A program made the translations under genes and the position numbers. Source: an uncultured Mycoplasmatota bacterium (GTDB lineage: Bacteria > Bacillota_I > Bacilli_A > RF39 > UBA660). From it: a stretch of 64,000 nucleotides of DNA. Of this stretch, positions 1-64,000 are shown in pieces (the stretch's first letter is position 1; the number at the start of each line of letters is the position of its first letter). The stretch lies in NCBI GenBank assembly GCA_948465965.1, contig CAOJYR010000003.1, forward strand, positions 8,660 to 72,659, in the 5' to 3' direction. The notes under the pieces were generated by a model, which did not search any database, was not told the origin of the DNA, and was given only the letters and a program-made list of their open reading frames with translations.

Positions 1-501
1 CCCGACTAAGACAAAGAGAATAAACAATCCATATAGCCAACCCATTTCTATATCAATATGAAGAGTTCCCACAACCCAAGATGTCTGTCCACCATTTCTC
101 ATATAGATATAGAAAAATCCAATTGCAATTAAAACTTGCATCATTAATTTCTGATAAGTTGTAAGGCCCTCATTACTGCCTCTTCTGATTGATAAAAAAT
201 CATCTAAAAACCCTATACAAGCATAACCTAAAAATACAAGCAGAACTATACCTAAGTTAGATGTATATGCTATTTTATTTGTAATAACCAAAAATAAGGT
301 TGAAATGATTGTAGGGATTATAAAAATTATCCCTCCCATCGTTGGAGTACCTTCTTTTTTACGATGTGCCTCTCCTACAAAAACACTTATTTTTTGACCT
401 ACTTTTAATTTTTTTAGTAAGGGAACCATAATTAGTCCTAATACTGCTGATGCTAAAAAACCAATCATTATTGCAAATATTGCTTTAGTTAATAATAACA
501 T
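1..501 (-). CDS. mraY: Phospho-N-acetylmuramoyl-pentapeptide transferase MraY, N-terminal ~167 aa only; the gene continues beyond the window start
   Basis: The reverse-strand translation begins MLLLTKAIFAIMIGFLASAVLGLIMVPLLKKLKVGQKI, then HRKKEGTPTMGG and GFLDDF. These match the conserved MraY N-terminal motifs LK.GQ, K.GTPTMGG and GFLDD. The ATG at 501-499 has a GGAGTG SD 7 nt upstream. Confidence 0.85.
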   Translation of the reverse strand, partial: MLLLTKAIFAIMIGFLASAVLGLIMVPLLKKLKVGQKISVFVGEAHRKKEGTPTMGGIIFIIPTIISTLFLVITNKIAYTSNLGIVLLVFLGYACIGFLDDFLSIRRGSNEGLTTYQKLMMQVLIAIGFFYIYMRNGGQTSWVVGTLHIDIEMGWLYGLFILFVLVG

Positions 502-587
502 TATGTTCACTCCATTCCTCTTGCAATATTATATCACAAATAATTATATATTATGAGAAAAAGGTTTAAGTTAGACAAAATTTGACA

Positions 588-2324
588 TTAATTAGTTGCT
601 CTTATTTTTTTTACTTTTTGATTATTTTTATCTAGTAGTTTTTTTTGTTGTTCTTTTATTTTATTTAACTCATATTCTTTTTCTTGAAGACTATCTAGTA
701 CTTTATTTAAGTTGCTTAATAAAGCCCCACATTCTGGTAGTATATCAAAATACTCTTCATAATCTTTTTTAAATGTTTTTATTGTTTTCTTTAGTGTGGT
801 TGTTGTAGTGTTTAATAGATTTACTGTTGATTCTATTTTACTTATACTACTCTCTATATCAAGGCTATAATCTTCTACTTTAATTTTCTTATACGTTTTC
901 CTTTCTAACTTGGGTTTTTCTACTTTTTTCATAAGGTATAGAAAGTAGGCAGTCATAGTTGCCATAACTTTGGAACTTCTCGCCCCCTGTAGCATCGAAA
1001 ATAGTGCCATTTTCTTTAAAAGCTTATTGCTTTCTTTATTCATGACTTTTACTTCATAAGTGACTTTTTCTATTTCACTGGTTGAATTTTTCACCTTTTC
1101 CTCTAAATTTCTTAATATGTATTCTTGCTCGTATTGCATTTCTAATAGAGTCTCATTTATATTCTTAAAATTATAATATTTTTCAGTTAAATCTTTTAGT
1201 TTTTCTTCATCAACTGCTAACTGTTCTTTTCTAGTTGTGACTTTTAAAGATAATCTATCTTTTTCAGAGTCCAATTCATTAAGCTTTTCTGCTATTAAAA
1301 TATACAAATCAGAATCCTTTATTTCTTTTACTACTTTTTTATCATTAAATTCAAGTATATATTCATTTACTAAAGATTCAATATATTTTTCATCGTAAGA
1401 GTCAAGATTATCAATTTTAATTTTTTCCTTTAATTCCTCTATTTTTTTGATAATTATATTTAATTTATTTAGTAACTCTTCTGCCTCTTTTTTTCTGTAT
1501 AAATCGTTTACCTCTTCTTGTATCAAGAAATATTCAAACTCTAATTTTTTTAAGTCACTTCTTATATCTTTTAGTTTTCTTTCATATTTATTTAATATCT
1601 CTTTATTTTCTAAACTTTGCAATTGATCAGTATTCTTGTGAGACTCGATATTCTCTATATTTTCTGCTTTTATATCTATACCTGTTCTTTTTACTTTGGG
1701 TACACCTATTTTACTATGTAATTGGTTACTTATTCCTTTATTGTTATCTTGTTTTATTTCTATTTGTTTTTTATTATTTTCTATATTTGTTTGAAAGAGT
1801 GGCTCCTTTTTTATTTCTATATTTGATAGTTTACTATCTATATTCACATTAGTTTTAGGAAGAATATCCTTATTTATTGTATCTTCTTCTAAATCTTGTG
1901 TTATTTTCTTTTTCTTTTCGTCTTCTATTAATCTTACTGGAACCGCTTTATGAATAATAATATTTTCTAAAATATTGGTCTCTTTTTCTTTAAGAGGTTC
2001 TTGCTTTTTTATTTGTAGTACTTGTGTACTCTTTGTTTTATAGTCATCTGTTTTTTTGCTGTTTTTATTTAGATCTTTTTTATCATTTTTAACTGCAGCA
2101 GATATTAAATGAAGCGTTTGCCCAGCTAGGATAATTGGAGTTGCCTTAAAAAAAGTAAAAATTTGTTGTCTTCTTACCTCTTTTTCTAATTTTTGGAGTC
2201 TGATTTTTTTTAATTCATTATTATATTCTTTTAATTTTTTCTTGTTTTCATATGTAATTATTAAGGTCCTTTTTCTATCTTTTCTTCCACCTTTAGCCCC
2301 TATATTCTCATTCATAGCATTCAC
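588..2324 (-). CDS. Hypothetical 578-aa lysine/glutamate-rich coiled-coil protein. It has a basic N-terminus followed by one hydrophobic segment (IFTFFKATPIILAGQTLHLISAAV). An EzrA-like septation regulator was considered but cannot be confirmed.
   Basis: Long ORF whose low-complexity K/E heptad-like repeats predict a coiled coil. It has no recognisable catalytic motifs. It lies next to mraY. Confidence 0.5.
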   Translation of the reverse strand: MNAMNENIGAKGGRKDRKRTLIITYENKKKLKEYNNELKKIRLQKLEKEVRRQQIFTFFKATPIILAGQTLHLISAAVKNDKKDLNKNSKKTDDYKTKSTQVLQIKKQEPLKEKETNILENIIIHKAVPVRLIEDEKKKKITQDLEEDTINKDILPKTNVNIDSKLSNIEIKKEPLFQTNIENNKKQIEIKQDNNKGISNQLHSKIGVPKVKRTGIDIKAENIENIESHKNTDQLQSLENKEILNKYERKLKDIRSDLKKLEFEYFLIQEEVNDLYRKKEAEELLNKLNIIIKKIEELKEKIKIDNLDSYDEKYIESLVNEYILEFNDKKVVKEIKDSDLYILIAEKLNELDSEKDRLSLKVTTRKEQLAVDEEKLKDLTEKYYNFKNINETLLEMQYEQEYILRNLEEKVKNSTSEIEKVTYEVKVMNKESNKLLKKMALFSMLQGARSSKVMATMTAYFLYLMKKVEKPKLERKTYKKIKVEDYSLDIESSISKIESTVNLLNTTTTTLKKTIKTFKKDYEEYFDILPECGALLSNLNKVLDSLQEKEYELNKIKEQQKKLLDKNNQKVKKIRATN

Positions 2325-2396
2325 CGATTATAGTTTATCATACTTTATACTTAAATATATATAAAAAGTGTCTTTTTCTTTTTATTAGACACTTTA

Positions 2397-2798
2397 TTAT
2401 TTTTTTATCATTTGTTTTTCGTTATTATTTTCTATTTTATAAGAGCCACTTATAATATTATCTAACCATACATCTGTTGGATTATTTGAGACACTGTTTA
2501 AAATTTCATAATTTTCAATCGTTGTCTTATTTTTTGAATATATTTTATATATTGGTCTATCTATTACCTTATCTAAATTTAGTTCTTTTAATGATTCAAC
2601 CCCAAAAAAACAAGCTTTATCTTTATTTCTGATACTTCCTTCTTTTAAATCTGGCTTCATTTGAATCCCGCCTTTATTTGGACTTCTATATAAAATATAG
2701 ATATGTTTCTTGTACTCTTTAATAGTTTCACAGTATTCTTTTTCGCTCTTAGTTATTGGTACTAATATTATTGTTGCTATATTGGTTCTTCTTCTCAT
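2397..2798 (-). CDS. Hypothetical protein, 133 aa
   Basis: ORF in the same orientation as its neighbours, immediately downstream of mnmA. No family recognised. Confidence 0.4.
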   Translation of the reverse strand: MRRRTNIATIILVPITKSEKEYCETIKEYKKHIYILYRSPNKGGIQMKPDLKEGSIRNKDKACFFGVESLKELNLDKVIDRPIYKIYSKNKTTIENYEILNSVSNNPTDVWLDNIISGSYKIENNNEKQMIKK

Positions 2799-2810
2799 AA
2801 TCTATCCTTT

Positions 2811-3851
2811 CTATAAATACCATAATTTTTTGTTATTTTTTCTAACCTCTTTAATGATTCCACCGCCCAGGCATTCTTCCTTATTGTATAGGGCACATAC
2901 TTGTCCTGGAGTGACACTTTTTACACCTGTTGGATATTTTATAAGCATCTCTTTATTTTCTAAAAATTCTACTGTTACTTTTACTTCTTGTTGATGATAT
3001 CTAAATTTGGCAGTACAATCTTTTATTTTTTTATCACTCAAATAATTTACTTTCTCTAAAATACAAGCATCAGATAATAAGCTATCATCTTCTCCTATTG
3101 TAATATATAAAATATTTTTCTCTATGTCTTTTCCTACTACAAATGTTCTGTCTTTTGTTCCTCCTATATCTAGACCTCTTCTTTGCCCTATTGTATAGTA
3201 AGATAATCCTTTATGTGTTCCTATTTTTTCTTTTGTTTTTATATCTATTATGTCACCTTCATTTACTCCGAGTTCTGGACTCATATATTCTTTAAAAGTC
3301 TTCGTTATAAAACACACGTCTGTAGAGTCTTTCTTATTGGCATTGTCTAATTTATACTGCTTAGCTATTTTTCTTACTTTTTCCTTCTCGACTTTTTCTA
3401 ACGGGAATAGTATTCTGGGTAACCAATCTTTTTTTATTTCGCAAAGAAAATAGGTTTGGTCTTTATTTAAATCAGCACTTTTATATAATTTATTATTCTT
3501 AACTTTTGCATAATGCCCCGTTGCCATATAATCACAATTTAGTTTAATCATCTGATCATATAGAAATTTTAGTTTGACGTTTTTATTACACATGACACAT
3601 GGATTAGGGGTAATTCCCTTTTTATAATCTTCTATAAATTTATCTACTACTTTTTCTTTAAATTCTTTTTTATAGTCAACTATGTAATGTTTAATACCTA
3701 ATTTTTTGCAGACTGCAATTGCATCAGTTGCAGCAAAATCTTCAGCAAATTTAAATGTTACCCCAATCACTTCATATCCTTGTTCTTTTAAAAGGGCTGC
3801 CGCAACAGATGAATCTACTCCTCCACTCATGCCAACTACTACTTTTTTCAT
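2811..3851 (-). CDS. mnmA: tRNA 2-thiouridine(34) synthase MnmA (TrmU)
   Basis: MKKVVVGMSGGVDSSVAAALLKEQGYEVIGVTF contains the PP-loop SGGxDS motif. The catalytic-Cys region NPCVMCN and a conserved C-terminal domain are present. Start trimmed to the ATG preceded by a GGAGTGGTG SD (ORF track starts 33 nt upstream). Confidence 0.9.
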   Translation of the reverse strand: MKKVVVGMSGGVDSSVAAALLKEQGYEVIGVTFKFAEDFAATDAIAVCKKLGIKHYIVDYKKEFKEKVVDKFIEDYKKGITPNPCVMCNKNVKLKFLYDQMIKLNCDYMATGHYAKVKNNKLYKSADLNKDQTYFLCEIKKDWLPRILFPLEKVEKEKVRKIAKQYKLDNANKKDSTDVCFITKTFKEYMSPELGVNEGDIIDIKTKEKIGTHKGLSYYTIGQRRGLDIGGTKDRTFVVGKDIEKNILYITIGEDDSLLSDACILEKVNYLSDKKIKDCTAKFRYHQQEVKVTVEFLENKEMLIKYPTGVKSVTPGQVCALYNKEECLGGGIIKEVRKNNKKLWYL

Positions 3852-3864
3852 ATCACCACTCCAA

Positions 3865-4719
3865 TTATTCTTTAGAAAATTCACATATTACTTCATAAAT
3901 ATTTAGGATATTTTCTTCTTTTTCAGCATTTTTATAATACTCTTTGATTATTTCTTTCATTATATCATTTTTTTTCGATGAGGTTAACTTTCTCTTATAA
4001 ATTCTATCTATCTTTTTACATACTAAGTGAATACTGTCTATATCATCTATTAACTTTTTAGAGTTTACTTGCATAATTCCTTGCTTTGTTTTTTTATTTG
4101 TAAACTTAAATTTAGTTGTATCTATTTTTCTAAGTATCAAGGGTCTATTATAGTTTTCATAGATCATTATAGAATAGATTAGGTTTGTTAGATTTTTGTT
4201 TTCTAAATCTATCTCTTCCTTATATCTGCTTTTGAACTTAGCATAATTTATGACTATATATTCCTCATTATCTAATACTTTCCTCTTAACCTTTTCTTCA
4301 CTTAGATTTGTCTTATCCTTAAAGAAGTTATACAAGAATAAAATGATAATTGTCCATATCACTATTCTTAATTCACTATTTTTAGGAAAAATATAATCCA
4401 TTCTATTAATAAAATAAGTATTCACTATATAGGAAATTATTATTAAAACGAAATAGAAAGTTATATTCTTTTTATCCTCTTTAAAAAAGTCTTCTGTCAA
4501 AAAATAGGTAGTATAAATCATATCAATAATAAATTCAAAAACTACCACTATAAAAATATTTTTGTTATTTGGATAAAATCCGGCAAGTAAGATTAATAAA
4601 ATAATAGTAAAAATAATTGTATTCATATCATTTAATAAATATTTTCGTTTTAAGTAATTTATACAAATTAAAAGTAAAATACTAAGTAGAAAGTAATATA
4701 TAAGCGTTGATAGAGTCAT
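3865..4719 (-). CDS. Hypothetical polytopic membrane protein (about 5 TM) with a charged cytoplasmic C-terminal domain
   Basis: Hydrophobic segments over the first ~150 aa and a K/E-rich C-terminal tail. No family recognised. Confidence 0.45.
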   Translation of the reverse strand: MTLSTLIYYFLLSILLLICINYLKRKYLLNDMNTIIFTIILLILLAGFYPNNKNIFIVVVFEFIIDMIYTTYFLTEDFFKEDKKNITFYFVLIIISYIVNTYFINRMDYIFPKNSELRIVIWTIIILFLYNFFKDKTNLSEEKVKRKVLDNEEYIVINYAKFKSRYKEEIDLENKNLTNLIYSIMIYENYNRPLILRKIDTTKFKFTNKKTKQGIMQVNSKKLIDDIDSIHLVCKKIDRIYKRKLTSSKKNDIMKEIIKEYYKNAEKEENILNIYEVICEFSKE

Positions 4720-4790
4720 GTAATCTCCTCCTAATTAGTGCTTATTATATACTTTTTCTTAATATTTTACAATAGTTTTGTTCTTATCAT

Positions 4791-6020
4791 TTATTTTTTA
4801 GGCGTTCCCTTTTTCTTAACTAAACTTTTTCCTGTTACTGCTTCTACTACTGGAGAGTTCAATAATTTATCATATTGTTCTAATTCACTTCCAATAAATT
4901 TATCATCTATTACTACATCTTCTCCTAATTCAGGTTCTTTTTCATGACTTAATTCATTCTTTTGTAATTTTTTCATGAAGTTATCCATAACTTCTTTTCC
5001 GTCCGACATTTTAGATGTTTCAGTTATTTTTTGTTTATCTTTTTCTAATTGTAATTTTATAGCGGCGGTATCATTTATTACTTGTTCAAGTTCAAGATCA
5101 AATCTTTCTATATTGTTATTTTCTATTTTCATTTTTAGTTCTGTGTTGTTTGTAAAATCATCAAGAGCATTTTCTCCTAAACTTTTATTTATATTTCTAA
5201 ATGCTTTTGTCTCATCCTTTTGTTTTTTTATTCCATAACTAGCTCCTGTAACACCGCCAATTATTCCTGGAGCAAAAAGCCCTAATAGTCCTCCTGGTAA
5301 TGTTGCCCCTGCCTGTATAGTCATTATAGATGCCATATTATATAGGAAAAAGAGAATCATAAATCCAAAGGCAGTATTAGTTATTACGTGGTCAAATCTT
5401 TCAACTTTACTTCTTACTTTCCAAAAGGTATCTTTTAAAGTTTTTTGAGTTGCTAGAGTGTCAATTTCTTTATGTTTTTCTTCCAGTAATTGTTGGGTAC
5501 CTTTAATATCTTTTTCTATTTCTTCTTTTGTTCTATTATCCTCTTTTTCTGCAATTTTATAGTTGTCAGAAAGAGAGTTTATTAGGGCCTCATCTGCAGT
5601 TATTCTTTCAAGAGTCTTATCAATTATTTTATTGTAGCTTTCCAATTTTTCTTTTTCAATTTTATATTTTGTTTGTTCCTCAAACTTTTCTTTTTCTGTT
5701 TTTGCTTTTGAAAATATTTCTAGTTTCTCTTTTATTTTATCTTTTTTATTTATTAATGTTTCTGCTGTTACTCCAATTGCTGTGGGAACTATCAATGAAA
5801 GTGATGGAATTAATTCTAAGGGAATAACTTTTGAAAGTGTTATTTCCATCATAGAAAATGCAATGGGAACATATGCAAACGTTGATAAAGCAAATGATAG
5901 TGTTATCTTATTACCGAGAGTGTTAACTCTTAAAATATCTATCTTTTTATCTAATTTATCTATTTTTTCTATATTTTTATTTTTTTCATCTATTAATTGC
6001 TGTTTTATGTCTTTTTTCAT
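4791..6020 (-). CDS. Hypothetical coiled-coil membrane protein. It has a central TM hairpin and a glycine-zipper segment (GATLPGGLLGLFAPGIIGGVTGASYGI).
   Basis: 409-aa ORF with long K/E-rich helices flanking two hydrophobic segments and a GxxxG-rich stretch. Confidence 0.45.
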   Translation of the reverse strand: MKKDIKQQLIDEKNKNIEKIDKLDKKIDILRVNTLGNKITLSFALSTFAYVPIAFSMMEITLSKVIPLELIPSLSLIVPTAIGVTAETLINKKDKIKEKLEIFSKAKTEKEKFEEQTKYKIEKEKLESYNKIIDKTLERITADEALINSLSDNYKIAEKEDNRTKEEIEKDIKGTQQLLEEKHKEIDTLATQKTLKDTFWKVRSKVERFDHVITNTAFGFMILFFLYNMASIMTIQAGATLPGGLLGLFAPGIIGGVTGASYGIKKQKDETKAFRNINKSLGENALDDFTNNTELKMKIENNNIERFDLELEQVINDTAAIKLQLEKDKQKITETSKMSDGKEVMDNFMKKLQKNELSHEKEPELGEDVVIDDKFIGSELEQYDKLLNSPVVEAVTGKSLVKKKGTPKK

Positions 6021-6031
6021 AATACCTACCT

Positions 6032-6298
6032 CTACTTTCTTTTATCTATTTTATTTTCCCAAAATTTTCTTATTAGTTTAAGTGATAATGTTGATAGAGT
6101 GAAACCAATAACGGGAACTAAAGAACTTAATAGTACATTATCAAAATTTCTTATAAAGTAGGAATATATAATTACTATGATGTAAGTTAATACCATGATA
6201 CATATTTTTCTTGTCCTGCTTGTTTCCCAAGCTTTATCTGTCTCTACTCTTTTATTTCTTGTCTCTATTGCTTCAATCCTTTTTTCTAAATCTTTCAT
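6032..6298 (-). CDS. Small membrane protein (88 aa, 2 TM), probably co-transcribed with the 4791..6020 gene
   Basis: Charged N-terminus followed by two hydrophobic helices. It lies 11 nt upstream of the next gene. Confidence 0.4.
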   Translation of the reverse strand: MKDLEKRIEAIETRNKRVETDKAWETSRTRKICIMVLTYIIVIIYSYFIRNFDNVLLSSLVPVIGFTLSTLSLKLIRKFWENKIDKRK

Positions 6299-6330
6299 AA
6301 TGCTTCACCTCATACCATTATCTTATCATA

Positions 6331-7158
6331 TTACTTTGATTTTTTATATACTAATATACCTGATGTTGTTTCTTCGAACTGATTAAAGCTATAATTATTT
6401 TCTTTAAAGTACTCTAGTACATGGTCTTCTTTTTTATAGAAGTAGGAAAGTATTTCTCCATTTTCCTTTAAGTCTATTTTTTCTAGAGTCTTTTTATATT
6501 CTAATAAATTTACATAATAGATAATATTTGATAAATACACTAGATCATATTTGTTAGTTAATTTTCCAGAGAGATCTAGAAAATCACTTTGACAAGTATT
6601 TATATTTACTTTATCTACTAAGTCTTTTAATTTATTAAATTCGGTTTCTTCTAAATATTTATTTTCTCCTATTGTATAACTATTTGATATAGGATCATTT
6701 GAAAATAAAGCTGATTCGTATATTTCACACCAATCATAAAAATGAAATAAGCTATCCCAGAATTCTTTTGTATCTTTGGATAAATTTTTACTTATTAAAT
6801 CATACATGTCATCATATTTTTCGTCTGTTGTGATTCTATCAAAGAAAAATTCAATATACTCTTCTCTTGTTAGAGATTTTACCGCTGCTAGTTTCAAAAA
6901 CATAAAGTATTGTGGGAAGCTGCTTATATCAAAAGCATCTATATTTTCGGCACCTTCTAAAATCATATTTAAAATTTGATCAGATGAAGCAATTACACTT
7001 AATATATCCTTCTTATCTTTAAAGTATTTTAAATACTCTCTCATTCTTTCATTTGATTGTTTATAGATAGCTGATGTAGTATGGTGTAGATTCTTTTTGT
7101 AATTTGAACAGGACCTTTCCATTATCTTTTGTGCAATTATAATGTCATCTTTTAACAC
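6331..7158 (-). CDS. DUF3419-family protein, a putative SAM-binding domain related to the BtaA C-terminal domain
   Basis: The stretch ILSVIASSDQILNMILEGAENIDAFDISSFPQYFMFLKLAAVKSLTREEYIEFF resembles the conserved DUF3419 core (vL.ItSaGcNaL..L...V.AvD.np.Q.aLleLKlAa...L..eef..fF). Assigned from memory of the family pattern. Confidence 0.45.
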   Translation of the reverse strand: MLKDDIIIAQKIMERSCSNYKKNLHHTTSAIYKQSNERMREYLKYFKDKKDILSVIASSDQILNMILEGAENIDAFDISSFPQYFMFLKLAAVKSLTREEYIEFFFDRITTDEKYDDMYDLISKNLSKDTKEFWDSLFHFYDWCEIYESALFSNDPISNSYTIGENKYLEETEFNKLKDLVDKVNINTCQSDFLDLSGKLTNKYDLVYLSNIIYYVNLLEYKKTLEKIDLKENGEILSYFYKKEDHVLEYFKENNYSFNQFEETTSGILVYKKSK

Positions 7159-7239
7159 AAAACATCACCCCTTAAAGTGATGTTTATTCTATCATAATAT
7201 TTCTATTTTGAAAAGCTATTAAAATAAATTCTAGGATTT

Positions 7240-9144
7240 TTAATTTAATAGTAATCTTATCGTTCCTTGATCTTCTAATTTTTCTCCTGCTGCAGGAGAT
7301 TGTTCTACAACTTTATCTCCATTTCCAGAGTATTCTATTGTGAAATTTGGCAGTAGTTTTTTGGCTTCTTCTACACTTTTTCCCACTACATTTGGTACTT
7401 TATAAGTTACTTTGTCTGTCCATTCCAAATCTTTTTCCATTTCGCCTTCTTGTTTTTCAATACCTAAAGCATCAATTATATCTAGAAGAATACGTCTTGC
7501 GATGGGTGTTGTTGTATAACTTGATAAAAGGGCTGTGTTTTTTGGATTATCAATAGCTAGGTAGAAAACGGCTTCTGGATCATTTGATGGAACTACTGAC
7601 ATAAACGACATAATGTAGTTTCCTACCATATATTTCCCATCTTTTACTTTTTGGGCTGTTCCTGTTTTTCCTCCTATCCTATATCCTTCAATATATGCAC
7701 TTTTTCCCCCACCTTTTGCAACTACACTTTCTAATGCATGACGCATGATCGCTGATGTTTCACTGCTTATTACTTTTCTAACCTGGGTGGTACTGTACTC
7801 TTTGATAATAGTATTTGTTTCCTTTTCGGCGATATTTTTAACTATATAGGGTTTATTTAAGTACCCTCCATTTACTACAGCAGATACTGCGGTTACTTGT
7901 TGAATTGGGGTGACACTTACTCCTTGTCCAAAGGCTGTAGTTGAAAGTTCAACATTTCCAACCTTATCTAAATTAAAGATGATTCCTTCTCCTTCTCCAT
8001 TTAGATCAATTCCAGTTTTTTCTCCAAATCCAAATTTATCAATGTAGGAGAATAATCTTTCTTTGCCTAAAAGTTGGCCTAATTTTACAAATCCAGGGTT
8101 ACAAGAATTTTGTAATACTTGAAGGAAAGTTTGTTCACCATGACCTCCAGCTTTCCAACATTTTAATATTGATCCATCTACATTAACGCTTCCTGGATCG
8201 TAGAAATGATCTTTTTCTAGGTCCACTACTTTCTCTTCTACAGCTGATGCAGTTGTAATTATTTTAAATGTTGAACCAGGTTCATAAGATGACCAAATGG
8301 GAAGATTACGACTCAATGTTTCTTGTGAGAAATTTTGATAATTATTTGGATCATAGTCGGGGCGAGAGCCCATACCTAAAATCTCTCCAGTTTTTGGATC
8401 CATTACTATTGCAAGAGCCATATCTGGTGAAAACATGTCTACAATATTATCTAGTTCTCTTTCTAGGGACTTTTGAATATTTATGTCAATTGTTAAGGTT
8501 AGATTCATCCCATCTTGTGGCTCTACGTATAAATCAGATAAATTTAGTTTATTTCCTTTCGCATCAGAGAAATATTTTATGGCTCCACTTTTTCCTGTTA
8601 AATATTTATCATATTGAAGTTCTAACCCAGACAATCCTTGATTATCTATACCAACATAACCTAGGCTATGAGATAATATATTTCCATATGGATAATACCT
8701 TTTTGCTTCTTTTACAAGATATACACCATCAAATTCTAGGGCAGCAATTTTTTCAGCTATATCATATGATAATCTTCTTCCTTCAGGATGTACTCTTTCA
8801 ATTGATGTCTTTTTATAGACGTGTATTTTCATCTCTTCAAAAGTGACGCCCAAAATATCTGCTAACTTTTGAGTAACCTCCTTTTTATTTTTAATTTGAT
8901 TTGGTATAAGTACAAGGGATGTTGTCGTTAGGTTATCAGCAAGTACTACACCATTCCTATCTAAAATTAGTCCACGATTTGCCTCTATTGGTAGATCTCT
9001 ACTCCATAAATCAGATGCATACTTATTTAGTTTCTTATAATCAATCATTTGGATATAGAATACTCTTAGAATAATAAATATAAATAGTAATAACATAATT
9101 AAAAATAATAGTTTAATTCGCTCATCAATCTTTTTAAAAAACAT
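7240..9144 (-). CDS. spoVD: Class B penicillin-binding protein with a single C-terminal PASTA domain (SpoVD-like transpeptidase)
   Basis: N-terminal TM anchor and PBP dimerisation domain. Transpeptidase motifs are STFK (SxxK), SCN (SxN) and KTGT. One PASTA domain (VPNVVGKSVEEAKKLL...) at the C-terminus. Confidence 0.8.
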   Translation of the reverse strand: MFFKKIDERIKLLFLIMLLLFIFIILRVFYIQMIDYKKLNKYASDLWSRDLPIEANRGLILDRNGVVLADNLTTTSLVLIPNQIKNKKEVTQKLADILGVTFEEMKIHVYKKTSIERVHPEGRRLSYDIAEKIAALEFDGVYLVKEAKRYYPYGNILSHSLGYVGIDNQGLSGLELQYDKYLTGKSGAIKYFSDAKGNKLNLSDLYVEPQDGMNLTLTIDINIQKSLERELDNIVDMFSPDMALAIVMDPKTGEILGMGSRPDYDPNNYQNFSQETLSRNLPIWSSYEPGSTFKIITTASAVEEKVVDLEKDHFYDPGSVNVDGSILKCWKAGGHGEQTFLQVLQNSCNPGFVKLGQLLGKERLFSYIDKFGFGEKTGIDLNGEGEGIIFNLDKVGNVELSTTAFGQGVSVTPIQQVTAVSAVVNGGYLNKPYIVKNIAEKETNTIIKEYSTTQVRKVISSETSAIMRHALESVVAKGGGKSAYIEGYRIGGKTGTAQKVKDGKYMVGNYIMSFMSVVPSNDPEAVFYLAIDNPKNTALLSSYTTTPIARRILLDIIDALGIEKQEGEMEKDLEWTDKVTYKVPNVVGKSVEEAKKLLPNFTIEYSGNGDKVVEQSPAAGEKLEDQGTIRLLLN

Positions 9145-9239
9145 AATCCACCTCTTATCATTTCTTATGTTTTTATAATAAAAAAAAGAACTTATTCTGT
9201 TCGCAATAAATTCTTAATCCTTATCCTTTTAATTAATTA

Positions 9240-10070
9240 TTACCCAAGCATACTATATAGGCTTATAGCATCTTTTAATATTAGTGCAATAACTATATAG
9301 GCAATTAATATTACTGATAGAAAGCAAGCTGTATGATAATATATCTCATAATCTTTTTCTTCGAAGTTCACCTCTTCATTTACTTCTTTTGTAAAAATCA
9401 AAATTGAATAAATCAATCCAGCTATGCCTGTTAGTGTACCAAGTGGTGAATAGATAAGAGATAGAATAGGGCCTAATAGACTACCACATATAATGGCTGG
9501 AATCATAGATGTTGAAGTTATTCCTACTAATTTCATATAGTTTGCTTTCTTTTTAGCGATTAGATTTCCTATATAATAGATTCCTGCTATGGCAAAAATA
9601 GCTATTATAATAAAGATAAATGTTTTTAATGTTACATCTGTCCATTCAATATATTTTAATCTTGTAAAGTCTATCTCTACTTTATCAGTAAAATAACTTT
9701 TTTGGTATACTGTGTTAATTACTGTTTTTATTAAGTTTAATACCATTATTAATACTGAAGTTATTACTGAAAGTATAATTGCATTTTTTGGTACTTGTAG
9801 TTGCTCATGCTCTTTCTTATATGTTTTTATTGGCTTTAGAATGGTCTCTATCATAAATTTAAAATAGTTTAAATCAGAGTTATTGGTATTATTACTTATT
9901 ACTTGCTCTTGGTTTAGCCCTATGTTACTATTTACTACCTTTCCTGTAGTTATATTAGCATTCATATTGTTGTTCTCTACTGTTGATGGTGTATTCATTA
10001 ATGGATTTCCACATTTAATACAAAAATTAGTATTACTTCCATTTTCTTGTCCACATTTGTTACAAATCAT
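9240..10070 (-). CDS. Zinc-ribbon domain membrane protein (N-terminal CxxC...CxxC followed by a polytopic, Yip1-like membrane domain)
   Basis: MICNKCGQENGSNTNFCIKCGNPL zinc ribbon, then a linker, then four hydrophobic helices. Confidence 0.55.
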   Translation of the reverse strand: MICNKCGQENGSNTNFCIKCGNPLMNTPSTVENNNMNANITTGKVVNSNIGLNQEQVISNNTNNSDLNYFKFMIETILKPIKTYKKEHEQLQVPKNAIILSVITSVLIMVLNLIKTVINTVYQKSYFTDKVEIDFTRLKYIEWTDVTLKTFIFIIIAIFAIAGIYYIGNLIAKKKANYMKLVGITSTSMIPAIICGSLLGPILSLIYSPLGTLTGIAGLIYSILIFTKEVNEEVNFEEKDYEIYYHTACFLSVILIAYIVIALILKDAISLYSMLG

Positions 10071-10150
10071 AACATTTCCTCCTTAATTATATATATAGTA
10101 TAACTAGATAATTTATTTCTTGTCTATGCTTATTTTTTTAAAGTGTAAAA

Positions 10151-11047
10151 TTATTGTAAAGCCTTTGTTGCTAGTTTTCTTATAGCCTCCTTTGTTTTAG
10201 CTGTTGCGATAAATCTGTTGGAGTGACAGAATATTGCTCCTTTTACTCCTGTTACTTTTTCTAGTTCGCATCCAGAAAGACCTGCCCATTTTTCTGGGAG
10301 TAGAAGTCTATCTGTTTTATCATCAAGAGATTTTGAAATCGTTTTTATCGCATATCCACCTCGATTAGAGGGATAGATTGCAAATACTATATTATCTGCT
10401 TTTTCATTCGTTAAGATTGCTTCTTCATAAGGCATATATTCATCTAGCTCTAAAACTACTCCATCAGTTTCTTCTATCAAATTGTTAACAATAGATTTGG
10501 CCTTTATTTTTCCTATAATATTATATAAAGTTTCCATAAATATTTCTTTAGCAAACTCCTCAGCTTTTAAAAATTGACTATTCTCATTTTCTTCAGTAAA
10601 AGAACTTGGATTAAAGATTTTTATCACGTCACTTAAAGTTTTTACTTTATATGGAGCATCAATATCTGGGAATATTCCATTATCAATAGCGTCTAGGCCT
10701 TCAATTAATTCTTTATCCATGGCTTTAAAAACTTCTTCTATATTTTCTACTTTTTCCTTTTGTAGAAAACTTTTTCCGAATTCCTGCCATAAAAGCCCAA
10801 TTGATGAATATTTTATACCATTTTCTCTAAGCTTTGCATCTTCTTGGTGATGATCGTATTTTCCCCTACCAATATCATAAATGATGGCATCCTTATTTAT
10901 ATTTCCATTTATATTTGCAACTCTTATCACCTTTATATCTTTTAAATAGACTTCCAAAAAAGCAGTAGCAAATACTTCGTCAGCATGCATTGTCCCATTA
11001 TGAGTAATACAGGTAGCTTCTTCTACTTTTGTTACTAATTTTATCAT
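10151..11047 (-). CDS. MYG1/UPF0160 family metal-dependent protein hydrolase
   Basis: N-terminal ITHNGTMHADEVFATAFL matches the MYG1 family signature (THxGxFHxDE). Length about 300 aa. Confidence 0.75.
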   Translation of the reverse strand: MIKLVTKVEEATCITHNGTMHADEVFATAFLEVYLKDIKVIRVANINGNINKDAIIYDIGRGKYDHHQEDAKLRENGIKYSSIGLLWQEFGKSFLQKEKVENIEEVFKAMDKELIEGLDAIDNGIFPDIDAPYKVKTLSDVIKIFNPSSFTEENENSQFLKAEEFAKEIFMETLYNIIGKIKAKSIVNNLIEETDGVVLELDEYMPYEEAILTNEKADNIVFAIYPSNRGGYAIKTISKSLDDKTDRLLLPEKWAGLSGCELEKVTGVKGAIFCHSNRFIATAKTKEAIRKLATKALQ

Positions 11048-11171
11048 TTTGTACCTCTTTTCTTTTTTTCATTATACACTATTTTTATTTTTTTGTGTAA
11101 AGTCTTTTATTCTATTCATTTATTTTATTTCTTAAGTGTTATAATAGTATTGTTTATAATGAGGTGATATT

Positions 11172-13763
11172 TTGTATAAGAAAAGTATAGAGGATGTTTT
11201 TAAGGAGCTTAATTCGTCTAAAAATGGATTAAATGACAAACAAGTTACAAGAAGAAAAAAGGAATTTGGTAAAAATAAAATAGAAGATAAAAACCAAAAT
11301 AGTAAATTAAAATTATTTTTAAAACAATTTGATGATATGATGATTAAATTATTATTGGTTGTAGCAATTATTTCTGCTGTTTATTCTTTTTTTTCTGGAG
11401 AACCATTAACTGATACTATTTTAATTATTTTAATTGTTGGGCTTAATGTTTCTATGGGATATATGCAGGAAGTAAAGGCAGAAGCATCTATTAAATCACT
11501 TCAAAAAATTGAAAGAGCCTCTTGCAAAGTTAGAAGAGGTGGTAAGGATTTAATGATTAATGTGGAAAATTTATTACCTGGGGATATCTTATATTTAGAA
11601 GCTGGTAATAAGGTTCCGGCTGATGCTAGAATTATTGAATGTAGTAATTTGTATGCAAATGAGTCCTTACTTACTGGCGAGAGTGAAGCTGTTTTAAAAA
11701 ATAGTAATATAATAGAAGAAGATGTATTAATTAACGATAGATATAATATGGTTTATTCTGGATGCGATATTACTGGAGGGCGTGGTATTGCGATTGTTAC
11801 AGCGATAGGTTTAAATACAGAACTTGGTAGAATTGCTGATGCTTTAACGAAAAAGAAGGATGTTCCTACTCCTCTGCAGAAAAAAATCACAGAAATTAGT
11901 ACTACTCTTACAAAGTTAGTATCCATAGTTATTGTTTTTGTAATTATCTATAATTTATTTATATTAAAGAATAGTTTAATTAGTGTAGTCATGCTTGCAA
12001 TTAGTTTGATGGTATCGGCAGTTCCTGAAGGACTTCCTGCTGTTATTACCATTTCCCTATCTATAGGAGTTAATGCTATGGCTAAAAAAAGAACCATTGT
12101 TAGAACTTTATCCTCTGTTGAGACTCTTGGAAATGTGGAAGTTATCTGCTCTGATAAGACGGGAACAATTACACAAAATAAGATGACTGTTACTAAATTA
12201 TTTAGGAATGATGTGTTATTTAATCAGGATGATTATAAATATGATAAGAGTGATTTATTAATTAAGTCGATGCTATTAGCTAATGATAGTAGTTATATAA
12301 AAAATAAGTTAGTAGGAGACCCTACTGAGGTTGCTCTCATTGAATGTTGCATTAAAAATAAAATTAACTACACCAAAATGTTAGAGGAAAATAGGCGCAT
12401 TGACGATGTTCCTTTTGATTCTACTCGAAAAATGATGAGTGCATCCTACACAAATGGACGTGAGATGATGCTTTATTCAAAGGGAAGTCTGGAGTCTATA
12501 TTAAAATCGAGTAAATATTATTTATGTAATGGTGAAGTTCTTTCATTAACAAAAAAGAAGAAAGAAGAATTTTTTCAGATTGAAAAGGATCTTTCTAGTA
12601 ATGCATTACGAGTTATCGCTTTTGCTTATAAAAAAGGTGCTGACTTAAAGGAAGAGGATTTAGTATTTGTGGGAATGGTTGGAATGATTGATCCTCCAAG
12701 GGAAAGCGTTTATGATGCTATAAAGGTTTGTAAGACGAGTGGGATTGTTCCTATTATGATTACAGGAGATAATTTAACTACAGCAATGGAAATTGCAAAG
12801 CGTGTTGGGTTAACTGCTGATGCTACTAGGGGTATTGAAGGAAAAGATATTGCAAGGCTATCCGATATGGAGCTTGCCGAAGTTGTTTTAGATTATAGTG
12901 TTTATGCTAGAGTTTCTCCTGATGACAAAGTTAGGATTGTTAAGGCATTGCAAAATAATAGTAAGGTTGTTGCAATGACGGGGGATGGTGTTAATGATGC
13001 TCCAGCAATAAAACTTGCTGATATTGGTATAGGTATGGGTAAAGGGGGCACCGAGGTTACTAAAAGTACTGCTGATATTTTATTACTTGATGATAGCTTT
13101 TCTACTATCATAGATGCGAACTATGAAGGAAGACGAATCTTTGATAACATCAGAAATGTTATTATCTACTCTCTTTCTAGTAACTTTGCGGAAATATTTA
13201 TTGTTGTTGCGGGAATGTTTTTATCAGTAAATGCCCTACTTCCTATTCATATTTTGTATATAGATTTAGTTACTGATGCAGCACTCGCCATTTGTCTTGC
13301 TTTTGAAAAGGCTGCTAAGGATATCATGCTACGACCTCCAAGAAAAAGCACAAGCAAGTTCTTTACACCTTGGGTTATTGCTTCCTTAGTATTCTCTGCT
13401 TTCCTTGAAGGTATGGTCGTACTTTTATGTTTCCTTGTCGGAATGAATTATGGTGTTGGAGTTGCACAAACTATGGCATTGCTTTGCTTGATTATTCAGG
13501 AAACACTATATGCTATTAACTGTCGTAATTTAAAAGATCCTATTTATAAACAGGGCTTCTTCTCTAATAAATATTTAAATATTGGGCTTTTTCTAATTAT
13601 CATAGTTCAAGTGTTAACGTTTATTACTCCTGCTAGAGATTTACTTCATATAGAAACGTTAAATTTTGGTCAAGTTGGTTTTGTTTTTATAGTTAATATT
13701 ATTTTATTTGGTCTTGTAGAAATTTCTAAAATTGTTATTAAAAAAGTATTTAAAGATGAATAA
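11172..13763 (+). CDS. P-type (type IIA, SERCA/YloB-like) calcium-transporting ATPase
   Basis: Phosphorylation motif CSDKTGTIT, hinge motifs TGDN and GDGVNDAPA, the PEGLP ion-transduction motif and 10 predicted TM helices. TTG start with a GAGGTGA SD. Confidence 0.9.
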   Translation: MYKKSIEDVFKELNSSKNGLNDKQVTRRKKEFGKNKIEDKNQNSKLKLFLKQFDDMMIKLLLVVAIISAVYSFFSGEPLTDTILIILIVGLNVSMGYMQEVKAEASIKSLQKIERASCKVRRGGKDLMINVENLLPGDILYLEAGNKVPADARIIECSNLYANESLLTGESEAVLKNSNIIEEDVLINDRYNMVYSGCDITGGRGIAIVTAIGLNTELGRIADALTKKKDVPTPLQKKITEISTTLTKLVSIVIVFVIIYNLFILKNSLISVVMLAISLMVSAVPEGLPAVITISLSIGVNAMAKKRTIVRTLSSVETLGNVEVICSDKTGTITQNKMTVTKLFRNDVLFNQDDYKYDKSDLLIKSMLLANDSSYIKNKLVGDPTEVALIECCIKNKINYTKMLEENRRIDDVPFDSTRKMMSASYTNGREMMLYSKGSLESILKSSKYYLCNGEVLSLTKKKKEEFFQIEKDLSSNALRVIAFAYKKGADLKEEDLVFVGMVGMIDPPRESVYDAIKVCKTSGIVPIMITGDNLTTAMEIAKRVGLTADATRGIEGKDIARLSDMELAEVVLDYSVYARVSPDDKVRIVKALQNNSKVVAMTGDGVNDAPAIKLADIGIGMGKGGTEVTKSTADILLLDDSFSTIIDANYEGRRIFDNIRNVIIYSLSSNFAEIFIVVAGMFLSVNALLPIHILYIDLVTDAALAICLAFEKAAKDIMLRPPRKSTSKFFTPWVIASLVFSAFLEGMVVLLCFLVGMNYGVGVAQTMALLCLIIQETLYAINCRNLKDPIYKQGFFSNKYLNIGLFLIIIVQVLTFITPARDLLHIETLNFGQVGFVFIVNIILFGLVEISKIVIKKVFKDE

Positions 13764-13772
13764 TATAAAAAG

Positions 13773-13808
13773 CCATATCATTTTTTCTAGATGATGTGGC
13801 TTTCTTTA
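13773..13808. terminator. Bidirectional rho-independent terminator between the convergent ATPase and rpn genes
   Basis: Inverted repeat AAGCCATATCAT-tttttctag-ATGATGTGGCTT flanked by A-runs and T-runs on both strands. Confidence 0.7.
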
Positions 13809-13816
13809 TTTACTAA

Positions 13817-14761
13817 TTAGTTATAGATATTATGTGCTAATTCTTTAATTTCTTTTACACTTAACTTCGTACATTTTTCTATTACTTCTATATCTATGTT
13901 CTCTTCTAACATAGATAATGCTGTCTGTTTTACACCTTCTTTTACGCCTTCTTTTATACCTATTTTTTTCCCTTCTTCTATTCCATCCTTTAGGCCTTTC
14001 TCCATATATTCGCTTCTTAATGAATTCATTATTTTTCTATTATCTTCTTCTGCACTTATATATTCTCTAAATTTTGGGTTTTTGTTTACTCGTGTTAATT
14101 CATCCATATATGTAGACACCACCTTATCACCTTTTGATAATATTTTTAAATCTTCATCTTTCAAATTTAACATTATCAGGTATTTAAATTCTTCTATTTT
14201 CTTTGTGTCTTTAGTATACCAAAACCTAGTATATTTATCCATATTAAATTCATAAATAATAAGATTTTTGGCATATAAATTCCCATTATCATCTCTTACT
14301 TTAAATATTCTATACAAGTCTTTATATGATAAGTTATAACTGAAGTTTATTTGTACTATATTAAAATTTTCACTATATTTTTCTCCTCTTAAAGTATAAT
14401 GTGAATATGCATCTGCGATAAATGAAAAGTTTCTTGGACGCACATAGTCCTCTTTAGAGGTATTCACTTCTATTCCAATGAGTCCTTGGTCGGTATCAAT
14501 TAAAGCATCAACATGTTTTCTGGCTACATGAATATTATCTACGTTTCTTTCATTATTAAGTATTTCAATACTACTAATTTTTACTTTTAAAATGTTTTCT
14601 AATAATACTTTTAGTAAGTATTTATTTTTTTCGTTTAGAAACACCTCCTTAAAAGCTCTATCATACTTACATGTATAAAACTCTTTCTCTTCTGTTTTTA
14701 TATAAATCCCTCCTTTTTCCAAAAGTAGCAACAATATAACAAAAGAGATTATTGATTGCAA
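13817..14761 (-). CDS. Rpn-family recombination-promoting nuclease, a putative transposase (PD-(D/E)XK, YhgA-like). The true start is probably internal (IKTEEKEFY...).
   Basis: N-terminal KYDRAFKEVFL motif, a central PD-(D/E)xK-like region, and a C-terminal repetitive EGKKIGIKEGVKEGVKQ tail typical of this family. Confidence 0.75.
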   Translation of the reverse strand: MQSIISFVILLLLLEKGGIYIKTEEKEFYTCKYDRAFKEVFLNEKNKYLLKVLLENILKVKISSIEILNNERNVDNIHVARKHVDALIDTDQGLIGIEVNTSKEDYVRPRNFSFIADAYSHYTLRGEKYSENFNIVQINFSYNLSYKDLYRIFKVRDDNGNLYAKNLIIYEFNMDKYTRFWYTKDTKKIEEFKYLIMLNLKDEDLKILSKGDKVVSTYMDELTRVNKNPKFREYISAEEDNRKIMNSLRSEYMEKGLKDGIEEGKKIGIKEGVKEGVKQTALSMLEENIDIEVIEKCTKLSVKEIKELAHNIYN

Positions 14762-14897
14762 ATGATGCTTTTTATGAATTTCTTGTTAATGAATGACGAA
14801 AATATAGATTTTTCTAGTCAATTATTTGATTTTATGCTTATGAGTAGACTAATTGTTCATTTTATATAAATATGCCTTTTTTACAATAAAAAAGAGC

Positions 14898-17738
14898 TTA
14901 TGCGGCTCTTTGTTTTTCGTTTGTTTCTTCCTCTCCATATGTGTTTTCTACATATTCATCTACCATATCTGTTACTGCATTTCCATAACTTGTTTTTCTA
15001 TTTTTACCCATGTTTTTCGCTACATTATATGCAAGGGATGCTGAAGTAGCAGTTCCTAGAATAGTTGTAGATAGATCACTTGGAAGAGAATCTAGGGCTT
15101 TTACCTGTTCTGCAGTAAGTCCTATTAAGCTTTCTCCGGAGTTAATAACACTTGCCATTGAGTTATTCATATTACTAATAGCGTCAGGATGTTTACTAAT
15201 ATACTTCATAGCCCCTAATACACCGCTCAAATCAAATTGTGGATGAGCTTTCGCATAGCTTGATAAGATTGGTATATATTCATTATATATACCAACAAGC
15301 TTAGCTTGTTGCGCATTGGCTAAGTTAACGAATTGGCTTAAGGCATCGGCTTGTGAAATAGAACCGCTTCCATACTTTGTTGTTATATCAGCAATAGAAG
15401 CTTTTGTACTATTATACATTGCTTCATAGGCATTATGACCTGCAGCATCCAATTGATGATATTTATCAGTACCAATGTGCCAGTCTACCAAGTCTAAGTT
15501 CTTCCTTTCAATTACACCAGAGGCGTCTGTTACAGCCTGATTCATTTGGGCTTTTAAACCATTTGTAAAGTTATCATTTTGAGCAACTATGTCACTACCA
15601 GTTTGATGTACTTGATCCATCTGTCTATTGTTTATATTATTTACTCTTGCTGCTTCTTGTTGTTCACTTTGGAGTGTTTCATGTAATTTTCTTTGTGTGG
15701 TTAGAGCATTCACTGTACTGATTGCGGCAGATGCAACTGCTACTGTTGTGAAGACATCTCTTATAAATGGATCATCTCTATAATCTAACATCTCAGCCAA
15801 AGGACTATAATATTTCTTTCCAACTGATCTTGTTCCAAAAACGCTTTCTTTTATTTCTGTGTTTTCACTTAGTAAAGATTCTCCTTTAATGAAGTTTTCT
15901 AATGCTTTTTCATCATTTCCTGTGCGTATGGCTTTATTTTCTTCATCCTCATAGTGTGCTTCCTTAGCAAGTAATTCTTGATCCAAGTCATAATCTTTAG
16001 TAAATCTTTTACCTACGCAAGATAATTTTGTAGCTGCTGCTTTCATATCTTCACTAAAACCATGTAATCCTCCAGATAAATAATTATTTGCTTGTACATA
16101 ATCTTTTCTGATAGATTCTATTTGTTTTGCTTTTCCTTTAAGTAAGGTTTCCTTTTGTTTTAAAAGACTATCTTTTTGTTCTTTTGATAAATTTTCATTT
16201 CTTAGTTTTTCTTCTATGGCTTCTATTTGTGCATAATCTGTAAATACCTTTTTATAATTTTCTTCTAGGTTTGTGTTAATAGCTGTTACTTTTTCCATAA
16301 TAAAGCTATTCATCTTTTCTTCTAATAAAGTATTTAAAATAGTTGGGAATCTTTCTGCTATTACGGTATTCCCTCTATATTCATTATAAAGGGTCATTAA
16401 ATCTTCTTCACTTAAATTATTGATTCTCTCCTTTAAAGTGTTAATTCTCTTTTTGTCTTCTTTTCTGTAAGTTAATTTGTTCTTTAACTTAGATAACAAT
16501 TGAAAAGGCACTTTCATAACTGTTCCAGCTGTATGAACTATGTTATATAAATAGTTACCTGATTGTAATTCAGTTTTAAAATTTTTATGAATATTAATAT
16601 TAGAAGCTTTATACTTTTTGTTATCCTTTTTCTTTACTTCTAAACCTTGTGTTAGGTCATCTATGATTCTTTTTACTCCTCTTTTTGGCTTTGGTGGAGG
16701 ACTTGTTTTTTGTTTTGGTGGTTTAGTATCTTTTTTCTTAGTTGGACCTGGTAGGCCTTTAGTTTCACCTAAGACTGGTCCTGGTAAGCCTAGTGTCTCA
16801 TTTTTTGTTGGCTGTTGTTCATCCATGGTTGGACCACTTATTCCTTTTGTTTCACCTAAGACTGGTCCTGGTAGACCTAATAATTTAGAATTATTATTTA
16901 TATTATTATTTTGATCTGTTGTAATGCTTAAAGGACGAGGTTTTTCTTCTAATAATAAGGGGTGCGAATTTTGTGTTGGATCTTTTATTTCTATGTTTTC
17001 AGCATCCTTTAATCTAGCCTCAAGTTCTTCTTTTCTTTTTTTTAGTTTCTCAAAGATTTTATTTTCTTCTATTTTTTTATCCATGTATTCTTGATTAAAA
17101 GCATTGATTGTTCCTTGATCAACAAGTTTTCTTTCTTCATCAAAAATATTTAAAAAATTATTAATGGATTGTTGAAGTTGTTCATTCACTTTACTTAATT
17201 CATCTTCTAGATCACTAGGTGAATCTAAAACATCACTACTAACCTCTTCATTATTTATATCACTTAAATCAGGTACTTCATTATCATCGATTTCTGGATT
17301 CATTACCTCTTCTTCACTAACAGGTCTATCCTCATTATATTCAGGTTGTTTTTCGTTTTCGGATATTATTTCATTTCTTAATTCATCTTGTGTGTTAGGA
17401 GTTAAATTAGCCATAAAATTTCTAATCTCATCCTCTTTCGAGGAAATCTCTTCAGCTATTTCATCTTTTGCATTTCCATCTTCTTCCTTGTCTAATGTAT
17501 CTCTTAGTCTCCTTAAATCCATAATATCTTTCTTAGCCGCGTCATAGGATGCTATTTGTCTTTGAATACTACTAATTTCATCTTCTATTTGGGAGATAAG
17601 TTCTACTAAACGTTGATAATCTCTTTGAAAACTTTCTCGTGGCATATCATTTTCTGCATTTCGTAGGTTTTTCATTTCTTCTTGAAGATGAATTAATTCA
17701 TTTTGATTTCTTTCTAGTTCTTCTTTTAAGCTATTCAT
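14898..17738 (-). CDS. Large hypothetical protein (946 aa). It has an N-terminal coiled coil, an acidic linker, two collagen-like GLPGPVLGETKG(L/I)(P/S)GPT repeats, a proline/lysine-rich spacer and a C-terminal domain of about 550 aa. No signal peptide.
   Basis: Long ORF in the same orientation as the upstream DUF1292 gene. Gly-X-Y-like repeats are visible in the translation. No family recognised. Confidence 0.6.
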   Translation of the reverse strand: MNSLKEELERNQNELIHLQEEMKNLRNAENDMPRESFQRDYQRLVELISQIEDEISSIQRQIASYDAAKKDIMDLRRLRDTLDKEEDGNAKDEIAEEISSKEDEIRNFMANLTPNTQDELRNEIISENEKQPEYNEDRPVSEEEVMNPEIDDNEVPDLSDINNEEVSSDVLDSPSDLEDELSKVNEQLQQSINNFLNIFDEERKLVDQGTINAFNQEYMDKKIEENKIFEKLKKRKEELEARLKDAENIEIKDPTQNSHPLLLEEKPRPLSITTDQNNNINNNSKLLGLPGPVLGETKGISGPTMDEQQPTKNETLGLPGPVLGETKGLPGPTKKKDTKPPKQKTSPPPKPKRGVKRIIDDLTQGLEVKKKDNKKYKASNINIHKNFKTELQSGNYLYNIVHTAGTVMKVPFQLLSKLKNKLTYRKEDKKRINTLKERINNLSEEDLMTLYNEYRGNTVIAERFPTILNTLLEEKMNSFIMEKVTAINTNLEENYKKVFTDYAQIEAIEEKLRNENLSKEQKDSLLKQKETLLKGKAKQIESIRKDYVQANNYLSGGLHGFSEDMKAAATKLSCVGKRFTKDYDLDQELLAKEAHYEDEENKAIRTGNDEKALENFIKGESLLSENTEIKESVFGTRSVGKKYYSPLAEMLDYRDDPFIRDVFTTVAVASAAISTVNALTTQRKLHETLQSEQQEAARVNNINNRQMDQVHQTGSDIVAQNDNFTNGLKAQMNQAVTDASGVIERKNLDLVDWHIGTDKYHQLDAAGHNAYEAMYNSTKASIADITTKYGSGSISQADALSQFVNLANAQQAKLVGIYNEYIPILSSYAKAHPQFDLSGVLGAMKYISKHPDAISNMNNSMASVINSGESLIGLTAEQVKALDSLPSDLSTTILGTATSASLAYNVAKNMGKNRKTSYGNAVTDMVDEYVENTYGEEETNEKQRAA
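16730..16890 (-). repeat. Intragenic direct DNA repeat encoding the duplicated collagen-like LGLPGPVLGETKG-x-PGPT peptide
   Basis: tttcacctaagactggtcctggta(a/g)(g/a)cct occurs twice about 95 bp apart within the 946-aa ORF. Confidence 0.7.
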
Positions 17739-17747
17739 TATTTCTAC

Positions 17748-18014
17748 CTACCTTTCTATACTTTCTTCTATTTCTTTTAAAACATCTTTAATCATGTCCC
17801 ACTCTTCGTCTGTTTCAACATCTTCTAATGTTCCTGTTCCAAGTATTGGATCAAATGAAGAAATATATATGTTTTTGCGACCATTACTCGCTAATTTATT
17901 ATCTGTATAACCAATATAGGCCTTATTCGTATCTTCACTATCAAAAGTAAATAATACATCGCATTCTAAACGTTCACCATTCTTTTCAATCGTTATTTTT
18001 TCTAACTCTTCCAT
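17748..18014 (-). CDS. DUF1292 (UPF0473/YrzB-like) family protein
   Basis: 88-aa acidic protein MEELEKITIEKNGERLECDVLFTF...EDVETDEEWDMIKDVL, matching the characteristic DUF1292 pattern. Confidence 0.65.
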   Translation of the reverse strand: MEELEKITIEKNGERLECDVLFTFDSEDTNKAYIGYTDNKLASNGRKNIYISSFDPILGTGTLEDVETDEEWDMIKDVLKEIEESIER

Positions 18015-18032
18015 AGAGCACCTCCACTTATC

Positions 18033-18548
18033 TTACCTTTTTATATTTATATTTAAATAATTCGTTCCTTTTTCTTCTTTTGTTGCCTTCTTTTTTATTA
18101 TAACAGTATAAATTGTTTCTTGTTTTTTATTTTTTTTCATACTAAGATTTTTAAGTTCTTTACTGTTATTTAAGAGTTCTTTTGTATCCTTATCTTTGTA
18201 TAATTTTATTACTACTCCTTCTTCATTTGCCACATCAAAATTAATACTATAACTCAACTTTTTTTCATTAATCTCTTTATTATGATAATTTGTTAATTTC
18301 ATCTTATATTCCTTTATAGCATTTTCTTTTAAATTAGATATGTCTATAGAAATACTTATATCATCATCAATTGTTTTTTCGGTTACAGGTATTGTAATAT
18401 CTACATCTTTATTTTTGGCCTCATTCTTTTTGGTTAAGGCAACAATAGATAATGTTATAACTAAAAGTAATAATATTACAAATGTAAACAACAATATTAT
18501 ATCAGATTTTGTTCGTTTTTTTATTCTTCTTTTAGTTTTTTTATTCAT
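18033..18548 (-). CDS. Hypothetical membrane-anchored extracellular protein (N-terminal signal anchor), 171 aa
   Basis: KKRTKSD followed by a hydrophobic helix, then a hydrophilic domain. Confidence 0.45.
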   Translation of the reverse strand: MNKKTKRRIKKRTKSDIILLFTFVILLLLVITLSIVALTKKNEAKNKDVDITIPVTEKTIDDDISISIDISNLKENAIKEYKMKLTNYHNKEINEKKLSYSINFDVANEEGVVIKLYKDKDTKELLNNSKELKNLSMKKNKKQETIYTVIIKKKATKEEKGTNYLNINIKR

Positions 18549-18577
18549 TATTTACACTCCTCTTCTCTTTAAATTTA

Positions 18578-19921
18578 TTATCCATTCGTAAGAGTTGAAA
18601 TTATATTTGTTAATTTATTATTTAAATTTTCTTGTTGCTCTGTAGTAATACTACTTTTTAAAATTGAATCAGAGACATTTTCCTCTATTTTTATATTAGT
18701 AATTATCGAAGATGTAATAGAAATGTTGAAGTCTAACAAACTGGTATTGTTGGTGGTAGCTACTATGCTTATTTTTGTATCATTATTGTAAGACTTTTCT
18801 TTCTTTATATTTGTGTTTTTAGATGATATAGATAAGTCTATTGCCATATTATCTATATTTAAGTTCATAGATATTTTTTTGCTATTTTTAGTATTATTCA
18901 AAGTTAGTGTTCCTATTTTTTTATTCTTACTATCTAAAGCATTTATCGTTGTTTGCTCTTTTTCTGTTGTAAGTTCTAAGGTTGACTCTAATTTATTGTT
19001 ATTATAAATCATAATCAAACCTTTTTTATCATTCTTTTCATATACTAATTTATTGGTATTTCTATTATCTAAAAAAATCAATTCATACTTTTTAGGTGTA
19101 TATACAATGGAATCTGTATATATATTTATCTCTAGTTTTTGACCTTTTTCAAGAATTGTATTATTTTTTATTTTTAAGTTTTTAAAATCTTTATTATAAC
19201 CAGTTAATATTTCAGTTGCTTTTTTATCTTTTTTTAAATCCTTTAAAATGCTATTGATAAGTTTATTCATGCTTTCATTATCTAATTTAAGGCCTATCTT
19301 AGTTAAATTGTTTTCTTTTGTTTTTGTGAAGTAATCGTCTGTTAAATTTTCCTTTAGAGACTCACTAACTCGATTTACTATATATAATAGGTTTTCTTGT
19401 TGTGTTGTTTCACTGTTTAGTGTTTCGAAGTAATTGTTATTACCATTATTAATATAGGAAGGGGTTATTCCATTCACATAATAGTATTCTGTATTATTTT
19501 CTATTAAATATTTACCAGTTATTAATTCTATATTATTTAAATTGCTATTATAGTTTAGTAATAATTTTTTATTTGTTTTGTCTTGTGTTAGTGTAATATT
19601 ACTATTTGTATTGTTTAAATTAGTTAATAATTGATAAAATGGCAAATAGGCAGGATCTTGTGTTGCTAAGGACTTTAAATAATCACTTTCTAAGTTAAAT
19701 TTAATATTGCTTGTCATGGTATAACTATCTTGTAATAATTTATTTTCATTATTCAATAGTCTATTCATGCTTTTGTTTAAATTATCTATGGATATTGCCA
19801 TTATTCTTTTCGGATTTCCTAAATAATTCAGCACTCCTCCTATCAGTATAAAAATTAATCCTATAATAAATACACCGATAGCTAATACTCTTTTATTTTT
19901 TACAACACCCATACTACTCAC
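18578..19921 (-). CDS. Hypothetical membrane-anchored, Asn-rich extracellular protein, 447 aa
   Basis: N-terminal TM segment (LAIGVFIIGLIFILIGGVLNYL). The remainder is N/T/S-rich. Confidence 0.45.
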   Translation of the reverse strand: MSSMGVVKNKRVLAIGVFIIGLIFILIGGVLNYLGNPKRIMAISIDNLNKSMNRLLNNENKLLQDSYTMTSNIKFNLESDYLKSLATQDPAYLPFYQLLTNLNNTNSNITLTQDKTNKKLLLNYNSNLNNIELITGKYLIENNTEYYYVNGITPSYINNGNNNYFETLNSETTQQENLLYIVNRVSESLKENLTDDYFTKTKENNLTKIGLKLDNESMNKLINSILKDLKKDKKATEILTGYNKDFKNLKIKNNTILEKGQKLEINIYTDSIVYTPKKYELIFLDNRNTNKLVYEKNDKKGLIMIYNNNKLESTLELTTEKEQTTINALDSKNKKIGTLTLNNTKNSKKISMNLNIDNMAIDLSISSKNTNIKKEKSYNNDTKISIVATTNNTSLLDFNISITSSIITNIKIEENVSDSILKSSITTEQQENLNNKLTNIISTLTNG

Positions 19922-19976
19922 TCCTATATTATATATAATTATAGCAAATAAAAAGATAAAATTCCATATCTTTTAT

Positions 19977-20480
19977 CTAATTCGTACTAGAAGTTAATAT
20001 ACTTATCTGATAAGAAATGTTTTTAGGAAGTGGCATTATAACAGAGGTAGTTGTAACTGTAATAGTCAAAGTTAATTTTTCTCCTGGTTTTAGGATTTCT
20101 TCTTTTATATCATTATGCTTTATAGAGACTAGTGAAAGTGCTACACTATCAATATTTTCTACTATGTTATCTATTTTAGCGTCTAAATTCCCATTGTTTT
20201 TGATTGTAACCTTGTATGTTAGGGAGTCATTTACACTATTTAATTTAAAATTAAAATCTATTGTTTTATTGTTGTTTTCTATATTATAAGTGGCAGTAGG
20301 AGATGTTTTTCCCCCTTTTATTTTTGTACCTTCCTCTACTTTGGTAATGGACACATCATAATTTGCTTTAGATATATTATTTATAGTTATTGATAGATAA
20401 ATAAAACCAATTACTAAAAACACTATGGTTATAGATAATATTGTAATTATTAGATTTTTTGTTCTTAATTTCTTTTTCAT
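19977..20480 (-). CDS. Hypothetical membrane-anchored protein with a beta-rich (Ig-like/DUF11-like) extracellular domain. Start trimmed to MKKKLRTKN.
   Basis: The internal ATG at 20480 is preceded by an AAGAAGGAAAG SD and overlaps the upstream stop (taacATG). The T/V/K-rich beta pattern is characteristic. Confidence 0.45.
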   Translation of the reverse strand: MKKKLRTKNLIITILSITIVFLVIGFIYLSITINNISKANYDVSITKVEEGTKIKGGKTSPTATYNIENNNKTIDFNFKLNSVNDSLTYKVTIKNNGNLDAKIDNIVENIDSVALSLVSIKHNDIKEEILKPGEKLTLTITVTTTSVIMPLPKNISYQISILTSSTN

Positions 20481-20481
20481 G

Positions 20482-21381
20482 TTAACACTTTCCTTCTTTA
20501 TAATTTTCTTTTGAACCTTTATAGCAGTAATCAAAGGTTTCATTATTTCTTGTAAATTTTATATAGGCAAATACCTTATTCTCTTTTATATAATACCAAC
20601 TTTCTTCATTCGGATAATACTCACTATTACCACTAGACACTAATTGAATAGGAACACTTGCATCGGTTGTAGTCTCATTTGTAATATTATTCGTTATAGC
20701 ATAATTTTGTAATGCTTCATAAACATTATCTGCATACTTTTTTACCTCATTTGAAGTTAAGTTGTTTTCCACACTTATTTTTGTTTTTTTATTACTTATT
20801 ATATTTAGAGAGTAATTGTTTAACTCTGATAATATTTTCTCTTCATTTGTACTGTTTATATTTAACTCATTTGCCTTTTGTAAAAGAGTAGATGTTTCCT
20901 CTTTTATTTCACAATTTATAGCGTAGGCTACAAAATACTTATTTATCTCTTCTTTTATGTTAGAATAGGTCTCTAATGAGCCATAGTTTGTTAAGACTAA
21001 AGTAGTATTATTTATCATTTGTTCTTTATAAAGTTTTTGAATCATTAAGTCAATTGCTTTCGAAATGGATTTTTTTTCGATGTTTTCATTATGGATAAGA
21101 GTTGCGTTTGAATTAAAATATAAGATATTAGAAACTTTGTTATTTTTATCTATTATAAAAGAAAAATTGCAACCAGTCTCATTGGATGTACTGGGTTCAT
21201 TTTGTAAAAAGTCAAATTCAATCATTGTTTGATAATTATTATAATCTATATTTGTATTTAAAAGTTTTAAGTCCTCTTTAAGGTTTGGCCAGTAATTGAT
21301 AAAGGAAATAGCGAGAACTGCTATTACTATAAGTAGTGTGCCTATTCCTTTTATCCAACTGGAGAACTTCATTTCTTGCAT
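20482..21381 (-). CDS. Hypothetical membrane-anchored extracellular protein, 299 aa
   Basis: N-terminal TM segment (IKGIGTLLIVIAVLAISFI). Co-oriented with and immediately downstream of ftsI. Confidence 0.45.
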   Translation of the reverse strand: MQEMKFSSWIKGIGTLLIVIAVLAISFINYWPNLKEDLKLLNTNIDYNNYQTMIEFDFLQNEPSTSNETGCNFSFIIDKNNKVSNILYFNSNATLIHNENIEKKSISKAIDLMIQKLYKEQMINNTTLVLTNYGSLETYSNIKEEINKYFVAYAINCEIKEETSTLLQKANELNINSTNEEKILSELNNYSLNIISNKKTKISVENNLTSNEVKKYADNVYEALQNYAITNNITNETTTDASVPIQLVSSGNSEYYPNEESWYYIKENKVFAYIKFTRNNETFDYCYKGSKENYKEGKC

Positions 21382-21391
21382 TTTTTCACCT

Positions 21392-23554
21392 CTAACTAGT
21401 AAACTTAGGATTTAGGGTAAGTGTTATTTCCATTCCTTCTGTTATTTCAGTGCTTTCACTAACACTTTGACTTGTTACATAACCTACTCCATCTAAATTC
21501 ACCTTTAACCCTAATAATTCTAAGATGTTTTTAGCTACTTTAGATGAAAGTCCTACTGTATTTGGCACAGTATGTGTATTTTCGTTCGTGATTAAATAAA
21601 CTGTATCTTTATTAGTAATTATTTGTTTAGCTTCAGGATATTGTTTAACGATTTTATCCCCTGAACCAATAATATTATAATTTATTCCATTATTTGTTAA
21701 TATGTTTTTAGCAGTGTCTAATTTTTTATTTACCAAACTTGGCAACTTGTAGTCTGTTATTTCTATAGAATTATTATCTCCTTCATCATTTCCATAGTAT
21801 TTTGAAATGTTATTTACTATTTCTTTTACTGCATTGGATATTGGTTTTTGACTTCCTCCTGCTGGTTTTTTTACTGATGCGTAAATAATTATTTGTGGAT
21901 CACTCTTAGGATATATTCCAGAAAACGATGAAATGATATCCTCTTTACCAGATAGGTATCCCTTGCCATTAGAACTCGCTATTTGGGCTGTTCCGGTTTT
22001 ACCTATAAGTTCACCACTATCTATTCTATAACCACTACCAGTATTCCCAATTCCATTGACGCAGTCATCCATTAATTGAATCATTTTTTGAACAGTAGTG
22101 GTTGATGCAACACGTTCTATTTCTGTTTTTTTATTGTTTAGTATTACTTCCTTCGTATCAGGATCTACTATTTTTTCTACTATGTATGGCTCTAGTAACA
22201 TCCCATCATTGGTAAGAGCTGACATTGCTTTGACATTTTGAATTGGAGTTGTTGTAATACCTTGACCAAATCCAGCATTATAAATTTCTGTTTCATATTT
22301 AAAGTCAAGAGTTCCTGCCTCTTCATTAGGTAATGTTATACCTGTCTTTCTACCAAAGCCTAATTTTTTAAAATATTTTCTTAACATAATGCTACTCATA
22401 TGACGATTAATTAAATTGATTACTCCAACATTACTACTCATTGCGTAACCTTTATCATAACTAATAGTACCCCAACCAGTACGATCCCAGTCTCCTATTT
22501 CAGTACCATCTGTTGTAGTATATACTCCAGAGCGATAGGTCTCACTTCCATCATAAACACCATTTTCCATGGCAGCCATATAGGTAAATGTTTTCATTGT
22601 TGATCCTGGCTCATAGGGTGATGAAACTGTATAATCTAAGTAATTGGTAATATCTCTAATATTTGGATCAAATGATGGTGAAGTTGATGTTGCAAGAACT
22701 GCTCCTGTTTTTGCATCCATAATTGTTATATTGAACCATTCAAAACCATATTCTTGTTTGGCCTTATTTAGTGCTTGTTCTACAAAGAATTCTATATTAC
22801 TATCAATTGTTAAATAAATATCTTTTCCTTGTGATGCTTCTTTTCTTACTTCAGGGCTATCCGCTATTTTATATCCTTTTAGATCCTTTTGATAGGTAAC
22901 GTAACCATTCTCACCCTTTAAAATTTTATCATAGTATTTTTCAATTCCCATCTCACCTGTTGTAGTTTCTGTGTTATTTACTTCATCTACTTTAGTTTTG
23001 GCATAACCTATGGTATATGATGCAAAATTTCCTTTTGGGTAATATCTTTTATAACTCTCTATAAAATCTAGTCCCGGCAAATTTAAATCCATTATTTTAT
23101 TTTTTGTTAGTTCATTTAATCCCTTACCTTTTGCACCAAACTCTGTTTGATATACATTTTCTTTTGAAAGGTATCCTAGTACTTCTTCTTCAGTCATTTC
23201 TAAAATTGGTGCAAGTGCTTTAGCTGTTTCTTCCTTGTTTACAACATGTTGTGGTTTGTTTTTGTTTGTTGTTCTTTTAGAATCTAGATAAGCAATTAAT
23301 TTGTATGAAGCAACATTTTGTGCTAAAACATCTCCTGTTTTTGAATAAATACTACCGCGTTCAGCTGGAAGTATTTCAGTTTTGGTTGTTCTTTTATTCG
23401 CTAATTCCTTTAAATTCACTCCATCTACTTCCGTTGATAAGGCAAGTTGTAGAACTCTTAATATAATTAAGACAAACAAAAGAAGAGAAATAAGTATGAT
23501 TAGTTTGGAATACTTTATATTATTTCTCTTCTTCTTTTTCTTCAATTCAACCAC
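21392..23554 (-). CDS. ftsI: Class B penicillin-binding protein with two C-terminal PASTA domains (FtsI/PBP2B-type septal transpeptidase)
   Basis: TM anchor, then a transpeptidase domain with STMK, SSN and KTGTA motifs, then two PASTA domains. It directly follows ftsL in the mraZ-rsmH-ftsL operon. Confidence 0.85.
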   Translation of the reverse strand: MVELKKKKKRNNIKYSKLIILISLLLFVLIILRVLQLALSTEVDGVNLKELANKRTTKTEILPAERGSIYSKTGDVLAQNVASYKLIAYLDSKRTTNKNKPQHVVNKEETAKALAPILEMTEEEVLGYLSKENVYQTEFGAKGKGLNELTKNKIMDLNLPGLDFIESYKRYYPKGNFASYTIGYAKTKVDEVNNTETTTGEMGIEKYYDKILKGENGYVTYQKDLKGYKIADSPEVRKEASQGKDIYLTIDSNIEFFVEQALNKAKQEYGFEWFNITIMDAKTGAVLATSTSPSFDPNIRDITNYLDYTVSSPYEPGSTMKTFTYMAAMENGVYDGSETYRSGVYTTTDGTEIGDWDRTGWGTISYDKGYAMSSNVGVINLINRHMSSIMLRKYFKKLGFGRKTGITLPNEEAGTLDFKYETEIYNAGFGQGITTTPIQNVKAMSALTNDGMLLEPYIVEKIVDPDTKEVILNNKKTEIERVASTTTVQKMIQLMDDCVNGIGNTGSGYRIDSGELIGKTGTAQIASSNGKGYLSGKEDIISSFSGIYPKSDPQIIIYASVKKPAGGSQKPISNAVKEIVNNISKYYGNDEGDNNSIEITDYKLPSLVNKKLDTAKNILTNNGINYNIIGSGDKIVKQYPEAKQIITNKDTVYLITNENTHTVPNTVGLSSKVAKNILELLGLKVNLDGVGYVTSQSVSESTEITEGMEITLTLNPKFTS

Positions 23555-23557
23555 GTC

Positions 23558-23857
23558 CTATTTATTCTCAGTTACTGTTTTGATATTATTATTATTATAA
23601 CTCAAACCTTCAGCTTCTGCAACTTCTTGAATTTTAGTGAGAGAAGCCAATTCATTAATGGTCATTGCTAGACTTTCATTTGTTTTTTGTTGTTCTTCTA
23701 TTTTTTGTTTTTCTTTTTCTACCTCATAGTTTATATTAGCAAGCGTAGCTTTAGAAAACACGATCGATACTGGAGATATAACTAGTAAAAAAAGTGCAAG
23801 TGTATATATTAATCTTTCAAATTTAGACATTTTTAATCTTTTTTTTACTTTTCTCAT
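23558..23857 (-). CDS. ftsL: Cell division protein FtsL
   Basis: Small bitopic protein with a basic N-terminus, a TM helix and an extracellular coiled coil. Conserved position between rsmH and ftsI. Confidence 0.7.
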   Translation of the reverse strand: MRKVKKRLKMSKFERLIYTLALFLLVISPVSIVFSKATLANINYEVEKEKQKIEEQQKTNESLAMTINELASLTKIQEVAEAEGLSYNNNNIKTVTENK

Positions 23858-23872
23858 CGTATCTATCTCCTT

Positions 23873-24802
23873 TTATTTTACTTTTTCTATTACTCTAAGT
23901 TTTGCACTTCTTGCGCGAGGATTAGTTTCCAGTTCTTCTTTGCTTGGAGTAATTGCTTTATTAATAACCAATTTAAAATCTGGTAAGTACTCACTCGGAA
24001 TATTAGGCATCCCTTGTATCTTGGGATCTATCCTACATTTTTCTTTAAAATATTTTTTAACAAGTCTATCTTCTAAAGAATGAAAGGTAATGACTGCTAC
24101 TCTTCCACCTACTTTTATTAATGATAGAGCTTGTTCTAAGGCTGGTTCAATAACATCTAGTTCGTGATTCACTTCAATTCTTATCGCCTGAAATATTTGA
24201 CGAGCTGGATGTTTATCCTTTCTAAATTTCATTGGTACAGCACTTTTTATAATTTCAACTAATTCTAAAGTAGATTCTATTTCTTTGTTTTCTCTATACT
24301 CAACAATTTTTTTGGCAATATTTCTTGAAAATTTATCCTCTCCATATTTATAAAAAATATTAGAAAGCTCTTCTTTAGAATAGTTATTGACAATTTCATA
24401 AGCAGATATAGGATTATTTTGATTCATGCGCATATCAAGACGTGCATCCTCATGATAAGAAAATCCTCTTTTTGCATCATCTAATTGAGGAGAAGATACT
24501 CCTAAATCAAAAAGAATTCCATCTACTTCTTCTATATTTTCTTCTTGTAATTTTTCTTTTAAATGAACAAAATTACTGTTGATGATAGTAAAGTTAGTAC
24601 CGATATTTTTTAGCCTATCGGTACTATGCCGAATTGCTTCACTATCTTGGTCAAAGGCGAATAAATGCCCCTTTTTTATTCTAGACAAGATGTAACTACT
24701 GTGTCCTCCATAGCCTAAGGTACAATCTACAATGATACTATCTTCTTTTAAATTTAAAGCCTTGATAGATTCTTCTTTTAACACACTAATATGTTTTTCC
24801 AT
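23873..24802 (-). CDS. rsmH: 16S rRNA (cytosine1402-N4)-methyltransferase RsmH (MraW)
   Basis: Conserved RsmH motifs: VDCTLGYGGHS, a DQD acidic triad (LFAFDQDSEAI) and FDLGVSSPQLD. Overlaps the mraZ stop by 1 nt. Confidence 0.9.
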   Translation of the reverse strand: MEKHISVLKEESIKALNLKEDSIIVDCTLGYGGHSSYILSRIKKGHLFAFDQDSEAIRHSTDRLKNIGTNFTIINSNFVHLKEKLQEENIEEVDGILFDLGVSSPQLDDAKRGFSYHEDARLDMRMNQNNPISAYEIVNNYSKEELSNIFYKYGEDKFSRNIAKKIVEYRENKEIESTLELVEIIKSAVPMKFRKDKHPARQIFQAIRIEVNHELDVIEPALEQALSLIKVGGRVAVITFHSLEDRLVKKYFKEKCRIDPKIQGMPNIPSEYLPDFKLVINKAITPSKEELETNPRARSAKLRVIEKVK

Positions 24803-25239
24803 TATAAATTCACACTTTCATTAAATAAATTTTCGGCTATATCTGACATGTTGTCTTTAGCAGAATTGAAGAAATCATCCCATGATTCTTTGGACCATAT
24901 TTCTAACCGGTCTCCTGTGCCAATAATAACACACTCTTTTTTTATATCAGCATAGGAAATTAAAGGGGAGGTAATATTAATACGACCCTGTTTATCAAAT
25001 TCTGCTACAGTAGCTCCTGATAGGAAGAAACGTGTAAAAGTACGTGCATCCCTTTTAGTAAATGGTAGGGTTTCTAGTTTATTCACAATATGTTCCCAAT
25101 TGTCTTTAGGATAGACAAAAAGACAGTTTTCAATACCACGAGTTATAACAAACTCATCTCCTAAATCATTACGAAATTTAGAAGGTATTATCAGTCTATT
25201 CTTATCATCAATTGAATGATGATATTCTCCCATGAACAT
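24802..25239 (-). CDS. mraZ: Transcriptional regulator MraZ. Start trimmed to MFMGEYHH.
   Basis: The conserved MFMGEY N-terminus and a second MraZ half-domain are present. The ORF-track start lies 33 nt upstream, inside the operator region. Confidence 0.85.
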
Positions 25240-25243
25240 AGAT

Positions 25244-25278
25244 ATCCCCCACTTTTCACCACCAGTTACCACTGATTA
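25244..25278 (-). promoter_or_regulatory. MraZ operator. Three direct GTGG(T/G)G repeats at 10-bp phasing lie just upstream of the mraZ start.
   Basis: The minus strand reads caGTGGTaactgGTGGTGaaaaGTGGGGgatatct-ATG. This matches the known MraZ box architecture of GTGGG-type repeats with 10-nt spacing. Confidence 0.65.
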
Positions 25279-25546
25279 ACTATATAATACCTAATTCAAG
25301 GTTAAAAGTAAATATAGAAAAGAAAAAAAATTGAAATTTTACATATCTTTACAAAAAAATAAGCCAAATCATCTTGACTTATTTTAAATTATATTTTTTG
25401 TTAAATTTTTCTATTTGAGATAATCTTTTTATTTTGATGTTTGTATCTTTGTTTTCATTAATTTGTGTTCTTGATACTTTCTTTTTAGATTTTTATTTTT
25501 CATATTATCCCCTCAATGGCACACATTATTGCACATAATTGGTTTT

Positions 25547-25575
25547 TTAGCAAAAAAAGGCTCTTTTGAGCCATT
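25547..25575 (-). terminator. Rho-independent terminator of thrS
   Basis: Minus strand reads GGCTCAAAAGAGCC followed by TTTTTTTGC. Confidence 0.7.
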
Positions 25576-27337
25576 ATTTTCTTCTACTTTTGTTTTTTAT
25601 TTCTTCTGTAATCAATTTAACAAATTCATCTACTTTTAGAGTTGTTGTTTCCTTTTGACCATGAAGGCGATAACTTACTGTATTCTCTTCTTTTTCTTTA
25701 TCGCCAAGAATCAAAGTATATGGCACTTTAGAAGTTTGCGCCTCACGAAGACGATAGCCTAACTTTTCATTACGATCATCTAATTCTGCCCTTATTCCAA
25801 CTTCTTTTAATTTATTTGTTACCTCTTTGGCATAGTCGCCTTGAAATTCAGGATTAACTGGAATCGTTTTTACTTGTATTGGCGATAGCCAGGTTGGAAG
25901 TGCACCTTTTGTTTCTTCTATAATAAAGGCTGTAAATCTGTCGAATGTTCCAAATATCGCTCTATGTAGGACAACAGGTATTTGTTTTTCTCCTTTGTTG
26001 TCAATATATGATAAATCAAATTTTCTTGGTAATAGGAAATCTAGTTGACATGTTGAAAGTGTTACTTCTGGTCCCACAGCTGGTTTTACTTCAACGTCTA
26101 GTTTTGGCCCATAGAATGCAGCCTCCCCTTCAGCTTCGAAATAATCTACTCCTAAATCATTTAATACCCCTCTTAATTTATTTTCAGCATTATCCCACAT
26201 TTCATCATCATCAAAATATTTTTCTTTATCTTCTTTATCACGTAGAGATAATCTAAATTTATAATCTTTAATACCAAAATCTTTATAAACATCTAAAATT
26301 AGACTTACTACACGTTTAAATTCTTCACCGATTTGCTCTGGAGTTACAAATAAATGGGCATCATTTTGGCACATACAACGTACTCTTTCTAATCCTTTAA
26401 CCGCTCCACTTGCTTCATATCTAAAGTCTGTTGCGAACTCTCCTATTCTTATTGGTAAATCGCGATAAGAATGCATTTTGTTTTTATATACTAACATATG
26501 ATGAGGACAATTCATTGGACGAAGAACAAATTCTTCTTCATCAACTTTCATCATTGGGAACATATTTTCTTTATAGTGATCCCAATGACCTGATGTTTTG
26601 TATAAATCCACTGTTCCAACACATGGAGTGTAGACATGAGAATAACCTAATTTTTGTTCCTTTTCATAAATATAATTTTCTAATTGTTTTCGGATAAGAG
26701 CACCATTTGGAAGCCATAAAGGCATACCTGAACCAACTAACTCATGGTTCATAAATAATTCTTGTTCGCGCCCTATTTTTCTATGATCACGCATTTTTGC
26801 CTCTTCTATTAATCTTAGATGCTCTTTAAGTTCTTCTTCTGTTTCATAGCAAACTCCATAGATACGTTGAAGCATTTTATTCTTAGCGTCACCTTTCCAA
26901 TAAGCACCACTTACTTTTAATAATTTAAAGTGTTTTAATTTTTTTACCGTGTCTAGATGTGGCCCACGACAAAGGTCAGTAAAATCTCCTTGACTATAGC
27001 AACTAATAATAGTTTCTTCTTCATTCATTCTAGAGATTAAATCTATTTTATATGGATCATCTTTAAATTTTTCTAAAGCTTGTTCTTTGGAGATTTCTTC
27101 TCTTACAATTCTTTTGCCATCTTTGGCTATTTTTTTCATTTCTTTTTCAATTTTCGGTAAGTCTTCTTCTGTTAAGGATGTATCTCCCAAATCTATATCA
27201 TAATAAAATCCTTCTTCTATTACTGGCCCTACCCAAAATAATGCATTTGGATACAGGTGTTTTACTGCTTGTGCTAGTAAGTGAGCACAAGAGTGGTTCA
27301 TTATACTTAATTGTTCATTTTCTTTAATATTTATCAT
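25574..27337 (-). CDS. thrS: Threonine--tRNA ligase, 587 aa. It lacks the N-terminal TGS domain and begins at the N2/editing domain.
   Basis: HSCAHLLAQAV opens the editing domain. Class II aaRS motifs and the anticodon-binding domain are present. AAGGAGGAAG SD upstream. Confidence 0.9.
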   Translation of the reverse strand: MINIKENEQLSIMNHSCAHLLAQAVKHLYPNALFWVGPVIEEGFYYDIDLGDTSLTEEDLPKIEKEMKKIAKDGKRIVREEISKEQALEKFKDDPYKIDLISRMNEEETIISCYSQGDFTDLCRGPHLDTVKKLKHFKLLKVSGAYWKGDAKNKMLQRIYGVCYETEEELKEHLRLIEEAKMRDHRKIGREQELFMNHELVGSGMPLWLPNGALIRKQLENYIYEKEQKLGYSHVYTPCVGTVDLYKTSGHWDHYKENMFPMMKVDEEEFVLRPMNCPHHMLVYKNKMHSYRDLPIRIGEFATDFRYEASGAVKGLERVRCMCQNDAHLFVTPEQIGEEFKRVVSLILDVYKDFGIKDYKFRLSLRDKEDKEKYFDDDEMWDNAENKLRGVLNDLGVDYFEAEGEAAFYGPKLDVEVKPAVGPEVTLSTCQLDFLLPRKFDLSYIDNKGEKQIPVVLHRAIFGTFDRFTAFIIEETKGALPTWLSPIQVKTIPVNPEFQGDYAKEVTNKLKEVGIRAELDDRNEKLGYRLREAQTSKVPYTLILGDKEKEENTVSYRLHGQKETTTLKVDEFVKLITEEIKNKSRRK

Positions 27338-27573
27338 TTTCTTCTTCCTCCTTGATTTTCTTGTTTTACCTCTTCGGCAATTACATTTTTTAATTCATTC
27401 CTTATTTGTAAGATTTCCTTTTTTATTAACTCCAATTCTTCTTTACTTTTTGTAGTAGCTTGTTTTAGATAAAGATTATGTAATTTATCTCTTAATTCTT
27501 TTTTAGTCATCTTTTTCCTCCTGGTTCCATTTAGATAACTTATAAATTTTTGTTTTTTCTTCACCAATGTCAC
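27334..27573 (-). CDS. Putative small basic coiled-coil protein (79 aa, or 58 aa from the internal Met). Its stop overlaps the thrS ATG (ATGA).
   Basis: The only evidence is the ORF and its translational coupling to thrS. It overlaps the upstream ORF by 71 nt. It may not be expressed. Confidence 0.25.
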   Translation of the reverse strand: MTLVKKKQKFISYLNGTRRKKMTKKELRDKLHNLYLKQATTKSKEELELIKKEILQIRNELKNVIAEEVKQENQGGRRK

Positions 27574-28072
27574 TACTGAACTTTACTTGCTCTGTTGGAA
27601 AAGGAATCACTTTTTTTACCTTTTCTTCAAAGATAAAGGAATCGTCTCCTTCTTTTTTATATAAATCAAAATCTCTTTCCTCTGTAATATCCAAATAGTC
27701 TTCTAGAAATTCGCAATATTTTTTTCGCGATTTCGACTGTATCGTTTGATTATTTATATTTAGTAAAATAGTAATGGCTTCTATTGATGATACTGTTTCT
27801 AAATATTTCTTTACTATGTCTGGTAGATTTTCATAATTTATAACTGGAAAACAAATAGAAAACTTATTAGCAATAGCTATTTCAAACAGTTCTTTAAGTG
27901 TTTGATTTTCTTCTTGTATCCATTTATACAACAAAAACGTAATGTTTTTATTATTCAGACGCTTTTTCATTTCATTTATAGCAAGATTATAGTTTATGAG
28001 GTTTTCACTTCTTAATAATGCTAATAAATATTGATCATTCATATTCTGTACTTTTATAGGTCTAATTTTCAT
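27503..28072 (-). CDS. Hypothetical protein (189 aa), the first gene after the T-box leader
   Basis: ATG with a TAGGAGAAAAAT SD placed directly after the T-box terminator. No family recognised. Confidence 0.45.
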   Translation of the reverse strand: MKIRPIKVQNMNDQYLLALLRSENLINYNLAINEMKKRLNNKNITFLLYKWIQEENQTLKELFEIAIANKFSICFPVINYENLPDIVKKYLETVSSIEAITILLNINNQTIQSKSRKKYCEFLEDYLDITEERDFDLYKKEGDDSFIFEEKVKKVIPFPTEQVKFSSDIGEEKTKIYKLSKWNQEEKDD

Positions 28073-28077
28073 ATTTT

Positions 28078-28335
28078 TCTCCTAACAAAAACTCCTAACT
28101 TACCATTCTATTTATATAATAGGTAAATTAGGAGTGCATATACACGGTACCATCCATAGTTTTTCTTAATTTATATAACGACATTAGCCGGAATTACTTT
28201 TCATAATTCTACTCGAAAGGTAGTAATAAATTAAGCTTTCATTCGTTTTCACCAACCACGAACTCTCTTTATCAAGTTATTAATTTATCTTGTCCTTTGT
28301 CAATGTATTTCAACAAATTAATCATAACATTAAAT
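28078..28335 (-). promoter_or_regulatory. T-box riboswitch leader, probably Thr-specific
   Basis: Minus-strand features, in order:
- promoter TTGACA-N17-ATAACT
- Stem I beginning AGAGAG
- ACUACC in the putative specifier region
- T-box sequence UAUGGAUGGUACCGUG (consensus GGGUGGNACCGCG)
- terminator CUCCUAAUUUACC...GGUAAGUUAGGAG followed by UUUUUGUU. Confidence 0.6.
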
Positions 28336-28368
28336 TTATTTTTTTTCAACTAGTATTATTTAAAATAT

Positions 28369-29091
28369 TTATTCATTTTTGTGTTGTATATCATATATTA
28401 ATTGTTTTATTTTTTCTTTATTACTGTTAGTTATTTCTGTATTTGTTTTATTCTCTATATCTATATAATAAGTTTGTTTTTCCTGTAGTTCTTTGTAGGC
28501 AGCATACCTTTTGTCAAATTCTTTCTTTGCTTTTTCATAATTTATTACGTCAAGTTTTAATCTAAGGTAAATATCACATACAATCTTTGTGTAAATTTCT
28601 TTGTGTTCTTTTATAAGAAGTAAATCTTTCATCATTTCTTCGAATTGGTAAGGCAGATGAAGTTCTCTTGTATTTTTTTGCGAGATGATTTCTTTTGGAA
28701 TTTCAACATCTGCTACTATGTCATAATATTCTCCATTCCTTTTGATACAATATATTTTTGTGTATCCATAATTTATAATTTTTCTTTCTTTATCATATCC
28801 AAAGTTATCTTTTTTTAAATTATTATCTGGTTTATACTCTATAGTTTCAAATTTATAAGCATTGTATGCTACTTGTTTTATGGGGCAAAAAGCATCACGT
28901 TCTTTTGGGACTAATTTTTTTGTTTTAACTAAAGCTGTATAGCTTTGAGGTGAATTACTATTATTGTGATTTAAAGAATGATACTCTTCACAAGTTAATT
29001 CTTTATTTTCATAAAGGCTAATTATAGTTTTATATGGTTCTCTTTCTATTAAAGATAATTCATAATATATTTCTTCATTATTATTTTCCAT
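28369..29091 (-). CDS. Hypothetical protein, 240 aa
   Basis: ORF co-oriented with its neighbours. No family recognised. Confidence 0.4.
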   Translation of the reverse strand: MENNNEEIYYELSLIEREPYKTIISLYENKELTCEEYHSLNHNNSNSPQSYTALVKTKKLVPKERDAFCPIKQVAYNAYKFETIEYKPDNNLKKDNFGYDKERKIINYGYTKIYCIKRNGEYYDIVADVEIPKEIISQKNTRELHLPYQFEEMMKDLLLIKEHKEIYTKIVCDIYLRLKLDVINYEKAKKEFDKRYAAYKELQEKQTYYIDIENKTNTEITNSNKEKIKQLIYDIQHKNE

Positions 29092-29113
29092 ATTTTTATC
29101 CCCTTTTATTTAC

Positions 29114-29908
29114 TTAACGACTCGTCCAAGATGATGGAACACTCATAACTGATTGTAGGCCATAGAATCCTTGATTTAGTCGTCTAATTCCATAATTGAA
29201 GAATCTACCTAAATCAGCACAATTGGAATCATTTTTATCAAATATGGCACAATCTACTACTGCTAGATGTAAGTGTGTTCCTGTTGCAATGCCTGTTCTT
29301 CCCATATAACCTAAATAATCATTTATGGTTACTTCTTTTCCAATATATAAATCTGGAGCATAACTTGATAGGTGAACATACTGCGATGTGTAGTTTGTTC
29401 CATTAATATTATGATTTACTGTTACTATTTTAGCTCCAGCTGAATCAGTATATATTCCTGATATTTTTCCATTGGCAATTGGATAAATTGCTTCGCTTGT
29501 ACCTCTAGGACTCGTTATATCTAGAGCGTAATGGGAGTAAGTTAAACCATTACTTATAGTACCCATTTCACATGGTAAGTACCAAATCCTTCTGTTTTCT
29601 ATATTTTCTGCTATAGAATCATTTTTGCTTGGAAGTAATATCTCTTTCGGTGCTTCTACAGATGTCATTTTTTGATAATTATTTATTACCTGGATAATGG
29701 GGTTTGCTTTTTCTACTTCTTTTTTTGTTGTTATATTTGCTGTAGCCATATCTTTAATATTAATATTTTCATAGGTGATTGTATAATTATTATTTTCTTG
29801 CTTCTCATACACACTATACATATTTATCCCACAAGAAATTAATATCAATGCTACTGATATTGTAATTAAACTCTTTCCTTTTAAAATATATAGATCTACC
29901 TGAGACAT
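29114..29908 (-). CDS. Membrane-anchored M23 (LytM-type) peptidoglycan endopeptidase
   Basis: N-terminal TM anchor. The C-terminal M23 domain has an intact HxH motif (GYMGRTGIATGTHLHLAV) and an upstream HxxxD-like segment. Confidence 0.7.
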   Translation of the reverse strand: MSQVDLYILKGKSLITISVALILISCGINMYSVYEKQENNNYTITYENINIKDMATANITTKKEVEKANPIIQVINNYQKMTSVEAPKEILLPSKNDSIAENIENRRIWYLPCEMGTISNGLTYSHYALDITSPRGTSEAIYPIANGKISGIYTDSAGAKIVTVNHNINGTNYTSQYVHLSSYAPDLYIGKEVTINDYLGYMGRTGIATGTHLHLAVVDCAIFDKNDSNCADLGRFFNYGIRRLNQGFYGLQSVMSVPSSWTSR

Positions 29909-29933
29909 AAAAACCCCCTTGAAACAGGGGTTA
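29908..29933 (-). terminator. Rho-independent terminator of dnaI, directly abutting the M23 peptidase start codon
   Basis: Minus strand reads AACCCCTGTTTCAAGGGGG-TTTTT-ATG. Confidence 0.65.
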
Positions 29934-29995
29934 TAATAACATATTCTTTTCTTTTTGTCAAAATTTCACTTTTCCTTTTATATACCTAATTTCTA

Positions 29996-30922
29996 TTAAT
30001 TTCTTCTATTTTTACTTACTAATTCCATTGTTTCTGTTAACTGTCTTATTCTTTCTATAATTCTTCTTGCCTTTACTTTATCAACACCTAATGTGGTTTG
30101 AGATAGAGAATGCTCTAGTTCTTCTAAAGTTAAATTTGAGGTAAAAAATGTAGGTAGATGTGACTCCATTCTATATTGCAAAATTGGACCTAGTATTTCA
30201 TCACGTGACCAATTACTACAATTTTCCGCTCCAATATCATCTAATAATAACAATGGTACTTTTTTTATGTAGTTAAACTTTTCGGTATAATCAGTCTGAA
30301 ATGATGCTTTTAGGTTTCTTAAAAACTCTGGATAATATATAAGGGCACATTTCACATTTTTTTTAGCCATCTCATTAAATAGTGAAGCTATTAAATATGT
30401 TTTTCCAGAGCCAAATGAACCTGTTAGATATATTCCTTTTGGTTTTTCTTCCTCATTATAATGATCTATGAATTCTTTAAAATATTTTATAATTGGAATA
30501 CGCATCTTATCATCTTTGTACATATTTTTAAATGATGCTTCTTTAATATCTTTAGGCATATCAAATAACTCAATATTTTCTTTATAACTGTTTGTTTTTA
30601 GTTCTTTTTGTTTTTTAGAGCAAGCAATATATGAAAATGTTATTAGGTTATTATCTTTCTCTGGGGTATATTTATATCCAAAGACTTTATTTTTACATGT
30701 AGAAAGACTTCTACACTTACTACAATTTTGCCATTCTATAAAACTATCTTCTAAGTTTGATGTATATTTCATCAGGATTTCCTCTTCCATATTTAGATCG
30801 TCTAAATAGCTTTTAAATTCTTTATTACTACAGGCATCTTGATAGTCATGAACAAGAGCAGTTCTATCTACTTTTTCAACTACATTATTTATATTTTTCA
30901 TTTTCATCACCCTACTCTTCAC
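29996..30922 (-). CDS. dnaI: Primosomal protein DnaI (replicative helicase loader)
   Basis: N-terminal zinc-binding Cys cluster (CSKCRSLSTCKN), Walker A GSFGSGKTYL and Walker B LLLDDIG. Size and architecture match DnaI. Confidence 0.8.
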   Translation of the reverse strand: MKSRVMKMKNINNVVEKVDRTALVHDYQDACSNKEFKSYLDDLNMEEEILMKYTSNLEDSFIEWQNCSKCRSLSTCKNKVFGYKYTPEKDNNLITFSYIACSKKQKELKTNSYKENIELFDMPKDIKEASFKNMYKDDKMRIPIIKYFKEFIDHYNEEEKPKGIYLTGSFGSGKTYLIASLFNEMAKKNVKCALIYYPEFLRNLKASFQTDYTEKFNYIKKVPLLLLDDIGAENCSNWSRDEILGPILQYRMESHLPTFFTSNLTLEELEHSLSQTTLGVDKVKARRIIERIRQLTETMELVSKNRRN

Positions 30923-30987
30923 ACAACAATCATTTCTCTCTTATTCTATCTAACTTCTTGAAAAAAGTCTACATCAAAATACTATTT

Positions 30988-33078
30988 TTATGACTTTTTA
31001 TCGGTAGTAATTTTATAATTATTTAAATTTATAGTAACTGTTCCTGTATTTATAGTTAGATAATAATTTATTGATAATCTGTTGAGCCTTTCTATAATTT
31101 CTTTTCTTGGGTGGTTAAATTTATTATCTTTTCCAGCTGATATTAAAGCAATCTTAGGATTTATTTTTCTTAAGAATTCCTCACCACTACTCGTTATTGA
31201 ACCATGATGTCCTATTTTTAGTATGTCTATTTCTTCTAACTCATATTTATCCATAATACTTTGCTCACTTTTAACACTTGCATCTGCCATGAATAGCATT
31301 TTTAAATCAGCATAAGTTACATAGTATATTGAACTACTATCATTTTCATCACCTAAATCAGTATTTATTTGTAAAAAGTTAAATCTACCCACTTGAAAGG
31401 TGGTATTTTCCTTTGCGATAGAAATATCTTTTGCTTGTTTTATAATTTGTTTTTCTAAATTATTTATACCTCCTTCATTAATATATACTTTTTCTATTTG
31501 GAAATTTTCTAGCAAAGTTATAGCTTCTTTTGCGTGATCTGCATCACCATGTGTTAAAAGAAGATAATCAACCTTTTTAATCCCTAAGCTTTTCAAAAGT
31601 GGTATAGTTGTAGTTTTTACTATTGATGATATATCCTTTGTTTGTTGCCAAGTTTCTTTTTTGAAGGTCATTTTACCACCTGTATCAATTATTGCTGTTT
31701 CATTGTTTGAATGAAGTAAAAAGGAGTCCCCCTGTCCTACATCTATCATTTTTATATAATTTCTGTTATCAATCAAGGGAAATAAATAATGACCAAGTAA
31801 TAGTACCAGTAATGGTACTATATAACTTTTCTTTTTTATTTTTATTCCCTTAAGAAATATAATAATGAGAATGTAGTAGATAAAATATAGACGTATATTC
31901 TCTTTAGGGAAAATAAATTTTAAGGTATTTACTTTATCTAAAAGAATGGAGCTATATTCCAACACTGAAGTGAAGAAATTATAGATTGGTTCCAATATTG
32001 GAATAATATATGTCATTAAAGATAAGGGAAAGATGACAACACTAATAAAGGGAACATAAAACAAGTTATAGATAATACTTAGTATATTTAATTGATAAAA
32101 ATTAAATAAGGTTATAGGTATACTAGTTATGAAGGACAACGTTGAAGTTGTGAACAGCTTCATTAGATAATGTTTATAATTATTTATAAACTCTCCCATC
32201 ATTAATAAAGTGAGACTAATGGTGAAAGAATACCAACACGCTACATCATAAATATAGAATGGGTTTAATAAAAGGGCTAGGTCTAATGTTATAAGAAAGA
32301 TATTTGTATTTTTTATATATAAATAATATATTTTATTTATGGCAAATAATAAAAAGAATAATACTCCTCTTAAGATAGAGGCTGATAGTCCTGTTAACAA
32401 CAAGTATAGTATTAAAACTATGCTTGTTATAAAATAACTTTTTTCTTCTTTTATCTTTAATTTCTTTAGTATTTTTAATAGAATGTTTCCAAGTAGGTTT
32501 ATATGCATTCCACTTATTGCGAATAAATGGCTAATTCCATTATTTTGATATGTAGAGATTATTGTGGTAGTTAGATATGATTTATCTCCTAAGATAAAGG
32601 TATATAAATATGGATTGTTATTTAGTCTATTTATAATTTTTTGTTTTATAAGGTAATAAATATTTTTGTTGGAAGATATTTTTTTAATATTAGCAATAGA
32701 TACTTGATAATAGATCTTTTTTCTTTCTAAATATTTTTTATAATTAAAAATATTTTTAGTCCCAGGAGGGTCTATCTTAGAGAAAACTCCTGTTATTTCT
32801 ACTTTGTCTCCTAGAAAAAAGGTTTCTTTATATTCCTTTAATTCCTCTTCTTTCTTAAAATAATATGTTGCGAGAAATTTTTCTTTTCCACGTAGAGTTA
32901 ATTCAAGCTTATTTCCATCTATGTATTGGTTTTGTATAGTAGCTTCTGTCCTTGTAGTAGAATCAGTATATTTACTTGGTAGATTTAAATTGATTCTTAT
33001 TAGTGATAAAAGTAAAATAAACAAGAATACCATTACATATAATTTATCACAAAGTAAGGCGGTCCTTAATCTTATCAA
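30988..33078 (-). CDS. comEC: DNA internalisation competence protein ComEC/Rec2
   Basis: Polytopic competence domain followed by a C-terminal metallo-beta-lactamase domain (LLLTHGDADH...GHHGS). It follows comEA. Confidence 0.85.
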   Translation of the reverse strand: MIRLRTALLCDKLYVMVFLFILLLSLIRINLNLPSKYTDSTTRTEATIQNQYIDGNKLELTLRGKEKFLATYYFKKEEELKEYKETFFLGDKVEITGVFSKIDPPGTKNIFNYKKYLERKKIYYQVSIANIKKISSNKNIYYLIKQKIINRLNNNPYLYTFILGDKSYLTTTIISTYQNNGISHLFAISGMHINLLGNILLKILKKLKIKEEKSYFITSIVLILYLLLTGLSASILRGVLFFLLFAINKIYYLYIKNTNIFLITLDLALLLNPFYIYDVACWYSFTISLTLLMMGEFINNYKHYLMKLFTTSTLSFITSIPITLFNFYQLNILSIIYNLFYVPFISVVIFPLSLMTYIIPILEPIYNFFTSVLEYSSILLDKVNTLKFIFPKENIRLYFIYYILIIIFLKGIKIKKKSYIVPLLVLLLGHYLFPLIDNRNYIKMIDVGQGDSFLLHSNNETAIIDTGGKMTFKKETWQQTKDISSIVKTTTIPLLKSLGIKKVDYLLLTHGDADHAKEAITLLENFQIEKVYINEGGINNLEKQIIKQAKDISIAKENTTFQVGRFNFLQINTDLGDENDSSSIYYVTYADLKMLFMADASVKSEQSIMDKYELEEIDILKIGHHGSITSSGEEFLRKINPKIALISAGKDNKFNHPRKEIIERLNRLSINYYLTINTGTVTINLNNYKITTDKKS

Positions 33079-33745
33079 AAATGGAATCTCCTATCCCTTT
33101 CACATTTTTTAACTCATCAATCGTTTTAAAACCGCCATTGGAATTACGATAAGAAATTATATCATTAGCTTTAGCTTCTCCTACTCCACTTAGCGTCATT
33201 AACTCTTCAACTGTAGCATTATTTAGTGATATTTTGGAAGTAGAAGAAGTATTTTTATCACTATTATCGCTATCAATACAAGCATCATTCGTTAAGGAAT
33301 TACTATCAGGCTTTTTACATTGTTCATTAAGATATATCTCCAGCTCTTTTGTTTCTTTAAATTTTCTAATCTCATAATTACTATAAATTATTATAACCAT
33401 CTCATCAGTTATCTTTTTACTTAAATTAATAACTGTCGTATTGGCATTCTCAGTTAGTCCCCCAGCCTGATTAATCACATCTATTATACGAGAATCCTTT
33501 TTTAGTGTATATATTCCTGGATTATTTATTTCTCCTTTAATGTCAACTATATATTCTTCTTTTTCTTTGGATTCACTTTTTTGCTTTGGTTCTTCTTTTT
33601 TAGAAAGCAGCATCTCTTTTTTATCAGTCTTTGTGTTTTTATTCTTAGAAAATGTTATAATCACAAAGGATGAAATACTGCTTATCAATAATAAAATAGT
33701 TATACAAATTATGATTTGTTTTCTATAACGATATCTAAAAGTAAT
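33047..33745 (-). CDS. comEA: Competence protein ComEA (SLBB domain plus tandem helix-hairpin-helix DNA-binding domain). The start is probably a non-canonical AUU codon 57 nt upstream of the ORF-track TTG.
   Basis: C-terminal LSGVGEAKANDIISYRNSNGGFKTIDELKNVKGIGDSIFDKIK is the HhH domain. A perfect AGGAGGTG SD lies 7 nt before an in-frame ATT. The extension gives the expected signal anchor (RYRYRKQ followed by a TM helix). There is no SD before the annotated TTG. Confidence 0.75.
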   Translation of the reverse strand: MTFRYRYRKQIIICITILLLISSISSFVIITFSKNKNTKTDKKEMLLSKKEEPKQKSESKEKEEYIVDIKGEINNPGIYTLKKDSRIIDVINQAGGLTENANTTVINLSKKITDEMVIIIYSNYEIRKFKETKELEIYLNEQCKKPDSNSLTNDACIDSDNSDKNTSSTSKISLNNATVEELMTLSGVGEAKANDIISYRNSNGGFKTIDELKNVKGIGDSIFDKIKDRLTL

Positions 33746-33790
33746 GATTACACCTCCTCATTTAAATTATTATAAAAAAAAAGAAAACTT

Positions 33791-34891
33791 CTAGACTTTT
33801 CTTGTTGTTTTTATTAATTTTTTTGGTTTTTCCTGATCTTCTATATTATTTATATATTCTTCTACTTTTTGCATTAGTATTTCTTCAATCTCTAAGATAT
33901 CATTCACACCTTCAATTCTAGTAGCTGCACTTTCTGGGCTTCCTCCACCATTCATATTACTCATGATTTTTCCAACGTCAATATCACTTCTACTTCTAGC
34001 ACTAATTGATACTACATTTTCATTTACATATCCAACTACGAATGCCGCATCTATTTCAAATTTTAACATTTTATCAGATGCTTTGGCTATGTCAACCTTT
34101 TTGTAAATCGTGTCTGGCGATTTTCTATTTAAAGTAAAGGTGACGTTATACTCGTTAAGTAATGAATAGGCAATCGTCTTAAAAATAGTATTACCTTCTG
34201 GATAAATAAGTAAAGATATCCTTCCTTCATCATCAAACTTCCTTAAAAATAGATCATTAACATATTTGGTATCTGCTCCCATACGAATTAGTTTTTTACT
34301 GATATCATGTGTTGTATCAGTTGCATTTCTTACATATCTTCCACTATCTAGAATAATCCCAGCAAGTAAGTAATTAGCTATTTCCTTATTATACTTTGTT
34401 TTTGCAGCATTTAACACTAAAGCAATCATTTCACTGGCACTGGATACTTTAGTATTAATGTATTTTTTCTCTGTTTGTATAGTATTGTCATCTTCATTAT
34501 GATGATCTATTATAATAATATCTTTGAACGAATCAAGATAGTCTTTTACTGATATTCGATTTACTTTATTTACATCAGTAGTAATCAAAATGGAATTTTT
34601 ATCTTTTAATTTCTTAAATTCTTCTAAATTAATGATATTGTGTACTTCTTTATTATCATCAATTATTTTTTTTACACCTGGCTCTAATTCAATATCTGCA
34701 TCATTTACAATTATGTAGGATTCTTTTTCTAAGAACTTACATAATGTTGATATGCCTAGGGCAGAACCTATCGCATCATAGTCTGGTACGTCATGACTTA
34801 CTATAAATACTTTTGCAGAATCATTAATTGCAGTTTCTAACATCTCTTTAATCTCTTTTATATCTTTGAGCTTTATACCTATTTCACCCAT
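33791..34891 (-). CDS. nrnA: DHH-family phosphoesterase (NrnA-like bifunctional oligoribonuclease/pAp phosphatase)
   Basis: Motif DHH (IIIDHHN) with a DHHA1-like C-terminus (GGGSPESAA). Start trimmed to the ATG with an AGAGGAGA SD (MGEIGIK...). Confidence 0.75.
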   Translation of the reverse strand: MGEIGIKLKDIKEIKEMLETAINDSAKVFIVSHDVPDYDAIGSALGISTLCKFLEKESYIIVNDADIELEPGVKKIIDDNKEVHNIINLEEFKKLKDKNSILITTDVNKVNRISVKDYLDSFKDIIIIDHHNEDDNTIQTEKKYINTKVSSASEMIALVLNAAKTKYNKEIANYLLAGIILDSGRYVRNATDTTHDISKKLIRMGADTKYVNDLFLRKFDDEGRISLLIYPEGNTIFKTIAYSLLNEYNVTFTLNRKSPDTIYKKVDIAKASDKMLKFEIDAAFVVGYVNENVVSISARSRSDIDVGKIMSNMNGGGSPESAATRIEGVNDILEIEEILMQKVEEYINNIEDQEKPKKLIKTTRKV

Positions 34892-35011
34892 ACTAACGTC
34901 TCCTCTTTTAATGAGCATTATTCTACTACAGGAAATTCTAAAAGTCAATTTTTTCTAATATTAAAAGCTACACCCCTGATGTAGCTTAATTTGTATTTTA
35001 TTACTTCGTTA

Positions 35012-36385
35012 TTATTCCACTATGTAAGGACTTGTTGCTGTTCCATCACCTGATGTGTATTTAGTCCCTGCTTTTAAAGATAACATGGGCCGCACCCCAT
35101 ACTGAAACGATGAAACCGGTGAAGATGATAATTTCCCGTTATTTGTAACTATGTAGTTGTTTAAGGAACTCGAAATCTGAAATGGTGTATTTGTCCAAAA
35201 ATTACTTCCTGTTGTTAAGTATGATGAGGAATCACCATTAACACCATTTCCAGCAAGTGTCGCTTCATCTGCAGTAATTAATCCTACTGGATATGTTAAT
35301 AAACCATTTCCATTTTCTGTACTGACAGTAAATTTATCTGTATTATTTACATACTCAAGATTTGGTGAATATGTAGTATTATTTCTATTATATCCGTTAA
35401 ACTTAAGGCTTGCGGTACCCATATTCATAGAATTAGGGGTATCTTTATCAAAACCACCATATGAAAATATAGATCTATCATTATACCATATGGCATCTTC
35501 CAATTGATCTGTATAATTATTAAGAAATTCGAGATACCACTCGTCAAGGAATTTTTTTATTGTTGATGATGTATCTTGTGTGTATGTGTCTCCCTTTACC
35601 ATATTTTGTAACGTAAGTAATGGTTGACCATTTTCAAGTGGTATCTCATAAGAGTATAATGTTCCTCCTGCATTTAGTACATATATCATATAATAGACTG
35701 GATTACAATTATCACTAGTGGAATGACAAGTATAGTGATACTTACTACCAATAGTTGCATAGTCGGTAGCCCATCCATTCGTTGAAGTAAAAGTATCTGA
35801 CAGCGTATAACCTCCGGCCCCCGTATAAGATGCTGAATTACCATATATTACGCCAATACTTTCACTATTAGCTATTGGTCTACTAGTAATAGAATTGGCC
35901 TTACCATAATACATATAACCATTTTGAGTAATTATTGGTCCTGGAGCGTTATATAAACTCTTTCCTGCTTGACTAGCTTCACCTGTATTATTACAACTTC
36001 CATCCGCTGCAGGTGTTCCATTATAAATTAGTTTTACTCCACCAGTTTCGGTAGTCCTTACTATCTTCCAACAAAAATTTGCAAACTTAACATTATTGTT
36101 AGTAACCTCTCCTCTATAATAATAAACTGGATTAGTGTTATCTTTGGTGCTATCCATTTCGTATATTCCGGCTGTTATACTAGGTGAGGAAAAGTCAATA
36201 CCAGTATCTAAAGTTGAATTTCTTGCCATTAGATTATAAATTGTTTTATCTTTTTTTACTGTAACCTTACCATTGAAAGCTAAAGAGGAACTTAGGTATG
36301 CATACCCTAATCCTAAACTAATAAATAGGACAAACATTATAATTACATAGATTTTCTTTTTATTTAATATATTTATTCTATTCAT
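35012..36385 (-). CDS. Secreted protein C (457 aa) with a SipW-cognate-type signal peptide (…LGLGYA|YLSSSL). The mature domain is unrelated to proteins A and B.
   Basis: Its N-terminus shares the KK-hydrophobic-G-Y-A/S-(A/Y)-L-S pattern of the two neighbouring paralogues. This resembles the TasA/CalY signal peptides (GGGTWA|AFND, GGGTFA|YFSD). It lies in the same operon orientation as the SipW-like gene. Confidence 0.55.
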   Translation of the reverse strand: MNRINILNKKKIYVIIMFVLFISLGLGYAYLSSSLAFNGKVTVKKDKTIYNLMARNSTLDTGIDFSSPSITAGIYEMDSTKDNTNPVYYYRGEVTNNNVKFANFCWKIVRTTETGGVKLIYNGTPAADGSCNNTGEASQAGKSLYNAPGPIITQNGYMYYGKANSITSRPIANSESIGVIYGNSASYTGAGGYTLSDTFTSTNGWATDYATIGSKYHYTCHSTSDNCNPVYYMIYVLNAGGTLYSYEIPLENGQPLLTLQNMVKGDTYTQDTSSTIKKFLDEWYLEFLNNYTDQLEDAIWYNDRSIFSYGGFDKDTPNSMNMGTASLKFNGYNRNNTTYSPNLEYVNNTDKFTVSTENGNGLLTYPVGLITADEATLAGNGVNGDSSSYLTTGSNFWTNTPFQISSSLNNYIVTNNGKLSSSPVSSFQYGVRPMLSLKAGTKYTSGDGTATSPYIVE

Positions 36386-36405
36386 AACTATTCCTTTCTA
36401 TATAA

Positions 36406-37656
36406 TTAATAATTCATCATAGTCTTTGGCACTTCTATTACTGGGCGAACTCCATTTCCGCCCCAAGTACTTCCAGCGGTTAAGATGCTATTGGGACGCG
36501 TTACTATATAAACATAAGAGCTATTACCTTGATAATTTTCTAGCCAATATCCAATAAGTGCACCCTCGGCTGGGATATTCTCTAATAGATATTTACAATC
36601 ATCCAAAGTTACGTTTCCATAATCATCGGTTCCTTTACATACTTTTTTCACCTCTTGTAGAGTTATGAGTCTTGCGGCATAACCTTCATAACTAAAGTTA
36701 TTTACTTTCACTTCTCCATTTTCATTTATTATATCCCTTGTTGTATTTGATAAGCTTATATTGGTCCATTGCGTTGTCGTTGGCAGTTGTTTCATTGCAG
36801 TTTCTGGTCCTCGTAATGATCCTACTGTATTATATGGAAAGTGATCTGTATTATTTGGCATTCCTGATGATACATTGCTGTAATAGATTAATGTTGCATA
36901 ATTATTATTCGTATTTAAATCAGTAATATAATAGAATCTTTCTGTAGCAGAATCATATATACCATCCCCATTCACATCACAGTCAAAGGCGTCGCCACCC
37001 GCTAATGTTCCTATGTTACCTAAAGATCCATATGTATTATCTCCAGAGACGTGTAGCGATGTTGCCCTTTTGCATACAGTGTGTGCTACTGCTAAAGCAC
37101 TATCGTCAGCTTGAACATATATTAAGTTTAGTTGTAACTCTAGATATTGATCTTCTCCTGGTAAATCAGCGGCAGTAATATCGTCTTTATATTTTACTTT
37201 TACCTTTACCGTATCTTTTGTTGTAGCCTTTAATAAATCTTTTTCTTTAATAAGGGTACCATCTGCATATGTTACAGTATAATCAAGAAATCTTGATTGG
37301 TCTTCTGTTAATCCTGTATTAACCAAGCTTCCTATCATAGCATCTATACTTCCTGCATTAACAACATCTATTGTAAACTCGTAAAAATCCCCTGGATTTT
37401 CTAGTGCAACTTCAAAATTTACTAAGGTGGAATTGTTTTCTATAGTAGAAGTGGCTGCAACGCTTCCCTCTGTTGGAATTAAATTTTCAAAGTGAACATC
37501 CCAAGTGGATTTCGTAATTGTAGTTGTTCCAGAAATACTTAATGTACTGTTTAGGTATGAATAACCAACACCTATTAAGATTGATAGAACGAATATAAAA
37601 CTAAGATATATATTTTGCTTACTATATCTAATTAAATTTTTTCTTCTTATTCTCAT
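36406..37656 (-). CDS. Secreted protein B (416 aa). It has a TasA/camelysin-like N-terminal domain paralogous to protein A plus a C-terminal extension, with a SipW-cognate signal peptide (…IGVGYS|YLNSTL).
   Basis: After the predicted cleavage site it aligns with protein A over about 170 aa, for example TKSTWDVHFENL and LENPGDFYEFTIDVVNAG. This echoes TasA LKPGDKLTKDFQFENNG. Confidence 0.55.
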   Translation of the reverse strand: MRIRRKNLIRYSKQNIYLSFIFVLSILIGVGYSYLNSTLSISGTTTITKSTWDVHFENLIPTEGSVAATSTIENNSTLVNFEVALENPGDFYEFTIDVVNAGSIDAMIGSLVNTGLTEDQSRFLDYTVTYADGTLIKEKDLLKATTKDTVKVKVKYKDDITAADLPGEDQYLELQLNLIYVQADDSALAVAHTVCKRATSLHVSGDNTYGSLGNIGTLAGGDAFDCDVNGDGIYDSATERFYYITDLNTNNNYATLIYYSNVSSGMPNNTDHFPYNTVGSLRGPETAMKQLPTTTQWTNISLSNTTRDIINENGEVKVNNFSYEGYAARLITLQEVKKVCKGTDDYGNVTLDDCKYLLENIPAEGALIGYWLENYQGNSSYVYIVTRPNSILTAGSTWGGNGVRPVIEVPKTMMNY

Positions 37657-37673
37657 TATTACAACTCCTCTTT

Positions 37674-38363
37674 TTATATAATTTCATCAAATTCTTCTTG
37701 TTCTTCTTTTGGTACAGATTCTATTATAGGGCTATTTATATTTTTTATCTCTTCATCTATAGTATTAGTAGAATTGTTTTCTTCTATGATTTCTTGCTCT
37801 ATGGGGGTATTTACTTTTAAATATTTTTCATCTATAACATTTAGAGAGGTATTTGTTTCTAACAACTTTGCACTTCTTGCATTATCAATGAGATTTTCTA
37901 TATTCTCCTTTCTTCCTTTAATAAATGCTTCAATGGGTAATTCCTCTTCTTTATTTAACTTTAATATATATACACATGCATCTTGATTATCTAATAATAT
38001 AAAAATACAATTATCTTCACTTGTTTTATAATATATAGGTTTCCTTATTTCTACTGAAGCATCAATCATATCTTCTATGTTTGTTATTAACATAATATTT
38101 TTATCTTCAATATTAGGTGTAGTGCTAGTTTCTACTAAAATAGCATCATATTTTTTTAGTATTTGCTTCAATTCATGATTGTATTGAGATTCCTCATCAG
38201 TCTTTTTCAAAATGCTTGATAACAGTATGATAAATAATATAACAGTTAATGTTATAAATATTATTGCATATCCCGTTAAATTATTTATCAGTAAATAATA
38301 CGATAACCCTAGCGAGGCTAAAATCATTATTAAATTCATTATAATTTTTGTTGTTTTCTTCAT
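37674..38363 (-). CDS. Hypothetical membrane protein (2 TM plus a cytoplasmic or extracellular domain), in the same operon as the SipW-like peptidase
   Basis: Two N-terminal hydrophobic helices followed by an acidic C-terminal domain. It occupies the position TapA holds in tapA-sipW-tasA-type operons, but is not recognisably similar to TapA. Confidence 0.4.
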   Translation of the reverse strand: MKKTTKIIMNLIMILASLGLSYYLLINNLTGYAIIFITLTVILFIILLSSILKKTDEESQYNHELKQILKKYDAILVETSTTPNIEDKNIMLITNIEDMIDASVEIRKPIYYKTSEDNCIFILLDNQDACVYILKLNKEEELPIEAFIKGRKENIENLIDNARSAKLLETNTSLNVIDEKYLKVNTPIEQEIIEENNSTNTIDEEIKNINSPIIESVPKEEQEEFDEII

Positions 38364-38379
38364 ACCTTTTTACTCCTTT

Positions 38380-39543
38380 TTATTTTATTTTTTCTGAAAA
38401 GTAGATACTTGGATATGCTATATATGGAATTTTAAATTTTACAATTCCTTTTATATCCTCTAGTTTTATATCAACATTATCCCTAGTGTTGTTAGCATCT
38501 CCTTTGGTTCTATAATATACATTGCTTCCCTTTTTTTCAATTTCTACTAATCTATGTACTATATTTTTCCCATTATTATTATAGACTATAACAATTCCTT
38601 CTTTTAAATCCTTTTTACTTTTTATTTTTTCAACGATTACAGCATCACCTTTATTTATTTTTGGAGTCATAGATTCTGAACCTATTCCTATTATATAATG
38701 AGGAAAATAACCTGAAACTAGGCAAACTAATAATAATATAAAGGCTATGACTGGGATATCTGTTACTTTAAAGATATTTTTTTGAAATTCATATTCTACT
38801 CCATTATTGTGTTCATTAATAATTCTAGAGGCGTATATATAAATGATAAATGGTAGACAAATCCCAATCATCGAATTTAAATATTCTCCTAAATTTGGAA
38901 CGATTGGCATTACAAATACATATAGATCCATTACAAGTCTATATATTAGTGCAGGTTTATAACCAGTGTGCAAAGTTAGGTAGCTTAACACACAGTTTTT
39001 TACTATTATGGGCAAAACAATAGAGGCTGATATTTTAAACACTTCAGCTAAATCATTAAAATTTATTGTTTTAATACTTGTTGATAGTTCCAATAGTATA
39101 ATTGCTATAGTAATTAATATGATAATTTTTTTACTGTTTTTATTTGATTTTATTGTGATATATCTAAACAGTTCTGTTGCAATTATTATTATAATGGGCG
39201 CAAATATATTATTTATAATCGAATACAGAGTTAATGAATATGAATTTTTTAGATAACCTACAATTAATCCAATACCATAAGAAACAGAAAAGAATAGCAA
39301 GATTTGTGTTAGTGTGATTATATTCACTTTCTTTTTTGTAGGTGTTATTTTGTCTTTTTGAAATCCTAGTAAATGGATACCTATAAAAACAAAAATCATT
39401 AATACAGCTGCATTAATAAACTCTATATATTTTAGGAAATTTTCTACTATAAATAATCTATATATTATAATATAGATTACTAATGCCATTATCAAGATAT
39501 AATTCTTTATCTTTTTAGAATTAGTCATAATATCCACTCCCAT
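38380..39543 (-). CDS. sipW: Archaeal/ER-type signal peptidase I (SipW-like catalytic domain) fused to an 8-TM N-terminal membrane domain of about 290 aa
   Basis: The C-terminal ~95 aa carry the motifs IGSESMTPKINKGDAVIV (SMxP catalytic Ser), IVHRLV (His) and TKGDANN (GDN). The preceding ~290 aa are 8 hydrophobic helices not found in canonical SipW (about 190 aa). Confidence 0.65.
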   Translation of the reverse strand: MGVDIMTNSKKIKNYILIMALVIYIIIYRLFIVENFLKYIEFINAAVLMIFVFIGIHLLGFQKDKITPTKKKVNIITLTQILLFFSVSYGIGLIVGYLKNSYSLTLYSIINNIFAPIIIIIATELFRYITIKSNKNSKKIIILITIAIILLELSTSIKTINFNDLAEVFKISASIVLPIIVKNCVLSYLTLHTGYKPALIYRLVMDLYVFVMPIVPNLGEYLNSMIGICLPFIIYIYASRIINEHNNGVEYEFQKNIFKVTDIPVIAFILLLVCLVSGYFPHYIIGIGSESMTPKINKGDAVIVEKIKSKKDLKEGIVIVYNNNGKNIVHRLVEIEKKGSNVYYRTKGDANNTRDNVDIKLEDIKGIVKFKIPYIAYPSIYFSEKIK

Positions 39544-39630
39544 TTGATTGTTATTGTTCTTATATATACTAAAAAAATTTAGTATATATAAGAAAAAAAC
39601 AAGATACTGTTCATATGATTAGTAGCTGTT

Positions 39631-40173
39631 TTATCCCTGAATAAAGTTCATAGCAAATGTTAATTCAACATTTTGAGGTTCTGTTGGCAGTTGATCTGCT
39701 GCTACATTTTTGTTATATTCAACCCTTACTTTTAATGTTTTCTTAGCGCCTGATGCTAATGCATCGTTTGCTTGAACTGGTGTACCATCACTATATGTTG
39801 CTGTATAATTCGTATAAACCTTCTGATCAGTTGATAGTCCTGCTAGTGTTGGAGTAGTAGCTATTTTAGCAGGAATAGTTCCACCATTTTTAACATCTAC
39901 TGTAAATTCATAGAAATCACCAGGTTTTTCTAATGTAACGGTATAATTGATGTTTGTTTTTTGCCCATCTACTGCAGCTTCTGTTGTTGCTTCTACACTA
40001 CCAGTAGTTACTTGAAGGTTCTCAAAATGTACATCCCAACTCGATTTTCCAATTGTTGTATTACCAGTAATATTTAATGTAGCTGATAAAGCAGCATATC
40101 CAATGCTTATTCCTACAACTAACAATAATATTGCTATGATTACATAATTCTTTTTTTCTTTTTTATTATCCAT
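39631..40173 (-). CDS. Secreted protein A (180 aa), a TasA/camelysin-like putative fibre subunit with a SipW-cognate signal peptide (…ISIGYA|ALSATLNITG)
   Basis: Start trimmed to MDNKKEKKNYVII with an AAAGGAGA SD. The mature domain (SSWDVHFENL...LEKPGDFYEFTVDVKNGG) is paralogous to protein B. Confidence 0.55.
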   Translation of the reverse strand: MDNKKEKKNYVIIAILLLVVGISIGYAALSATLNITGNTTIGKSSWDVHFENLQVTTGSVEATTEAAVDGQKTNINYTVTLEKPGDFYEFTVDVKNGGTIPAKIATTPTLAGLSTDQKVYTNYTATYSDGTPVQANDALASGAKKTLKVRVEYNKNVAADQLPTEPQNVELTFAMNFIQG

Positions 40174-40305
40174 CTTATTCTCCTTTCTATTATGAATATA
40201 TAATATCATTTCCATTATATCTAGTCAACTGATAAGTTAAATTGTTTATGGCTATTATACATAGATTTTACTTTTTTTTAATTATAAATAGTGAACAATT
40301 TATAA

Positions 40306-41886
40306 TTAAAATCTATATTTTTTTGCTATTTTCTCAGCTGTTTTTATTCCATCTATTGCAGCTGTAGTAATTCCTCCTGCATATCCTGCTCCTTCACCAC
40401 AGGGGTAAATCCCTCTAATATTAGAAATGCCCAGATCATCTCTTTCTATTTTAAGGGGTGATGATGTTCTGCTTTCTACTCCTAAAAGAATAGCATCACC
40501 TCTATCATAACCACTTATTTTCTTTCCAAAGACTGGTATAGCTTCTTTTAAAGATTCTGTTATATAGTCTGGAAGAATTTCGTTTAGATTTGAAAATTTA
40601 TAATTCCCTTTGGTTAATGGTAGTACTTGCTCTAATGTAGTAGTTAATATATTATCTTTAAAATCTTTATATAGTTGAATTGGTATATTTCCATTTCCTT
40701 TTTGATAGGCTAATTTCTCTAATTGCCTTTGATATTCTATACCTGATAGAGGGTGAGTCCCAAAGTCTTTTGGTGTTACTGTTACAACTAAAGCACTATT
40801 TGCATTTTTTGAGTCTCTTTTATAATTACTCATTCCATTAATCGCAAGATGCCCCTCTTCTGATGAAGCATTAACGATATAACCACCAGGACACATACAA
40901 AAGGAGTATACACCTCTTCCTTTTTTTGTTGTATATGTTAACTTGTAACTAGCGGGTTCTAAATTTTTATATTTTTTACCATATTGAGAAATATTAATCA
41001 TCTCTTGTGGATGTTCTATTCTTACACCTACTGCAAATGGTTTTGCTTTCATAGAAAGATTTTTATTATAAAGCATTTCAAATGTATCTCTAGCACTATG
41101 ACCAATTGCTAAAATTAAGATTTCACAAGGAATCATTTCTTCATTATTTATTTGTATTTTCTGTAGTTTATTATTTTCTATTTCAATATTCGTTAGGCAA
41201 GTATTAAATTTAAATTCTCCGCCCCAGGATATTATTTTATTACGAATATTTATGATTACCTTTCTTAACAGGTCTGTTCCAATATGGGGATTATTCACAT
41301 ATAGTATCTCTTCTGGTGCTCCAGCTTCTACAAATATTTCAAATACTCTTTTTCCCCTAAAGAATTTATCCTTAGTCAATGTATTTAGTTTCCCATCAGA
41401 GAACGTTCCTGCACCACCTTCACCAAATTGCACATTGGAATTTTTATTTAAAGTACCACTTTTCCAAAATTTTTCAATCGTTTTTACCCTTTCCTCTATC
41501 CTTTCGCCTCGTTCAATAATTAATGGTTTATAGCCATGTTCAGCTAGTAAGTAAGCACAAAATAAACCAGCTGGTCCACTTCCAACTATAATTGGTCTAG
41601 TTTTTAGACTATTCGTTCCACTTGACGGAAAAGTATATACTTCTTTAGGTGTTTTAAAAACGTCATTTGACTTTATTCTCTTTAGAATCTTTTCTTCATT
41701 ATTAACAGACACATCAACTTCATAAACATAAATTATATTTTCCTTTTTTCTAGCATCTAATGATCTTTTTATTATTTTTATCTTTTTTATAGATTCTTTA
41801 TTGACTCTTAAAATTTTAGCTATTTTAGATATCAAATCTTTATTGGTACTTTCAACTTTTAATTTTATTTGTCTTATCCTAATCAT
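40306..41886 (-). CDS. FAD-dependent protein (COG2509-type NAD(FAD)-utilising dehydrogenase)
   Basis: Rossmann motif PIIVGSGPAGLFCAYLLAEHG at about residue 100. The 526-aa length and C-terminal domain are typical of the family. Confidence 0.65.
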   Translation of the reverse strand: MIRIRQIKLKVESTNKDLISKIAKILRVNKESIKKIKIIKRSLDARKKENIIYVYEVDVSVNNEEKILKRIKSNDVFKTPKEVYTFPSSGTNSLKTRPIIVGSGPAGLFCAYLLAEHGYKPLIIERGERIEERVKTIEKFWKSGTLNKNSNVQFGEGGAGTFSDGKLNTLTKDKFFRGKRVFEIFVEAGAPEEILYVNNPHIGTDLLRKVIINIRNKIISWGGEFKFNTCLTNIEIENNKLQKIQINNEEMIPCEILILAIGHSARDTFEMLYNKNLSMKAKPFAVGVRIEHPQEMINISQYGKKYKNLEPASYKLTYTTKKGRGVYSFCMCPGGYIVNASSEEGHLAINGMSNYKRDSKNANSALVVTVTPKDFGTHPLSGIEYQRQLEKLAYQKGNGNIPIQLYKDFKDNILTTTLEQVLPLTKGNYKFSNLNEILPDYITESLKEAIPVFGKKISGYDRGDAILLGVESRTSSPLKIERDDLGISNIRGIYPCGEGAGYAGGITTAAIDGIKTAEKIAKKYRF

Positions 41887-43117
41887 GATTATTCTCCCTT
41901 ATAGCAAGTCCTGCAAGTATTCCTGTAGTCCAAGCAAAAGTTAAGTTATAGCCTCCACAATCTCCTACTACATCTAGTAGTTCTCCTGTTATATATAAAT
42001 CTTTTATTTTTTTTGACTCCATTGTCTTTACATTAATTTCGGTTAGTGGTATACCTCCACTACATACTTGGGCTTCATTAAAGGAATTGGTACCCATTAT
42101 CATTACTTCGAAAGCTATTAGATTATTTACTAAGGTTTGTTTTTTAGCAGGTGATAAATCATACCAATAACTACTATTATTTATTTTTGACTCTTTTAAT
42201 ATTATATTTACCAATTTGTAGTTTAGCATTGCTTCTAACATTTCAGAAATAGTTCTATTTTTAACGAAGTCCATTTTACTATCCATCCACAATATATAAT
42301 CTTCTACCTTTGTAAAATCTAGGAATGGTAAAAAGTTGATTTTTATTACTTCTTTTTTATTTTTATCTAGACCTCTTGCAATGATACCTGATAAGTTAAA
42401 GGTACAAATACCACTAATTCCATAATTGGTAAGTTGAATTTCTCCTTGTTCTTCTTTTTTTAATTTATTATTTTCATATAAAGAGAGTTTGACATCAGTT
42501 CTAATTCCTGACCAATCTTTTAGATAGTTGCCTGTTGTTTTTAGTTGTACAAGTGCTGGTAATGGTTTTATAATACTGTGACCTAATTGATTTAAGAATT
42601 TATATCCCATTCCATCTGAACCAGTTTTAGGACAGGCAAATGATCCAGTTGCAACTACTACTACATCAGCAGTTATCTTATTCTTTTTTGATGCTATTAT
42701 AAATTTATCTTCTTTTTTCGTAATTGATTCTACTAAAAAATCATTTTTCATTGTAATCTTTTTTCGTTTTGCTTCTAATAATAACATATTTTTTATAGTT
42801 ATTGCTTGATTTGAAAATGGATAATAATAACCGTTTTTTATTTTAGGTACAATTCCTAGGGAATCAAAAAAATTTAATACTTGTTTATTTGTCTCTTTAT
42901 TTATTATTTTTTCTATTAAATCTTCATTTTCGCTATGATAATGATTTATATTTTGCTTGCTGTTGTAATAATTACATTTTCCATTACCTGTTATAAGTAT
43001 TTTTTTACCACAGTCTTTATTTCTTTCTAAAATTATGACTTCATTTTCTTTGTTTTTAGCAAAGATTGCTGTAGTAAGCCCTGATGCTCCACCACCAATA
43101 ATTACTACTTTTTTCAT
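41879..43117 (-). CDS. HI0933/BaiN-family NAD(P)/FAD-dependent flavoprotein
   Basis: MKKVVIIGGGASGLTTAIFA is the dinucleotide-binding motif. Overall HI0933-like architecture. Start trimmed from the ORF track by 60 nt. Confidence 0.7.
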   Translation of the reverse strand: MKKVVIIGGGASGLTTAIFAKNKENEVIILERNKDCGKKILITGNGKCNYYNSKQNINHYHSENEDLIEKIINKETNKQVLNFFDSLGIVPKIKNGYYYPFSNQAITIKNMLLLEAKRKKITMKNDFLVESITKKEDKFIIASKKNKITADVVVVATGSFACPKTGSDGMGYKFLNQLGHSIIKPLPALVQLKTTGNYLKDWSGIRTDVKLSLYENNKLKKEEQGEIQLTNYGISGICTFNLSGIIARGLDKNKKEVIKINFLPFLDFTKVEDYILWMDSKMDFVKNRTISEMLEAMLNYKLVNIILKESKINNSSYWYDLSPAKKQTLVNNLIAFEVMIMGTNSFNEAQVCSGGIPLTEINVKTMESKKIKDLYITGELLDVVGDCGGYNLTFAWTTGILAGLAIRENNHD

Positions 43118-43256
43118 ATCATCACCTTCTTTTATTGCTATATAAATTATATCATATTTTGTTACATAGAAAAACACTTAGAAATCTAAGCGTAATTTTT
43201 ATTAATATGTTTTGGAGTTAATTATTTTGAAGGGGTTCTCTTTTTTATGTTGGCTT

Positions 43257-44402
43257 TTATTTTCTTTTTGTTTGTGAATCTTTTCTTATCCCATTTTCTA
43301 CACTTACTCTTTGTACCAAAGTTAAAGCGGCAATTAAACAGATCGTAAAACTTCCTCCATAACTCATAAATGGTAATGGTACTCCTGTCATTGGCATCAT
43401 TCCGAAAAGTCCCATTAGATTGACTGCTATATGTAAGAATATATATACTGCTACTCCATAGCAAATAGTTGCTCCCCTATTTGTAGAGCTATTTTTTCCA
43501 ATCATTAAAATTCGATATAACAAGAACATATAAAGTAAGATAATTCCTATAGCTAATATTACCCCTAACTCTTCCACGATTATAGCAAAGATAAAATCTG
43601 TATATGGTTCTGGAAGATATAAATATTTTTGGGTCGAATTTCCAAGTCCTACACCAGTTAAGCCTCCATTATTAATAGCTATATAACCATTACATACCTG
43701 ATTTCCGGTTGATAATAATTTACTACATGGATTAGTAAAATCAAAACGTTCTAATTGTCTTTCTAAGAGTAGGCCTTTTCCTGAACTCATTAAAACAATT
43801 GAAGCAAAACCGATTAGCCCTACTATTCCGAAAATTGTTTTTGATTTTATTTCCTTGTTTATTGGTGATGCTAGAAACACCACACCAACGATTACAGTAT
43901 AAATTATTGTTGTTCCAAGGTCTGGTTGTAAAAATATTAAAAGAGCAACACTACCACATACTGCTAGAGGAAATAGGCTCTTCACGTATGTATTTAACTT
44001 TTTTATATTTACTTCATAATATCTCGCTAACCATACTATTGTTATCACTTTGGCAAACTCACTTGGCTGAATGCTTATAGGTCCTAAGTCATACCAAGAA
44101 ATAGCCTGATTTTTTGATTGCCCTATTATTAAAAGACATAATAAACTGACAATAATGATTAATAATAGTCCCCAAGAAAACATCCCATATGCTTTTGTTG
44201 TGAATTTAATCATTATTAATGAAAATACAAACCCTATCACTAAGAATATGGCTTGCTTGATAAAATAATTATAAGGGCTCACTGCATGTGACATATAAGC
44301 TGTTACATTAGAAGCAGAAAACACCATAATTAGTCCAATTATAAAGAGTAATATAGATACTAATAGTAAAGGTTTATCAATATATTTAATAATTTTTTTC
44401 AA
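43257..44402 (-). CDS. ftsW: SEDS-family peptidoglycan glycosyltransferase (FtsW/RodA/SpoVE)
   Basis: 10-TM protein with the conserved SEDS C-terminal region (GTTIIYTVIVG..., PLPFMSYGGS). Confidence 0.85.
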   Translation of the reverse strand: MKKIIKYIDKPLLLVSILLFIIGLIMVFSASNVTAYMSHAVSPYNYFIKQAIFLVIGFVFSLIMIKFTTKAYGMFSWGLLLIIIVSLLCLLIIGQSKNQAISWYDLGPISIQPSEFAKVITIVWLARYYEVNIKKLNTYVKSLFPLAVCGSVALLIFLQPDLGTTIIYTVIVGVVFLASPINKEIKSKTIFGIVGLIGFASIVLMSSGKGLLLERQLERFDFTNPCSKLLSTGNQVCNGYIAINNGGLTGVGLGNSTQKYLYLPEPYTDFIFAIIVEELGVILAIGIILLYMFLLYRILMIGKNSSTNRGATICYGVAVYIFLHIAVNLMGLFGMMPMTGVPLPFMSYGGSFTICLIAALTLVQRVSVENGIRKDSQTKRK

Positions 44403-44540
44403 CTATATCACTCCATTCTATTATATAATATAGCATAAATTTCAATATTTTTGTAGATGTTGTTTTCTATAGATAAATTTTATTAACAATTTTTGTAAAT
44501 TTACATATTCTATAGTAGATTAAGTAAAGGAGGCAATGTT

Positions 44541-44705
44541 ATGTATTATTATGGTGGAGGATCTAGCTGTTGCGGAAATCAATCATATCAAATGCCATAT
44601 TATACTACTACTTGCTGTAGTAGTAATAATAACTCTAATTATGCAATTATATTAGTATTATTTATTCTATTAGTTATCATCATTGGATGCCGCTGGGGTG
44701 TTTAA
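44541..44705 (+). CDS. yjcZ: YjcZ-family small sporulation protein (54 aa, Cys/Gly/Tyr-rich N-terminus plus C-terminal TM helix). Not in the ORF track.
   Basis: Translation is MYYYGGGSSCCGNQSYQMPYYTTTCCSSNNNSNYAIILVLFILLVIIIGCRWGV. It has a strong AAGGAGG SD 7 nt upstream and a terminator hairpin downstream. The …A(L/I)I(V/L)VLFILL(I/V)I(V/I)G tail is the YjcZ family signature. Confidence 0.7.
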   Translation: MYYYGGGSSCCGNQSYQMPYYTTTCCSSNNNSNYAIILVLFILLVIIIGCRWGV

Positions 44706-44713
44706 TTTCATTT

Positions 44714-44745
44714 AACGTATAGATTTTTCTATACGTTTTTCTTTG
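44714..44745 (+). terminator. Rho-independent terminator of the yjcZ-like gene
   Basis: AACGTATAGA-tttttc-TATACGTT followed by a T-run. Confidence 0.65.
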
Positions 44746-44747
44746 AC

Positions 44748-44776
44748 TGAAAACTATTTCTATGTTATAGTATGCA
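44748..44776 (+). promoter_or_regulatory. Sigma-A-type promoter of def (TTGACT-N17-TATAGT)
   Basis: Near-consensus hexamers with 17-nt spacing about 100 nt upstream of def. Confidence 0.5.
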
Positions 44777-44879
44777 TTGTTTATGAGATGATTTTTATTT
44801 TTTCTTATGTTATATAAATATATTATTACTTTTCATTTCTTTATTTTTTTGATAAAATATACTTGCTAGAGGTGGTAGA

Positions 44880-45428
44880 ATGTTAAAAACAAAAGATATA
44901 TTAGATGAAAAAGACAAGCGTTTAAGGACTATTAGTAAGGAAGTAGAATTTCCTTTAACTAAAGAAGATAAAGAGTTAATTCATACTATGATTAATTACT
45001 TACATGATTCTCAAATTGATGAGTTGGCAGAAAAATATGATTTGAGACCAGGAATGGGACTTTCAGCCATTCAATTAGGTGTTGCGAAAAGATACTTTGT
45101 TGTTGTTAATGAAATTGATGAGGGCGAATTTGAAACTTATGTGTTAATTAACCCTAAAATGATCAGTAGTTCTGTTGAAAAGATTTATGTAGAAATGGGC
45201 GAAGGTTGCTTAAGTGTTAATCGTCCAGTTGATGGTATTGTTCCAAGATATGCTAGATGTACAATGGAGGCATATGACATGGAGGGCAGAAAGATTCATG
45301 TTAGAGCGCGTGAAGAGTTAGCTATTTGCTTTCAACATGAACTTGATCATTTAAATGGAATCTTATTTACAGATCATATAGATAAAAAGGATCCTTTTAA
45401 AGATAAAGACCAGATGAGGCCCATCTAG
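44880..45428 (+). CDS. def: Peptide deformylase
   Basis: The conserved motifs GxGxAAxQ (GMGLSAIQLG), EGCLS and QHExDH (HELDHLNG) are all present. Confidence 0.9.
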   Translation: MLKTKDILDEKDKRLRTISKEVEFPLTKEDKELIHTMINYLHDSQIDELAEKYDLRPGMGLSAIQLGVAKRYFVVVNEIDEGEFETYVLINPKMISSSVEKIYVEMGEGCLSVNRPVDGIVPRYARCTMEAYDMEGRKIHVRAREELAICFQHELDHLNGILFTDHIDKKDPFKDKDQMRPI

Positions 45429-45446
45429 TCTTTTTAATTTATTAAT
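45399..45446. repeat. Copy 1 of a ~48-60 bp direct repeat, covering the def 3' end plus its terminator hairpin AGACCAGATG-AGGCC-CATCTAGTCT
   Basis: It reappears at 48602..48649 with one mismatch. The flanking similarity decays over about 12 more bp upstream. Confidence 0.8.
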
Positions 45447-45454
45447 TTTACAAT

Positions 45455-46930
45455 TTACTCTTTAATCTTTTTTTCTTTTTTATTATAGATAAAATAACTT
45501 ATTATTGAAACTATTACTACTATCAATATCATAGCAATAATTATTATAACCGAATTAGTTTCAGGATTTTTTATAATATTGTTTATAATTCCATCGTTAT
45601 TTGAATCATCATTCGTAATATGGTATTTAGTAACTGAATATTTCATATTTTCGTCATAAAATTGGGTTTGAAATGTAGCTTGACAGGTTCGATATAATTT
45701 TACTGGAGTATTTAAAGCAATTGCTATTACTTTATCATTTTCTTTGTAAAAGATTGCACGTCTTTGAACATTTTCAAATCCATTAATATTTCCTACAGTG
45801 TAAAATATATCTAAATTATTCTTTTTACTATCAGTCATATTTTCTGTATACTTATGAATTGATGAATTATAAATCATAGTTTCGTTAGTAGAATCTAGTG
45901 TATATAAGTAAACTTCATTATCAATATAATCTAGGTCTGAGGCTAGTGTATTTATATTCTTTTCAACTTTACCATCTTTGTTAATAAAAATTGTACTACT
46001 TCCTGATGCAATATATCCATTATTAACCTCAATAATTTTGTTTATACTCTCATAATTTGTACTGCCATTTTTTGAATATCCACTATATTTAACGTAATAA
46101 TCATAGCTAATTTTTGTTTTACTTGAATCTATATATTTAAAATCCTTATCAAATTTTACAACACTTAATGCATAATCATATTTATCTTCCGATGCGTATC
46201 CGTTATTTTGTGTATCACTATATTTATAGACAACCAAGCAAATAATATTATCATCTTTTGTTTTGTTGATTGCTATGATTCTTGCTTCATGATAAAAGGG
46301 ATGTGTACAAGCACTTATATTTGTATTTAAAACGTTTGTCAACAAATCATTCCCATTTAGATAGCTAACAAAATTACCTTTTTTATCTATTTTAGCAATG
46401 ATTTTTTGATTGACATAACCAATGTCAACCCCACTGTTATTGTAGTTGGATTGGGCATATACTCGCTGTTTGCTATATGGAAATAGTATACCATCAGATA
46501 ATTCTATAATATTTTCTGTATAAGCTGTAGTTACATTAGAATTACTTGAATCTTTTAGATAATCCTTTTGCCATACTATATTTCCATTAAAGTCATATTT
46601 TGTAACATTTGAAGGATATGAATGCCATATTAATAACCCATCGTCTAATGCTTGTATCCTTGTTCCAGTTATTTTGTCCTTTTGCCATACTATATTTCCA
46701 TTAAAATCATATTTTGTAATGCTTGATGCTATATCTGCATTAGAACCCTCTACTTGCATTACGACAAAACCATCTTTTTGCTTTATTATTTGTGTGTCTG
46801 TAGAATCATAAATATTTAGTTCTTTACTCCACTCCTTTTCTGCCTTTGCTTCTACTTTTATGGTAGATATTATCAAAAACGCTGATGCTATTAATACTAT
46901 AATTGCTAATCCTCTTATTTTCTTATTCAT
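45455..46930 (-). CDS. Class B sortase substrate. It has a signal peptide, PQQ-like beta-propeller repeats (KYDFNGNIVWQKD twice) and a C-terminal NPETN sorting signal followed by a TM helix and a KKEKK tail.
   Basis: C-terminus reads …IIKNPETNSVIIIIAMILIVVIVSIISYFIYNKKEKKIKE. An N-terminal signal peptide is present. It is a paralogue of the 49667..51133 gene. Confidence 0.65.
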   Translation of the reverse strand: MNKKIRGLAIIVLIASAFLIISTIKVEAKAEKEWSKELNIYDSTDTQIIKQKDGFVVMQVEGSNADIASSITKYDFNGNIVWQKDKITGTRIQALDDGLLIWHSYPSNVTKYDFNGNIVWQKDYLKDSSNSNVTTAYTENIIELSDGILFPYSKQRVYAQSNYNNSGVDIGYVNQKIIAKIDKKGNFVSYLNGNDLLTNVLNTNISACTHPFYHEARIIAINKTKDDNIICLVVYKYSDTQNNGYASEDKYDYALSVVKFDKDFKYIDSSKTKISYDYYVKYSGYSKNGSTNYESINKIIEVNNGYIASGSSTIFINKDGKVEKNINTLASDLDYIDNEVYLYTLDSTNETMIYNSSIHKYTENMTDSKKNNLDIFYTVGNINGFENVQRRAIFYKENDKVIAIALNTPVKLYRTCQATFQTQFYDENMKYSVTKYHITNDDSNNDGIINNIIKNPETNSVIIIIAMILIVVIVSIISYFIYNKKEKKIKE

Positions 46931-46959
46931 AACCTACTCCTTATTGTATATTTATTGTA

Positions 46960-46989
46960 ATTATACCCCCCCCCCCACGTTTTTGTCAA
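46960..46989 (-). promoter_or_regulatory. Promoter of the surface-protein gene. It is consensus TTGACA-18nt-TATAAT with an 11-nt poly-G tract (poly-C on the plus strand, 46966..46976) filling the spacer. A putative phase-variation switch.
   Basis: The minus strand reads TTGACAAAAACGTGGGGGGGGGGGTATAAT, then 26 nt, then AAGGAG, then ATG. The plus-strand copy of the hexamer (TTGTCA) may also serve as the -35 of the divergent GT gene. Confidence 0.6.
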
Positions 46990-47044
46990 TTCTTTATTTT
47001 TTTCTTTTTATATGATATATTTTGATTAATTTAAGAGGTGAATT

Positions 47045-48574
47045 ATGAAATTAATTAAATTTAAAAATGCATTAACTTATACATTTTATATAACATTTGC
47101 AATAACCTTTACTTATTTATTTGTTTGCACTTTTATATATAAGGTTTCTTATAGTTATAGTTTAAATATGTTTATTTGCTTTATTATTGGAATATTTATA
47201 TTATTATTGTGGTATTTTATTTATAAAGTTATTAATAAATTTTATGACAGACTATCTAGTAAACAACAATTTTTGTTGTTGTTGTTTACTTTTATATTTT
47301 TCTGCTTTCTTATACTAACAATTTTGATTTGGCTGAAGCTAACACCAGATTGGGATTATCGTATAATATATGAACAGGCAAAAAGCTATGCTCTTTATGG
47401 GGATAGAACACACACTACCACTTCTCCTTCTTATTTTCAATACTATAATAATAACATTGGTTTATTTTTAATATTAGCGGGAGTTTTTAAGGTATGTTCT
47501 TTTATAGGAATTAAAGACTTTCTTACAGTGGCGACCATATTAAATGCTCTATTGGTTGGTTTTAGTATCTTTCTTTTATACCTTTGTATTAAGAAATTAT
47601 CAAATAAAAAAAGTGCTTTTTTTTCATTAATAGTAAGCTTATTTTTTATTCCTTTATTTACTTACATTCCTATGTTTTATACTGATACATTTTCATTACC
47701 TTTTGTTATGCTACTATTTTATTTATATTTATCTATTGATAGCAAAAAATTATTATCTAAAAAAAATATTATATTGTTTGCTTCTATTTTATTTGTAGCC
47801 TTTTTAGGAAGTAAAATAAAGATGACTGTTCTTGTTGTTTTTATTGCTTGTTTTATTCATTTTATGTTTACTAGCAAACTTAAATATACATTACTTTTGT
47901 TATTAATTATTACTGCTTTTTTTTCATTTTCATCCGTTCTTTGGGAAAAACTAGTATATGAAAATAAAAGCTTTTCATTTATTCAAAATGAGTATGGGCA
48001 CGTTCCATCGTCTCACTTTTTAATGATGGGTGTGCAAAGAAAGGATGACGATTTGGCTGGAATAAACTGTTTAGGGTGCTATAATCATGATGATTTTAAT
48101 CAAACTTTATTTTATAAGAATAGCAAAGAAGGCGCTAAGGCTGATATTAAGGAATATATTACTAGAGTAAGAGAGTATGGATTTAGCGGATATTTTATTT
48201 ATTTAAGTAAAAAGGCAGTTAATGCTTGGGGAGAAGGAAGTTATTTTAGTAATGTTGTTTATAAATTAAACCTTGCTGAAAATAATATAGCTAAAAAACT
48301 TATTATAGGAGAAGATAATAAAATTATTTTATATTTTCAACAAGGCGTTAGTGAAGCCATGTTGCTTATATTTGGTTGCTATAGTTTTATTATGTTTTTT
48401 AAAAGAAAAAAAATGGACACATCTACAATTATTCTAATCTCTATTTATGGGATGTTTGTTTTACTCTTATTTTGGGAAAATCGATCTCGATATTTATATA
48501 ATTACATACCTATATTTATTACCTTAATAACTTTATTTTACTATAATATAAATAAATTTAAATTAAAAAAATAA
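47045..48574 (+). CDS. Putative GT-C superfamily membrane glycosyltransferase (PMT_2/ArnT-like), copy A
   Basis: About 12 TM helices. The first extracytoplasmic loop carries PDWDYRIIYEQA, an acidic DxD/E motif typical of GT-C enzymes. 509 aa. AAGAGGTG SD. About 75% identical to the 51256..52788 gene. Confidence 0.45.
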   Translation: MKLIKFKNALTYTFYITFAITFTYLFVCTFIYKVSYSYSLNMFICFIIGIFILLLWYFIYKVINKFYDRLSSKQQFLLLLFTFIFFCFLILTILIWLKLTPDWDYRIIYEQAKSYALYGDRTHTTTSPSYFQYYNNNIGLFLILAGVFKVCSFIGIKDFLTVATILNALLVGFSIFLLYLCIKKLSNKKSAFFSLIVSLFFIPLFTYIPMFYTDTFSLPFVMLLFYLYLSIDSKKLLSKKNIILFASILFVAFLGSKIKMTVLVVFIACFIHFMFTSKLKYTLLLLLIITAFFSFSSVLWEKLVYENKSFSFIQNEYGHVPSSHFLMMGVQRKDDDLAGINCLGCYNHDDFNQTLFYKNSKEGAKADIKEYITRVREYGFSGYFIYLSKKAVNAWGEGSYFSNVVYKLNLAENNIAKKLIIGEDNKIILYFQQGVSEAMLLIFGCYSFIMFFKRKKMDTSTIILISIYGMFVLLLFWENRSRYLYNYIPIFITLITLFYYNINKFKLKK

Positions 48575-48601
48575 AGGAATAAGATTGATAAAGGAAAGTT
48601 C

Positions 48602-48649
48602 AAAGATAAAGACCAGATGATGCCCATCTAGTCTTTTTAATTTATTAAT
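48602..48649. repeat. Copy 2 of the def-3'-end/terminator repeat. It acts as a bidirectional terminator between GT copy A and the sortase gene.
   Basis: aaagataaagaccagatgaTgcccatctagtctttttaatttattaat. It retains a degenerate def C-terminal reading frame (KDKDQMMPI*). Confidence 0.8.
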
Positions 48650-49629
48650 GCTGCGTGAACAACTAACCGACCTGTATTATTATCATTACAAGTTGATAGT
48701 GTTAATATATTAGTAGTATTTGAGATATCATAATTAAAGTCATATATTGTTCTGTTTTTTAAAGTCTTTATAAATTCTTTATAGTAATACTCTGAAGTAA
48801 ATTCATTTGCTAAATAATATGTTTCTGTTTGAACTTCATATATGGAAAAAATATTCCAATTATAAATTTTACTGCTTGTCTTTAAGTTGATTAAATGACT
48901 ACTATTTTCTTGCCATTCTTTTGTAAATAAATTGGAAATTGTTCCAAACATTGTTTTGTTTAATAGATGATGTCCATAAATAATACTATTTTTCTTTAAG
49001 TTTTCTAAATCATTTCTATAATCACCAAAAATGCTACCATTTTTATTATATGTTTTATTAAAAGAATGGTTTAAATAATACTCATTGTCAGTAGATTGAA
49101 CTATTGGGTAATTTATATTTGTTTTATCTACTCTAATCCACCCTACTATATCACTGTTTTCCTTTTTTAAATCCAATATATTTATTTCTTCAATAGGCAT
49201 ATTTTGATATTTTTCATATCCTTTTTGCTTTTCATTGTTGTTATATAAATCTTGGTCTTTGCTTTCTTTTTCTGTATTTTCTGTACTATTCTTATCCTTT
49301 TCTTCTGCTGTACCAACATTACTTTCAGGCGCTAATTTAGTTACCCTAAGTGGGGATGTGGGAATCACAAAGTTAATTATACATACAATTGTCACAACTG
49401 CTACTGCTACTATTAAGGTTATTTCTGTCTTGTTTTTTAGTGTTTCTATTACCTTATCTAGCTTAGAAAATTTTCTCTTTCCAAAAAGAAATGGGATAAA
49501 TATAATAATATTATATACTATATCCCAGCATAGATTAATGAAATAAGTAAATAAACTAGTAACAAAGGTTACATGTAAGTCAATTAAAAAGATTAATATT
49601 TTCTTTAAAGTATTTAACATTTTCATCAT
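48637..49629 (-). CDS. srtB: Class B sortase (SrtB) with an extended N-terminal membrane region
   Basis: Catalytic TLSTC motif (ILTLSTCNDNNTGRLVVHAALI), an upstream His (IYGHHL) and a conserved Arg in RLVVHA. About 330 aa. Confidence 0.7.
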   Translation of the reverse strand: MMKMLNTLKKILIFLIDLHVTFVTSLFTYFINLCWDIVYNIIIFIPFLFGKRKFSKLDKVIETLKNKTEITLIVAVAVVTIVCIINFVIPTSPLRVTKLAPESNVGTAEEKDKNSTENTEKESKDQDLYNNNEKQKGYEKYQNMPIEEINILDLKKENSDIVGWIRVDKTNINYPIVQSTDNEYYLNHSFNKTYNKNGSIFGDYRNDLENLKKNSIIYGHHLLNKTMFGTISNLFTKEWQENSSHLINLKTSSKIYNWNIFSIYEVQTETYYLANEFTSEYYYKEFIKTLKNRTIYDFNYDISNTTNILTLSTCNDNNTGRLVVHAALIN

Positions 49630-49666
49630 ACTATCTTTCCTTTATAGAATTAAACTTCTTGTAATT

Positions 49667-51133
49667 TTACTTTTCTTTTTTATGCTTTTTATTATAAAAA
49701 TAATAACTAAGTGCTGATACTCCAACTATTATTACTACAAACACAATAATCATTATAATAGAATCTGTTTCAGGATTTTTGATTATGTTTTCTATTATCC
49801 CATTATTACTTTCTTCTTCGTCTGTAATACGATACTTTGTAACTGAATATTTCATATCTTTATCATAGAATTGAGTTTGCAAAACAGAACTAGATCCACG
49901 TACTAATTTTACAGGTGTATTTAAAACAATCACATATACGTCTTCACCAGATTTATAAAATATTGCCCTTCTATATAATGATCCAAATCCTTTGGTATCT
50001 GCTGCTATATAAAATGTATCTAATTTATTACTCCTTTGTAGCTGCATATTTGATGTATATTTATGAATTGCAGAATTATAAACTAGTGTCTCATTTGTAG
50101 GCTCTATTGCATATAAATATATATTGTCATCAAGATAATGCATATCTGTTGATACCGTATTTATGCTTTTTTGCATTTTTCCTTCTTTATCTATATATAC
50201 TGTGGAGGCGCCCGAGGCTACATATCCGTCATTGATTTCTATAATATTATTGAATCCACCACTACTGTTATAGCTACTATATAATGCAAAATGAGCTTCG
50301 TCGATATCTTTCATTACTGTTTGTTGGTATTTCATATTCTTATCATACTTCACTATACCTAATGCATACTTGTAGTCATATGCAGGGTTTCCAAAAGATA
50401 ACCAACTATTACCTACATTATCGCTATAGGCAAATAATGTCAAAAATATTATGTCACCATCTTTTGATATGTTATACCCTGCAATTTTTGCATATCTGGT
50501 ATATGTACTTAAATTATCTGTCTTTGGCATAAATTTAAAAAACTGTGAATAATCAATTGTGTAAGAGGAGATAGAGCCATTTTTATATATTTTTAATGCG
50601 GCCATACTATGTGGATTTCCATTTCCATTATTTCCATTTCTATACATTATAGAGGATTGCTCCCACTTTATTATATATCCATCATCAACTTCTACGATAT
50701 TATCTGCAGTTACTCTTACTTCCTGTTTTCCATTCAATCCGCCATCAAAATCAGTTTCTTTGATCCATACAGCATTGCCATCTTTATCATATTTTGCAAT
50801 TCTAAATTTTCCTATATTGCCATTTCTCCATACAAGGAACCCATCTGATACTCCCTGTATCCTATTACCAAAGTTATTTTCTTTTTCCCATATTTTATTT
50901 CCATTAAAATCATACTTTGTAATGCGATTCTTTAAGTCTCTTACTGATCCTTCTATTTGGAATATTATAATACCATCCTCTACTTTAACTATTTCAGTTT
51001 CAGTAGAATCATAAATATCTAACTCCTTATTCCAAACCTTTTCTGCCTTTGCTTCTACCTTAATCGTTGGAATTAATAAAATTGCTAGAATTATTAATAG
51101 TATTAATTTTTTTGTTATTGCTTTATTCTTCAT
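49667..51133 (-). CDS. Class B sortase substrate, paralogue B. It has a signal peptide, PQQ-like beta-propeller repeats and a C-terminal NPETD sorting signal with a TM helix and a KKHKKEK tail. Probably co-transcribed with srtB.
   Basis: C-terminus reads …IIKNPETDSIIMIIVFVVIIVGVSALSYYFYNKKHKKEK. Its N-terminal 40 aa and C-terminal ~90 aa are nearly identical to the 45455..46930 protein, while the central region is diverged. Confidence 0.65.
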   Translation of the reverse strand: MKNKAITKKLILLIILAILLIPTIKVEAKAEKVWNKELDIYDSTETEIVKVEDGIIIFQIEGSVRDLKNRITKYDFNGNKIWEKENNFGNRIQGVSDGFLVWRNGNIGKFRIAKYDKDGNAVWIKETDFDGGLNGKQEVRVTADNIVEVDDGYIIKWEQSSIMYRNGNNGNGNPHSMAALKIYKNGSISSYTIDYSQFFKFMPKTDNLSTYTRYAKIAGYNISKDGDIIFLTLFAYSDNVGNSWLSFGNPAYDYKYALGIVKYDKNMKYQQTVMKDIDEAHFALYSSYNSSGGFNNIIEINDGYVASGASTVYIDKEGKMQKSINTVSTDMHYLDDNIYLYAIEPTNETLVYNSAIHKYTSNMQLQRSNKLDTFYIAADTKGFGSLYRRAIFYKSGEDVYVIVLNTPVKLVRGSSSVLQTQFYDKDMKYSVTKYRITDEEESNNGIIENIIKNPETDSIIMIIVFVVIIVGVSALSYYFYNKKHKKEK

Positions 51134-51255
51134 AATAAATGCTCCTTATCGTCTATTATATATCTACATTATCCTCTTTTAAAATCAATTTGTCAATTCT
51201 TTAATTTTATTTTTTTTTGTGATATATTGTGATTAGCATTTGGGAGTGATGTAAT

Positions 51256-52788
51256 TTGAGATTAGAGAAACTTAAAGGTATATTGATCTATATATTTTAC
51301 ATAGTATTTGCTATTACTTTTAGTTATATATTTGTAACTACATTTATATATAATGTTTCTTATAATTATAGTGTAAATAAGTTTACTTGTTTTATAGTTG
51401 GAATTTTTATATTTATAGTATGGTATTTTATTTATAAAGTTATTAATCAGTATTATGATAAATTATCTCCTAAGCAGGAATTTCTCTTATTATTATCTAC
51501 TTTTATTATCATTTCTTTAATTATATTAATGATTTTAACCACACTAAAATTAACTCCTAATTGGGATTATCATATAATATATGAGCAAGCAAAGAGTTAT
51601 GTTCTATATGGTGATAGGTATCATACGACAACATCCCCTTCCTACTTTCAATATTATAATAACAATATTGGTTTATTTTTGATATTGGTAATAATTTTTA
51701 AATTTTGTCACTTTATTGGTATTTCAGATTTTATCACTGTTATGACCATTATAAATGCCATCTTGGTAGGTATTAGTATATTACTTCTCTATCTTTGTGT
51801 TAGAAAATTACTCGATAAAAAGAAGGCATTTTTTTCATTAGTTATAAGCTTATTTTTTGTTCCATTATTTACATATATTCCTATGTTTTATACTGATACA
51901 TTTTCGTTGCCATTTGTGATGTTAGTACTTTATTTATACTTATGTATTGATAAAGACAAAATTTTTTCTAAAAGGAATATTGTATTATTCATCTTTCTTC
52001 TAATAATAGCCTTTTTAGGTAGTAGGATAAAGATGACCATTTTGGTTATTTTTATCGCCTGCATTATTCACTTTATTTTTACTAATAAAATTAAGTATAT
52101 ATTTTGCCTATTATTAATAACCTGTTTGTTTTTTTCTATCTCTTCATTCTTCTGGAAAACCTTAATATATGAAAATAAGGAATTTGATTTTATACAAAAT
52201 GATTATGGTAATGTACCTCTTACTCATTATTTAATGATGGGTGTTCAAAGAAAAGATGATGACTTATTAGATGTTAACTGCTTAGGTTGCTATAACCGCA
52301 ATGATTTTGCTTTAACGTTTTCTTATTATAATAGTAAAGAAGCATTTAATTATGATATGCAGGAATATTTGAGAAGAGTAAAAGAATATGGTATACTAGG
52401 TTACTTTAACTATCTTTCAAGAAAGGCAGTTAATGCCTGGGGTGAAGGAAGTTATTTTAGTGATTTCGTGTATCGTTATAACTACAATTCAACTTATAAT
52501 AATAGGTTTAGAAAACTAGTTATTGGTGACTCTAATAAAACTTTATTATATTTTGAACAAGGCGTTAGTGAAGCTACGTTACTTATATTTGGTTGTTATG
52601 GTTTTATTTTATTAGTTAGAAGAAAGAAAATAGATAAATCTACAATTATACCAATTTCCATATATGGAATGTTTATTGTACTTTTATTCTGGGAAAATCG
52701 ATCTAGATACTTATATAACTACATACCTATTTTTATTATATTAATCACATTATTTTATCATAATATTATTGAAAAAAAGTCAGTATGA
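51256..52788 (+). CDS. Putative GT-C superfamily membrane glycosyltransferase (PMT_2/ArnT-like), copy B, with a TTG start
   Basis: Same motif set as copy A (TPNWDYHIIYEQA). GGGAGTG SD before the TTG. Confidence 0.45.
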   Translation: MRLEKLKGILIYIFYIVFAITFSYIFVTTFIYNVSYNYSVNKFTCFIVGIFIFIVWYFIYKVINQYYDKLSPKQEFLLLLSTFIIISLIILMILTTLKLTPNWDYHIIYEQAKSYVLYGDRYHTTTSPSYFQYYNNNIGLFLILVIIFKFCHFIGISDFITVMTIINAILVGISILLLYLCVRKLLDKKKAFFSLVISLFFVPLFTYIPMFYTDTFSLPFVMLVLYLYLCIDKDKIFSKRNIVLFIFLLIIAFLGSRIKMTILVIFIACIIHFIFTNKIKYIFCLLLITCLFFSISSFFWKTLIYENKEFDFIQNDYGNVPLTHYLMMGVQRKDDDLLDVNCLGCYNRNDFALTFSYYNSKEAFNYDMQEYLRRVKEYGILGYFNYLSRKAVNAWGEGSYFSDFVYRYNYNSTYNNRFRKLVIGDSNKTLLYFEQGVSEATLLIFGCYGFILLVRRKKIDKSTIIPISIYGMFIVLLFWENRSRYLYNYIPIFIILITLFYHNIIEKKSV

Positions 52789-52808
52789 TAATCATGCTGA
52801 CTTTTTAT
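52771..52808. terminator. Bidirectional terminator between GT copy B and smc
   Basis: Near-perfect palindrome GTCAGTATGAT/ATCATGCTGAC flanked by A- and T-runs. Confidence 0.65.
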
Positions 52809-55759
52809 ACAATTTCTTTTCTTTCATCAAGTTTTACACTAACAAGTTTTGATACACCCGATTCTTGCATTGTAATACCATATAGAGTGTTTGCATATTC
52901 CATCGTTTTTTTCTTATGTGTAATGATTAAAAATTGCGTTTTATTTTTATAATGATCTAAATATTTTCCAAACTGGGAAACATTTGCTTCATCTAGGGCA
53001 GCTTCCACTTCATCAAATAGGCAGAATGGTACCGCTCTTACATTAAGAATTGCGAATAATAAACTGATTGCTGTTAGGGTTTTTTCTCCACCCGATAATA
53101 GTGATATTGTTGTTAATTTTTTACCTGGAGGGGATGCTACGATCTCAACTCCTGTTGTCAGTAAGTTGTCTGGATCGGTTAGTTTTAAATCAGAATTACC
53201 TCCACCAAATAACTCCTTAAAAACTGCTTTGAATTCTTTTTGGACTTTCTCAAATGTTATTTTAAATTCCTCTTTCATAACATCATCCATCTCATTCATA
53301 ATTTCTAATAGTGTATCTTCTGCTTTTAGAAGGTCTTCTCTTTGATTCGTTAGAAAGACATATCTTGCATTTACCTTTTCATATTCCTCAATAGCGGCTA
53401 AGTTTACCATACCAATTCGCTTGATATTTGCTCTATAGGTATTTACTTTTATTCTAGCTTCATCTGGATCAATATCTAATTTGTAATCTCTTTTGGCTTT
53501 CTCAAAAGTTAGCTCATATTCTTCACCCAAAGTATTTAGCATAGTATCAATCTTAACATCTAATCTATTTATTACTATTTCTTTTTCACGCGATGTTTTC
53601 TCTAAATTACGTAAAGTAGAGTTTTGTAATTTTGAAGAAGCTGTGCGTTTTTCTATTTTTTCTTTTAAGGCATTAATTTCTTCACTTAAATTAGAAATTT
53701 TATTAATAATAGATTCCTTTAAAGTATTTTTTTCATGATACAACTTAATTAGTTCTTGTTCTTTTTTATCTAATGAGTTGCTATTTATAGCCTCTAGACT
53801 CTCGTAATCTCTAGTTAGCTTATCGAGTCTTTCTTTTTGGTGCTTTAGCTCAGTATTTTTATTATCATACTTTTCTTTTAATGTAACCTTCCTTTTAGAA
53901 ATTAGAAACTCTTCTTCTTCTAATTTAGTAATTTCTACTCTAACGTCTGCTAGCTCATTATCAATTTCTAATTGTTCTTGTTTTAAAAGTTCTATTTTCT
54001 CTGTTATATGTTTTAAATCTTGTTTTAGGCTAATAATACTTTTTGTGTGATACGTTGATCCTCCGGACATTGAACCACCGACGTTAATCACATCACCATC
54101 TAATGTTACAATTTTATAACGACCTTTGATTAAGTGACTTAGCCTTGTTGCGCTATCAATATCAGGTGACACTACTACTGTTCCTAATTGATTTTCTATA
54201 ATATGTTTATATTTTTGATCATATGTTACTAAATCACTTAATACTCCTATAAAGTCACTACTCGATTTCATTATACTTAAAGTATTTGCGTCTACATATC
54301 TTTGTTTAATTATAGAAAGAGGAAAGAAAGTAGCTCTACCTAGATGGTTATCTTTTAAATAATTAATTGCTTTTTTGGCAGATAATTCATCTGTTGTAAT
54401 GATAAAGTTTTTATTCGATGCTATAGCAATATTTAATGCCTTCATAAATCTATCCTCGGTAGATAAAATATTACCAATCGTATTATGAATTCCTGTTAGG
54501 TTTGTTGACTTTAAAATGTTTCTAACGCTATTCGGTAAATCTCCTCCTGCTTCTATGTCTCTTTGTAAAGATTCCATTTTATGTTTTAGAGAGATAAGCT
54601 CTTTTTCATGTGAGGAGTAATCATTGTTTAACATATTCTTTTTGACTTTTAATTTATCAATTTTTTCTTCAACTTCTGTAGAATTTTTATCTTCCCTTTT
54701 AGCATTATCAACAATCACTTCTAACTCTTCTTTTAAAAGTTTTATACTTCCATCAAGTAATGATTTTTCCTCTAAACTCTTTCTTATTTCCTCTTTTAAT
54801 TCCTGTTCTTCTTTTGTTGTTTTACTTCGTTCTTCTAATAAGTTTCTTTCACCATTTATTCTTTCTACTTCAGCAGTGATATCTAATAACTTCTTATTTA
54901 ATTCTGCTTTTTCTTTTTCTTTCTTTTCTAAACTGTTATTGTCGTTTATCTCTTCTGCATCATTTTTAGAAGTTTCTGCTCCAATATTTAAAATCTCTTT
55001 ATCTAGTTTTTCTTTTTCTTTCGTTGCAGTTTCCAATTCGATATTAGCATTTTCAATATCATATGCTAACAAAGCAACTTCATAGGTATCTAAGCCTCTT
55101 TTGTTTTCTAAATAAACTTTTGCCTTTTCACTTTGCTCTTTTAGTGGCCCTACTTGAAGCTCTAACTCAGAAATAATATCATTTACGCGATCTATATTAT
55201 TATGTGTTCTATCCAGTTTTCTTAAAGCTTCTCCTTTTCTTTTTTTGTATTTCAATATTCCGGCTGCTTCTTCAAATATTACTCGCCTATCACTTGCTGA
55301 GTCACTAAGAATCTTTTCAACTTCTCCTTGGGAAATAATATTAAAGGATTCTTTCCCCATTCCAGAATCAATTAAAAGATTAGTTAAGTCTTTTAAACGA
55401 CATTTTTCGCCATTTAGGTAGTATTCATTTTCACCACTTCTATATACTCGTCTTTTAATAGAGATTTCTGTATAAGGAACATTTAAAAAGTGATCACTAT
55501 TATCAAATACTAATTCTACTGATGCGACATTTAAAGGATTTCTACTCTTACTTCCGGAAAATATTACATCACTCATAGAACCTTCTCCACGAAGGGATTT
55601 TACGGATTGTTCTCCCAATACCCATCTAACGGCATCAACAACATTGCTTTTACCTGAACCATTTGGTCCGACTATACAAGTCGTTTTATCGTCTAATTTG
55701 ATATTTAATTTATCCGCAAAAGATTTAAAACCACTTGCCTCAATTTCTTTTAAGTACAT
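52805..55759 (-). CDS. smc: Chromosome segregation protein SMC (984 aa, shorter coiled-coil arms than usual)
   Basis: N-terminal Walker A GPNGSGKSN, hinge GRATFFPLSIIK, C-terminal signature LSGGEKTLTAISLLFA and Walker B LFDEVEAALD. Start trimmed to MYLKEIEASGFKSF with a GGTGAAGAG SD. Confidence 0.85.
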   Translation of the reverse strand: MYLKEIEASGFKSFADKLNIKLDDKTTCIVGPNGSGKSNVVDAVRWVLGEQSVKSLRGEGSMSDVIFSGSKSRNPLNVASVELVFDNSDHFLNVPYTEISIKRRVYRSGENEYYLNGEKCRLKDLTNLLIDSGMGKESFNIISQGEVEKILSDSASDRRVIFEEAAGILKYKKRKGEALRKLDRTHNNIDRVNDIISELELQVGPLKEQSEKAKVYLENKRGLDTYEVALLAYDIENANIELETATKEKEKLDKEILNIGAETSKNDAEEINDNNSLEKKEKEKAELNKKLLDITAEVERINGERNLLEERSKTTKEEQELKEEIRKSLEEKSLLDGSIKLLKEELEVIVDNAKREDKNSTEVEEKIDKLKVKKNMLNNDYSSHEKELISLKHKMESLQRDIEAGGDLPNSVRNILKSTNLTGIHNTIGNILSTEDRFMKALNIAIASNKNFIITTDELSAKKAINYLKDNHLGRATFFPLSIIKQRYVDANTLSIMKSSSDFIGVLSDLVTYDQKYKHIIENQLGTVVVSPDIDSATRLSHLIKGRYKIVTLDGDVINVGGSMSGGSTYHTKSIISLKQDLKHITEKIELLKQEQLEIDNELADVRVEITKLEEEEFLISKRKVTLKEKYDNKNTELKHQKERLDKLTRDYESLEAINSNSLDKKEQELIKLYHEKNTLKESIINKISNLSEEINALKEKIEKRTASSKLQNSTLRNLEKTSREKEIVINRLDVKIDTMLNTLGEEYELTFEKAKRDYKLDIDPDEARIKVNTYRANIKRIGMVNLAAIEEYEKVNARYVFLTNQREDLLKAEDTLLEIMNEMDDVMKEEFKITFEKVQKEFKAVFKELFGGGNSDLKLTDPDNLLTTGVEIVASPPGKKLTTISLLSGGEKTLTAISLLFAILNVRAVPFCLFDEVEAALDEANVSQFGKYLDHYKNKTQFLIITHKKKTMEYANTLYGITMQESGVSKLVSVKLDERKEIV

Positions 55760-55917
55760 ACTCTTCACCATGTTAATTATACTATAAAATTCTTTTTCAA
55801 ACAACACTATCTTTTGATAGAAAAAGAAAAAAAGATATAAAATCCTCTACTATGTTATTGGTACCCTATTTTTTCTAAAATTATAGATATATAATTATAT
55901 ACTAGAATATAATCATT

Positions 55918-56784
55918 CTATTTATCAAGTCTTTCACTAAGTAGTTCGTCTAAGGTTTTAAAAGTATATCCACGGGACTTTATATAATCTATTACGGTAG
56001 GTAATTCTATTTCTGTAGAACTATTTACTGGTATGGAAATAATTGATGCATTTTCTAGTTTGTTCTTAATGTCTTTATAAAGATAATTACCAGCTTTTAT
56101 TGTCGGGACTATAGTATGTAGTTTTAATTTAGAGCATAGCTCTATTACCTCCTTACTATCATAATCCGCATAACAATATTTACTACTCTTTCCAGTTATA
56201 TTATTTAAATAATTTATAGCACTAGAAAAGTATACTTCTTGATAGGTACTATTATAGCTTAAAATTTCAAGTTCCGCATTTTCTAAATTCTTAACTGTTT
56301 CTAAATTGTTTTCTAACCATAATCCATCTAAGAACATAGTTGATGGTATGCTTTTTTCTAATAAAATATTATTTATGTTGGTTATATTTGCATTATTTTC
56401 CACTTTAAAAACTAGTGCCACCGATTTTTTTTCTTCATTACCACTTACAATAAATTTATCATAGGTATCTTCTATGGAAATAGTTGGTTTTGTTTCTTTA
56501 AATACTGTTAGGCTTTCATTATATGCCCCATACTTTTTCATTTTTTTATAACTTTCTTTGTAGTCTATATCTGTTCCACTTATTCCTGGTATGATTGTTT
56601 TATCTGAAATTTTAGCATCAACTGCTTTTTGTTCATATCTTGTACTCGATTCTTTAATTTGTTTCATTATTGGATCTGTTTGCCTTATTATATCAATTGA
56701 TTTATCTGTATAGTAAAAACTAAATAATAATAAAAGAGTTACCCCTACAATCTGAGAAATATTTTTTTTAGTCACTAAAATCAC
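55918..56784 (-). CDS. ylxY: YlxY/PdaB-like polysaccharide-deacetylase-family sporulation protein (degenerate catalytic motifs)
   Basis: N-terminal TM anchor. Its position immediately downstream of pnp matches the Bacillus rpsO-pnpA-ylxY arrangement. The size is about 290 aa. The call rests partly on synteny. Confidence 0.45.
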   Translation of the reverse strand: MILVTKKNISQIVGVTLLLLFSFYYTDKSIDIIRQTDPIMKQIKESSTRYEQKAVDAKISDKTIIPGISGTDIDYKESYKKMKKYGAYNESLTVFKETKPTISIEDTYDKFIVSGNEEKKSVALVFKVENNANITNINNILLEKSIPSTMFLDGLWLENNLETVKNLENAELEILSYNSTYQEVYFSSAINYLNNITGKSSKYCYADYDSKEVIELCSKLKLHTIVPTIKAGNYLYKDIKNKLENASIISIPVNSSTEIELPTVIDYIKSRGYTFKTLDELLSERLDK

Positions 56785-56828
56785 CTATCAAAGTATATGA
56801 AAAAGAAGCTCATTATTGAACTTCTTTT

Positions 56829-59018
56829 CTATATGTTGGTTTTATTTTTTATTTCTTTTTCTATCTTTTTACTTTTTTTAGGCTTAGGTAGAGCATCTTT
56901 TCTTGAAAAGTTTTGTCTTCCTTTTTTATCGGCACCAAGGGATTTTACAATTATTTCGTCTCCAACTTTTACGATGTCTTCTACTTTTTCTACTCTCTCA
57001 TGTGCAAGTTGTGAGATATGTACTAACCCTTCACATCCTGGCCATAATTCTACGAAGCAACCAAAATCTTCTACTTTAACTACTTTTGCATCATAAATTT
57101 TTCCAACTTCAACTTCTTTTACTACATCTTCAATCATCTTACGTGTCTTATTAATAATTTCCTGGTCAGTATGGTATATAATTACTCGTCCATCATCTTC
57201 TAAGTCAACTTTTACTGCGTTTATATTTGTAACCTCAGTAACATTTGAAGCATCACAAATGATTTTTGTAATCATCTCTCCTCCTCTACCAATTACATCT
57301 TTGATCTTAGCAGGATCAATTGTGAACGTTTCCATCTTTGGTGCATATTTAGATACTTCTTTGCGAGGTTCTTTGATTTGTTTTTTGATTACATCAAGTA
57401 TTTGTATACGCGCTTTTTTCGCTTGCGCTAGAGCCTCTTTTAAAATTTCTTCTGTAATTCCTTTTATCTTAATATCCATTTGAAGTGCGGTAATACCATC
57501 ACGCGTTCCTGCGACTTTAAAGTCCATATCACCTAAGTGATCTTCCATACCTTGAATATCTGTTAAAATTGTATAATCATCTTCATGCGTAATTAATCCC
57601 ATAGCAATTCCTGCAACAGGGGCTTTAATTGGAACACCAGCTGCCATTAAAGACATACAGCCTGCACAAATGGAAGCTTGAGAAGATGATCCATTTGACT
57701 CTAAAATTTCAGATACTACACGAATTGTATATGGAAATTCTTCTTCACTAGGAATTACTTGAAGTAGCGCTTTTTCTCCTAGAGCACCATGACCTATTTC
57801 ACGACGACCTGGAGCACCATATCTTCCAGTTTCTCCTACTGAGAATTGTGGAAAGTTATAATGTAACATGAATCTTTTTTGATCTTCAAGTCCCAATCCA
57901 TCTAATATTTGATGTTCTCCTAGAGCGCCTAGTGTTGTTACTGATAGACTTTGTGTTTCTCCACGAGTAAATAGTGCAGATCCATGTGTTCTTGGAAGCA
58001 AGTCAATATCGGTTGAAAGTTTACGTATTTCATCCATCTTACGACCATCAGCTCTTTTTTTCTCCTTAACAACAATACTTCTAAATAATTCATATTCAAT
58101 ATCTGATAATACCATATTTACTTTTGCCAGTAATTCTTTTAATTCTAAATCTTTTAGTACATTTTCATTTTCTTCTGTATATAAATTAATCACTTCTTCT
58201 TTTACAGCATCGATGGCAGCATATTTTTTTAATTTATCTTTAATTCTTAAAGCCTTATCCATTTTCTTTGATGCAAGTGATGTAATTCTTTTTCGCATCT
58301 CATCATCAACTGTTAGTGTTTCATATTCCATTTTCTCTTCACCAATTTCTTTGATGATTTTTTCTTGGAATTTAATTAACTCTTTTACTGCTTTATGTCC
58401 AAACATTAATGCTTCTAACATAATATCTTCTGATACTTCTTTTGCACTTGACTCTACCATATTAATAGCATCACGTGTTCTGGCTACTGTTAAGTCAAGT
58501 TCAGAATTTTCCATCTCTTCTGGAGTTGGGTTAATAATAAATTTTCCATTTACACGTCCTACTTTAACTCCAGCAATTGGACCATTAAATGGTATCTTAG
58601 AAATTGATGTTGCTAGGGATGATGCAAACATAGCGGTAAGTTCAGGAGAACAATCCTGATCTACTGAAAGTACTGTAGATATAATTTGCACCTCATTTTT
58701 AAATCCCTCTGGGAATAATGGTCTCATTGGGCGATCTATCATTCTAGCTGCTAAGGTTGCCGCTTCACTAGGACGCCCTTCTCTTTTTATAAATCCTCCT
58801 GGAATTTTTCCAACAGAATATAATTTTTCTTGATAATTTACTGTTAATGGGAAAAAGTCAGATAGTAAGTTCACATTTTTTGATACAACTGCTGCGGTTA
58901 AGACAACCGTGTCATTATATCTTACTAAAACAGCTCCATCCGCTTGTTTCGCTAGCTCTCCTACTTCTACTATAAGTTTTCTTCCATGAAATTTTAATTC
59001 AAATTTTTTCTTTTTCAT
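56829..59018 (-). CDS. pnp: Polyribonucleotide nucleotidyltransferase (PNPase)
   Basis: Two RNase PH domains followed by KH and S1 domains (…GRQNFSRKD tail). 729 aa. [30 protein letters not shown] is the typical N-terminus. Confidence 0.95.
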
Positions 59019-59040
59019 CCTTTACCTCTTTTCTTTATCT

Positions 59041-59643
59041 TCATATAGTTCTATAAGTATCTTGTATGTTATACTTTGATTGGTATATTTCTAATACTTT
59101 CTTTTTTGTTAACTCAGTTTTTCCTACATTAAATACTTTATTAAAAGTTTTTAAGTGCGGATCATGGCCAAATTTCTCATCTGAAATATAAAAGTTTCCT
59201 ATTTCTATACCAAAACCATCATTATACTTCTCATTAGTATATAAGTCAGTATATGTTAAGAATTTATCTCTTTCCACTAATCTATTGAAAAAAACTGGCT
59301 CTGCTGTAAATTCAGTATTAACCCCAAAATTTAATAAATTGGTTCCAAAGTAGCTTCTATTTAGTATGTTAGTTACTTGATAAACATCCCCTACAAATAT
59401 ATTGCTTAAAGGGATCATCCTATTTTCTTCTTCTTGAAACCTCTTTTTTATTTCTCTTCTTGAAGAATACCCTGTTAATTCTAACAATTTATTATAACTT
59501 ATACGTGGAGATTCTAAAATTTCAAAATCATAGTAACTTTGTCTAGTTTCTAAATCAATATATGAATGGTTTGTATTTTGATATAAAAGGCATCTTTTTA
59601 TATTTTTATAGTGATATCCAATAAAAACTTTGTTCCTATCCAT
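59041..59643 (-). CDS. Hypothetical protein (200 aa) inserted between rpsO and pnp
   Basis: ORF co-oriented with its neighbours. It starts 13 nt after the rpsO terminator and ends 23 nt before pnp. No family recognised. Confidence 0.45.
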   Translation of the reverse strand: MDRNKVFIGYHYKNIKRCLLYQNTNHSYIDLETRQSYYDFEILESPRISYNKLLELTGYSSRREIKKRFQEEENRMIPLSNIFVGDVYQVTNILNRSYFGTNLLNFGVNTEFTAEPVFFNRLVERDKFLTYTDLYTNEKYNDGFGIEIGNFYISDEKFGHDPHLKTFNKVFNVGKTELTKKKVLEIYQSKYNIQDTYRTI

Positions 59644-59656
59644 TTAAACCACCTCT

Positions 59657-59690
59657 TAAAAATAAAAATAGACACTGAAAAAGATGTGTC
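59657..59690 (-). terminator. Rho-independent terminator downstream of rpsO
   Basis: Minus strand reads TAGACACATCTTTTTCAGTGTCTA followed by TTTTTATTTTT. Confidence 0.7.
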
Positions 59691-59959
59691 TACTTTCTTA
59701 ATCCTAATTTTCGAATTACTTCACGATAACTTTGAATATCTTTTTTCTTTAAGTATTCTAACATACTTCTACGTTGTCCTACTTTCTTTAAAAGACCTCT
59801 ACGTGAATGATAATCGTGAATGTGTACTTTTAAATGTTCAGTTAAATCATTAATTTCTTTTGTAAGAATAGCGATTTGTACTTCTGCTGAACCAGTATCT
59901 TTTTCACTTTTAGCAAATTCTTTAATGATACTTGCTTTTACTTCTTTTGTTAATGCCAC
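59690..59959 (-). CDS. rpsO: 30S ribosomal protein S15, GTG start
   Basis: [14 protein letters not shown]…[23 protein letters not shown] is canonical S15. An AAAGGAAG SD lies 7 nt before an in-frame GTG (ORF track starts 18 nt upstream). Confidence 0.9.
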
Positions 59960-60246
59960 ATTAACACTTCCTTTCATTATATATTCACCAATACTAAGTA
60001 AAAAGTCGGAAATTCTTTCAACCTGGAATTGGTAAGCACATTTAATATACTAAAAATTTACGTGTTTGTAAAGTTTTTATTAAATAATTCTTAATTTTAA
60101 TCATCATTTTATCAATTTTCTTTCAAGAAATACAATTTACTAGTAATGCGTTCTAAGTTCATATATAATTATCTTTTCATTATTGATTCCCACTTCCTTA
60201 TTAAATAATGAAAACTCTACAATTGTATTCTCTAGATTGTGTTCTA

Positions 60247-60708
60247 CTATATACTTATAAATAAAATTAAAGTGTGGGATTTTTTTAGAATTTTATTATC
60301 AAATATATTTGTTTTTATATTAAAAGTTGGATTTTTTATTGCATCTCTTACAGAGTCATTAGAATTAGTTGATAAGATTGCATATATTTCATTATTACTT
60401 AAAATTTCAATTTCACCAACTAACAATTGATTTTCTGCATAATTCGCTGAACTGACATTTATTGTAAATAAATTATATTCTTGTATCTCCTGTAGCACAC
60501 CATCGTGTCTAACTTTAAGCTTAAATATGCCGCCCGGTTTGGTTTTATCTCTTATAGCATAATATTCAGCAGGATTATTTTGTATAAATTCTTTTACTTT
60601 AGTTACTTCTTTAGTCCTAAATAATTGTTCAGGAAATTTATTTAGTCCTAGTTTATTAATCTCTTCTATACTCTCTATTTTATTCTTTACTATCATATAT
60701 AACCTCAA
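60247..60708 (-). CDS. Hypothetical protein (153 aa). It occupies the position where ribF normally lies between truB and rpsO.
   Basis: ORF 3 nt downstream of the truB-fusion stop. No riboflavin kinase or FAD synthetase motifs. Confidence 0.4.
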   Translation of the reverse strand: MRLYMIVKNKIESIEEINKLGLNKFPEQLFRTKEVTKVKEFIQNNPAEYYAIRDKTKPGGIFKLKVRHDGVLQEIQEYNLFTINVSSANYAENQLLVGEIEILSNNEIYAILSTNSNDSVRDAIKNPTFNIKTNIFDNKILKKSHTLILFISI

Positions 60709-60711
60709 ATA

Positions 60712-62106
60712 TCACTTGAAATTTTTCCATGTTTTTAATATATTACCATCTACTTGATAAATTCCTAATAAGTCGTTTTGATACTTAAAAATCACTTTAT
60801 CTTCTACATTAAAAGTGTTTTCTATCCTTACTCCATTTTTTACCTTGTGGGCTAGGCCTTCATTTAATTCAACTACTGGATAATCAAGAGACTCTTCTAT
60901 ACTAAGTAGACTATAATTATTATTTTTTATATCATTAAGAGTATAAGCATCGTTCAGTGAAAACTTGCCTTGCTTTGTTCTCGTTAGTTTAGTCATAGTC
61001 GCAAATGTATTTAGACTTTCTCCTATATCATTAATTAAACTTCTTATATAACAACCTTTAGATACTGTGGATTTAAACATGAATTCGTTTCTATCTGTAC
61101 TTAGAAGTTCTATTTCTTTAATGGTTACTTCTTTTTTTGGAAGTTCTACCTTTTCACCTTTCCTTGCGTATTCATATAACTTCTTTCCATTCACTTTTAC
61201 AGCTGAATAAATTGGTACTTCTTGAAGGTAAGTTTTTTTATAACTTTTTATAATTTCTTCTATATTTAAATTATCATATACTGGTTTGTTATCTATTACT
61301 TTTCCGGTTATATCTAGTGTATCTGTTTTAATACCTAAAAGTACTCCTGCAATATACTCTTTGTATGATGCGGTTAATAGTTCTGCTATTTTAGTAGCTT
61401 CTCCTATTGTTATAACAAGCACTCCTTCTGCTAGAGGATCAAGTGTTCCTGTATGTCCCACTTTTTTTATACCAAAGATATGACTGATTTCATTTACTAC
61501 ATCGCGGGAAGTCATATTTTTCTTCTTGTTTACGACTAATACTTTACTAAATTTATTTAAATATTCTTCTAGTGTCCATCCCTCTTTTTCTATGATTTTC
61601 GCTGGTATTTCTCCTACATATCTTATATGCCATGGCTCATATGGGTAACCTGTAATTTCTTCTTTTCCTTTGGGGTATCTTAAAATAAAGCCAAATTCTG
61701 ATAAATTTTTATGAATTTCTTTAAAAATCTTATCTTCCTTGATTAAATCTTTGTTATCGATTAAAAATTCACCATTTTTCTTTATACTAATGTCAATTGC
61801 AAGCCCTGTATGATGTTCACTTATCCCAACTGGTGCCACTACTTTATCTGCATAGTTTTTGCCATATTTTATAACAAAACTATCATATATTTCTTGTTGT
61901 TCTTCTAGGGTGCGATAACTAGAGTCAATTCCAATCTCTATATTTTTTGAAATTAAGTATTTTTTTAGGTCTAAATAGGCATTATAGGTCTTCTTTTCAA
62001 TTAATACTTTCTCATCGTCAATATCTAAAGTTTCTATTAATTCTACATACTTAAAGTAATTATTTTTGATTTTATGTTCTTTATTTACTAGTGTTAAATA
62101 GTTCAT
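60712..62106 (-). CDS. truB: Fusion protein with an N-terminal M15-family VanY-like D-Ala-D-Ala carboxypeptidase domain (no signal peptide) and a C-terminal tRNA pseudouridine(55) synthase TruB
   Basis: Residues 1-185 carry M15 motifs (SEHHTGLAIDI, EPWHIRYVG). Residues about 188-464 carry TruB motifs (VLVVNKKKNMTSRDVV and the catalytic-Asp motif GHTGTLDP). The frame is continuous with no internal stop, SD or ATG at the junction. Confidence 0.7.
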   Translation of the reverse strand: MNYLTLVNKEHKIKNNYFKYVELIETLDIDDEKVLIEKKTYNAYLDLKKYLISKNIEIGIDSSYRTLEEQQEIYDSFVIKYGKNYADKVVAPVGISEHHTGLAIDISIKKNGEFLIDNKDLIKEDKIFKEIHKNLSEFGFILRYPKGKEEITGYPYEPWHIRYVGEIPAKIIEKEGWTLEEYLNKFSKVLVVNKKKNMTSRDVVNEISHIFGIKKVGHTGTLDPLAEGVLVITIGEATKIAELLTASYKEYIAGVLLGIKTDTLDITGKVIDNKPVYDNLNIEEIIKSYKKTYLQEVPIYSAVKVNGKKLYEYARKGEKVELPKKEVTIKEIELLSTDRNEFMFKSTVSKGCYIRSLINDIGESLNTFATMTKLTRTKQGKFSLNDAYTLNDIKNNNYSLLSIEESLDYPVVELNEGLAHKVKNGVRIENTFNVEDKVIFKYQNDLLGIYQVDGNILKTWKNFK

Positions 62107-62199
62107 GTTATCACCTGCTTAAATTATAACAAAAATAAAAGATAAAAACTATTCTTTATCCTTTACTTTACATCTTTCTAACTAAATCTTATTAAAATA

Positions 62200-63021
62200 T
62201 TATCTATTAGTTGCTATTATTTTTTGTGCTACCTGCTCCTTCATATAGCATTGTCCATCAAAATTTGGATGAACATCTTTAGGGGCTACAAAGTTTTTAT
62301 TTCCTATGGCCTCTACATAGTAAACATTGTCATATGTATTACAAAAGTCTCTTACTTTTTTATTCGCAATGTTATAGACCGGTGTTAGAATATCACGCAT
62401 GATTTGATTTTTAAACATTGGATACACTCCAAACATATAAATTTTGATAGTTGGGTTTAAAGAGATTAAGTAGTCTATCATATTTTTAATATCAGACATT
62501 GTCTTTTCTAAATTATCAAATGAATGAAATAGCAATTCTGGTAAGATTTGTTTTATATCTTCTGTACGCATTTTTGAATACTGATGAAAATTCATTTGGC
62601 CACAACTATATATAAATATTGGATTTTTTGCATCTACTAAGTGAGATGTTATTTTCAAGTCTGGATTTGTTGGATTATCGTAGTAATCGCTTAAAAATTT
62701 TTCGTGGAGAGGAAATGGAAAGATATTTTTCTTAGCAACTGCTTTTTTTGATTGAGCTAAATTTAAATCATAGTACTCTTTTTTTGTATAGTCTTTATCT
62801 ATAAGTTTTCTTAACTCCCATGTTTTATTAAAACCAATAGAATGCATATTCACATAATTTACATTGATATTATTTACTTTTAAGTCATCTGCTAGCATAT
62901 CAATATAACTTTTTTGGATCTTGTTATCAGGTGTATGTGGAACACCAAAACAATCTAGTGCCCCTATCATATATAACTCATTATCATAGTATTTTTTATA
63001 TAATTTATCAAAATCTTCCAC
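62200..63021 (-). CDS. Putative SGNH/GDSL-like hydrolase family protein (atypical block I)
   Basis: C-terminal DVHPNFDGQ resembles the SGNH block V DxxHP motif. The N-terminal GALDCFG occupies the GDS(L) position but lacks the Ser. Confidence 0.35.
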   Translation of the reverse strand: MEDFDKLYKKYYDNELYMIGALDCFGVPHTPDNKIQKSYIDMLADDLKVNNINVNYVNMHSIGFNKTWELRKLIDKDYTKKEYYDLNLAQSKKAVAKKNIFPFPLHEKFLSDYYDNPTNPDLKITSHLVDAKNPIFIYSCGQMNFHQYSKMRTEDIKQILPELLFHSFDNLEKTMSDIKNMIDYLISLNPTIKIYMFGVYPMFKNQIMRDILTPVYNIANKKVRDFCNTYDNVYYVEAIGNKNFVAPKDVHPNFDGQCYMKEQVAQKIIATNR

Positions 63022-63042
63022 TTGATTATCCCTACTTCTTCT

Positions 63043-63990
63043 TTATTCCTTTTGAGTTTTTAGGTCATTTTTTATTAATGTTTTATTTTTCTCAACATTA
63101 ATATTCTGATAAATGGATTTAAAATAAGATTCATAGTTGACACCCTCAAATGGATTGTAATCAGCGTCATTTGCCTCACACCATTCTTTTATGTCTTTCT
63201 CATTAGCCATTTCAACGATTTCCATATATTCATTATAAAATGAATGCACACAATCTTTAACACCAATTAAATAAGATGTTTTTTCTCTTTTCTCATTTTC
63301 AAATTCAAATGTTTCTACATAATCATATTTCTCGCTCTTTTTACCAGTTACATAATTATACAAATATGTGTCAGGTTCTCCTACTTTCCTATCTTTTCCT
63401 TCAAAATAATCTTCAATTACAACTATATTTCCAATTAATGTTTTAAAAGATCCATTAAAGCGACATAGTTCTAATCCATTTTTATCTAGCAACGATATAG
63501 TTGGACCTAGTGTTTCCCCATCCGAAGATTTTCGTAAAGTCATACCAACGAAATTATCATATTGTTTATCAGATTCAACTTTTTTCCAACTACCTAATAA
63601 TACTCCGCCTGTTGTCAAATAGCTATAATCACTTAATGCACTTATTTCATCAAAATTATCTGATAGTCTATTTCCACTTTCATCTGTCAAATACACTTTA
63701 GTATCTGTTTTTTCAAACAAAGATTTATAAAGATGAGGTTCATCTGATAATAATATTCCTCTTTTTTCATTATTAGATAATGATTCTATACTATATATTT
63801 CGGGTGATTCTCCATCCAAATAAATGGTTGTTATCTCTTCACTAGCTTCATTATTTGAATTATTATTAGACCCTGAATTTGAGCAACCACTCATTGAAAA
63901 TGTCATACTGACACCTAATGTTAATGCCAAGGCCTTTTTTCTTAATTCTTTTAATTTCTTTATATTTCTTTCTGTGTTATCTTTTTTCAT
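63043..63990 (-). CDS. Putative lipoprotein (lipobox MSGC, Ser/Asn-rich linker)
   Basis: N-terminus reads MKKDNTERNIKKLKELRKKALALTLGVSMTFSMSGCSNSGSNNNSNN. Confidence 0.6.
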   Translation of the reverse strand: MKKDNTERNIKKLKELRKKALALTLGVSMTFSMSGCSNSGSNNNSNNEASEEITTIYLDGESPEIYSIESLSNNEKRGILLSDEPHLYKSLFEKTDTKVYLTDESGNRLSDNFDEISALSDYSYLTTGGVLLGSWKKVESDKQYDNFVGMTLRKSSDGETLGPTISLLDKNGLELCRFNGSFKTLIGNIVVIEDYFEGKDRKVGEPDTYLYNYVTGKKSEKYDYVETFEFENEKREKTSYLIGVKDCVHSFYNEYMEIVEMANEKDIKEWCEANDADYNPFEGVNYESYFKSIYQNINVEKNKTLIKNDLKTQKE

Positions 63991-64000
63991 AACGATCCCC

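Follow-up and report, generated by a model that had tools for sequence, protein, structure and literature searches.

T-box leaders are commonly understood as switches that respond to an amino acid and control its aminoacyl-tRNA synthetase, its transport or its biosynthesis. In Bacillus subtilis, both thrS and thrZ are regulated by Thr-specific T-box transcription attenuation. Here we analyzed the locus of a threonyl-tRNA synthetase (ThrRS) gene in a 64,000-nt stretch of DNA from an uncultured Mycoplasmatota bacterium (the window). A leader of the threonine type is present, and 750 nt with two ORFs lie between it and thrS. After the leader, the gene order is ORF189, ORF58, thrS, with overlaps between neighboring cistrons. 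A standard T-box operon mechanism, combined with an unusual gene slot of fast turnover, is in our judgment the likely explanation of this locus.

A threonine-type T-box leader and its probable operon

The features of the locus, all on the minus strand, are as follows.

28321..28349 (−): putative sigma-70-type promoter, with –35 TTGAAA (28349–28344), a 17-nt spacer and extended –10 TGnTATGAT (28329–28321); 10/12 consensus matches, TG present
28087..28312 (−): Thr-specific T-box leader with Stem I, specifier loop, Stem II, Stem IIA/B carrying CGUUA, and antiterminator/terminator; predicted from RF00230, a leader profile and covariation
28263..28268 (−): AGAGAG element of Stem I, seen in the sequence, matching AGAGA in the Rfam consensus and conserved over 40 leaders
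28222..28224 (−): predicted specifier codon ACU (Thr), followed by A at 28221; within ACUACC, placed by the 40-leader alignment
28143..28157 (−): T-box core AUGGAUGGUACCGUG, from the sequence, the Rfam alignment and the leader alignment
28087..28134 (−): predicted intrinsic terminator of the leader, a 13-bp stem with 5′ arm CUCCUAAUUUACC and 3′ arm GGUAAGUUAGGAG, then UUUUU; fold MFE –23.6 kcal/mol, z –3.3
27503..28072 (−): ORF189, first cistron and member of family A; AGGAG Shine–Dalgarno (SD) 7 nt upstream of ATG, homologs, dN/dS, structure model
27334..27510 (−): ORF58, K/E-rich and predicted helical, bridging ORF189 and thrS; ATG 27510 with GGAGG SD
25574..27337 (−): thrS, ThrRS of 587 aa with editing (N2), catalytic and anticodon-binding domains and without N1/TGS; TIGR00418, Pfam, 1nyq alignment
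25559..25572 (−): predicted operon terminator 3′ of thrS, GGCUCAAAAGAGCC then UUUUUUU; terminator scan

With promoter, antiterminator and terminator included, the Thr-specific (ACU) leader spans 28349..28087 (−). A cmscan search gave a match to RF00230 at 28312..28127 (−), covering the full model (1–219) at 74 bits (E 6.9e-16). Hence the Rfam check suggested in a preliminary description of this DNA came out significant by E-value but under the gathering score of 93 bits, and a window-wide Rfam scan at that score called no T-box. The orthologous leader in relatives L001/L003 reaches 95 bits. We attribute the lower score in the window to shortening of the Stem II loop, the specifier loop and Stem III, as no core element is missing; genuine T-boxes in these AT-rich genomes can be missed at the Rfam gathering score. 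Against a profile built from 40 orthologous leaders, the window leader gave E 2e-41, and compensatory changes were seen in 20 of the 24 RNAalifold pairs of the aligned leaders.

The individual elements are well conserved. UUACU is unchanged in 40/40 aligned leaders and both flanking Stem I helices covary. After the specifier codon, 31 leaders have A and the other 9 have C. The distal loop of Stem I is GGUUGGUGAAAAC. Within the T-box core, GGAUGGUACCG is invariant across the leader alignment, and the UGGU bulge (28152–28149) has the ACCA end of uncharged tRNA as its predicted partner. CACUCC is common to the 5′ arm of the terminator and the 3′ strand of the antiterminator. Sequence features of the class can be recognized: Stem I motifs, a codon followed by a purine, a UGGN bulge, and an antiterminator opposed to an intrinsic terminator. 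The AGAGAG, ACUACC, T-box, promoter and terminator elements listed in the preliminary description were all located, and by its motifs and covariation the leader is confirmed as a Thr-specific T-box. A tRNA-Thr gene, for comparing its discriminator with UGGU, was found neither in the window nor in the loci retrieved from relatives.

Promoter-like consensus matches are not commoner in the window than in shuffles of its AT-rich DNA; the assignment at 28321–28349 is made because the match to the T-box model begins ∼9 nt downstream of this site. The terminator scan overlooked the leader terminator, because its loop exceeds 8 nt; from 28087 to 25572 it flagged nothing resembling a terminator. A covariance-model search of 27300–28450 yielded no T-box besides the leader. 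The earlier claim that the T-box does not directly precede thrS holds: ORFs intervene, with no internal terminator, and the alternative layout of a separate promoter and second T-box upstream of thrS finds no second T-box in its favor. The stop codon of ORF189 overlaps the ATG of ORF58 (ATGACTAA), and that of ORF58 overlaps the ATG of thrS (ATGA). These overlaps suggest coupled translation of the cistrons, with ThrRS made last. Promoter, leader, ORF189, ORF58, thrS and terminator probably form one minus-strand transcription unit, as judged from the arrangement of these signals.

Regulation would follow the established T-box model, as worked out for example for B. subtilis tyrS and thrS. Uncharged tRNA-Thr would make two contacts with the leader: its anticodon would pair with ACU in the specifier loop, and the UGGU bulge would capture its free ACCA end. 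The antiterminator so stabilized would allow RNA polymerase to pass the terminator at 28134–28087. Charged tRNA-Thr would be unable to stabilize the antiterminator, and transcription would end ahead of ORF189. With falling tRNA-Thr charging, ORF189 would be induced along with ThrRS. The suggestion that ORF189 is a new tRNA-Thr-responsive gene is in line with this layout, in which a conserved gene is placed under a T-box. That a standard switch should turn on a conserved protein without known relatives is unusual.

The two inserted ORFs and the TGS-less ThrRS

ORF189, described earlier as a 189-aa ORF with a good SD, indeed has one, and its coding sequence is conserved. Pairwise dN/dS is 0.11 versus relative L004, 0.16 versus L005 and 0.29 versus L001. 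The recommended homolog search was productive: the family comprises 33 clusters among 1.84 billion representatives, with 25–82% identity and conserved motifs, and its members derive from different samples, so they are not assembly duplicates of one sequence. Family A proteins consist of a helical domain of ∼130 aa and a tail with the motifs LYxxEGDD, (I/V)IxFP and KIYxF. The AF2 model of ORF189 (mean pLDDT 80.6, core > 90) is all-alpha, with eight well-packed helices. Judged by constraint, homologs and model, ORF189 is a genuine, selectively maintained gene of an orphan all-alpha family. When the ORF189 alignment was used to scan GTDB species genomes, no match was confirmed; species-level genomes with relatives (L007, L020) were found only through a ThrRS-based scan.

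Database comparisons place ORF189 in no described family. Neither ORF189 nor ORF58 matches Pfam or NCBIfam, even at E ≤ 1, and the ORF189 model has no PDB match; Foldseek returned nothing with E < 0.4 or TM > 0.33. The YtxC-like identity that had been proposed is not borne out for ORF189, for ORF58 or for a 240-aa ORF upstream of the T-box (no Pfam match at E ≤ 1, no NCBIfam match). A phage or anti-phage defense origin was likewise rejected, as PHROGs gave no match and PADLOC a single, chance-level one (14.6 bits). The ORFs were also considered as a detached TGS domain, but neither has a TGS match and the ORF189 model is all-alpha. Threonine codons number 8/189 in ORF189 and 3/58 in ORF58 by direct count, unremarkable values that do not suggest leader-peptide-like enrichment.

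For the second ORF, the previously noted overlap of its stop with the thrS ATG stands, but its extent needs revision. The 79-aa version (27334..27573, −) starts at GTG 27573; more plausibly, translation begins at ATG 27510 to give 58 aa. ORF58 has a coding-like codon-position GC profile and is predicted as a gene in public annotations. For ORF189, GC1 > GC2 as in neighbor genes; GC3 (0.221) is not below GC2 (0.205). No homolog of ORF58 was found among 5.8 billion proteins. In the two closest relatives (L004, L001) it is disrupted, with indels measuring roughly 55 and 19 nt, and the corresponding spacer of 90–98 nt holds ORFs of only 15 and 12 codons. ORF58 appears lineage-specific, and its coding status is uncertain. 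Its N-terminal MTKKELRD, together with an L29-like ORF of L012, raised the idea of an L29 paralog, which we rejected (no PF00831 match at E ≤ 1; BLASTP versus the L012 ORF, E 14).

The ThrRS itself scores 730.7 bits against TIGR00418 (NCBIfam cut-off 383.65) and exceeds the Pfam cut-offs for PF00587, PF03129 and PF07973 (class II core, anticodon-binding, tRNA_SAD). As first described, it lacks the TGS domain: no Pfam TGS match was obtained, residues 7–585 align to 67–644 of the S. aureus enzyme 1nyq (best PDB match, E 4.8e-239), and residue 2 aligns to residue 60 of 1qf6. All 80 of the closest species-level relatives share a TGS-less ThrRS, of 583–587 aa and aligned from residue 1. This makes it a trait of the clade rather than a genome-specific truncation or assembly error. 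Neither the clade-wide absence of TGS nor the variable slot between T-box and thrS was noticed in the preliminary description.

A variable gene slot between T-box and thrS

We compared the locus across 62 related species, represented by MAGs of uncultured gut Bacilli/'Tenericutes'. In 48/62, an ORF-filled insert of 184–1195 nt separates the T-box from a TGS-less thrS. In the other 14 the slot is empty, with the T-box 32–60 nt from the thrS ATG. Occupants include family A (ORF189), an unrelated orphan family B, an MBL-fold hydrolase, an Asp/Glu racemase, an L29-like protein (that of L012 scores 31.2 bits against PF00831, cut-off 24.5) and small orphan ORFs. Family A occurs in the order T-box, A, TGS-less thrS in 11 of 12 distinct genomic contexts; its most distant member precedes alaS instead, lacks a T-box and has a terminator of its own. 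Family B occupies the slot in 22/22 contexts. As read from gene order, genes turn over quickly between the T-box terminator and thrS in this clade of gut Bacilli, so that the interval forms a fast-turnover slot. It is unusual for a slot ahead of an essential gene to hold interchangeable genes in so many species, and for two orphan families to be found almost only there.

What the occupants do can be read in several ways. There is a real possibility, a little short of even, that they are passengers functionally unconnected to ThrRS, with the T-box leader and the thrS 5′ end, both highly conserved, acting as flanks that assure transcription and permit swaps among related species by homologous recombination. 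The occupants are indeed unrelated, many of them singletons; a resemblance between families A and B noted by eye ('EGDD..IIPFP' versus 'IILV.D..APY.NP') has an hhalign probability of 0.5%. They are patchily spread over the ThrRS tree, and the slot can be empty. At ∼86% ThrRS identity, the ORF189 homolog of L004 shares 81% of its residues with ORF189, that of L001 only 44%. Variability extends to the part of the dnaI-to-thrS interval that lies ahead of the T-box. Yet families A and B, unlike free-standing passengers, are almost confined to the slot, and both are constrained. Moreover, most occupants abut or overlap the thrS start, suggesting that their translation affects that of thrS. No mobile-element, phage or defense signature was seen.

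Tentatively, ORF189 may serve as an accessory protein with a role linked to ThrRS or to a shortage of threonine, and might bind protein through its helical-repeat-like domain and the motifs of its disordered tail. If ThrRS or tRNA-Thr proves to be the target of the occupants, these would represent a kind of accessory factor for synthetases not described before.

Several observations speak against a ThrRS-linked function of the occupants. The 14 insert-free species carry the same TGS-less ThrRS, and ordinary, unrelated enzymes (the MBL-fold hydrolase and Asp/Glu racemase) also serve as occupants. The occupants are patchy, with a distant family A member before alaS, and no fold or sequence match offers a functional lead.

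A third reading, which we consider unlikely, is gene birth in situ: the transcribed spacer would repeatedly yield ORFs translated through ribosome coupling to thrS, families A and B having matured while ORF58 and other singletons of 56–84 aa remain young proto-genes. The restriction of both orphan families to this locus would fit, as would the many small K/E-rich singleton ORFs in the slot and the case of ORF58, which lacks homologs and corresponds to a mere 90–98-nt spacer in L004/L001. On the other hand, the eight-helix domain, confident model and low dN/dS of ORF189 imply that a de novo origin, if any, is too old to trace. The MBL-fold, racemase and L29-like proteins are imported old families, long chance ORFs are improbable at 28% GC, and no non-coding sequence ancestral to either orphan family came to light. 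Should the occupants prove to be passengers or newborn genes, the locus would offer a compact natural system for gene capture or creation in an essential, riboswitch-controlled operon.

Decidedly unlikely is a combination of these ideas, in which the slot is dedicated and rapidly exchanges orphan genes. Families A and B, found nowhere else and made only when tRNA-Thr is uncharged, would be trans-acting partners of ThrRS or tRNA-Thr (modulators, stabilizers or protectors of the N1-less synthetase), some occupants, including the ORF58 type, having arisen de novo from leader spacer.

We regard it as improbable that T-box control is limited to ORF189, or to ORF189 and ORF58, and that thrS is expressed mostly from a constitutive internal promoter. 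Promoter-like hexamers do occur within ORF189 (28015–27986, 10/12) and near its 3′ end (27573–27546), and an essential thrS requires basal expression. However, such matches are at or below chance (13 observed versus 17.9 expected), the overlapping cistrons leave no intergenic space, and no other T-box or leader lies ahead of thrS. In addition, the same T-box adjoins thrS directly in 14 related species, which suggests that thrS is its ancestral target.

Finally, that ORF189 is a fortuitous ORF inside a long non-coding leader, as had been offered as an alternative, is scarcely credible: it has no Pfam/NCBIfam family or annotation name, but dN/dS of 0.11–0.16, homologs in 33 clusters with shared motifs, a confident AF2 fold, a good SD and 189 open codons in 28% GC DNA all argue for a gene.

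Comparison with described systems

The reading we favor, a standard T-box operon with a fast-turnover slot, can be set against the closest described systems. Like the B. subtilis thrS/thrZ leaders, the window leader has a Thr codon in its specifier loop, a T-box sequence with UGGN bulge, an antiterminator whose formation excludes that of the terminator, and a ThrRS gene under its predicted control. The window specifier is ACU, where B. subtilis has ACC, and both the specifier loop and Stem III are shorter than in the B. subtilis leaders. The Bacillus leader directly adjoins its synthetase gene, whereas here the two inserted ORFs intervene. We searched the literature on TGS-less ThrRS and on T-box thrS operons in Tenericutes, and found nothing describing this arrangement.

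As in multi-cistron T-box operons, one leader would gate several cistrons. There, however, every cistron takes part in the metabolism of the amino acid being sensed; here the operon opens with an orphan gene that has no recognizable threonine link, and the gene in this place changes between close species. The position of the inserted genes recalls Bacillus ytxC, an uncharacterized gene located between dnaI and thrS, close to the latter, and the dnaI...thrS synteny is kept in the window. Bacillus ytxC presumably lies upstream, not downstream, of the T-box, and ORF189, ORF58 and the 240-aa upstream ORF show no sequence similarity to YtxC (Pfam E ≤ 1; we take the family to be PF08812).

The eight-helix stack of the ORF189 model resembles ARM/HEAT-like helical-repeat scaffolds that bind proteins, and its top, non-significant Foldseek matches were designed armadillo and alpha-Rep proteins. 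As modeled, this likeness is one of architecture only and not of membership (best E not < 0.4, TM not > 0.33). The ThrRS, like the canonical enzymes of E. coli (1qf6) and S. aureus (1nyq), has the N2 editing motifs HxxxH (HSCAH) and CxxxH (CRGPH), a class II core and an anticodon-binding domain; unlike them, it is without the first ∼60 residues, the N1/TGS domain.

A threonine T-box upstream of a predicted three-cistron operon

The predicted operon spans 28349..25559 on the minus strand and comprises a promoter, a T-box leader, ORF189 (the first cistron, 189 aa), a small ORF (ORF58), thrS and a terminator.

Features of the thrS operon in the window
28349-28321, minus strand: promoter, TTGAAA-17-TGnTATGAT (promoter scan)
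28268-28263, minus strand: AGAGAG element
28224-28219, minus strand: ACU-ACC
28157-28143, minus strand: T-box sequence AUGGAUGGUACCGUG
28134-28087, minus strand: leader terminator, MFE -23.6 kcal/mol, z -3.3
28072-27503, minus strand: ORF189
27510-27334, minus strand: ORF58 from ATG (start at 27573 if GTG)
27337-25574, minus strand: thrS
25572-25559, minus strand: terminator after thrS (terminator scan)

A sensitive Rfam scan of 27300-28450 gave a single match, to RF00230, full-length at 28312-28127 (74 bits, E 6.9e-16), and no second T-box. The leader is set apart from thrS by the inserted ORFs, as the preliminary description proposed, and every leader element it named was present. The three cistrons overlap tightly, with no further T-box or terminator in between. 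CACUCC is common to the 5' arm of the leader terminator and the antiterminator. The score of 74 bits lies under the RF00230 gathering score of 93 bits, and no family reached its cut-off when the whole 64-kb window was scanned at gathering thresholds. Orthologous leaders from two relatives (L001 and L003) scored 95 bits and attain the Rfam threshold.

We aligned 40 leaders from related genomes. UUACU, on the 3' side of the specifier loop, and GGAUGGUACCG were invariant. ACU was followed by A in 31 leaders and by C in the other 9, leaving ACU (Thr) as the only reading constant in all 40. Of 24 pairs called by RNAalifold, 20 showed compensatory changes, among them pairs in the two Stem I helices on either side of the specifier. 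The leader agrees with the T-box family in each structural criterion, the curated Rfam score being the sole exception. Judged from sequence, this is a genuine, Thr-specific T-box. That it was missed at curated thresholds suggests that riboswitch censuses under-count in such AT-rich genomes. From the UGGU bulge, the cognate tRNA-Thr is expected to carry A as its discriminator; no tRNA-Thr gene was found in the window or the relatives' loci, nor any tRNA gene in the 64-kb window (28.3% GC).

One relative's leader lacks the ACU specifier. L027:4540-4560 reads AUUAAAAAACCUUUGAG, versus AUUACUACCUUUGAG in its close relative L030, with an A-run at the specifier. Misassembly, decay of the leader or a switch of specifier (AAA = Lys) may account for this.

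The TGS-less synthetase and the inserted ORFs

Pfam analysis of ThrRS identified the tRNA_SAD, class II core and anticodon-binding domains and no TGS, bearing out the lack of this domain noted earlier. The protein aligns over residues 7-585 with residues 67-644 of S. aureus ThrRS (1nyq) and over residues 2-585 with residues 60-637 of E. coli 1qf6. TIGR00418 scored 730.7 bits, and the sequence contains HSCAH and CRGPH, the editing-site motifs. Since ThrRS of all 80 closest species-level relatives matched from residue 1 (583-587 aa), absence of N1/TGS is, by this comparison, a trait of the clade and not particular to the window's genome. These relatives are uncultured gut/rumen 'Tenericutes'/Bacilli/Erysipelotrichaceae MAGs, Acholeplasma sp. 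CAG:878, Clostridium sp. CAG:433, CAG:1193 and some Lachnospiraceae. A detached TGS was ruled out for ORF189 and ORF58: neither has a Pfam hit, and ORF189 is all-alpha.

The Lachnospiraceae loci (L060, L062, L063, L069, L071, L073, L077-L085), among them cultured Coprococcus hominis and Pseudobutyrivibrio, encode TGS-less ThrRS with 63-69% identity to the window's. In this group the more distant leaders found ahead of this kind of thrS read ACC then A at the specifier; those seen in L081 and L083 are GC-richer, with UGGA in the bulge.

The preliminary description offered a YtxC-like identity as one example for the inserted ORFs, and a fortuitous ORF in non-coding leader as the alternative. For ORF189 both were rejected. 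Pfam, NCBIfam, PHROGs and PADLOC gave no credible match, to YtxC or otherwise. A word-indexed search of 5.8 billion proteins returned only four, ORF189 included, and a profile search run exhaustively over 1.84 billion cluster representatives returned 33 clusters (family A; about 60-250 aa, mostly 135-190 aa). Their alignment shows a ~130-residue helical domain, then a low-complexity tail with three short conserved motifs, LYxxEGDD, (I/V)IxFP and KIYxF(K/R). dN/dS for ORF189 was 0.11, 0.16 and 0.29 against its homologues on metagenome contigs L004, L005 and L001, respectively, and GC1 was the highest codon-position GC, as in neighbouring genes. AlphaFold2, given a 32-sequence alignment, predicted eight helices (mean pLDDT 80.6, >90 over residues 10-130). 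Foldseek found no credible match to this model in PDB (best E 0.4-0.7, weak resemblance to designed armadillo repeats) or BFVD (best E 0.04). ORF189 is a genuine gene, and its family is an orphan one.

The status of ORF58 as a gene is doubtful. It has a GGAGG Shine-Dalgarno sequence, overlaps the stop codon of ORF189 as well as the start codon of thrS, shows coding-like GC1 > GC2 > GC3 and is called a gene in public annotations. Yet no homologue was found among 5.8 billion proteins, and in the closest relative, L004 (81% identity in ORF189), the matching DNA has no more than a 15-codon ORF, and in L001 a 12-codon ORF, the window differing from them by indels of about 55 and 19 nt, respectively. 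A small ORF at the same position in another relative (L052) scored 14.5 bits, a similarity discounted as weak and compositionally biased. Whatever its protein status, ORF58 would, if translated, bring ribosomes to the start codon of thrS.

A variable gene slot between T-box and thrS

A profile built from the 40 leaders was run on 80 ThrRS-anchored loci, and a T-box was found upstream of thrS in 62 species loci. In 14 of these the arrangement is canonical, the profile ending 32-60 nt before the thrS ATG; read as gene order, these 14 species show thrS to be the ancestral target of this T-box. In the other 48 the gap is 184-1195 nt, and every one is occupied by one or more ORFs on the same strand that either overlap the thrS start or stop a few bases from it. 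Occupants were sorted by clustering and Pfam.

Occupants of the slot between T-box terminator and thrS
Family B (orphan, hallmark G.IILV.D..GN.APY.NP, no Pfam): 20 loci
MBL-fold hydrolase (Lactamase_B_3): 10 loci, one (L007) also with family A upstream
Family A: 2 species loci (L007, L020), plus the window and metagenome contigs L001, L004 and L005
Asp/Glu racemase: 1 locus
Ribosomal-L29-like 77-aa protein: 1 locus
Singletons, 56-266 aa, no family: rest of loci

Family A and family B bear no relation to each other (hhalign probability 0.5%). Family B numbers only 23 clusters in a large database and lies directly upstream of TGS-less thrS in 22/22 contexts. The order T-box, A, thrS held in 11 of 12 distinct family A contexts; the exception is the most distant member, which precedes alaS, has a terminator of its own and lacks a T-box. 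Occupant types are interspersed on a neighbour-joining ThrRS tree, where the loci closest to the window have family B (L006), a 68-aa orphan (L046), both A and MBL (L007) or MBL alone (L008, L009).

Several individual loci merit description. The tandem genes at L007:3847-4987, a family A member then an MBL-fold hydrolase, indicate that the slot is not limited to a single cargo gene. The 77-aa slot ORF at L012:4766-4999 (plus strand) matches Ribosomal_L29 (PF00831; 31.2 bits, cut-off 24.5) and looks like an L29-like paralogue under putative Thr T-box control. At L088:282-755 and 811-1476 (also L089), the alaS-linked protein, P0037, is directly upstream of the alanyl-tRNA synthetase gene, its terminator being a terminator-like hairpin. 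The alaS product shares SAD/editing-domain ancestry with ThrRS; the adjacency may be chance, or may hint at a connection with synthetases. As in Bacillus, dnaI...thrS synteny is retained in the window (28369-30922, minus strand), yet the genes between dnaI and the T-box differ: an M23 peptidase and a 240-aa orphan in the window; M23, a HipA_C-like 432-aa protein and a 223-aa orphan at L001:1934-5725; an RNB-domain RNase at L090:8-2739; and a 198-aa orphan at L087:1-2741.

Possible roles and known T-box operons

By the established T-box mechanism, uncharged tRNA-Thr would stabilise the antiterminator, giving the full ORF189-ORF58-thrS mRNA, and charged tRNA-Thr would let the terminator form. 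Because a single mRNA would be made, ORF189 would be co-induced with ThrRS when tRNA-Thr charging falls. The helical-repeat-like domain, short conserved motifs in a disordered tail, near-exclusive thrS linkage and purifying selection lead us to suggest, tentatively, an accessory role tied to ThrRS or threonine limitation, via protein binding. The main rival, a serious contender though short of probable, is that slot occupants are passengers swapped by recombination between conserved flanks, which is compatible with the same regulatory architecture. In-situ gene birth from transcribed spacer, with ORF58 a young example, seems unlikely and overlaps both the accessory and passenger readings. An internal promoter driving thrS is improbable, being favoured only by chance-level hexamers.

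By analogy, the RNA element probably works like the B. subtilis thrS/thrZ leaders. The operon logic resembles that of other multi-cistron T-box operons (for example PMC7913692 and PMC2566862); in those, unlike here, the cargo is tied to the sensed amino acid and constant among close relatives. Within the incomplete coverage of our literature search, nothing described a variable gene slot separating a T-box from a synthetase gene. Switch and synthetase are conventional here, whereas the cargo is unconventional and evolutionarily fluid, and includes two orphan families. The mechanism of regulation is ordinary; the pattern over 62 species is unexpected and directly testable.

Follow-up and report, generated by a model that had tools for sequence, protein, structure and literature searches.

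Organization of the locus

The locus lies on the minus strand of the window, the 64-kb stretch of DNA analysed, and all five open reading frames named in the preliminary description (those of proteins A, B, and C, a signal peptidase, and a protein with two transmembrane (TM) helices) were confirmed on that strand. In the direction of transcription, gene A (39631..40173; 180 aa), which encodes the predicted major fibre subunit, is followed by the peptidase gene (38380..39543), the gene of the 2-TM protein (37674..38363; 229 aa), gene B (36406..37656; 416 aa), which encodes a predicted minor subunit, and gene C (35012..36385; 457 aa). The reading frame of A could reach 40215; its homologues are 178–184 aa long, and a AAAGGAGA ribosome-binding site precedes the ATG at 40173.

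A promoter-like site (40200..40228, minus strand), comprising TTGACT, a 17-nt spacer, and TATTAT with an extended TG, sits ~27 nt 5′ of the start codon of A. In a consensus scan this site has 10 of 12 matches; it is a consensus match only, and the region has no more sites of this kind than shuffled sequence does. Between A and the peptidase gene lies an AU-rich 17-bp hairpin (39557..39594, minus strand; ΔG = −23.2 kcal/mol, z = −7.1), the stability of which was equalled by none of the shuffles, and a similar hairpin (CUUAUAUAUA...UAUAAG) is found in the corresponding gap of L003. The hairpin may be an attenuator, or may stabilise the mRNA, and in this way set the ratio of pilin to machinery. 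Directly 3′ of C, a terminator-like stem-loop (34965..34987, minus strand; 10-bp stem with four GC pairs, then TTAAT...) marks, as judged by its sequence, the putative end of the operon. Most likely the locus is a single operon that runs from the promoter through A, the hairpin, the peptidase, a DUF5305 protein, B, and C to the terminator. The order A, peptidase, DUF5305, and then variable leader-bearing proteins is repeated in other genomic neighbourhoods.

A shared leader and N-terminal strand in A, B, and C

A leader ending in G-Y-(A/S) had been proposed to be common to A, B, and C, and alignment bears this out, with a conserved amphipathic strand following the leader in each protein (A, ...IGYA↓ALSATLNITG; B, ...VGYS↓YLNSTLSISG; C, ...LGYA↓YLSSSLAFNG; the arrow marks the putative cleavage site, assigned from the sequence). 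When the full 64 kb was scanned in all six frames, the motif turned up three times only, in these three proteins. The termini of TasA and CalY also end in an aromatic residue followed by alanine. Conservation was assessed in 140 of 150 representatives of clusters at 50% identity. On the leader side, position −3 is G in 97%, −2 is Y in 88%, and −1 is A or S in 94%; in the strand, +2 is L in 80%, +6 is L in 92%, +8 is I in 92%, +10 is G in 96%, and +14 is I or V in 91%. The conserved even positions +2, +6, +8, and +14 are thus hydrophobic and +10 is glycine, and the odd positions from +3 onward are polar.

The leader of A (residues 1–27, 40093-40173) ends in G25-Y26-A27 and is followed by a predicted donor strand (residues 28–45, 40039-40092) and a β-sandwich domain (residues 46–180, 39634-40038). 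In the AlphaFold2 (AF2) monomer, residues 23–47 are devoid of secondary structure and the remainder is a confident β-sandwich. Its fold neighbours include CfaB, PapG, FimA, FimG, and FimI, subunits that recall the chaperone–usher pili (Fim, Pap, CFA/I), in which Ig-like subunits with an N-terminal extension undergo donor-strand complementation. This likeness may be one of fold only; the locus has neither a periplasmic chaperone nor an outer-membrane usher, and the host is of a Gram-positive lineage.

B is 45% identical to A across all of A and has the same plan, with a leader (residues 1–33) ending in G-Y-S, a donor strand (residues 34–51), and an A-like β-sandwich (residues 52 to ~190). The Cys-containing C-terminal module of B (226 aa, 36409-37086, minus strand) is possibly an adhesin or cargo domain. 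It has no Pfam or PDB match; a 1333-aa protein of L003 contains it in four tandem copies, each 43–51% identical to the module of B (E = 1e-63 to 4e-51). The similarity of C to A and B is confined to the first ~45 residues, which comprise a leader (residues 1–29) ending in G-Y-A and a donor-strand segment (residues 30 to ~45). Thereafter C has no A-like β-sandwich but a ~410-aa domain of unknown fold; C has no Pfam, NCBIfam, or PDB match and is unrelated to the module of B (E = 0.19). An analogous protein in L004 carries the leader, the strand, and one B-type module and lacks the jellyroll. With a strand but without a groove, C could be placed only at one end of a fibre, and we predict that it forms the terminus, as tip or initiator.

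A fused signal peptidase and a reduced DUF5305 protein

Homologues of the peptidase begin at the second ATG (39528), which gives a protein of 382 aa. A TM anchor (residues 257–272) and an archaeal/ER-type signal peptidase I catalytic domain make up its C-terminal part (38380..38775, including the stop codon). The TIGR02228 search suggested for this enzyme yields a match above the cut-off (residues 255–386; 80.7 versus 51.85 bits). The motifs SMxP (S286-M287), HR (H325-R326), and GDxN...D (G343, D344, N346, and D350) are invariant in 47 homologues, and the predicted catalytic residues are S286 (38671-38673), H325 (38554-38556), and either D344 or D350. The N-terminal part (residues 1–245, 38794..39528) is an 8-TM domain with a CPBP/Rce1-like fold and degenerate motifs. 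The eight additional helices of the preliminary description are present in the AF2 model, within residues 2–241; the ninth helix is the ordinary peptidase anchor, and the extra part therefore amounts to ~245 aa rather than 290. The fusion itself is genuine: among 1165 homologues, the top 120 are 357–390 aa long and cover 92–99% of the query, which rules out a frameshift artefact. Contrary to the preliminary description, the enzyme is not novel, since signal peptidases with ten TM helices have been described in bacteria and archaea in association with AbpX, beside DUF5305 proteins, minor subunits, and tip proteins (10.64898/2026.01.04.697558).

The 2-TM protein had been assigned to the position of TapA. 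It is instead a DUF5305 protein (PF17231; E = 1.3e-10, 41.6 bits versus a cut-off of 29), with profile positions 117–209 of 217 matched. It is a reduced form, with adjacent TM helices (residues ~7–26 and 31–52), a cytoplasmic domain, and an acidic tail, and without an extracellular β-sandwich. The DUF5305 gene comes next after the peptidase gene in L003, L004, and L005 as well. By analogy with the literature, we propose that it encodes a further, TafG-type accessory subunit of the peptidase.

Relationship to TasA-superfamily systems

The closest family is the clade of AbpX, the TasA-superfamily donor-strand pilin of Pyrodictium abyssi, the structure of which has been solved (10.64898/2026.01.04.697558, PMC12518558). 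Profile alignment of the A family with AbpX (hhalign; E = 2.1e-5, 137 columns, probability 76.6%) sets GYA↓ALSATL opposite TYA↓QWSETL, so that cleavage site and N-terminal strand are in register, and the strand pattern follows that of the solved donor strand (W2, E4, L6, L8, A10, I12). The sequence similarity to AbpX is remote (27% identity); pairwise BLASTP gives E = 6e-4. The AbpX strand likewise lacks secondary structure in the predicted monomer (10.64898/2026.01.04.697558). Like the present locus, abpX loci encode a small subunit in which a leader ending small-aromatic-Ala precedes an amphipathic donor strand at the N-terminus and then a jellyroll. Beside it is a polytopic TIGR02228 peptidase of ~380 aa, and the preprint also describes accessories with DUF5305, together with minor subunits and tip proteins. 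The 380-aa peptidase that adjoins P. abyssi abpX is colinear, end to end, with the enzyme in the window (probability 98.9%, E = 2e-17, 304 columns); for the N-terminal domain alone, homology is not significant (E = 0.12).

There are also differences. AbpX has an aromatic residue at position 2 of the strand and a Ca-binding acid at position 4, and both are missing in the A family, which has L at position 2 and A, T, or S at position 4. AbpX is also more acidic (pI ~4.0, ~15% D+E) than mature A (pI 4.75, 10.5% D+E). The DUF5305 protein here lacks the extracellular β-sandwich, neither an LPXTG nor an SLH anchor, nor any regulator, was found in the window, and no histidine kinase or c-di-GMP gene was found near the locus. 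The host belongs to an uncultured low-GC Bacilli lineage and is not among the Clostridia of the preprint. We count against a fibre the hhalign probability of only 77%, the missing hallmarks and lower acidity, the lack of an anchor and regulator, and the E value of 0.12 for the N-terminal domain, together with the failure of A, B, and C to match Peptidase_M73 and TIGR04088.

The tapA-sipW-tasA operon of Bacillus subtilis likewise dedicates an archaeal/ER-type signal peptidase to a secreted fibre subunit with a leader ending aromatic-Ala. A, B, and C nonetheless fall outside the TasA/camelysin family proper, to which they had been likened: none matches Peptidase_M73 at E ≤ 1, and a profile search did not place them in TIGR04088. 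With the SipW equivalog model, the cut-off of which is 190, the peptidase scores 65.6; it also has the extra 8-TM domain, and the gene between it and B encodes DUF5305 rather than TapA. TapA initiates the fibre by donating a strand (PMC10151520), a role that C or B would fit better than the 2-TM protein. The haloarchaeal tafi system, which comprises the pilins TafA/E, the peptidase TafD, and the DUF5305 protein TafG, also pairs a dedicated signal peptidase I with DUF5305 beside donor-strand pilins, and TafD is needed for TafA processing and fibre formation (PMC11821415, PMC12337348). However, tafi pilins use Tat signals, unlike the Sec export proposed for A, B, and C; instead of the CPBP-like bundle, TafD possesses four TM helices together with a second extracellular domain; and TafG has a full DUF5305 domain.

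Proposed assembly and alternative readings

We consider it probable (~70%) that the product of the operon is a surface fibre of the AbpX clade, within the TasA superfamily, assembled through donor-strand complementation. The earlier proposal of a sortase-independent fibre locus of the TasA-superfamily type with a dedicated archaeal/ER-type peptidase is supported. A, B, and C would be exported by Sec and held in the membrane by the N-terminal signal anchor until the peptidase (S286/H325/Asp) cleaves after G-Y-A/S. The new N-terminus would be an amphipathic strand of 14–18 residues, with L2, L6, I8, G10, and I14 on one face, that enters the open β-sandwich groove of the next subunit and so links the subunits head to tail. 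A would be the major subunit, B a minor subunit carrying an extra module, and C the tip or initiator, as TapA is for TasA. The CPBP-fold domain, probably a non-catalytic scaffold, may offer a docking site for a TM helix, whether that of the peptidase anchor, the DUF5305 hairpin, or a substrate signal anchor, and may restrict or time cleavage.

An unlikely alternative is a general system for surface display or sorting. Leader, strand, and β-sandwich would then serve as a stalk or sorting module bringing diverse cargo domains, as monomers or short oligomers, to the cell surface, and the fused peptidase would act as a sorting enzyme with many dispersed substrates, comparable to sortase, exosortase, and myxosortase. 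The module is present in 6258 protein clusters at 50% identity, with lengths of 170–880 aa and cargo that includes DUF285/LRR, the ALK_LTK glycine-rich domain, and DUF4886; this spread over thousands of cargo proteins, which fits display as well, we also count against a fibre. Tandem arrays of cargo genes lie on contigs where no peptidase is seen, neither a cell-wall anchor nor a regulator was found in the window, and myxosortase shows that a CPBP-family enzyme can have a sorting role (PMC11980579). However, the contigs in question (2–4 kb) are too short to establish that the peptidase is absent, and the cargo-bearing members fit the minor and tip subunits described for abpX loci. The small, cargo-free A is the most conserved component and is always first in the operon, like major pilins; its strand, which AF2 leaves unstructured, shows amphipathicity in the AbpX register, and A has a homologue whose solved structure is that of a donor-strand polymer. 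Very improbable is the reading suggested by the old family name, that A and B would be secreted metalloproteases of the camelysin (Peptidase_M73) type. Its sole support is a near-threshold Peptidase_M73 match in a single relative, P0241 (E = 5.6e-4, 20.2 bits versus a cut-off of 22.5), a match that we also count in favour of the fibre, whereas the A alignment has no conserved metal-binding motif and the solved TasA-superfamily members are structural filaments. We give equally little credence to the idea that A, B, and C resemble type IV pilins, with class III signal peptides that a prepilin peptidase would process. A hydrophobic N-terminal helix is indeed followed by a conserved motif, but the G-Y-A site lies after that helix and not before it, a motif of the G↓F-x-x-x-E type is absent, the neighbouring enzyme belongs to the Ser/His signal peptidases I (TIGR02228) rather than to the aspartic prepilin peptidases, and no PilB/PilC-type genes were found among the locus and its ten nearest neighbours in the window.

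The CPBP-like domain had been suggested to be a second intramembrane protease. The fold stands, as structure comparison identifies it as CPBP/Rce1, but the canonical catalytic motifs are degenerate. An active domain would make the enzyme a two-protease fusion that might clear cleaved signal peptides or trim the leader cytoplasmically, as MroQ does for AgrD. Active bacterial cases such as MroQ and MrtX exist, and E119 and R122 (TM4), E147 (TM5), and R197 and D201 (TM7) are strictly conserved inside the motif-carrying helices, in agreement with the location of motif 1 in TM4 and motif 3 in TM7 (PMC11980579), although this mapping follows helix order and not superposition. However, the domain contains no invariant His, so that neither FxxxH nor HxxxB is present; motif 1 is reduced to one Glu, and its spacing is altered (ExxR versus EExxxR); and the match to Pfam Rce1-like is not significant (E = 3.1). 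The best structural match, SpdC, is a non-catalytic member, and SpbR, a degenerate CAAX-like protein of Staphylococcus aureus that binds and inhibits the signal peptidase SpsB, is inactive (PMC12260438). We therefore regard protease activity as unlikely, and a non-catalytic scaffold or regulator as more likely. In SpbR–SpsB and SpdC–SagB (PDB 6u0o), a degenerate CPBP-like polytopic protein partners a type I signal peptidase and a single-pass membrane enzyme, respectively. Those partners are separate, whereas here they form one polypeptide; SpsB is of the bacterial Ser-Lys (LepB) type and the present peptidase of the archaeal/ER Ser-His type; no sequence-level similarity to Rce1-like was detected for the N-terminal domain; and no inhibition of the kind exerted by SpbR is assigned to it.

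A system of this kind was outlined by a January 2026 preprint, and this branch of uncultured low-GC Bacilli has never been studied. What is new here is the spread of the leader/strand/jellyroll module over 6258 protein clusters with varied cargo domains.

Organization of the Locus

The five co-directional ORFs of the putative fiber locus were found on the minus strand where the preliminary description had placed them: gene A (39631–40173), the peptidase gene (38380–39543 as a mechanical ORF), the gene for a two-TM protein (37674–38363), gene B (36406–37656), and gene C (35012–36385). Judged from the sequence, the mechanical starts of A (ATG 40215) and of the peptidase (ATG 39543) are probably not the real ones. 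A start at 40173 is likely for A because an AAAGGAGA ribosome-binding site precedes that ATG and homologs are 178–184 aa long, and a start at 39528, which gives a protein of 382 aa, is most likely for the peptidase because its homologs have the same start and length and a ribosome-binding site is again present. The four downstream genes are separated by 16–20 nt, and therefore the five genes probably form a single operon. A promoter-like consensus match (TTGACT-17-TATTAT) lies at 40228–40200 on the minus strand, and a sequence scan located a terminator-like stem-loop at 34987–34965 on the same strand. Between the A and peptidase genes, an AU-rich hairpin with a perfect 17-bp stem (39557–39594, minus strand; dG −23.2, z −7.1) may act as an attenuator or transcript stabilizer. 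The same gap in the related locus L003 (about 7940–7975) holds a similar CUUAUAUAUA...UAUAAG hairpin and a second stem of 13 bp; in the related locus L004, the gap is just 17 nt.

The locus is flanked by housekeeping genes: at one end those for ComEC, ComEA, and a DHH/DHHA1 protein, and at the other those for FtsW/RodA and a pair of FAD-dependent proteins. No anchor, regulator, or sortase gene was found among these neighbors. A tRNA scan and an Rfam scan at gathering score gave no match across the 64-kb window. The GC content of the window is 23–33%, its long ORFs are almost all on the minus strand, and its cumulative GC skew declines steadily, as would be expected along a single replichore in a low-GC Bacillota genome. 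At 47045–48574 on the plus strand, an ORF with no Pfam match encodes a polytopic membrane protein of 509 aa.

On contigs with 63–65% identical peptidases, the gene order is an A-like gene (179 aa), the peptidase, a DUF5305 protein, and variable leader-bearing proteins, in a neighborhood (RecD2, gyrB) that differs from that of the window. Directly upstream of the A-like gene, L003 (7091–7252) and L004 (7184–7351) encode a 53–55-aa protein (...GMAGYMYMKKN...) that the window lacks; there, the gene for an FAD-dependent protein occupies the upstream position.

A Shared Leader and Strand Signature

Alignment of A, B, and C bears out the common leader that had been described, in which a Lys-rich N-terminus leads into a hydrophobic helix that closes with G-Y-(A/S); then comes (A/Y)-L-(S/N)-(A/S)-(T/S)-L-x-(I/F)-x-G. 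A six-frame scan of the window did not detect the leader pattern outside these three proteins. Along the full length of A, identity with B is 45%, and the similarity of C to either is confined to its first ~45 residues. The idea that the fiber system is independent of sortase also stands: the C-termini read ...NFIQG in A, ...KTMMNY in B, and ...SPYIVE in C, with neither LPXTG nor a C-terminal hydrophobic tail. An ordinary signal peptide (...KVEA↓KAEKE) is present on a 491-aa protein with a C-terminal TM anchor and no Pfam match (45455–46930, minus strand); the window thus has leaders of the canonical AxA type alongside those of the G-Y-A class.

Searches with A, B, and C against Pfam and NCBIfam returned nothing usable, and neither database recognizes the leader-strand-jellyroll module in A or B. 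The proposed relation of the three proteins to Peptidase_M73 (PF12389) found no match at E ≤ 1, and a metalloprotease reading was discarded partly on this result; one distant relative, P0241, reaches 20.2 bits, where the cut-off is 22.5. Nor did the SipW-cognate signal model TIGR04088, invoked for the leaders, or a TapA model give an NCBIfam match at E ≤ 1 to any of the five proteins. A type IV pilin reading was likewise rejected on the Pfam and NCBIfam results. Sequence searches of the PDB with the A profile, the C-terminal module of B, and C yielded chance-level matches only.

A profile of the A family retrieved 6258 clusters (50% identity) at E ≤ 0.001, 1513 of them at E ≤ 1e-30. Among 140 of the 150 best cluster representatives, the residues preceding the predicted cut are G at −3 (97%), Y at −2 (88%), and A (84%) or S (10%) at −1, and those following it are L (80%) or I (15%) at +2, L at +6 (92%), I at +8 (92%), G at +10 (96%), I/V at +14 (91%), and W at +19 (93%). 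With hydrophobic residues at the even positions +2, +6, +8, and +14, Gly at +10, and polar residues at odd positions from +3, the signature has the pattern of an amphipathic β-strand. Mature position 4 is T, S, or A across the family, A itself having L2 and A4; mature position 1 of both B and C is Y.

Relationship of A to AbpX

The AlphaFold2 model of A (pLDDT 88.8) has a TM helix (8–22) and an all-β domain (48–179), and residues 23–47 have no secondary structure in the monomer, as expected for a predicted donor strand. Compared with the PDB using Foldseek, the best matches to the model are CfaB, AbpA (7ueg), the TasA fiber (8aur), PapG, and the Saci_0406 thread (7pnb), a set that suggests donor-strand pilins, with scores that are modest (probabilities 0.95–1.0, E-values all at least 2e-3). 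A appears to share with the TasA superfamily both a β-sandwich/jellyroll core that finds its closest solved counterparts among superfamily filaments and an amphipathic N-terminal extension that lies outside the monomer fold, the latter judged from the model and the 140 relatives.

Comparison was also made with AbpX, the donor-strand pilin of Pyrodictium abyssi, using the sequence from the supplement of a paper on archaeal donor-strand fibers. The A-family profile aligns with AbpX in hhalign at a probability of 76.6%, which is supportive yet short of the customary 90–95% (E 2.1e-5, 27% identity, 137 columns), and pairwise BLASTP of A against AbpX gives E 6e-4. In the hhalign alignment, the cleavage site and strand are in register, with IGYA↓ALSATLNITGNTTIGKSSWDV opposite LTYA↓QWSETLSLSA--TISTGSLDV. 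The donor strand seen by cryoEM in AbpX comprises W2, E4, L6, L8, A10, and I12 (bioRxiv 10.64898/2026.01.04.697558), a register shared with the even positions that are conserved among A-family proteins, and the AbpX extension, like that of the A model, has no structure in monomer predictions (10.64898/2026.01.04.697558). [quoted passage not shown] A further mark of the AbpX clade is a very acidic mature protein, with a pI of about 4.0 and an Asp+Glu content of about 15%; mature A (pI 4.75, 10.5%), B (pI 4.41, 12.5%), and C (pI 4.94, 8.2%) are acidic too, yet less so than AbpX. From sequence and model together, we conclude that A is a predicted remote AbpX-like member of the TasA superfamily.

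An Archaeal/ER-Type Peptidase Fused to a Membrane Domain

The C-terminal part of the peptidase scores 80.7 bits against TIGR02228 (archaeal-type signal peptidase I; cut-off 51.85), whereas its score against the SipW equivalog NF046067 is 65.6 bits with a cut-off of 190. By these profiles, the enzyme is assigned to the broad archaeal/ER-type class and is not itself SipW, the type named in the preliminary description. Among proteins of solved structure, it is nearest in sequence to human SEC11A and SEC11C (E about 1e-12), and S286, M287, H325, R326, G343, D344, N346, and D350 are invariant among 47 homologs.

The fusion of this catalytic part to a membrane domain is real: a frameshift artifact is ruled out by full-length homologs, the top 120 of 1165 being 357–390 aa long with 92–99% query coverage. 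Several homologs are annotated as “signal peptidase I [Bacilli bacterium]”. When genome contigs were searched with this one peptidase as query, the sole match was a signal peptidase from Micrarchaeota, and it covers the catalytic domain. The AlphaFold2 model (pLDDT 79.6) consists of eight helices (2–241), a ninth (257–272) that is the ordinary anchor of such peptidases, the β domain with the catalytic site, and, at the C-terminus, a further short helix.

In P. abyssi, the gene following abpX in the locus sequence encodes a peptidase of 380 aa, with which the window family aligns in hhalign at a probability of 98.9% (E 2e-17, 304 colinear columns); the motifs G..GF..N, E..R, and P.IP are common to the membrane parts of the two enzymes. 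According to the January 2026 preprint, the signal peptidases associated with AbpX, bacterial as well as archaeal, have ten TM helices (10.64898/2026.01.04.697558). Next to A, likewise, lies a polytopic TIGR02228-type peptidase of about ten helices, nine TM helices and the short C-terminal helix in the model. When the catalytic domain was removed, the N-domain compared with the archaeal peptidase gave E 0.12, which is not significant, so it is architecture and colinearity that argue for homology of the membrane domains.

The Membrane Domain Resembles CPBP Proteins

Fold matches to the peptidase model, given with score and extent, are SpdC/LyrA (6u0o_A; 13.7, 219/248), SipA (4n31_B; 12.4, 89/135), which covers the catalytic domain, Rce1 from M. 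maripaludis (4cad_C; 11.1, 210/251), APH-1 (7.8, 153), and TMEM147 (7.3, 151). The matches to SpdC/LyrA and Rce1 assign the extra domain, as modeled, to the eight-TM Rce1-like CPBP (CAAX protease/Abi) fold. Only 2 of 47 members showed any Pfam PF02517 (Rce1-like) signal, at E 3.1 and in the wrong region, and no CPBP entry came up when the profile was searched against the PDB at E ≤ 10; the CPBP assignment is thus one of fold and not of sequence.

Canonical CPBP proteins carry three motifs, of which EExxxR (motif 1) lies in TM4 and HxxxD/N (motif 3) in TM7, the other being FxxxH (PMC12260438, PMC11980579). These motifs were not found in the N-domain, and no His is invariant among the 47 homologs. 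When motifs are mapped by helix order, not by superposition, the homologs have an invariant E119-x-x-R122-Y123 in TM4, a reduced motif 1, together with a near-invariant E147 in TM5 and R197-x-x-x-D201 in TM7. The closest precedent for the CPBP-like domain is SpbR of Staphylococcus aureus, a degenerate CAAX-like protein that inhibits cleavage by the signal peptidase to which it binds, SpsB (PMC12260438), and the window enzyme looks like a covalent version of that pair. In the searchable literature, we found no description of a CPBP–signal peptidase fusion, of the CPBP-fold assignment, or of the SpbR parallel.

The Two-TM Protein Belongs to DUF5305

The two-TM protein, previously likened to TapA by position, instead matches DUF5305 (PF17231; E 1.3e-10, 41.6 bits, cut-off 29), and its gene adjoins that of the peptidase, as in AbpX and Tafi loci. 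DUF5305 is the TafG of haloarchaeal Tat-fimbriae, a proposed helper of the signal peptidase TafD, and fusions of DUF5305 to signal peptidases also occur (PMC11821415, PMC12337348); as a TafG-type peptidase accessory, the protein is not a TapA analog. The match covers only profile positions 117–209 of 217, the C-terminal half, and the extracellular β-sandwich of full-length DUF5305 (10.64898/2026.01.04.697558) is missing. What is left comprises a pair of neighboring TM helices, a domain on the cytoplasmic side, and a tail that is acidic. The gene is kept in L003, L004, and L005, a third related locus; the protein has 229 aa in the window versus 167–185 aa in L003 and L004. The surplus is a low-complexity acidic C-terminal tail (...NSPIIESVPKEEQEEFDEII).

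Modules and Cargo

The C-terminal module of B (226 aa; 36409–37086, minus strand) has four Cys residues, ends in GVRPVIEVPK, and contains a CDVNGDGIYDS loop that resembles a Ca-binding (dockerin/EF-hand-like) loop. No Pfam or PDB match to it was found beyond a sub-threshold one to Lcl_C (E 0.17). A 1333-aa protein of L003 (9752–13753) consists of leader, strand, and B-type jellyroll followed by four tandem copies of this module (43–51% identity to that of B, E 1e-63 to 4e-51). L004 divides the roles between a 301-aa protein (9684–10589) with leader, strand, and one module without a jellyroll, and a 186-aa protein that is a B-type jellyroll alone. By these comparisons, the module is a mobile repeat unit.

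In the relatives P0241–P0390, the leader-strand-jellyroll module heads cargo such as DUF285/LRR, ALK_LTK glycine-rich, and DUF4886 domains; P0241 itself has three jellyroll copies. Examples lie at 149–1702 of contig L008 and at 255–3876 of contig L010, the latter with two genes in tandem. These cargo-bearing relatives come from contigs of 2–4 kb, a length too short for a nearby peptidase to be seen.

Mechanism and Alternatives

Systems of this type are already known: TasA, Abp, and Tafi fibers have dedicated peptidases. In abpX loci, DUF5305 accessories have also been described, along with minor subunits that resemble AbpX and with tip proteins (10.64898/2026.01.04.697558). The window locus is a divergent bacterial variant of such systems, from which it differs by its strand signature, truncated DUF5305, lack of a nearby anchor or regulator, and expanded cargo family. 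A donor-strand fiber is the best-supported reading. The subunits A, B, and C would be exported by Sec and cleaved after G-Y-A/S by the Ser/His peptidase, and the released amphipathic strand would complement the sandwich of the following subunit. The proposed major subunit is A, with B as a minor one that carries decoration and C as the tip or initiator; having a strand without a groove, C could occupy only one fiber end. The strand-donating role reported for TapA (PMC10151520) is comparable to this proposed position of C.

The very large and varied substrate family would also fit a general sorting or display system in place of a fiber. Such a system accommodates less well the AbpX homology of A and the fact that A is dedicated, cargo-free, and the most conserved. 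As for the membrane domain, the preliminary description had raised a second intramembrane protease; the CPBP fold agrees with that suggestion and the absence of the canonical catalytic motifs does not. Polar residues conserved inside the membrane helices keep an active CPBP protease alive as an alternative, although the His motifs are missing, and the SpbR–SpsB precedent leads us to favor, by analogy, a non-catalytic docking or gating role.

A bolder extension of the donor-strand reading, which we consider unlikely at roughly one chance in five, is that the CPBP–peptidase fusion and DUF5305 form a membrane assembly platform, more than a simple processing enzyme, for usher-like, sortase-independent display of G-Y-A-leader cargo on a base-growing fiber. 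The CPBP-like bundle would grip the signal anchor of the cell-proximal subunit, and cleavage after G-Y-A would free the donor strand only once the next membrane-anchored subunit offers its groove. Growth would then proceed at the base of the fiber, with the last leader, still uncleaved, as its tether. Thousands of cargo proteins with G-Y-A leaders would be handled by this one machine, and the display pathway would be widespread in uncultured Bacilli (the contigs come from metagenome assemblies).

Implications

TasA-type donor-strand fibers are an emerging cross-domain means of building biofilm matrices, and the locus bears on the secretion, timing, and anchoring of such fibers where neither chaperone nor usher is present. 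The AbpX-type arrangement reaches into a large uncultured lineage of Bacilli, and the leader-strand-jellyroll module heads 6258 protein clusters outside Pfam families. The extra domain of the “ten-TM” peptidases can be read as one half of a covalent SpbR–SpsB-like regulator–peptidase pair, which points to specific residues to mutate. If true, the proposal would explain how a dedicated signal peptidase chooses its substrates, and possibly how cleavage is coupled to polymerization, and would give names to thousands of hypothetical surface proteins in metagenomes.

Follow-up and report, generated by a model that had tools for sequence, protein, structure and literature searches.

The stretch of DNA analysed here (64 kb in total, hereafter called the window) contains a cluster of five genes, surfA, GT-A, srtB, surfB and GT-B, which were defined by ORF translation. 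The best explanation of the locus is a cluster of surface-protein genes on the chromosome of an uncultured, low-GC gut bacterium of Bacilli type. surfA (45455..46930, minus strand) encodes a protein of 491 aa and is divergent from GT-A (47045..48574, plus strand; 509 aa). On the other side of GT-A lie the class B sortase gene srtB (48637..49629, minus strand; 330 aa) and the surfA paralogue surfB (49667..51133, minus strand; 488 aa), which is in turn divergent from GT-B (51256..52788, plus strand; 510 aa, with a TTG start). srtB lies 37 nt downstream of surfB, and the two genes are probably co-transcribed.

The ORF coordinates and the collinearity of the DNA confirm the gene placements given in a preliminary description of the locus, as well as the surf/GT architecture that its two units share. 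In blastn comparisons, positions 46635-48549 match 50838-52766 at 74% over 1940 nt, and this collinear block spans the 5' end of surf, the intergenic region and the entire GT gene. The surf 3' ends (45466-46042 versus 49674-50251) match at 69%, and the middle of surf has diverged between the two units beyond the reach of blastn. For both surf and GT, the closest relative of each window unit is the other window unit, and the pair is best explained as the product of an old duplication inside its own lineage. The dN/dS value between GT-A and GT-B is 0.17, for which retention of both GT copies under purifying selection is the best explanation. The two GT copies are similar, as described before, but their identity is 70% (352/504) and not 75%.

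The srtB product scores 165.5 bits against TIGR03064, above the cut-off of 153.75, and far under the respective cut-offs against the other sortase-class models. Among solved structures, it is closest to the NPxT(N/G)-specific SrtB enzymes of B. anthracis, L. monocytogenes and S. aureus. The alignment to B. anthracis SrtB (2OQW, residues 134-329, E 5e-37) includes the TLSTC and RLVVHA motifs and places YGHH of the window protein opposite YGHR of 2OQW; the match to the S. aureus 'NPQTN specific sortase B' has an E value of 9e-33. Both the model score and the alignments to solved SrtB structures thus support the earlier assignment to class B with a TLSTC motif. The protein additionally has an unusual hydrophobic N-terminal extension. 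srtB is found within surf arrays in the window and at L002, L085, L086/L087 and L088.

After its signal peptide, SurfA has a predicted beta-propeller with about seven blades, which a short acidic/Asn stalk connects to the C-terminal cell-wall sorting signal. The sorting signal (45458..45568, minus strand) consists of NPETN, identified by motif match (residues 455-459, nt 45554-45568), a hydrophobic helix and the tail KKEKKIKE. In SurfB, NPETD (residues 453-457, nt 49763-49777, minus strand) precedes a TM helix and a basic tail, and in both proteins the tail after the TM helix is K-rich. In no other ORF of the 64-kb window does such a motif precede a hydrophobic segment and a basic tail to form a sortase-type C-terminal signal. 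A looser regular expression for sorting signals gave one extra match, in FtsW, which is an evident false hit. The residues N455, P456, T458 and S460 (SurfA numbering) are invariant in 14 aligned family members (NP.T.S), and an NPxT(N/D/S) signal is kept in all full-length surf representatives, most of which carry exactly NPQTN. The NPETN/NPETD sorting signals proposed in the preliminary description are therefore conserved in homologues, and the prediction that SurfA and SurfB are Sec-exported substrates of SrtB, bearing a C-terminal sorting signal, is strongly supported.

The AlphaFold model of SurfA, which is of moderate confidence (pLDDT 70, pTM 0.70) and rests on a six-sequence alignment, is all-beta, with about 28 strands arranged in groups of four. 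Every top Foldseek match of the surf model is a beta-propeller (best E 6e-8), and a predicted propeller of about seven blades is strongly supported for the surf proteins. Because no PQQ or quinoprotein model of Pfam matches surf at E<=1, the earlier term 'PQQ-like' applies to the beta-propeller fold only; distant sequence matches of surf carry PF13360 or PF06739. The family is rare, with 28 representatives among 1.84 billion at E<=1e-30. SurfA and SurfB share 44% identity overall, distributed as 55% over residues 2-100, 30% over residues 101-300 and 56% over residues 301-491, in line with the earlier observation that the termini are kept and the middle is diverged. The diversifying selection invoked for this pattern is not borne out, the dN/dS of the middle region being 0.63 with dS saturated. 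There is strong support for surf being a small family of rapidly diverging paralogues, in which the N-terminal third and the C-terminus are conserved and the middle is hypervariable. The stalks of the two window proteins (ITNDDSNNDG and ITDEEESNNG) contain two Ser/Thr residues each and so are not Ser/Thr-rich; Ser-rich stalks are present in some relatives, such as P0090 at locus L089.

GT-A (listed as P0010) carries the precomputed annotation PF27792, which likewise covers GT-B. Against PMT_2 (PF13231, threshold 26.1 bits), GT-B scores above the threshold (32.8 bits) and GT-A below it (22.2 bits). Both proteins align over their full length to TIGR03766 (XrtG-associated glycosyltransferase) with 72 and 89 bits, under the cut-off of 500 bits, and are thus homologous to this equivalog family and rejected as members. 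YfhO models in Pfam and NCBIfam do not match the window GTs at E<=1. The predicted GT structure is a polytopic membrane fold that matches solved GT-C enzymes. The lipid-/glycan-modifying GT-Cs ArnT and AftB are among its top structural neighbours, and its best structural matches are GT-Cs that use a polyprenyl-phosphate-monosaccharide. The model searches and the structure prediction recommended in the preliminary description hence support a GT-C fold, with PMT_2 above threshold for GT-B only and with about 13 helices in the model in place of exactly 12. None of the 19 invariant residues of the family is missing from GT-A; one of them, D104, lies in a W-D-[YF] motif and is invariant across 26 GT sequences. 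D104 sits after the third helix in a loop predicted to be extracytoplasmic from helix counting and the positive-inside rule, and is a candidate counterpart of the catalytic Asp of ArnT/PMT.

The predicted surfA promoter (46960..46989, minus strand) consists of TTGACA, an 18-nt spacer and TATAAT, and is the sole 12/12 match to the sigma-70 consensus in 44400-53000. Its spacer contains a G11 tract (46966-46976, minus strand; C11 on the plus strand), a candidate switch for slipped-strand phase variation and a new observation that the preliminary description had missed. This tract is the sole G/C run of at least 7 nt in the 64 kb (expected 1e-4). The layout TTGACA...G(n)...TATA[AC]T is found upstream of eight homologous surf genes, with tracts of G6-G14 and spacers of 11-21 nt; the tract lengths at nine homologous promoters are G6, G7, G8, G11, G12, G13 (three promoters) and G14. 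An identical protein, P0005, is preceded by G13 in one metagenome and by G6 in another (L003 versus L004), and homopolymer assembly error may account for part of such differences between assemblies. The G tract in the promoter spacer suggests that surfA is phase-variable. The predicted surfB promoter (51168..51196, minus strand; TTGACA, 17-nt spacer, GATAAT; 11/12 consensus match) contains no homopolymer tract and is therefore presumably fixed ON, also driving srtB.

Wherever the context of a GT homologue with at least 48% identity was readable, the gene is paired divergently with surf. The seven GTs linked to surf cluster exclusively with each other, being at least 48% identical among themselves and at most 41% identical to 76 others. 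Their loci represent at least three chromosomal settings: the window has def...smc (with smc also at L091), L085-L088 have mgsA...holA, and L089 has a GH25/GT2 neighbourhood. The co-occurrence survey thus extends the GT/surf linkage beyond this genome, within the GT subclade of at least 48% identity. The 'tight 1:1 pairing' reported earlier holds for the window only, since in relatives a single GT accompanies one to three surf genes, and some surf paralogues have no GT within 10 kb. GtrB/GtrA genes are absent from the 64-kb window and from the surf-linked loci except L089, in which the gene directly downstream of surf encodes a GtrB homologue (5EKP, 7e-63).

Based on gene linkage and precedent, we infer that the GT-C enzymes may glycosylate the surf proteins. 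In the proposed mechanism, SrtB would cut after the Thr of NPET(N/D) and join the surf protein to peptidoglycan. Slippage in G11 would alter the -35/-10 spacing and thereby turn the surfA promoter on or off. surfB would have lost its tract and probably shares a transcript with srtB, which would keep the sortase expressed. GT-A and GT-B would use a polyprenyl-phosphate-sugar as donor, supplied by a GtrB-type GT2 whose gene would lie elsewhere in the genome, and would transfer the sugar at the outer face of the membrane onto surf proteins still tethered by their C-terminal helix. The outcome would be wall-anchored, variable surface proteins decorated with glycan. To this model as a whole, comprising SrtB-anchored variable propellers, switching of surfA and extracellular glycosylation of the surf proteins by the GT-C enzymes, we give an even chance. 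That a PF27792 GT-C subclade is dedicated to O-glycosylating SrtB-anchored, phase-variable propellers at the outer face of the membrane, as an antigenic-variation device of uncultured gut Bacilli combining promoter switching with paralogue diversification, is a tentative proposal whose probability falls somewhat short of even.

The usual context of the PF27792 family is cell-wall glycopolymer biosynthesis and not proteins, which speaks against glycosylation of surf. GtrB-like GT2 genes are the commonest neighbours in the wider family (46 of 80 loci, mostly adjacent), followed by genes for GtrA, ABC-2 transporters (TagG-like) and acyltransferase-3 proteins; further GT-C-like genes are also found nearby, and GtrA and GT2 fusions occur within the family. 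A sortase lies within 10 kb at none of these 80 loci, and thus a sortase association of the GT family as a whole is not borne out. The GT at L093 (42% identity) is surrounded by polysaccharide-type glycosyltransferase genes, and multi-component transmembrane glycosylation of wall polymers is known (reviewed in PMC8035078). The short window stalks, with about two Ser/Thr residues, are furthermore unlike the Ser/Thr-rich disordered regions of Pgf and PgtC2 substrates. These features would fit GT-Cs that, like those of the CsbB/YfhO, GtrABC and lactococcal three-component systems, decorate a wall glycopolymer (teichoic acid or wall polysaccharide) and leave the surf proteins unglycosylated. GT and surf could then be adjacent because both shape a variable surface, for example if the glycan is a ligand or the environment of the propeller, or because of shared phage or immune selection. 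However, the surf-linked GTs are a separate subclade in which the divergent order of GT and surf persists across three settings, no glycopolymer genes lie beside this subclade save the GtrB homologue and GH25 at L089, and the GT was duplicated jointly with surf in the window. Such linkage is not obviously needed by a polymer-decorating enzyme, and we regard this explanation as possible but unlikely.

The evidence for coupling is entirely positional, the seven linked loci all come from related uncultured Bacilli within one narrow clade, and some surf genes are unlinked to a GT, as might also be seen if the genes had been inherited side by side in a small variable islet, with plain segmental duplication and no functional link. 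This is improbable given that the linkage persists where the GTs have diverged to 48-59% identity and the surf proteins to about 30%, as well as across different chromosomal neighbourhoods, that both duplicated GTs are under purifying selection, and that the conserved duplicated block includes the divergent promoter region. The clustering of GT-C, SrtB and substrates, together with the similarity of the GT model to lipid-/glycan-modifying enzymes, could instead reflect modification of the anchoring site. In this case, the GT-C would act on lipid II/peptidoglycan, or on a glycolipid serving as SrtB acceptor, and substrates would be attached at a modified wall position. We know of no precedent for GT-C modification of a sortase anchoring site, and no sequence feature indicates a peptidoglycan acceptor. 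Moreover, L089 keeps GT and surf, and the 10 kb upstream of its GT contain no sortase (downstream, the contig stops after 1.4 kb); a sortase is likewise absent from the short contigs L091 and L092, and modification of the anchoring site is thus highly improbable.

Glycosylation of the surf proteins, the reading preferred here, has its nearest precedent in the S. mutans Pgf/Cnm cluster. The Pgf system consists of PgfS, PgfE, PgfM1 and PgfM2 and serves the adhesins Cnm, CnaB and CbpA; its GT-C enzymes share a gene cluster with the sortase-anchored adhesins that Pgf (PgfS, PgfM1) glycosylates (PMC12041528). In S. pyogenes and S. pneumoniae, GtrB and PgtC2 glucosylate extracytoplasmic protein regions, and the targets of Pgf and PgtC2 are Ser/Thr-rich disordered regions (PMC12041528). 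GT-C genes linked to sortase-anchored proteins are therefore not unprecedented, and the general idea of a GT-C partnered with a sortase substrate is less new than had been claimed. The window and the Pgf locus both have GT-C genes clustered with genes for sortase-anchored surface proteins. As in the Pgf and GtrB/PgtC2 systems, the proposed glycosylation would be extracytoplasmic, with an undecaprenyl-phosphate sugar from a GtrB-type GT2, and a GtrB homologue lies beside surf in L089. The window GT-Cs are PF27792/TIGR03766-like and give a signal for PMT_2 and no match to YfhO, whereas the Pgf/PgtC2 type is YfhO. The window sortase belongs to class B with NPxT(N/D/S) signals, while the Pgf substrates are of class A with LPXTG. 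Its candidate substrates are predicted short-stalk beta-propellers, in contrast to collagen-binding adhesins with long Ser/Thr-rich regions, and no epimerase or GT2 gene is present in the 64-kb window. If glycosylation of surf holds true, it would constitute the first system of protein glycosylation to be linked with substrates of a class B sortase, and a second, independently recruited GT-C family for Gram-positive surface-protein glycosylation, beyond the streptococcal YfhO-type enzymes. It would also provide the first testable acceptor for PF27792/TIGR03766-like proteins, for which no characterised function is known to us.

Isd-type class B loci include srtB-isdC in S. aureus (NPQTN), the B. 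anthracis locus (NPKTG) and svpA-srtB in L. monocytogenes. These loci encode the closest homologues of the window sortase and likewise place the sortase gene beside a few dedicated substrates with signals of the NPxT(N/G) form, as exemplified by the NPQTN of most surf members. In contrast to these loci, the surf proteins represent a novel beta-propeller family and not NEAT-domain haem receptors, and haem/iron transport genes are absent among the ORFs flanking the window cluster. The N-terminal extension of SrtB, the GT-C gene and the candidate phase-variable promoters are further additions of the window locus. The wider PF27792 family shares its context (GtrB-like GT2, GtrA, fusions) with the three-component GtrA/GtrB/GT-C wall-polymer systems, such as CsbB/GtcA/YfhO for teichoic acids, lactococcal Csd and phage GtrABC (PMC8035078). 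The GT fold and its best structural matches, GT-Cs dependent on polyprenyl-phosphate-monosaccharides, also agree with these systems. In the window GT subclade, however, sortase B substrates take the place of the GtrB/GtrA neighbourhood.

Phase variation by homopolymers in promoter spacers occurs at porA and opc of Neisseria (poly-G/C) and at vlp of Mycoplasma hyorhinis (poly-A). Surveys of repeats in Neisseria are available (PMC5320596, PMC5084427). The surf genes resemble these switches in the long homopolymer between -35 and -10 of a surface-protein gene, in the variation of tract length among paralogues and samples, and in the presence of tandem, diverging paralogues. They differ in belonging to an uncultured low-GC Gram-positive bacterium and in encoding sortase-B-anchored proteins, and their switching is predicted from sequence. 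The five-gene locus is compact enough for rebuilding in a model Firmicute. The poly-G tracts point to phase variation among the sortase-anchored surface proteins of poorly known small-genome gut Bacilli, and such variation would bear on the evasion of phages and host immunity by these commensals.

The cluster is bordered by def (44880-45428) and smc (52805-55807), and ORF calling bore out the positions of all five genes in the preliminary description: surfA (45455-46930, minus strand, 491 aa), GT-A (47045-48574, plus strand, 509 aa), srtB (48637-49629, minus strand, 330 aa), surfB (49667-51133, minus strand, 488 aa) and GT-B (51256-52788, plus strand, 510 aa). The surf genes encode predicted sortase-anchored β-propeller surface proteins, each adjoined by a divergently transcribed GT-C-fold glycosyltransferase (GT) gene, and srtB encodes a class B sortase. 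A prophage or mobile-element origin was rejected, given a GC content (~0.25-0.28) like that of the flanks, the def and smc borders and the absence of an integrase nearby. The DNA of the two surf/GT units is collinear: in blastn, 46635-48549 matches 50838-52766 with 74% identity, a stretch that takes in the surf 5' end, the entire GT gene and the region between them, and 45466-46042 matches 49674-50251 with 69% identity; the mid-surf DNA is too diverged for a match. The duplication is old, as indicated by a saturated dS of ~1.2 between the copies, and a dN/dS of 0.17 shows that both GT copies have been maintained. GT-A and GT-B are 70% identical, confirming the high identity noted before at a value below the ~75% first given. 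SurfA and SurfB share 44% identity overall; the value is 55% and 56% in the N- and C-terminal parts and falls to 30% in the middle, so that both termini are kept, as had been described. Diversifying selection on the middle is not supported: dN/dS is 0.41 over the whole gene and 0.63 in the middle, giving no positive-selection signal at the saturated dS. A terminator-like hairpin (13-bp stem and T-run) at 47258-47290, inside the GT-A coding sequence ~210 nt past its start, could be fortuitous in such AT-rich DNA.

Among the ORFs of the window, only surfA and surfB encode a true sortase-type C-terminal signal; an MPMTG match in FtsW is an evident false hit. The family is rare: when 1.84 billion cluster representatives were searched exhaustively with a profile, 28 proteins (several of them fragments) matched at E<=1e-30. 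Such a search was needed to size it, because word-indexed searching, first with surfA and later with a profile of 14 sequences, recovered six members only and missed paralogues of the type found in locus L085. The sorting motif is conserved in orthologues: NP[QED]T[NSD]S, then a hydrophobic helix plus basic tail, forms the C-terminus of all full-length members. The commonest form, NPQTN, is the canonical motif of Staphylococcus aureus SrtB. The idea that NPET goes with the presence of a GT gene and NPQTN with its absence is rejected by locus L092, where the GT gene has an NPQTN surf gene on either side. An AlphaFold model from a six-sequence alignment (pLDDT 70, pTM 0.70) is all-β, with ~28 strands in four-strand groups, and its top Foldseek matches are all β-propellers (BACCAC_01654, NHL domains, BtuG and PQQ dehydrogenases; best E 6e-8). 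The earlier label 'PQQ-like' therefore holds as a description of the fold only, as no PQQ model matched in a Pfam scan. Among paralogues the N-terminal third is near-identical and the C-terminal stalk and signal are conserved, with a hypervariable centre between them. Such a pattern would be more in keeping with a variable surface or binding protein than with an enzyme.

The srtB product scores 165.5 bits against TIGR03064, the curated class B sortase model (cut-off 153.75). Its nearest solved relatives are Bacillus anthracis SrtB (5e-37), Listeria monocytogenes Lmo2181 and the S. aureus 'NPQTN specific sortase B' (9e-33), with which its TLSTC and Arg-bearing RLVVHA motifs align. Residues 1-130 contain an extra conserved hydrophobic block (FFINL.W..VYN..IF.PFL.GKR) that precedes the usual membrane anchor, and the relatives also carry an acidic repeat region (EIELL..DD, 30-70 aa). 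To our knowledge, typical SrtB enzymes have neither element. Homologues with the same N-terminal extension lie inside surf arrays in L002 (4749-5933), L085 (4608-5699), L086/L087 and L088 (7394-8434). A putative third SrtB substrate is encoded in L002 (3237-4415; 392 aa, with C-terminal NPQTA, TM helix and basic tail); it contains a CBM26 starch-binding module (32.8 bits, cut-off 28.1), so the sortase there would serve more than the propeller family.

GT-B passes the PMT_2 threshold (32.8 bits, threshold 26.1) and GT-A falls just below it (22.2 bits). Along their full length both align with TIGR03766 ('XrtG-associated glycosyltransferase'), with scores far under its 500-bit cut-off, and the precomputed annotation of GT-A and its homologues is PF27792; a literature search on XrtG gave nothing useful for this family. 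The family profile had no hit among PDB sequences, and placement was by fold comparison only, using a confident AlphaFold model (pLDDT 91). Across 26 homologues, nineteen residues are invariant. One of them, D104, lies in the first large loop, which is probably extracytoplasmic.

A scan of the wider GT family, one genome per species, yielded 568 loci. Within 10 kb of the GT gene, none of the best 80 (25-40% identity) has a sortase or surf homologue; the main neighbour is a ~310-aa GT2 with C-terminal helices (46/80, mostly adjacent), followed by GtrA, ABC-2 transporter and acyltransferase-3 genes, and fusions to GtrA and GT2 occur within PF27792. Neighbourhoods of this kind are the hallmark of three-component systems that glycosylate wall polymers from an Und-P-sugar (PMC8035078). 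At >=48% identity, all GT genes with readable context are divergently paired with a surf gene: L085 contains GT, three surf (NPETS) and srtB; L086/L087 GT, surf, surf, srtB and surf; L088 GT, surf, srtB and a frameshifted surf; L089 GT, surf (NPDTS), a GtrB homologue (5EKP, 7e-63) and GH25; L091 surf, GT and smc, as at the right edge of the window; and L092 surf, GT and surf. The seven surf-linked GTs form an exclusive cluster, at least 48% identical to one another and at most 41% to the other 76, and are found in at least three different neighbourhoods of the chromosome, so the linkage is conserved and moves as a unit. The tight 1:1 pairing originally proposed reflects the local duplication in the window and is not a rule, as surf-linked loci have one GT to 1-3 surf genes and some surf genes lie elsewhere. 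In L003 (3878-11407) and L097 (3821-11425), a surf paralogue (NPQTN, poly-G promoter) is directly downstream of a pilus-type cluster (VWA adhesin, SpaA-domain protein and 250-aa sortase), far from any GT-C gene. Relatives also carry the spore-related genes YunB and, in L003, SpoVA, and are therefore spore-formers with a normal wall.

The most likely reading, about as apt to be right as wrong, is that surf precursors are glycosylated by the neighbouring GT-C and then anchored to the wall by SrtB. The precursors would be exported and tethered by their C-terminal helix, the GT-C would transfer a sugar onto them at the membrane surface, using Und-P-sugar supplied by a GtrB-type enzyme whose gene lies elsewhere, SrtB would cut after Thr and attach them to the wall, and changes in G-tract length would flip surfA expression. 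The sortase/substrate step is well supported. That surf is the GT acceptor is suggested by the conserved linkage and by the Pgf/Cnm and GtrB/PgtC2 precedents for protein glycosylation by GT-C enzymes (PMC12041528). The main rival, possible but rather unlikely, is that the GT decorates a wall glycopolymer, as the association of the wider family with wall polymers would favour. Two further observations count against protein glycosylation: the surf stalks of the window have few Ser/Thr, and GtrB is missing from the 64-kb window. GtrA is likewise absent there, and neither occurs in the surf-linked loci except L089, where a GH25 lysozyme-family gene follows the GtrB homologue (6712-8509).

Taken singly, these elements have precedents: class B sortase loci, three-component GT-C glycosylation, GT-C enzymes that glycosylate sortase-anchored adhesins, and phase variation through promoter tracts are all known. 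We know of no description of their combination here, a distinct GT-C family with a new SrtB-anchored propeller family and poly-G promoters in uncultured small-genome Bacilli, and the locus, known from sequence and predicted structure, is of moderate interest.

The poly-G tract was absent from the preliminary description. The best sigma-70-like match in the region, TTGACA-18-TATAAT (46989-46960, minus strand), is just upstream of surfA, and its spacer consists of AAAACGT and G11 (C11 on the plus strand, 46966-46976). This is the sole G/C homopolymer of >=7 in the 64-kb, 28%-GC window (1e-4 expected). Eight homologous surf genes have the same promoter layout, with G6, G7, G8, G12, G13 (three promoters) and G14, so that spacers range from 11 to 21 nt over all nine; L003 and L004 encode an identical protein behind G13 and G6, respectively. 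In slipped-strand phase variation a homopolymer classically lies between the -35 and -10 boxes, as in porA, opc and vlp, and the surfA G11 tract is a strong candidate for such a switch. The tract is lost from the surfB, L085, L091 and L092 promoters. surfB, whose 17-nt promoter spacer is free of a tract, is separated from the downstream srtB by 37 nt, so expression of the sortase would be maintained. A JGI metagenome scan for TTGACAAAAACGTG7 found two unrelated loci only and added no tract-length data. One low-GC contig (L095, Ga0123355_10047887) has the same promoter-like string, TTGACAAAAACGT-G12, at 5455-5474, upstream of a 132-aa membrane protein; since this contig is unrelated, the motif may be used more widely.

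A single-base deletion (ATGCAATAT to ATGAATAT) breaks the reading frame of one surf paralogue in L088 (6014-7377), leaving ORFs of 65 and 389 aa. As the deletion is outside any repeat, it was rejected as a second phase-variation site, and the split gene is a pseudogene or a sequencing error. Several assembly breaks fall at or beside surf genes: three contigs begin a short distance upstream of a surf promoter (L002, 1-83; L098, 1-83; L004, 1-111), and L097 ends just past its surf gene. Three copies from one genome (P0003, P0004 and the second copy of L002) are near-identical in their promoter, their signal peptide and their initial ~110 residues. This suggests that the breaks are repeat-driven and that the near-identical 5' regions could allow recombination between surf paralogues.
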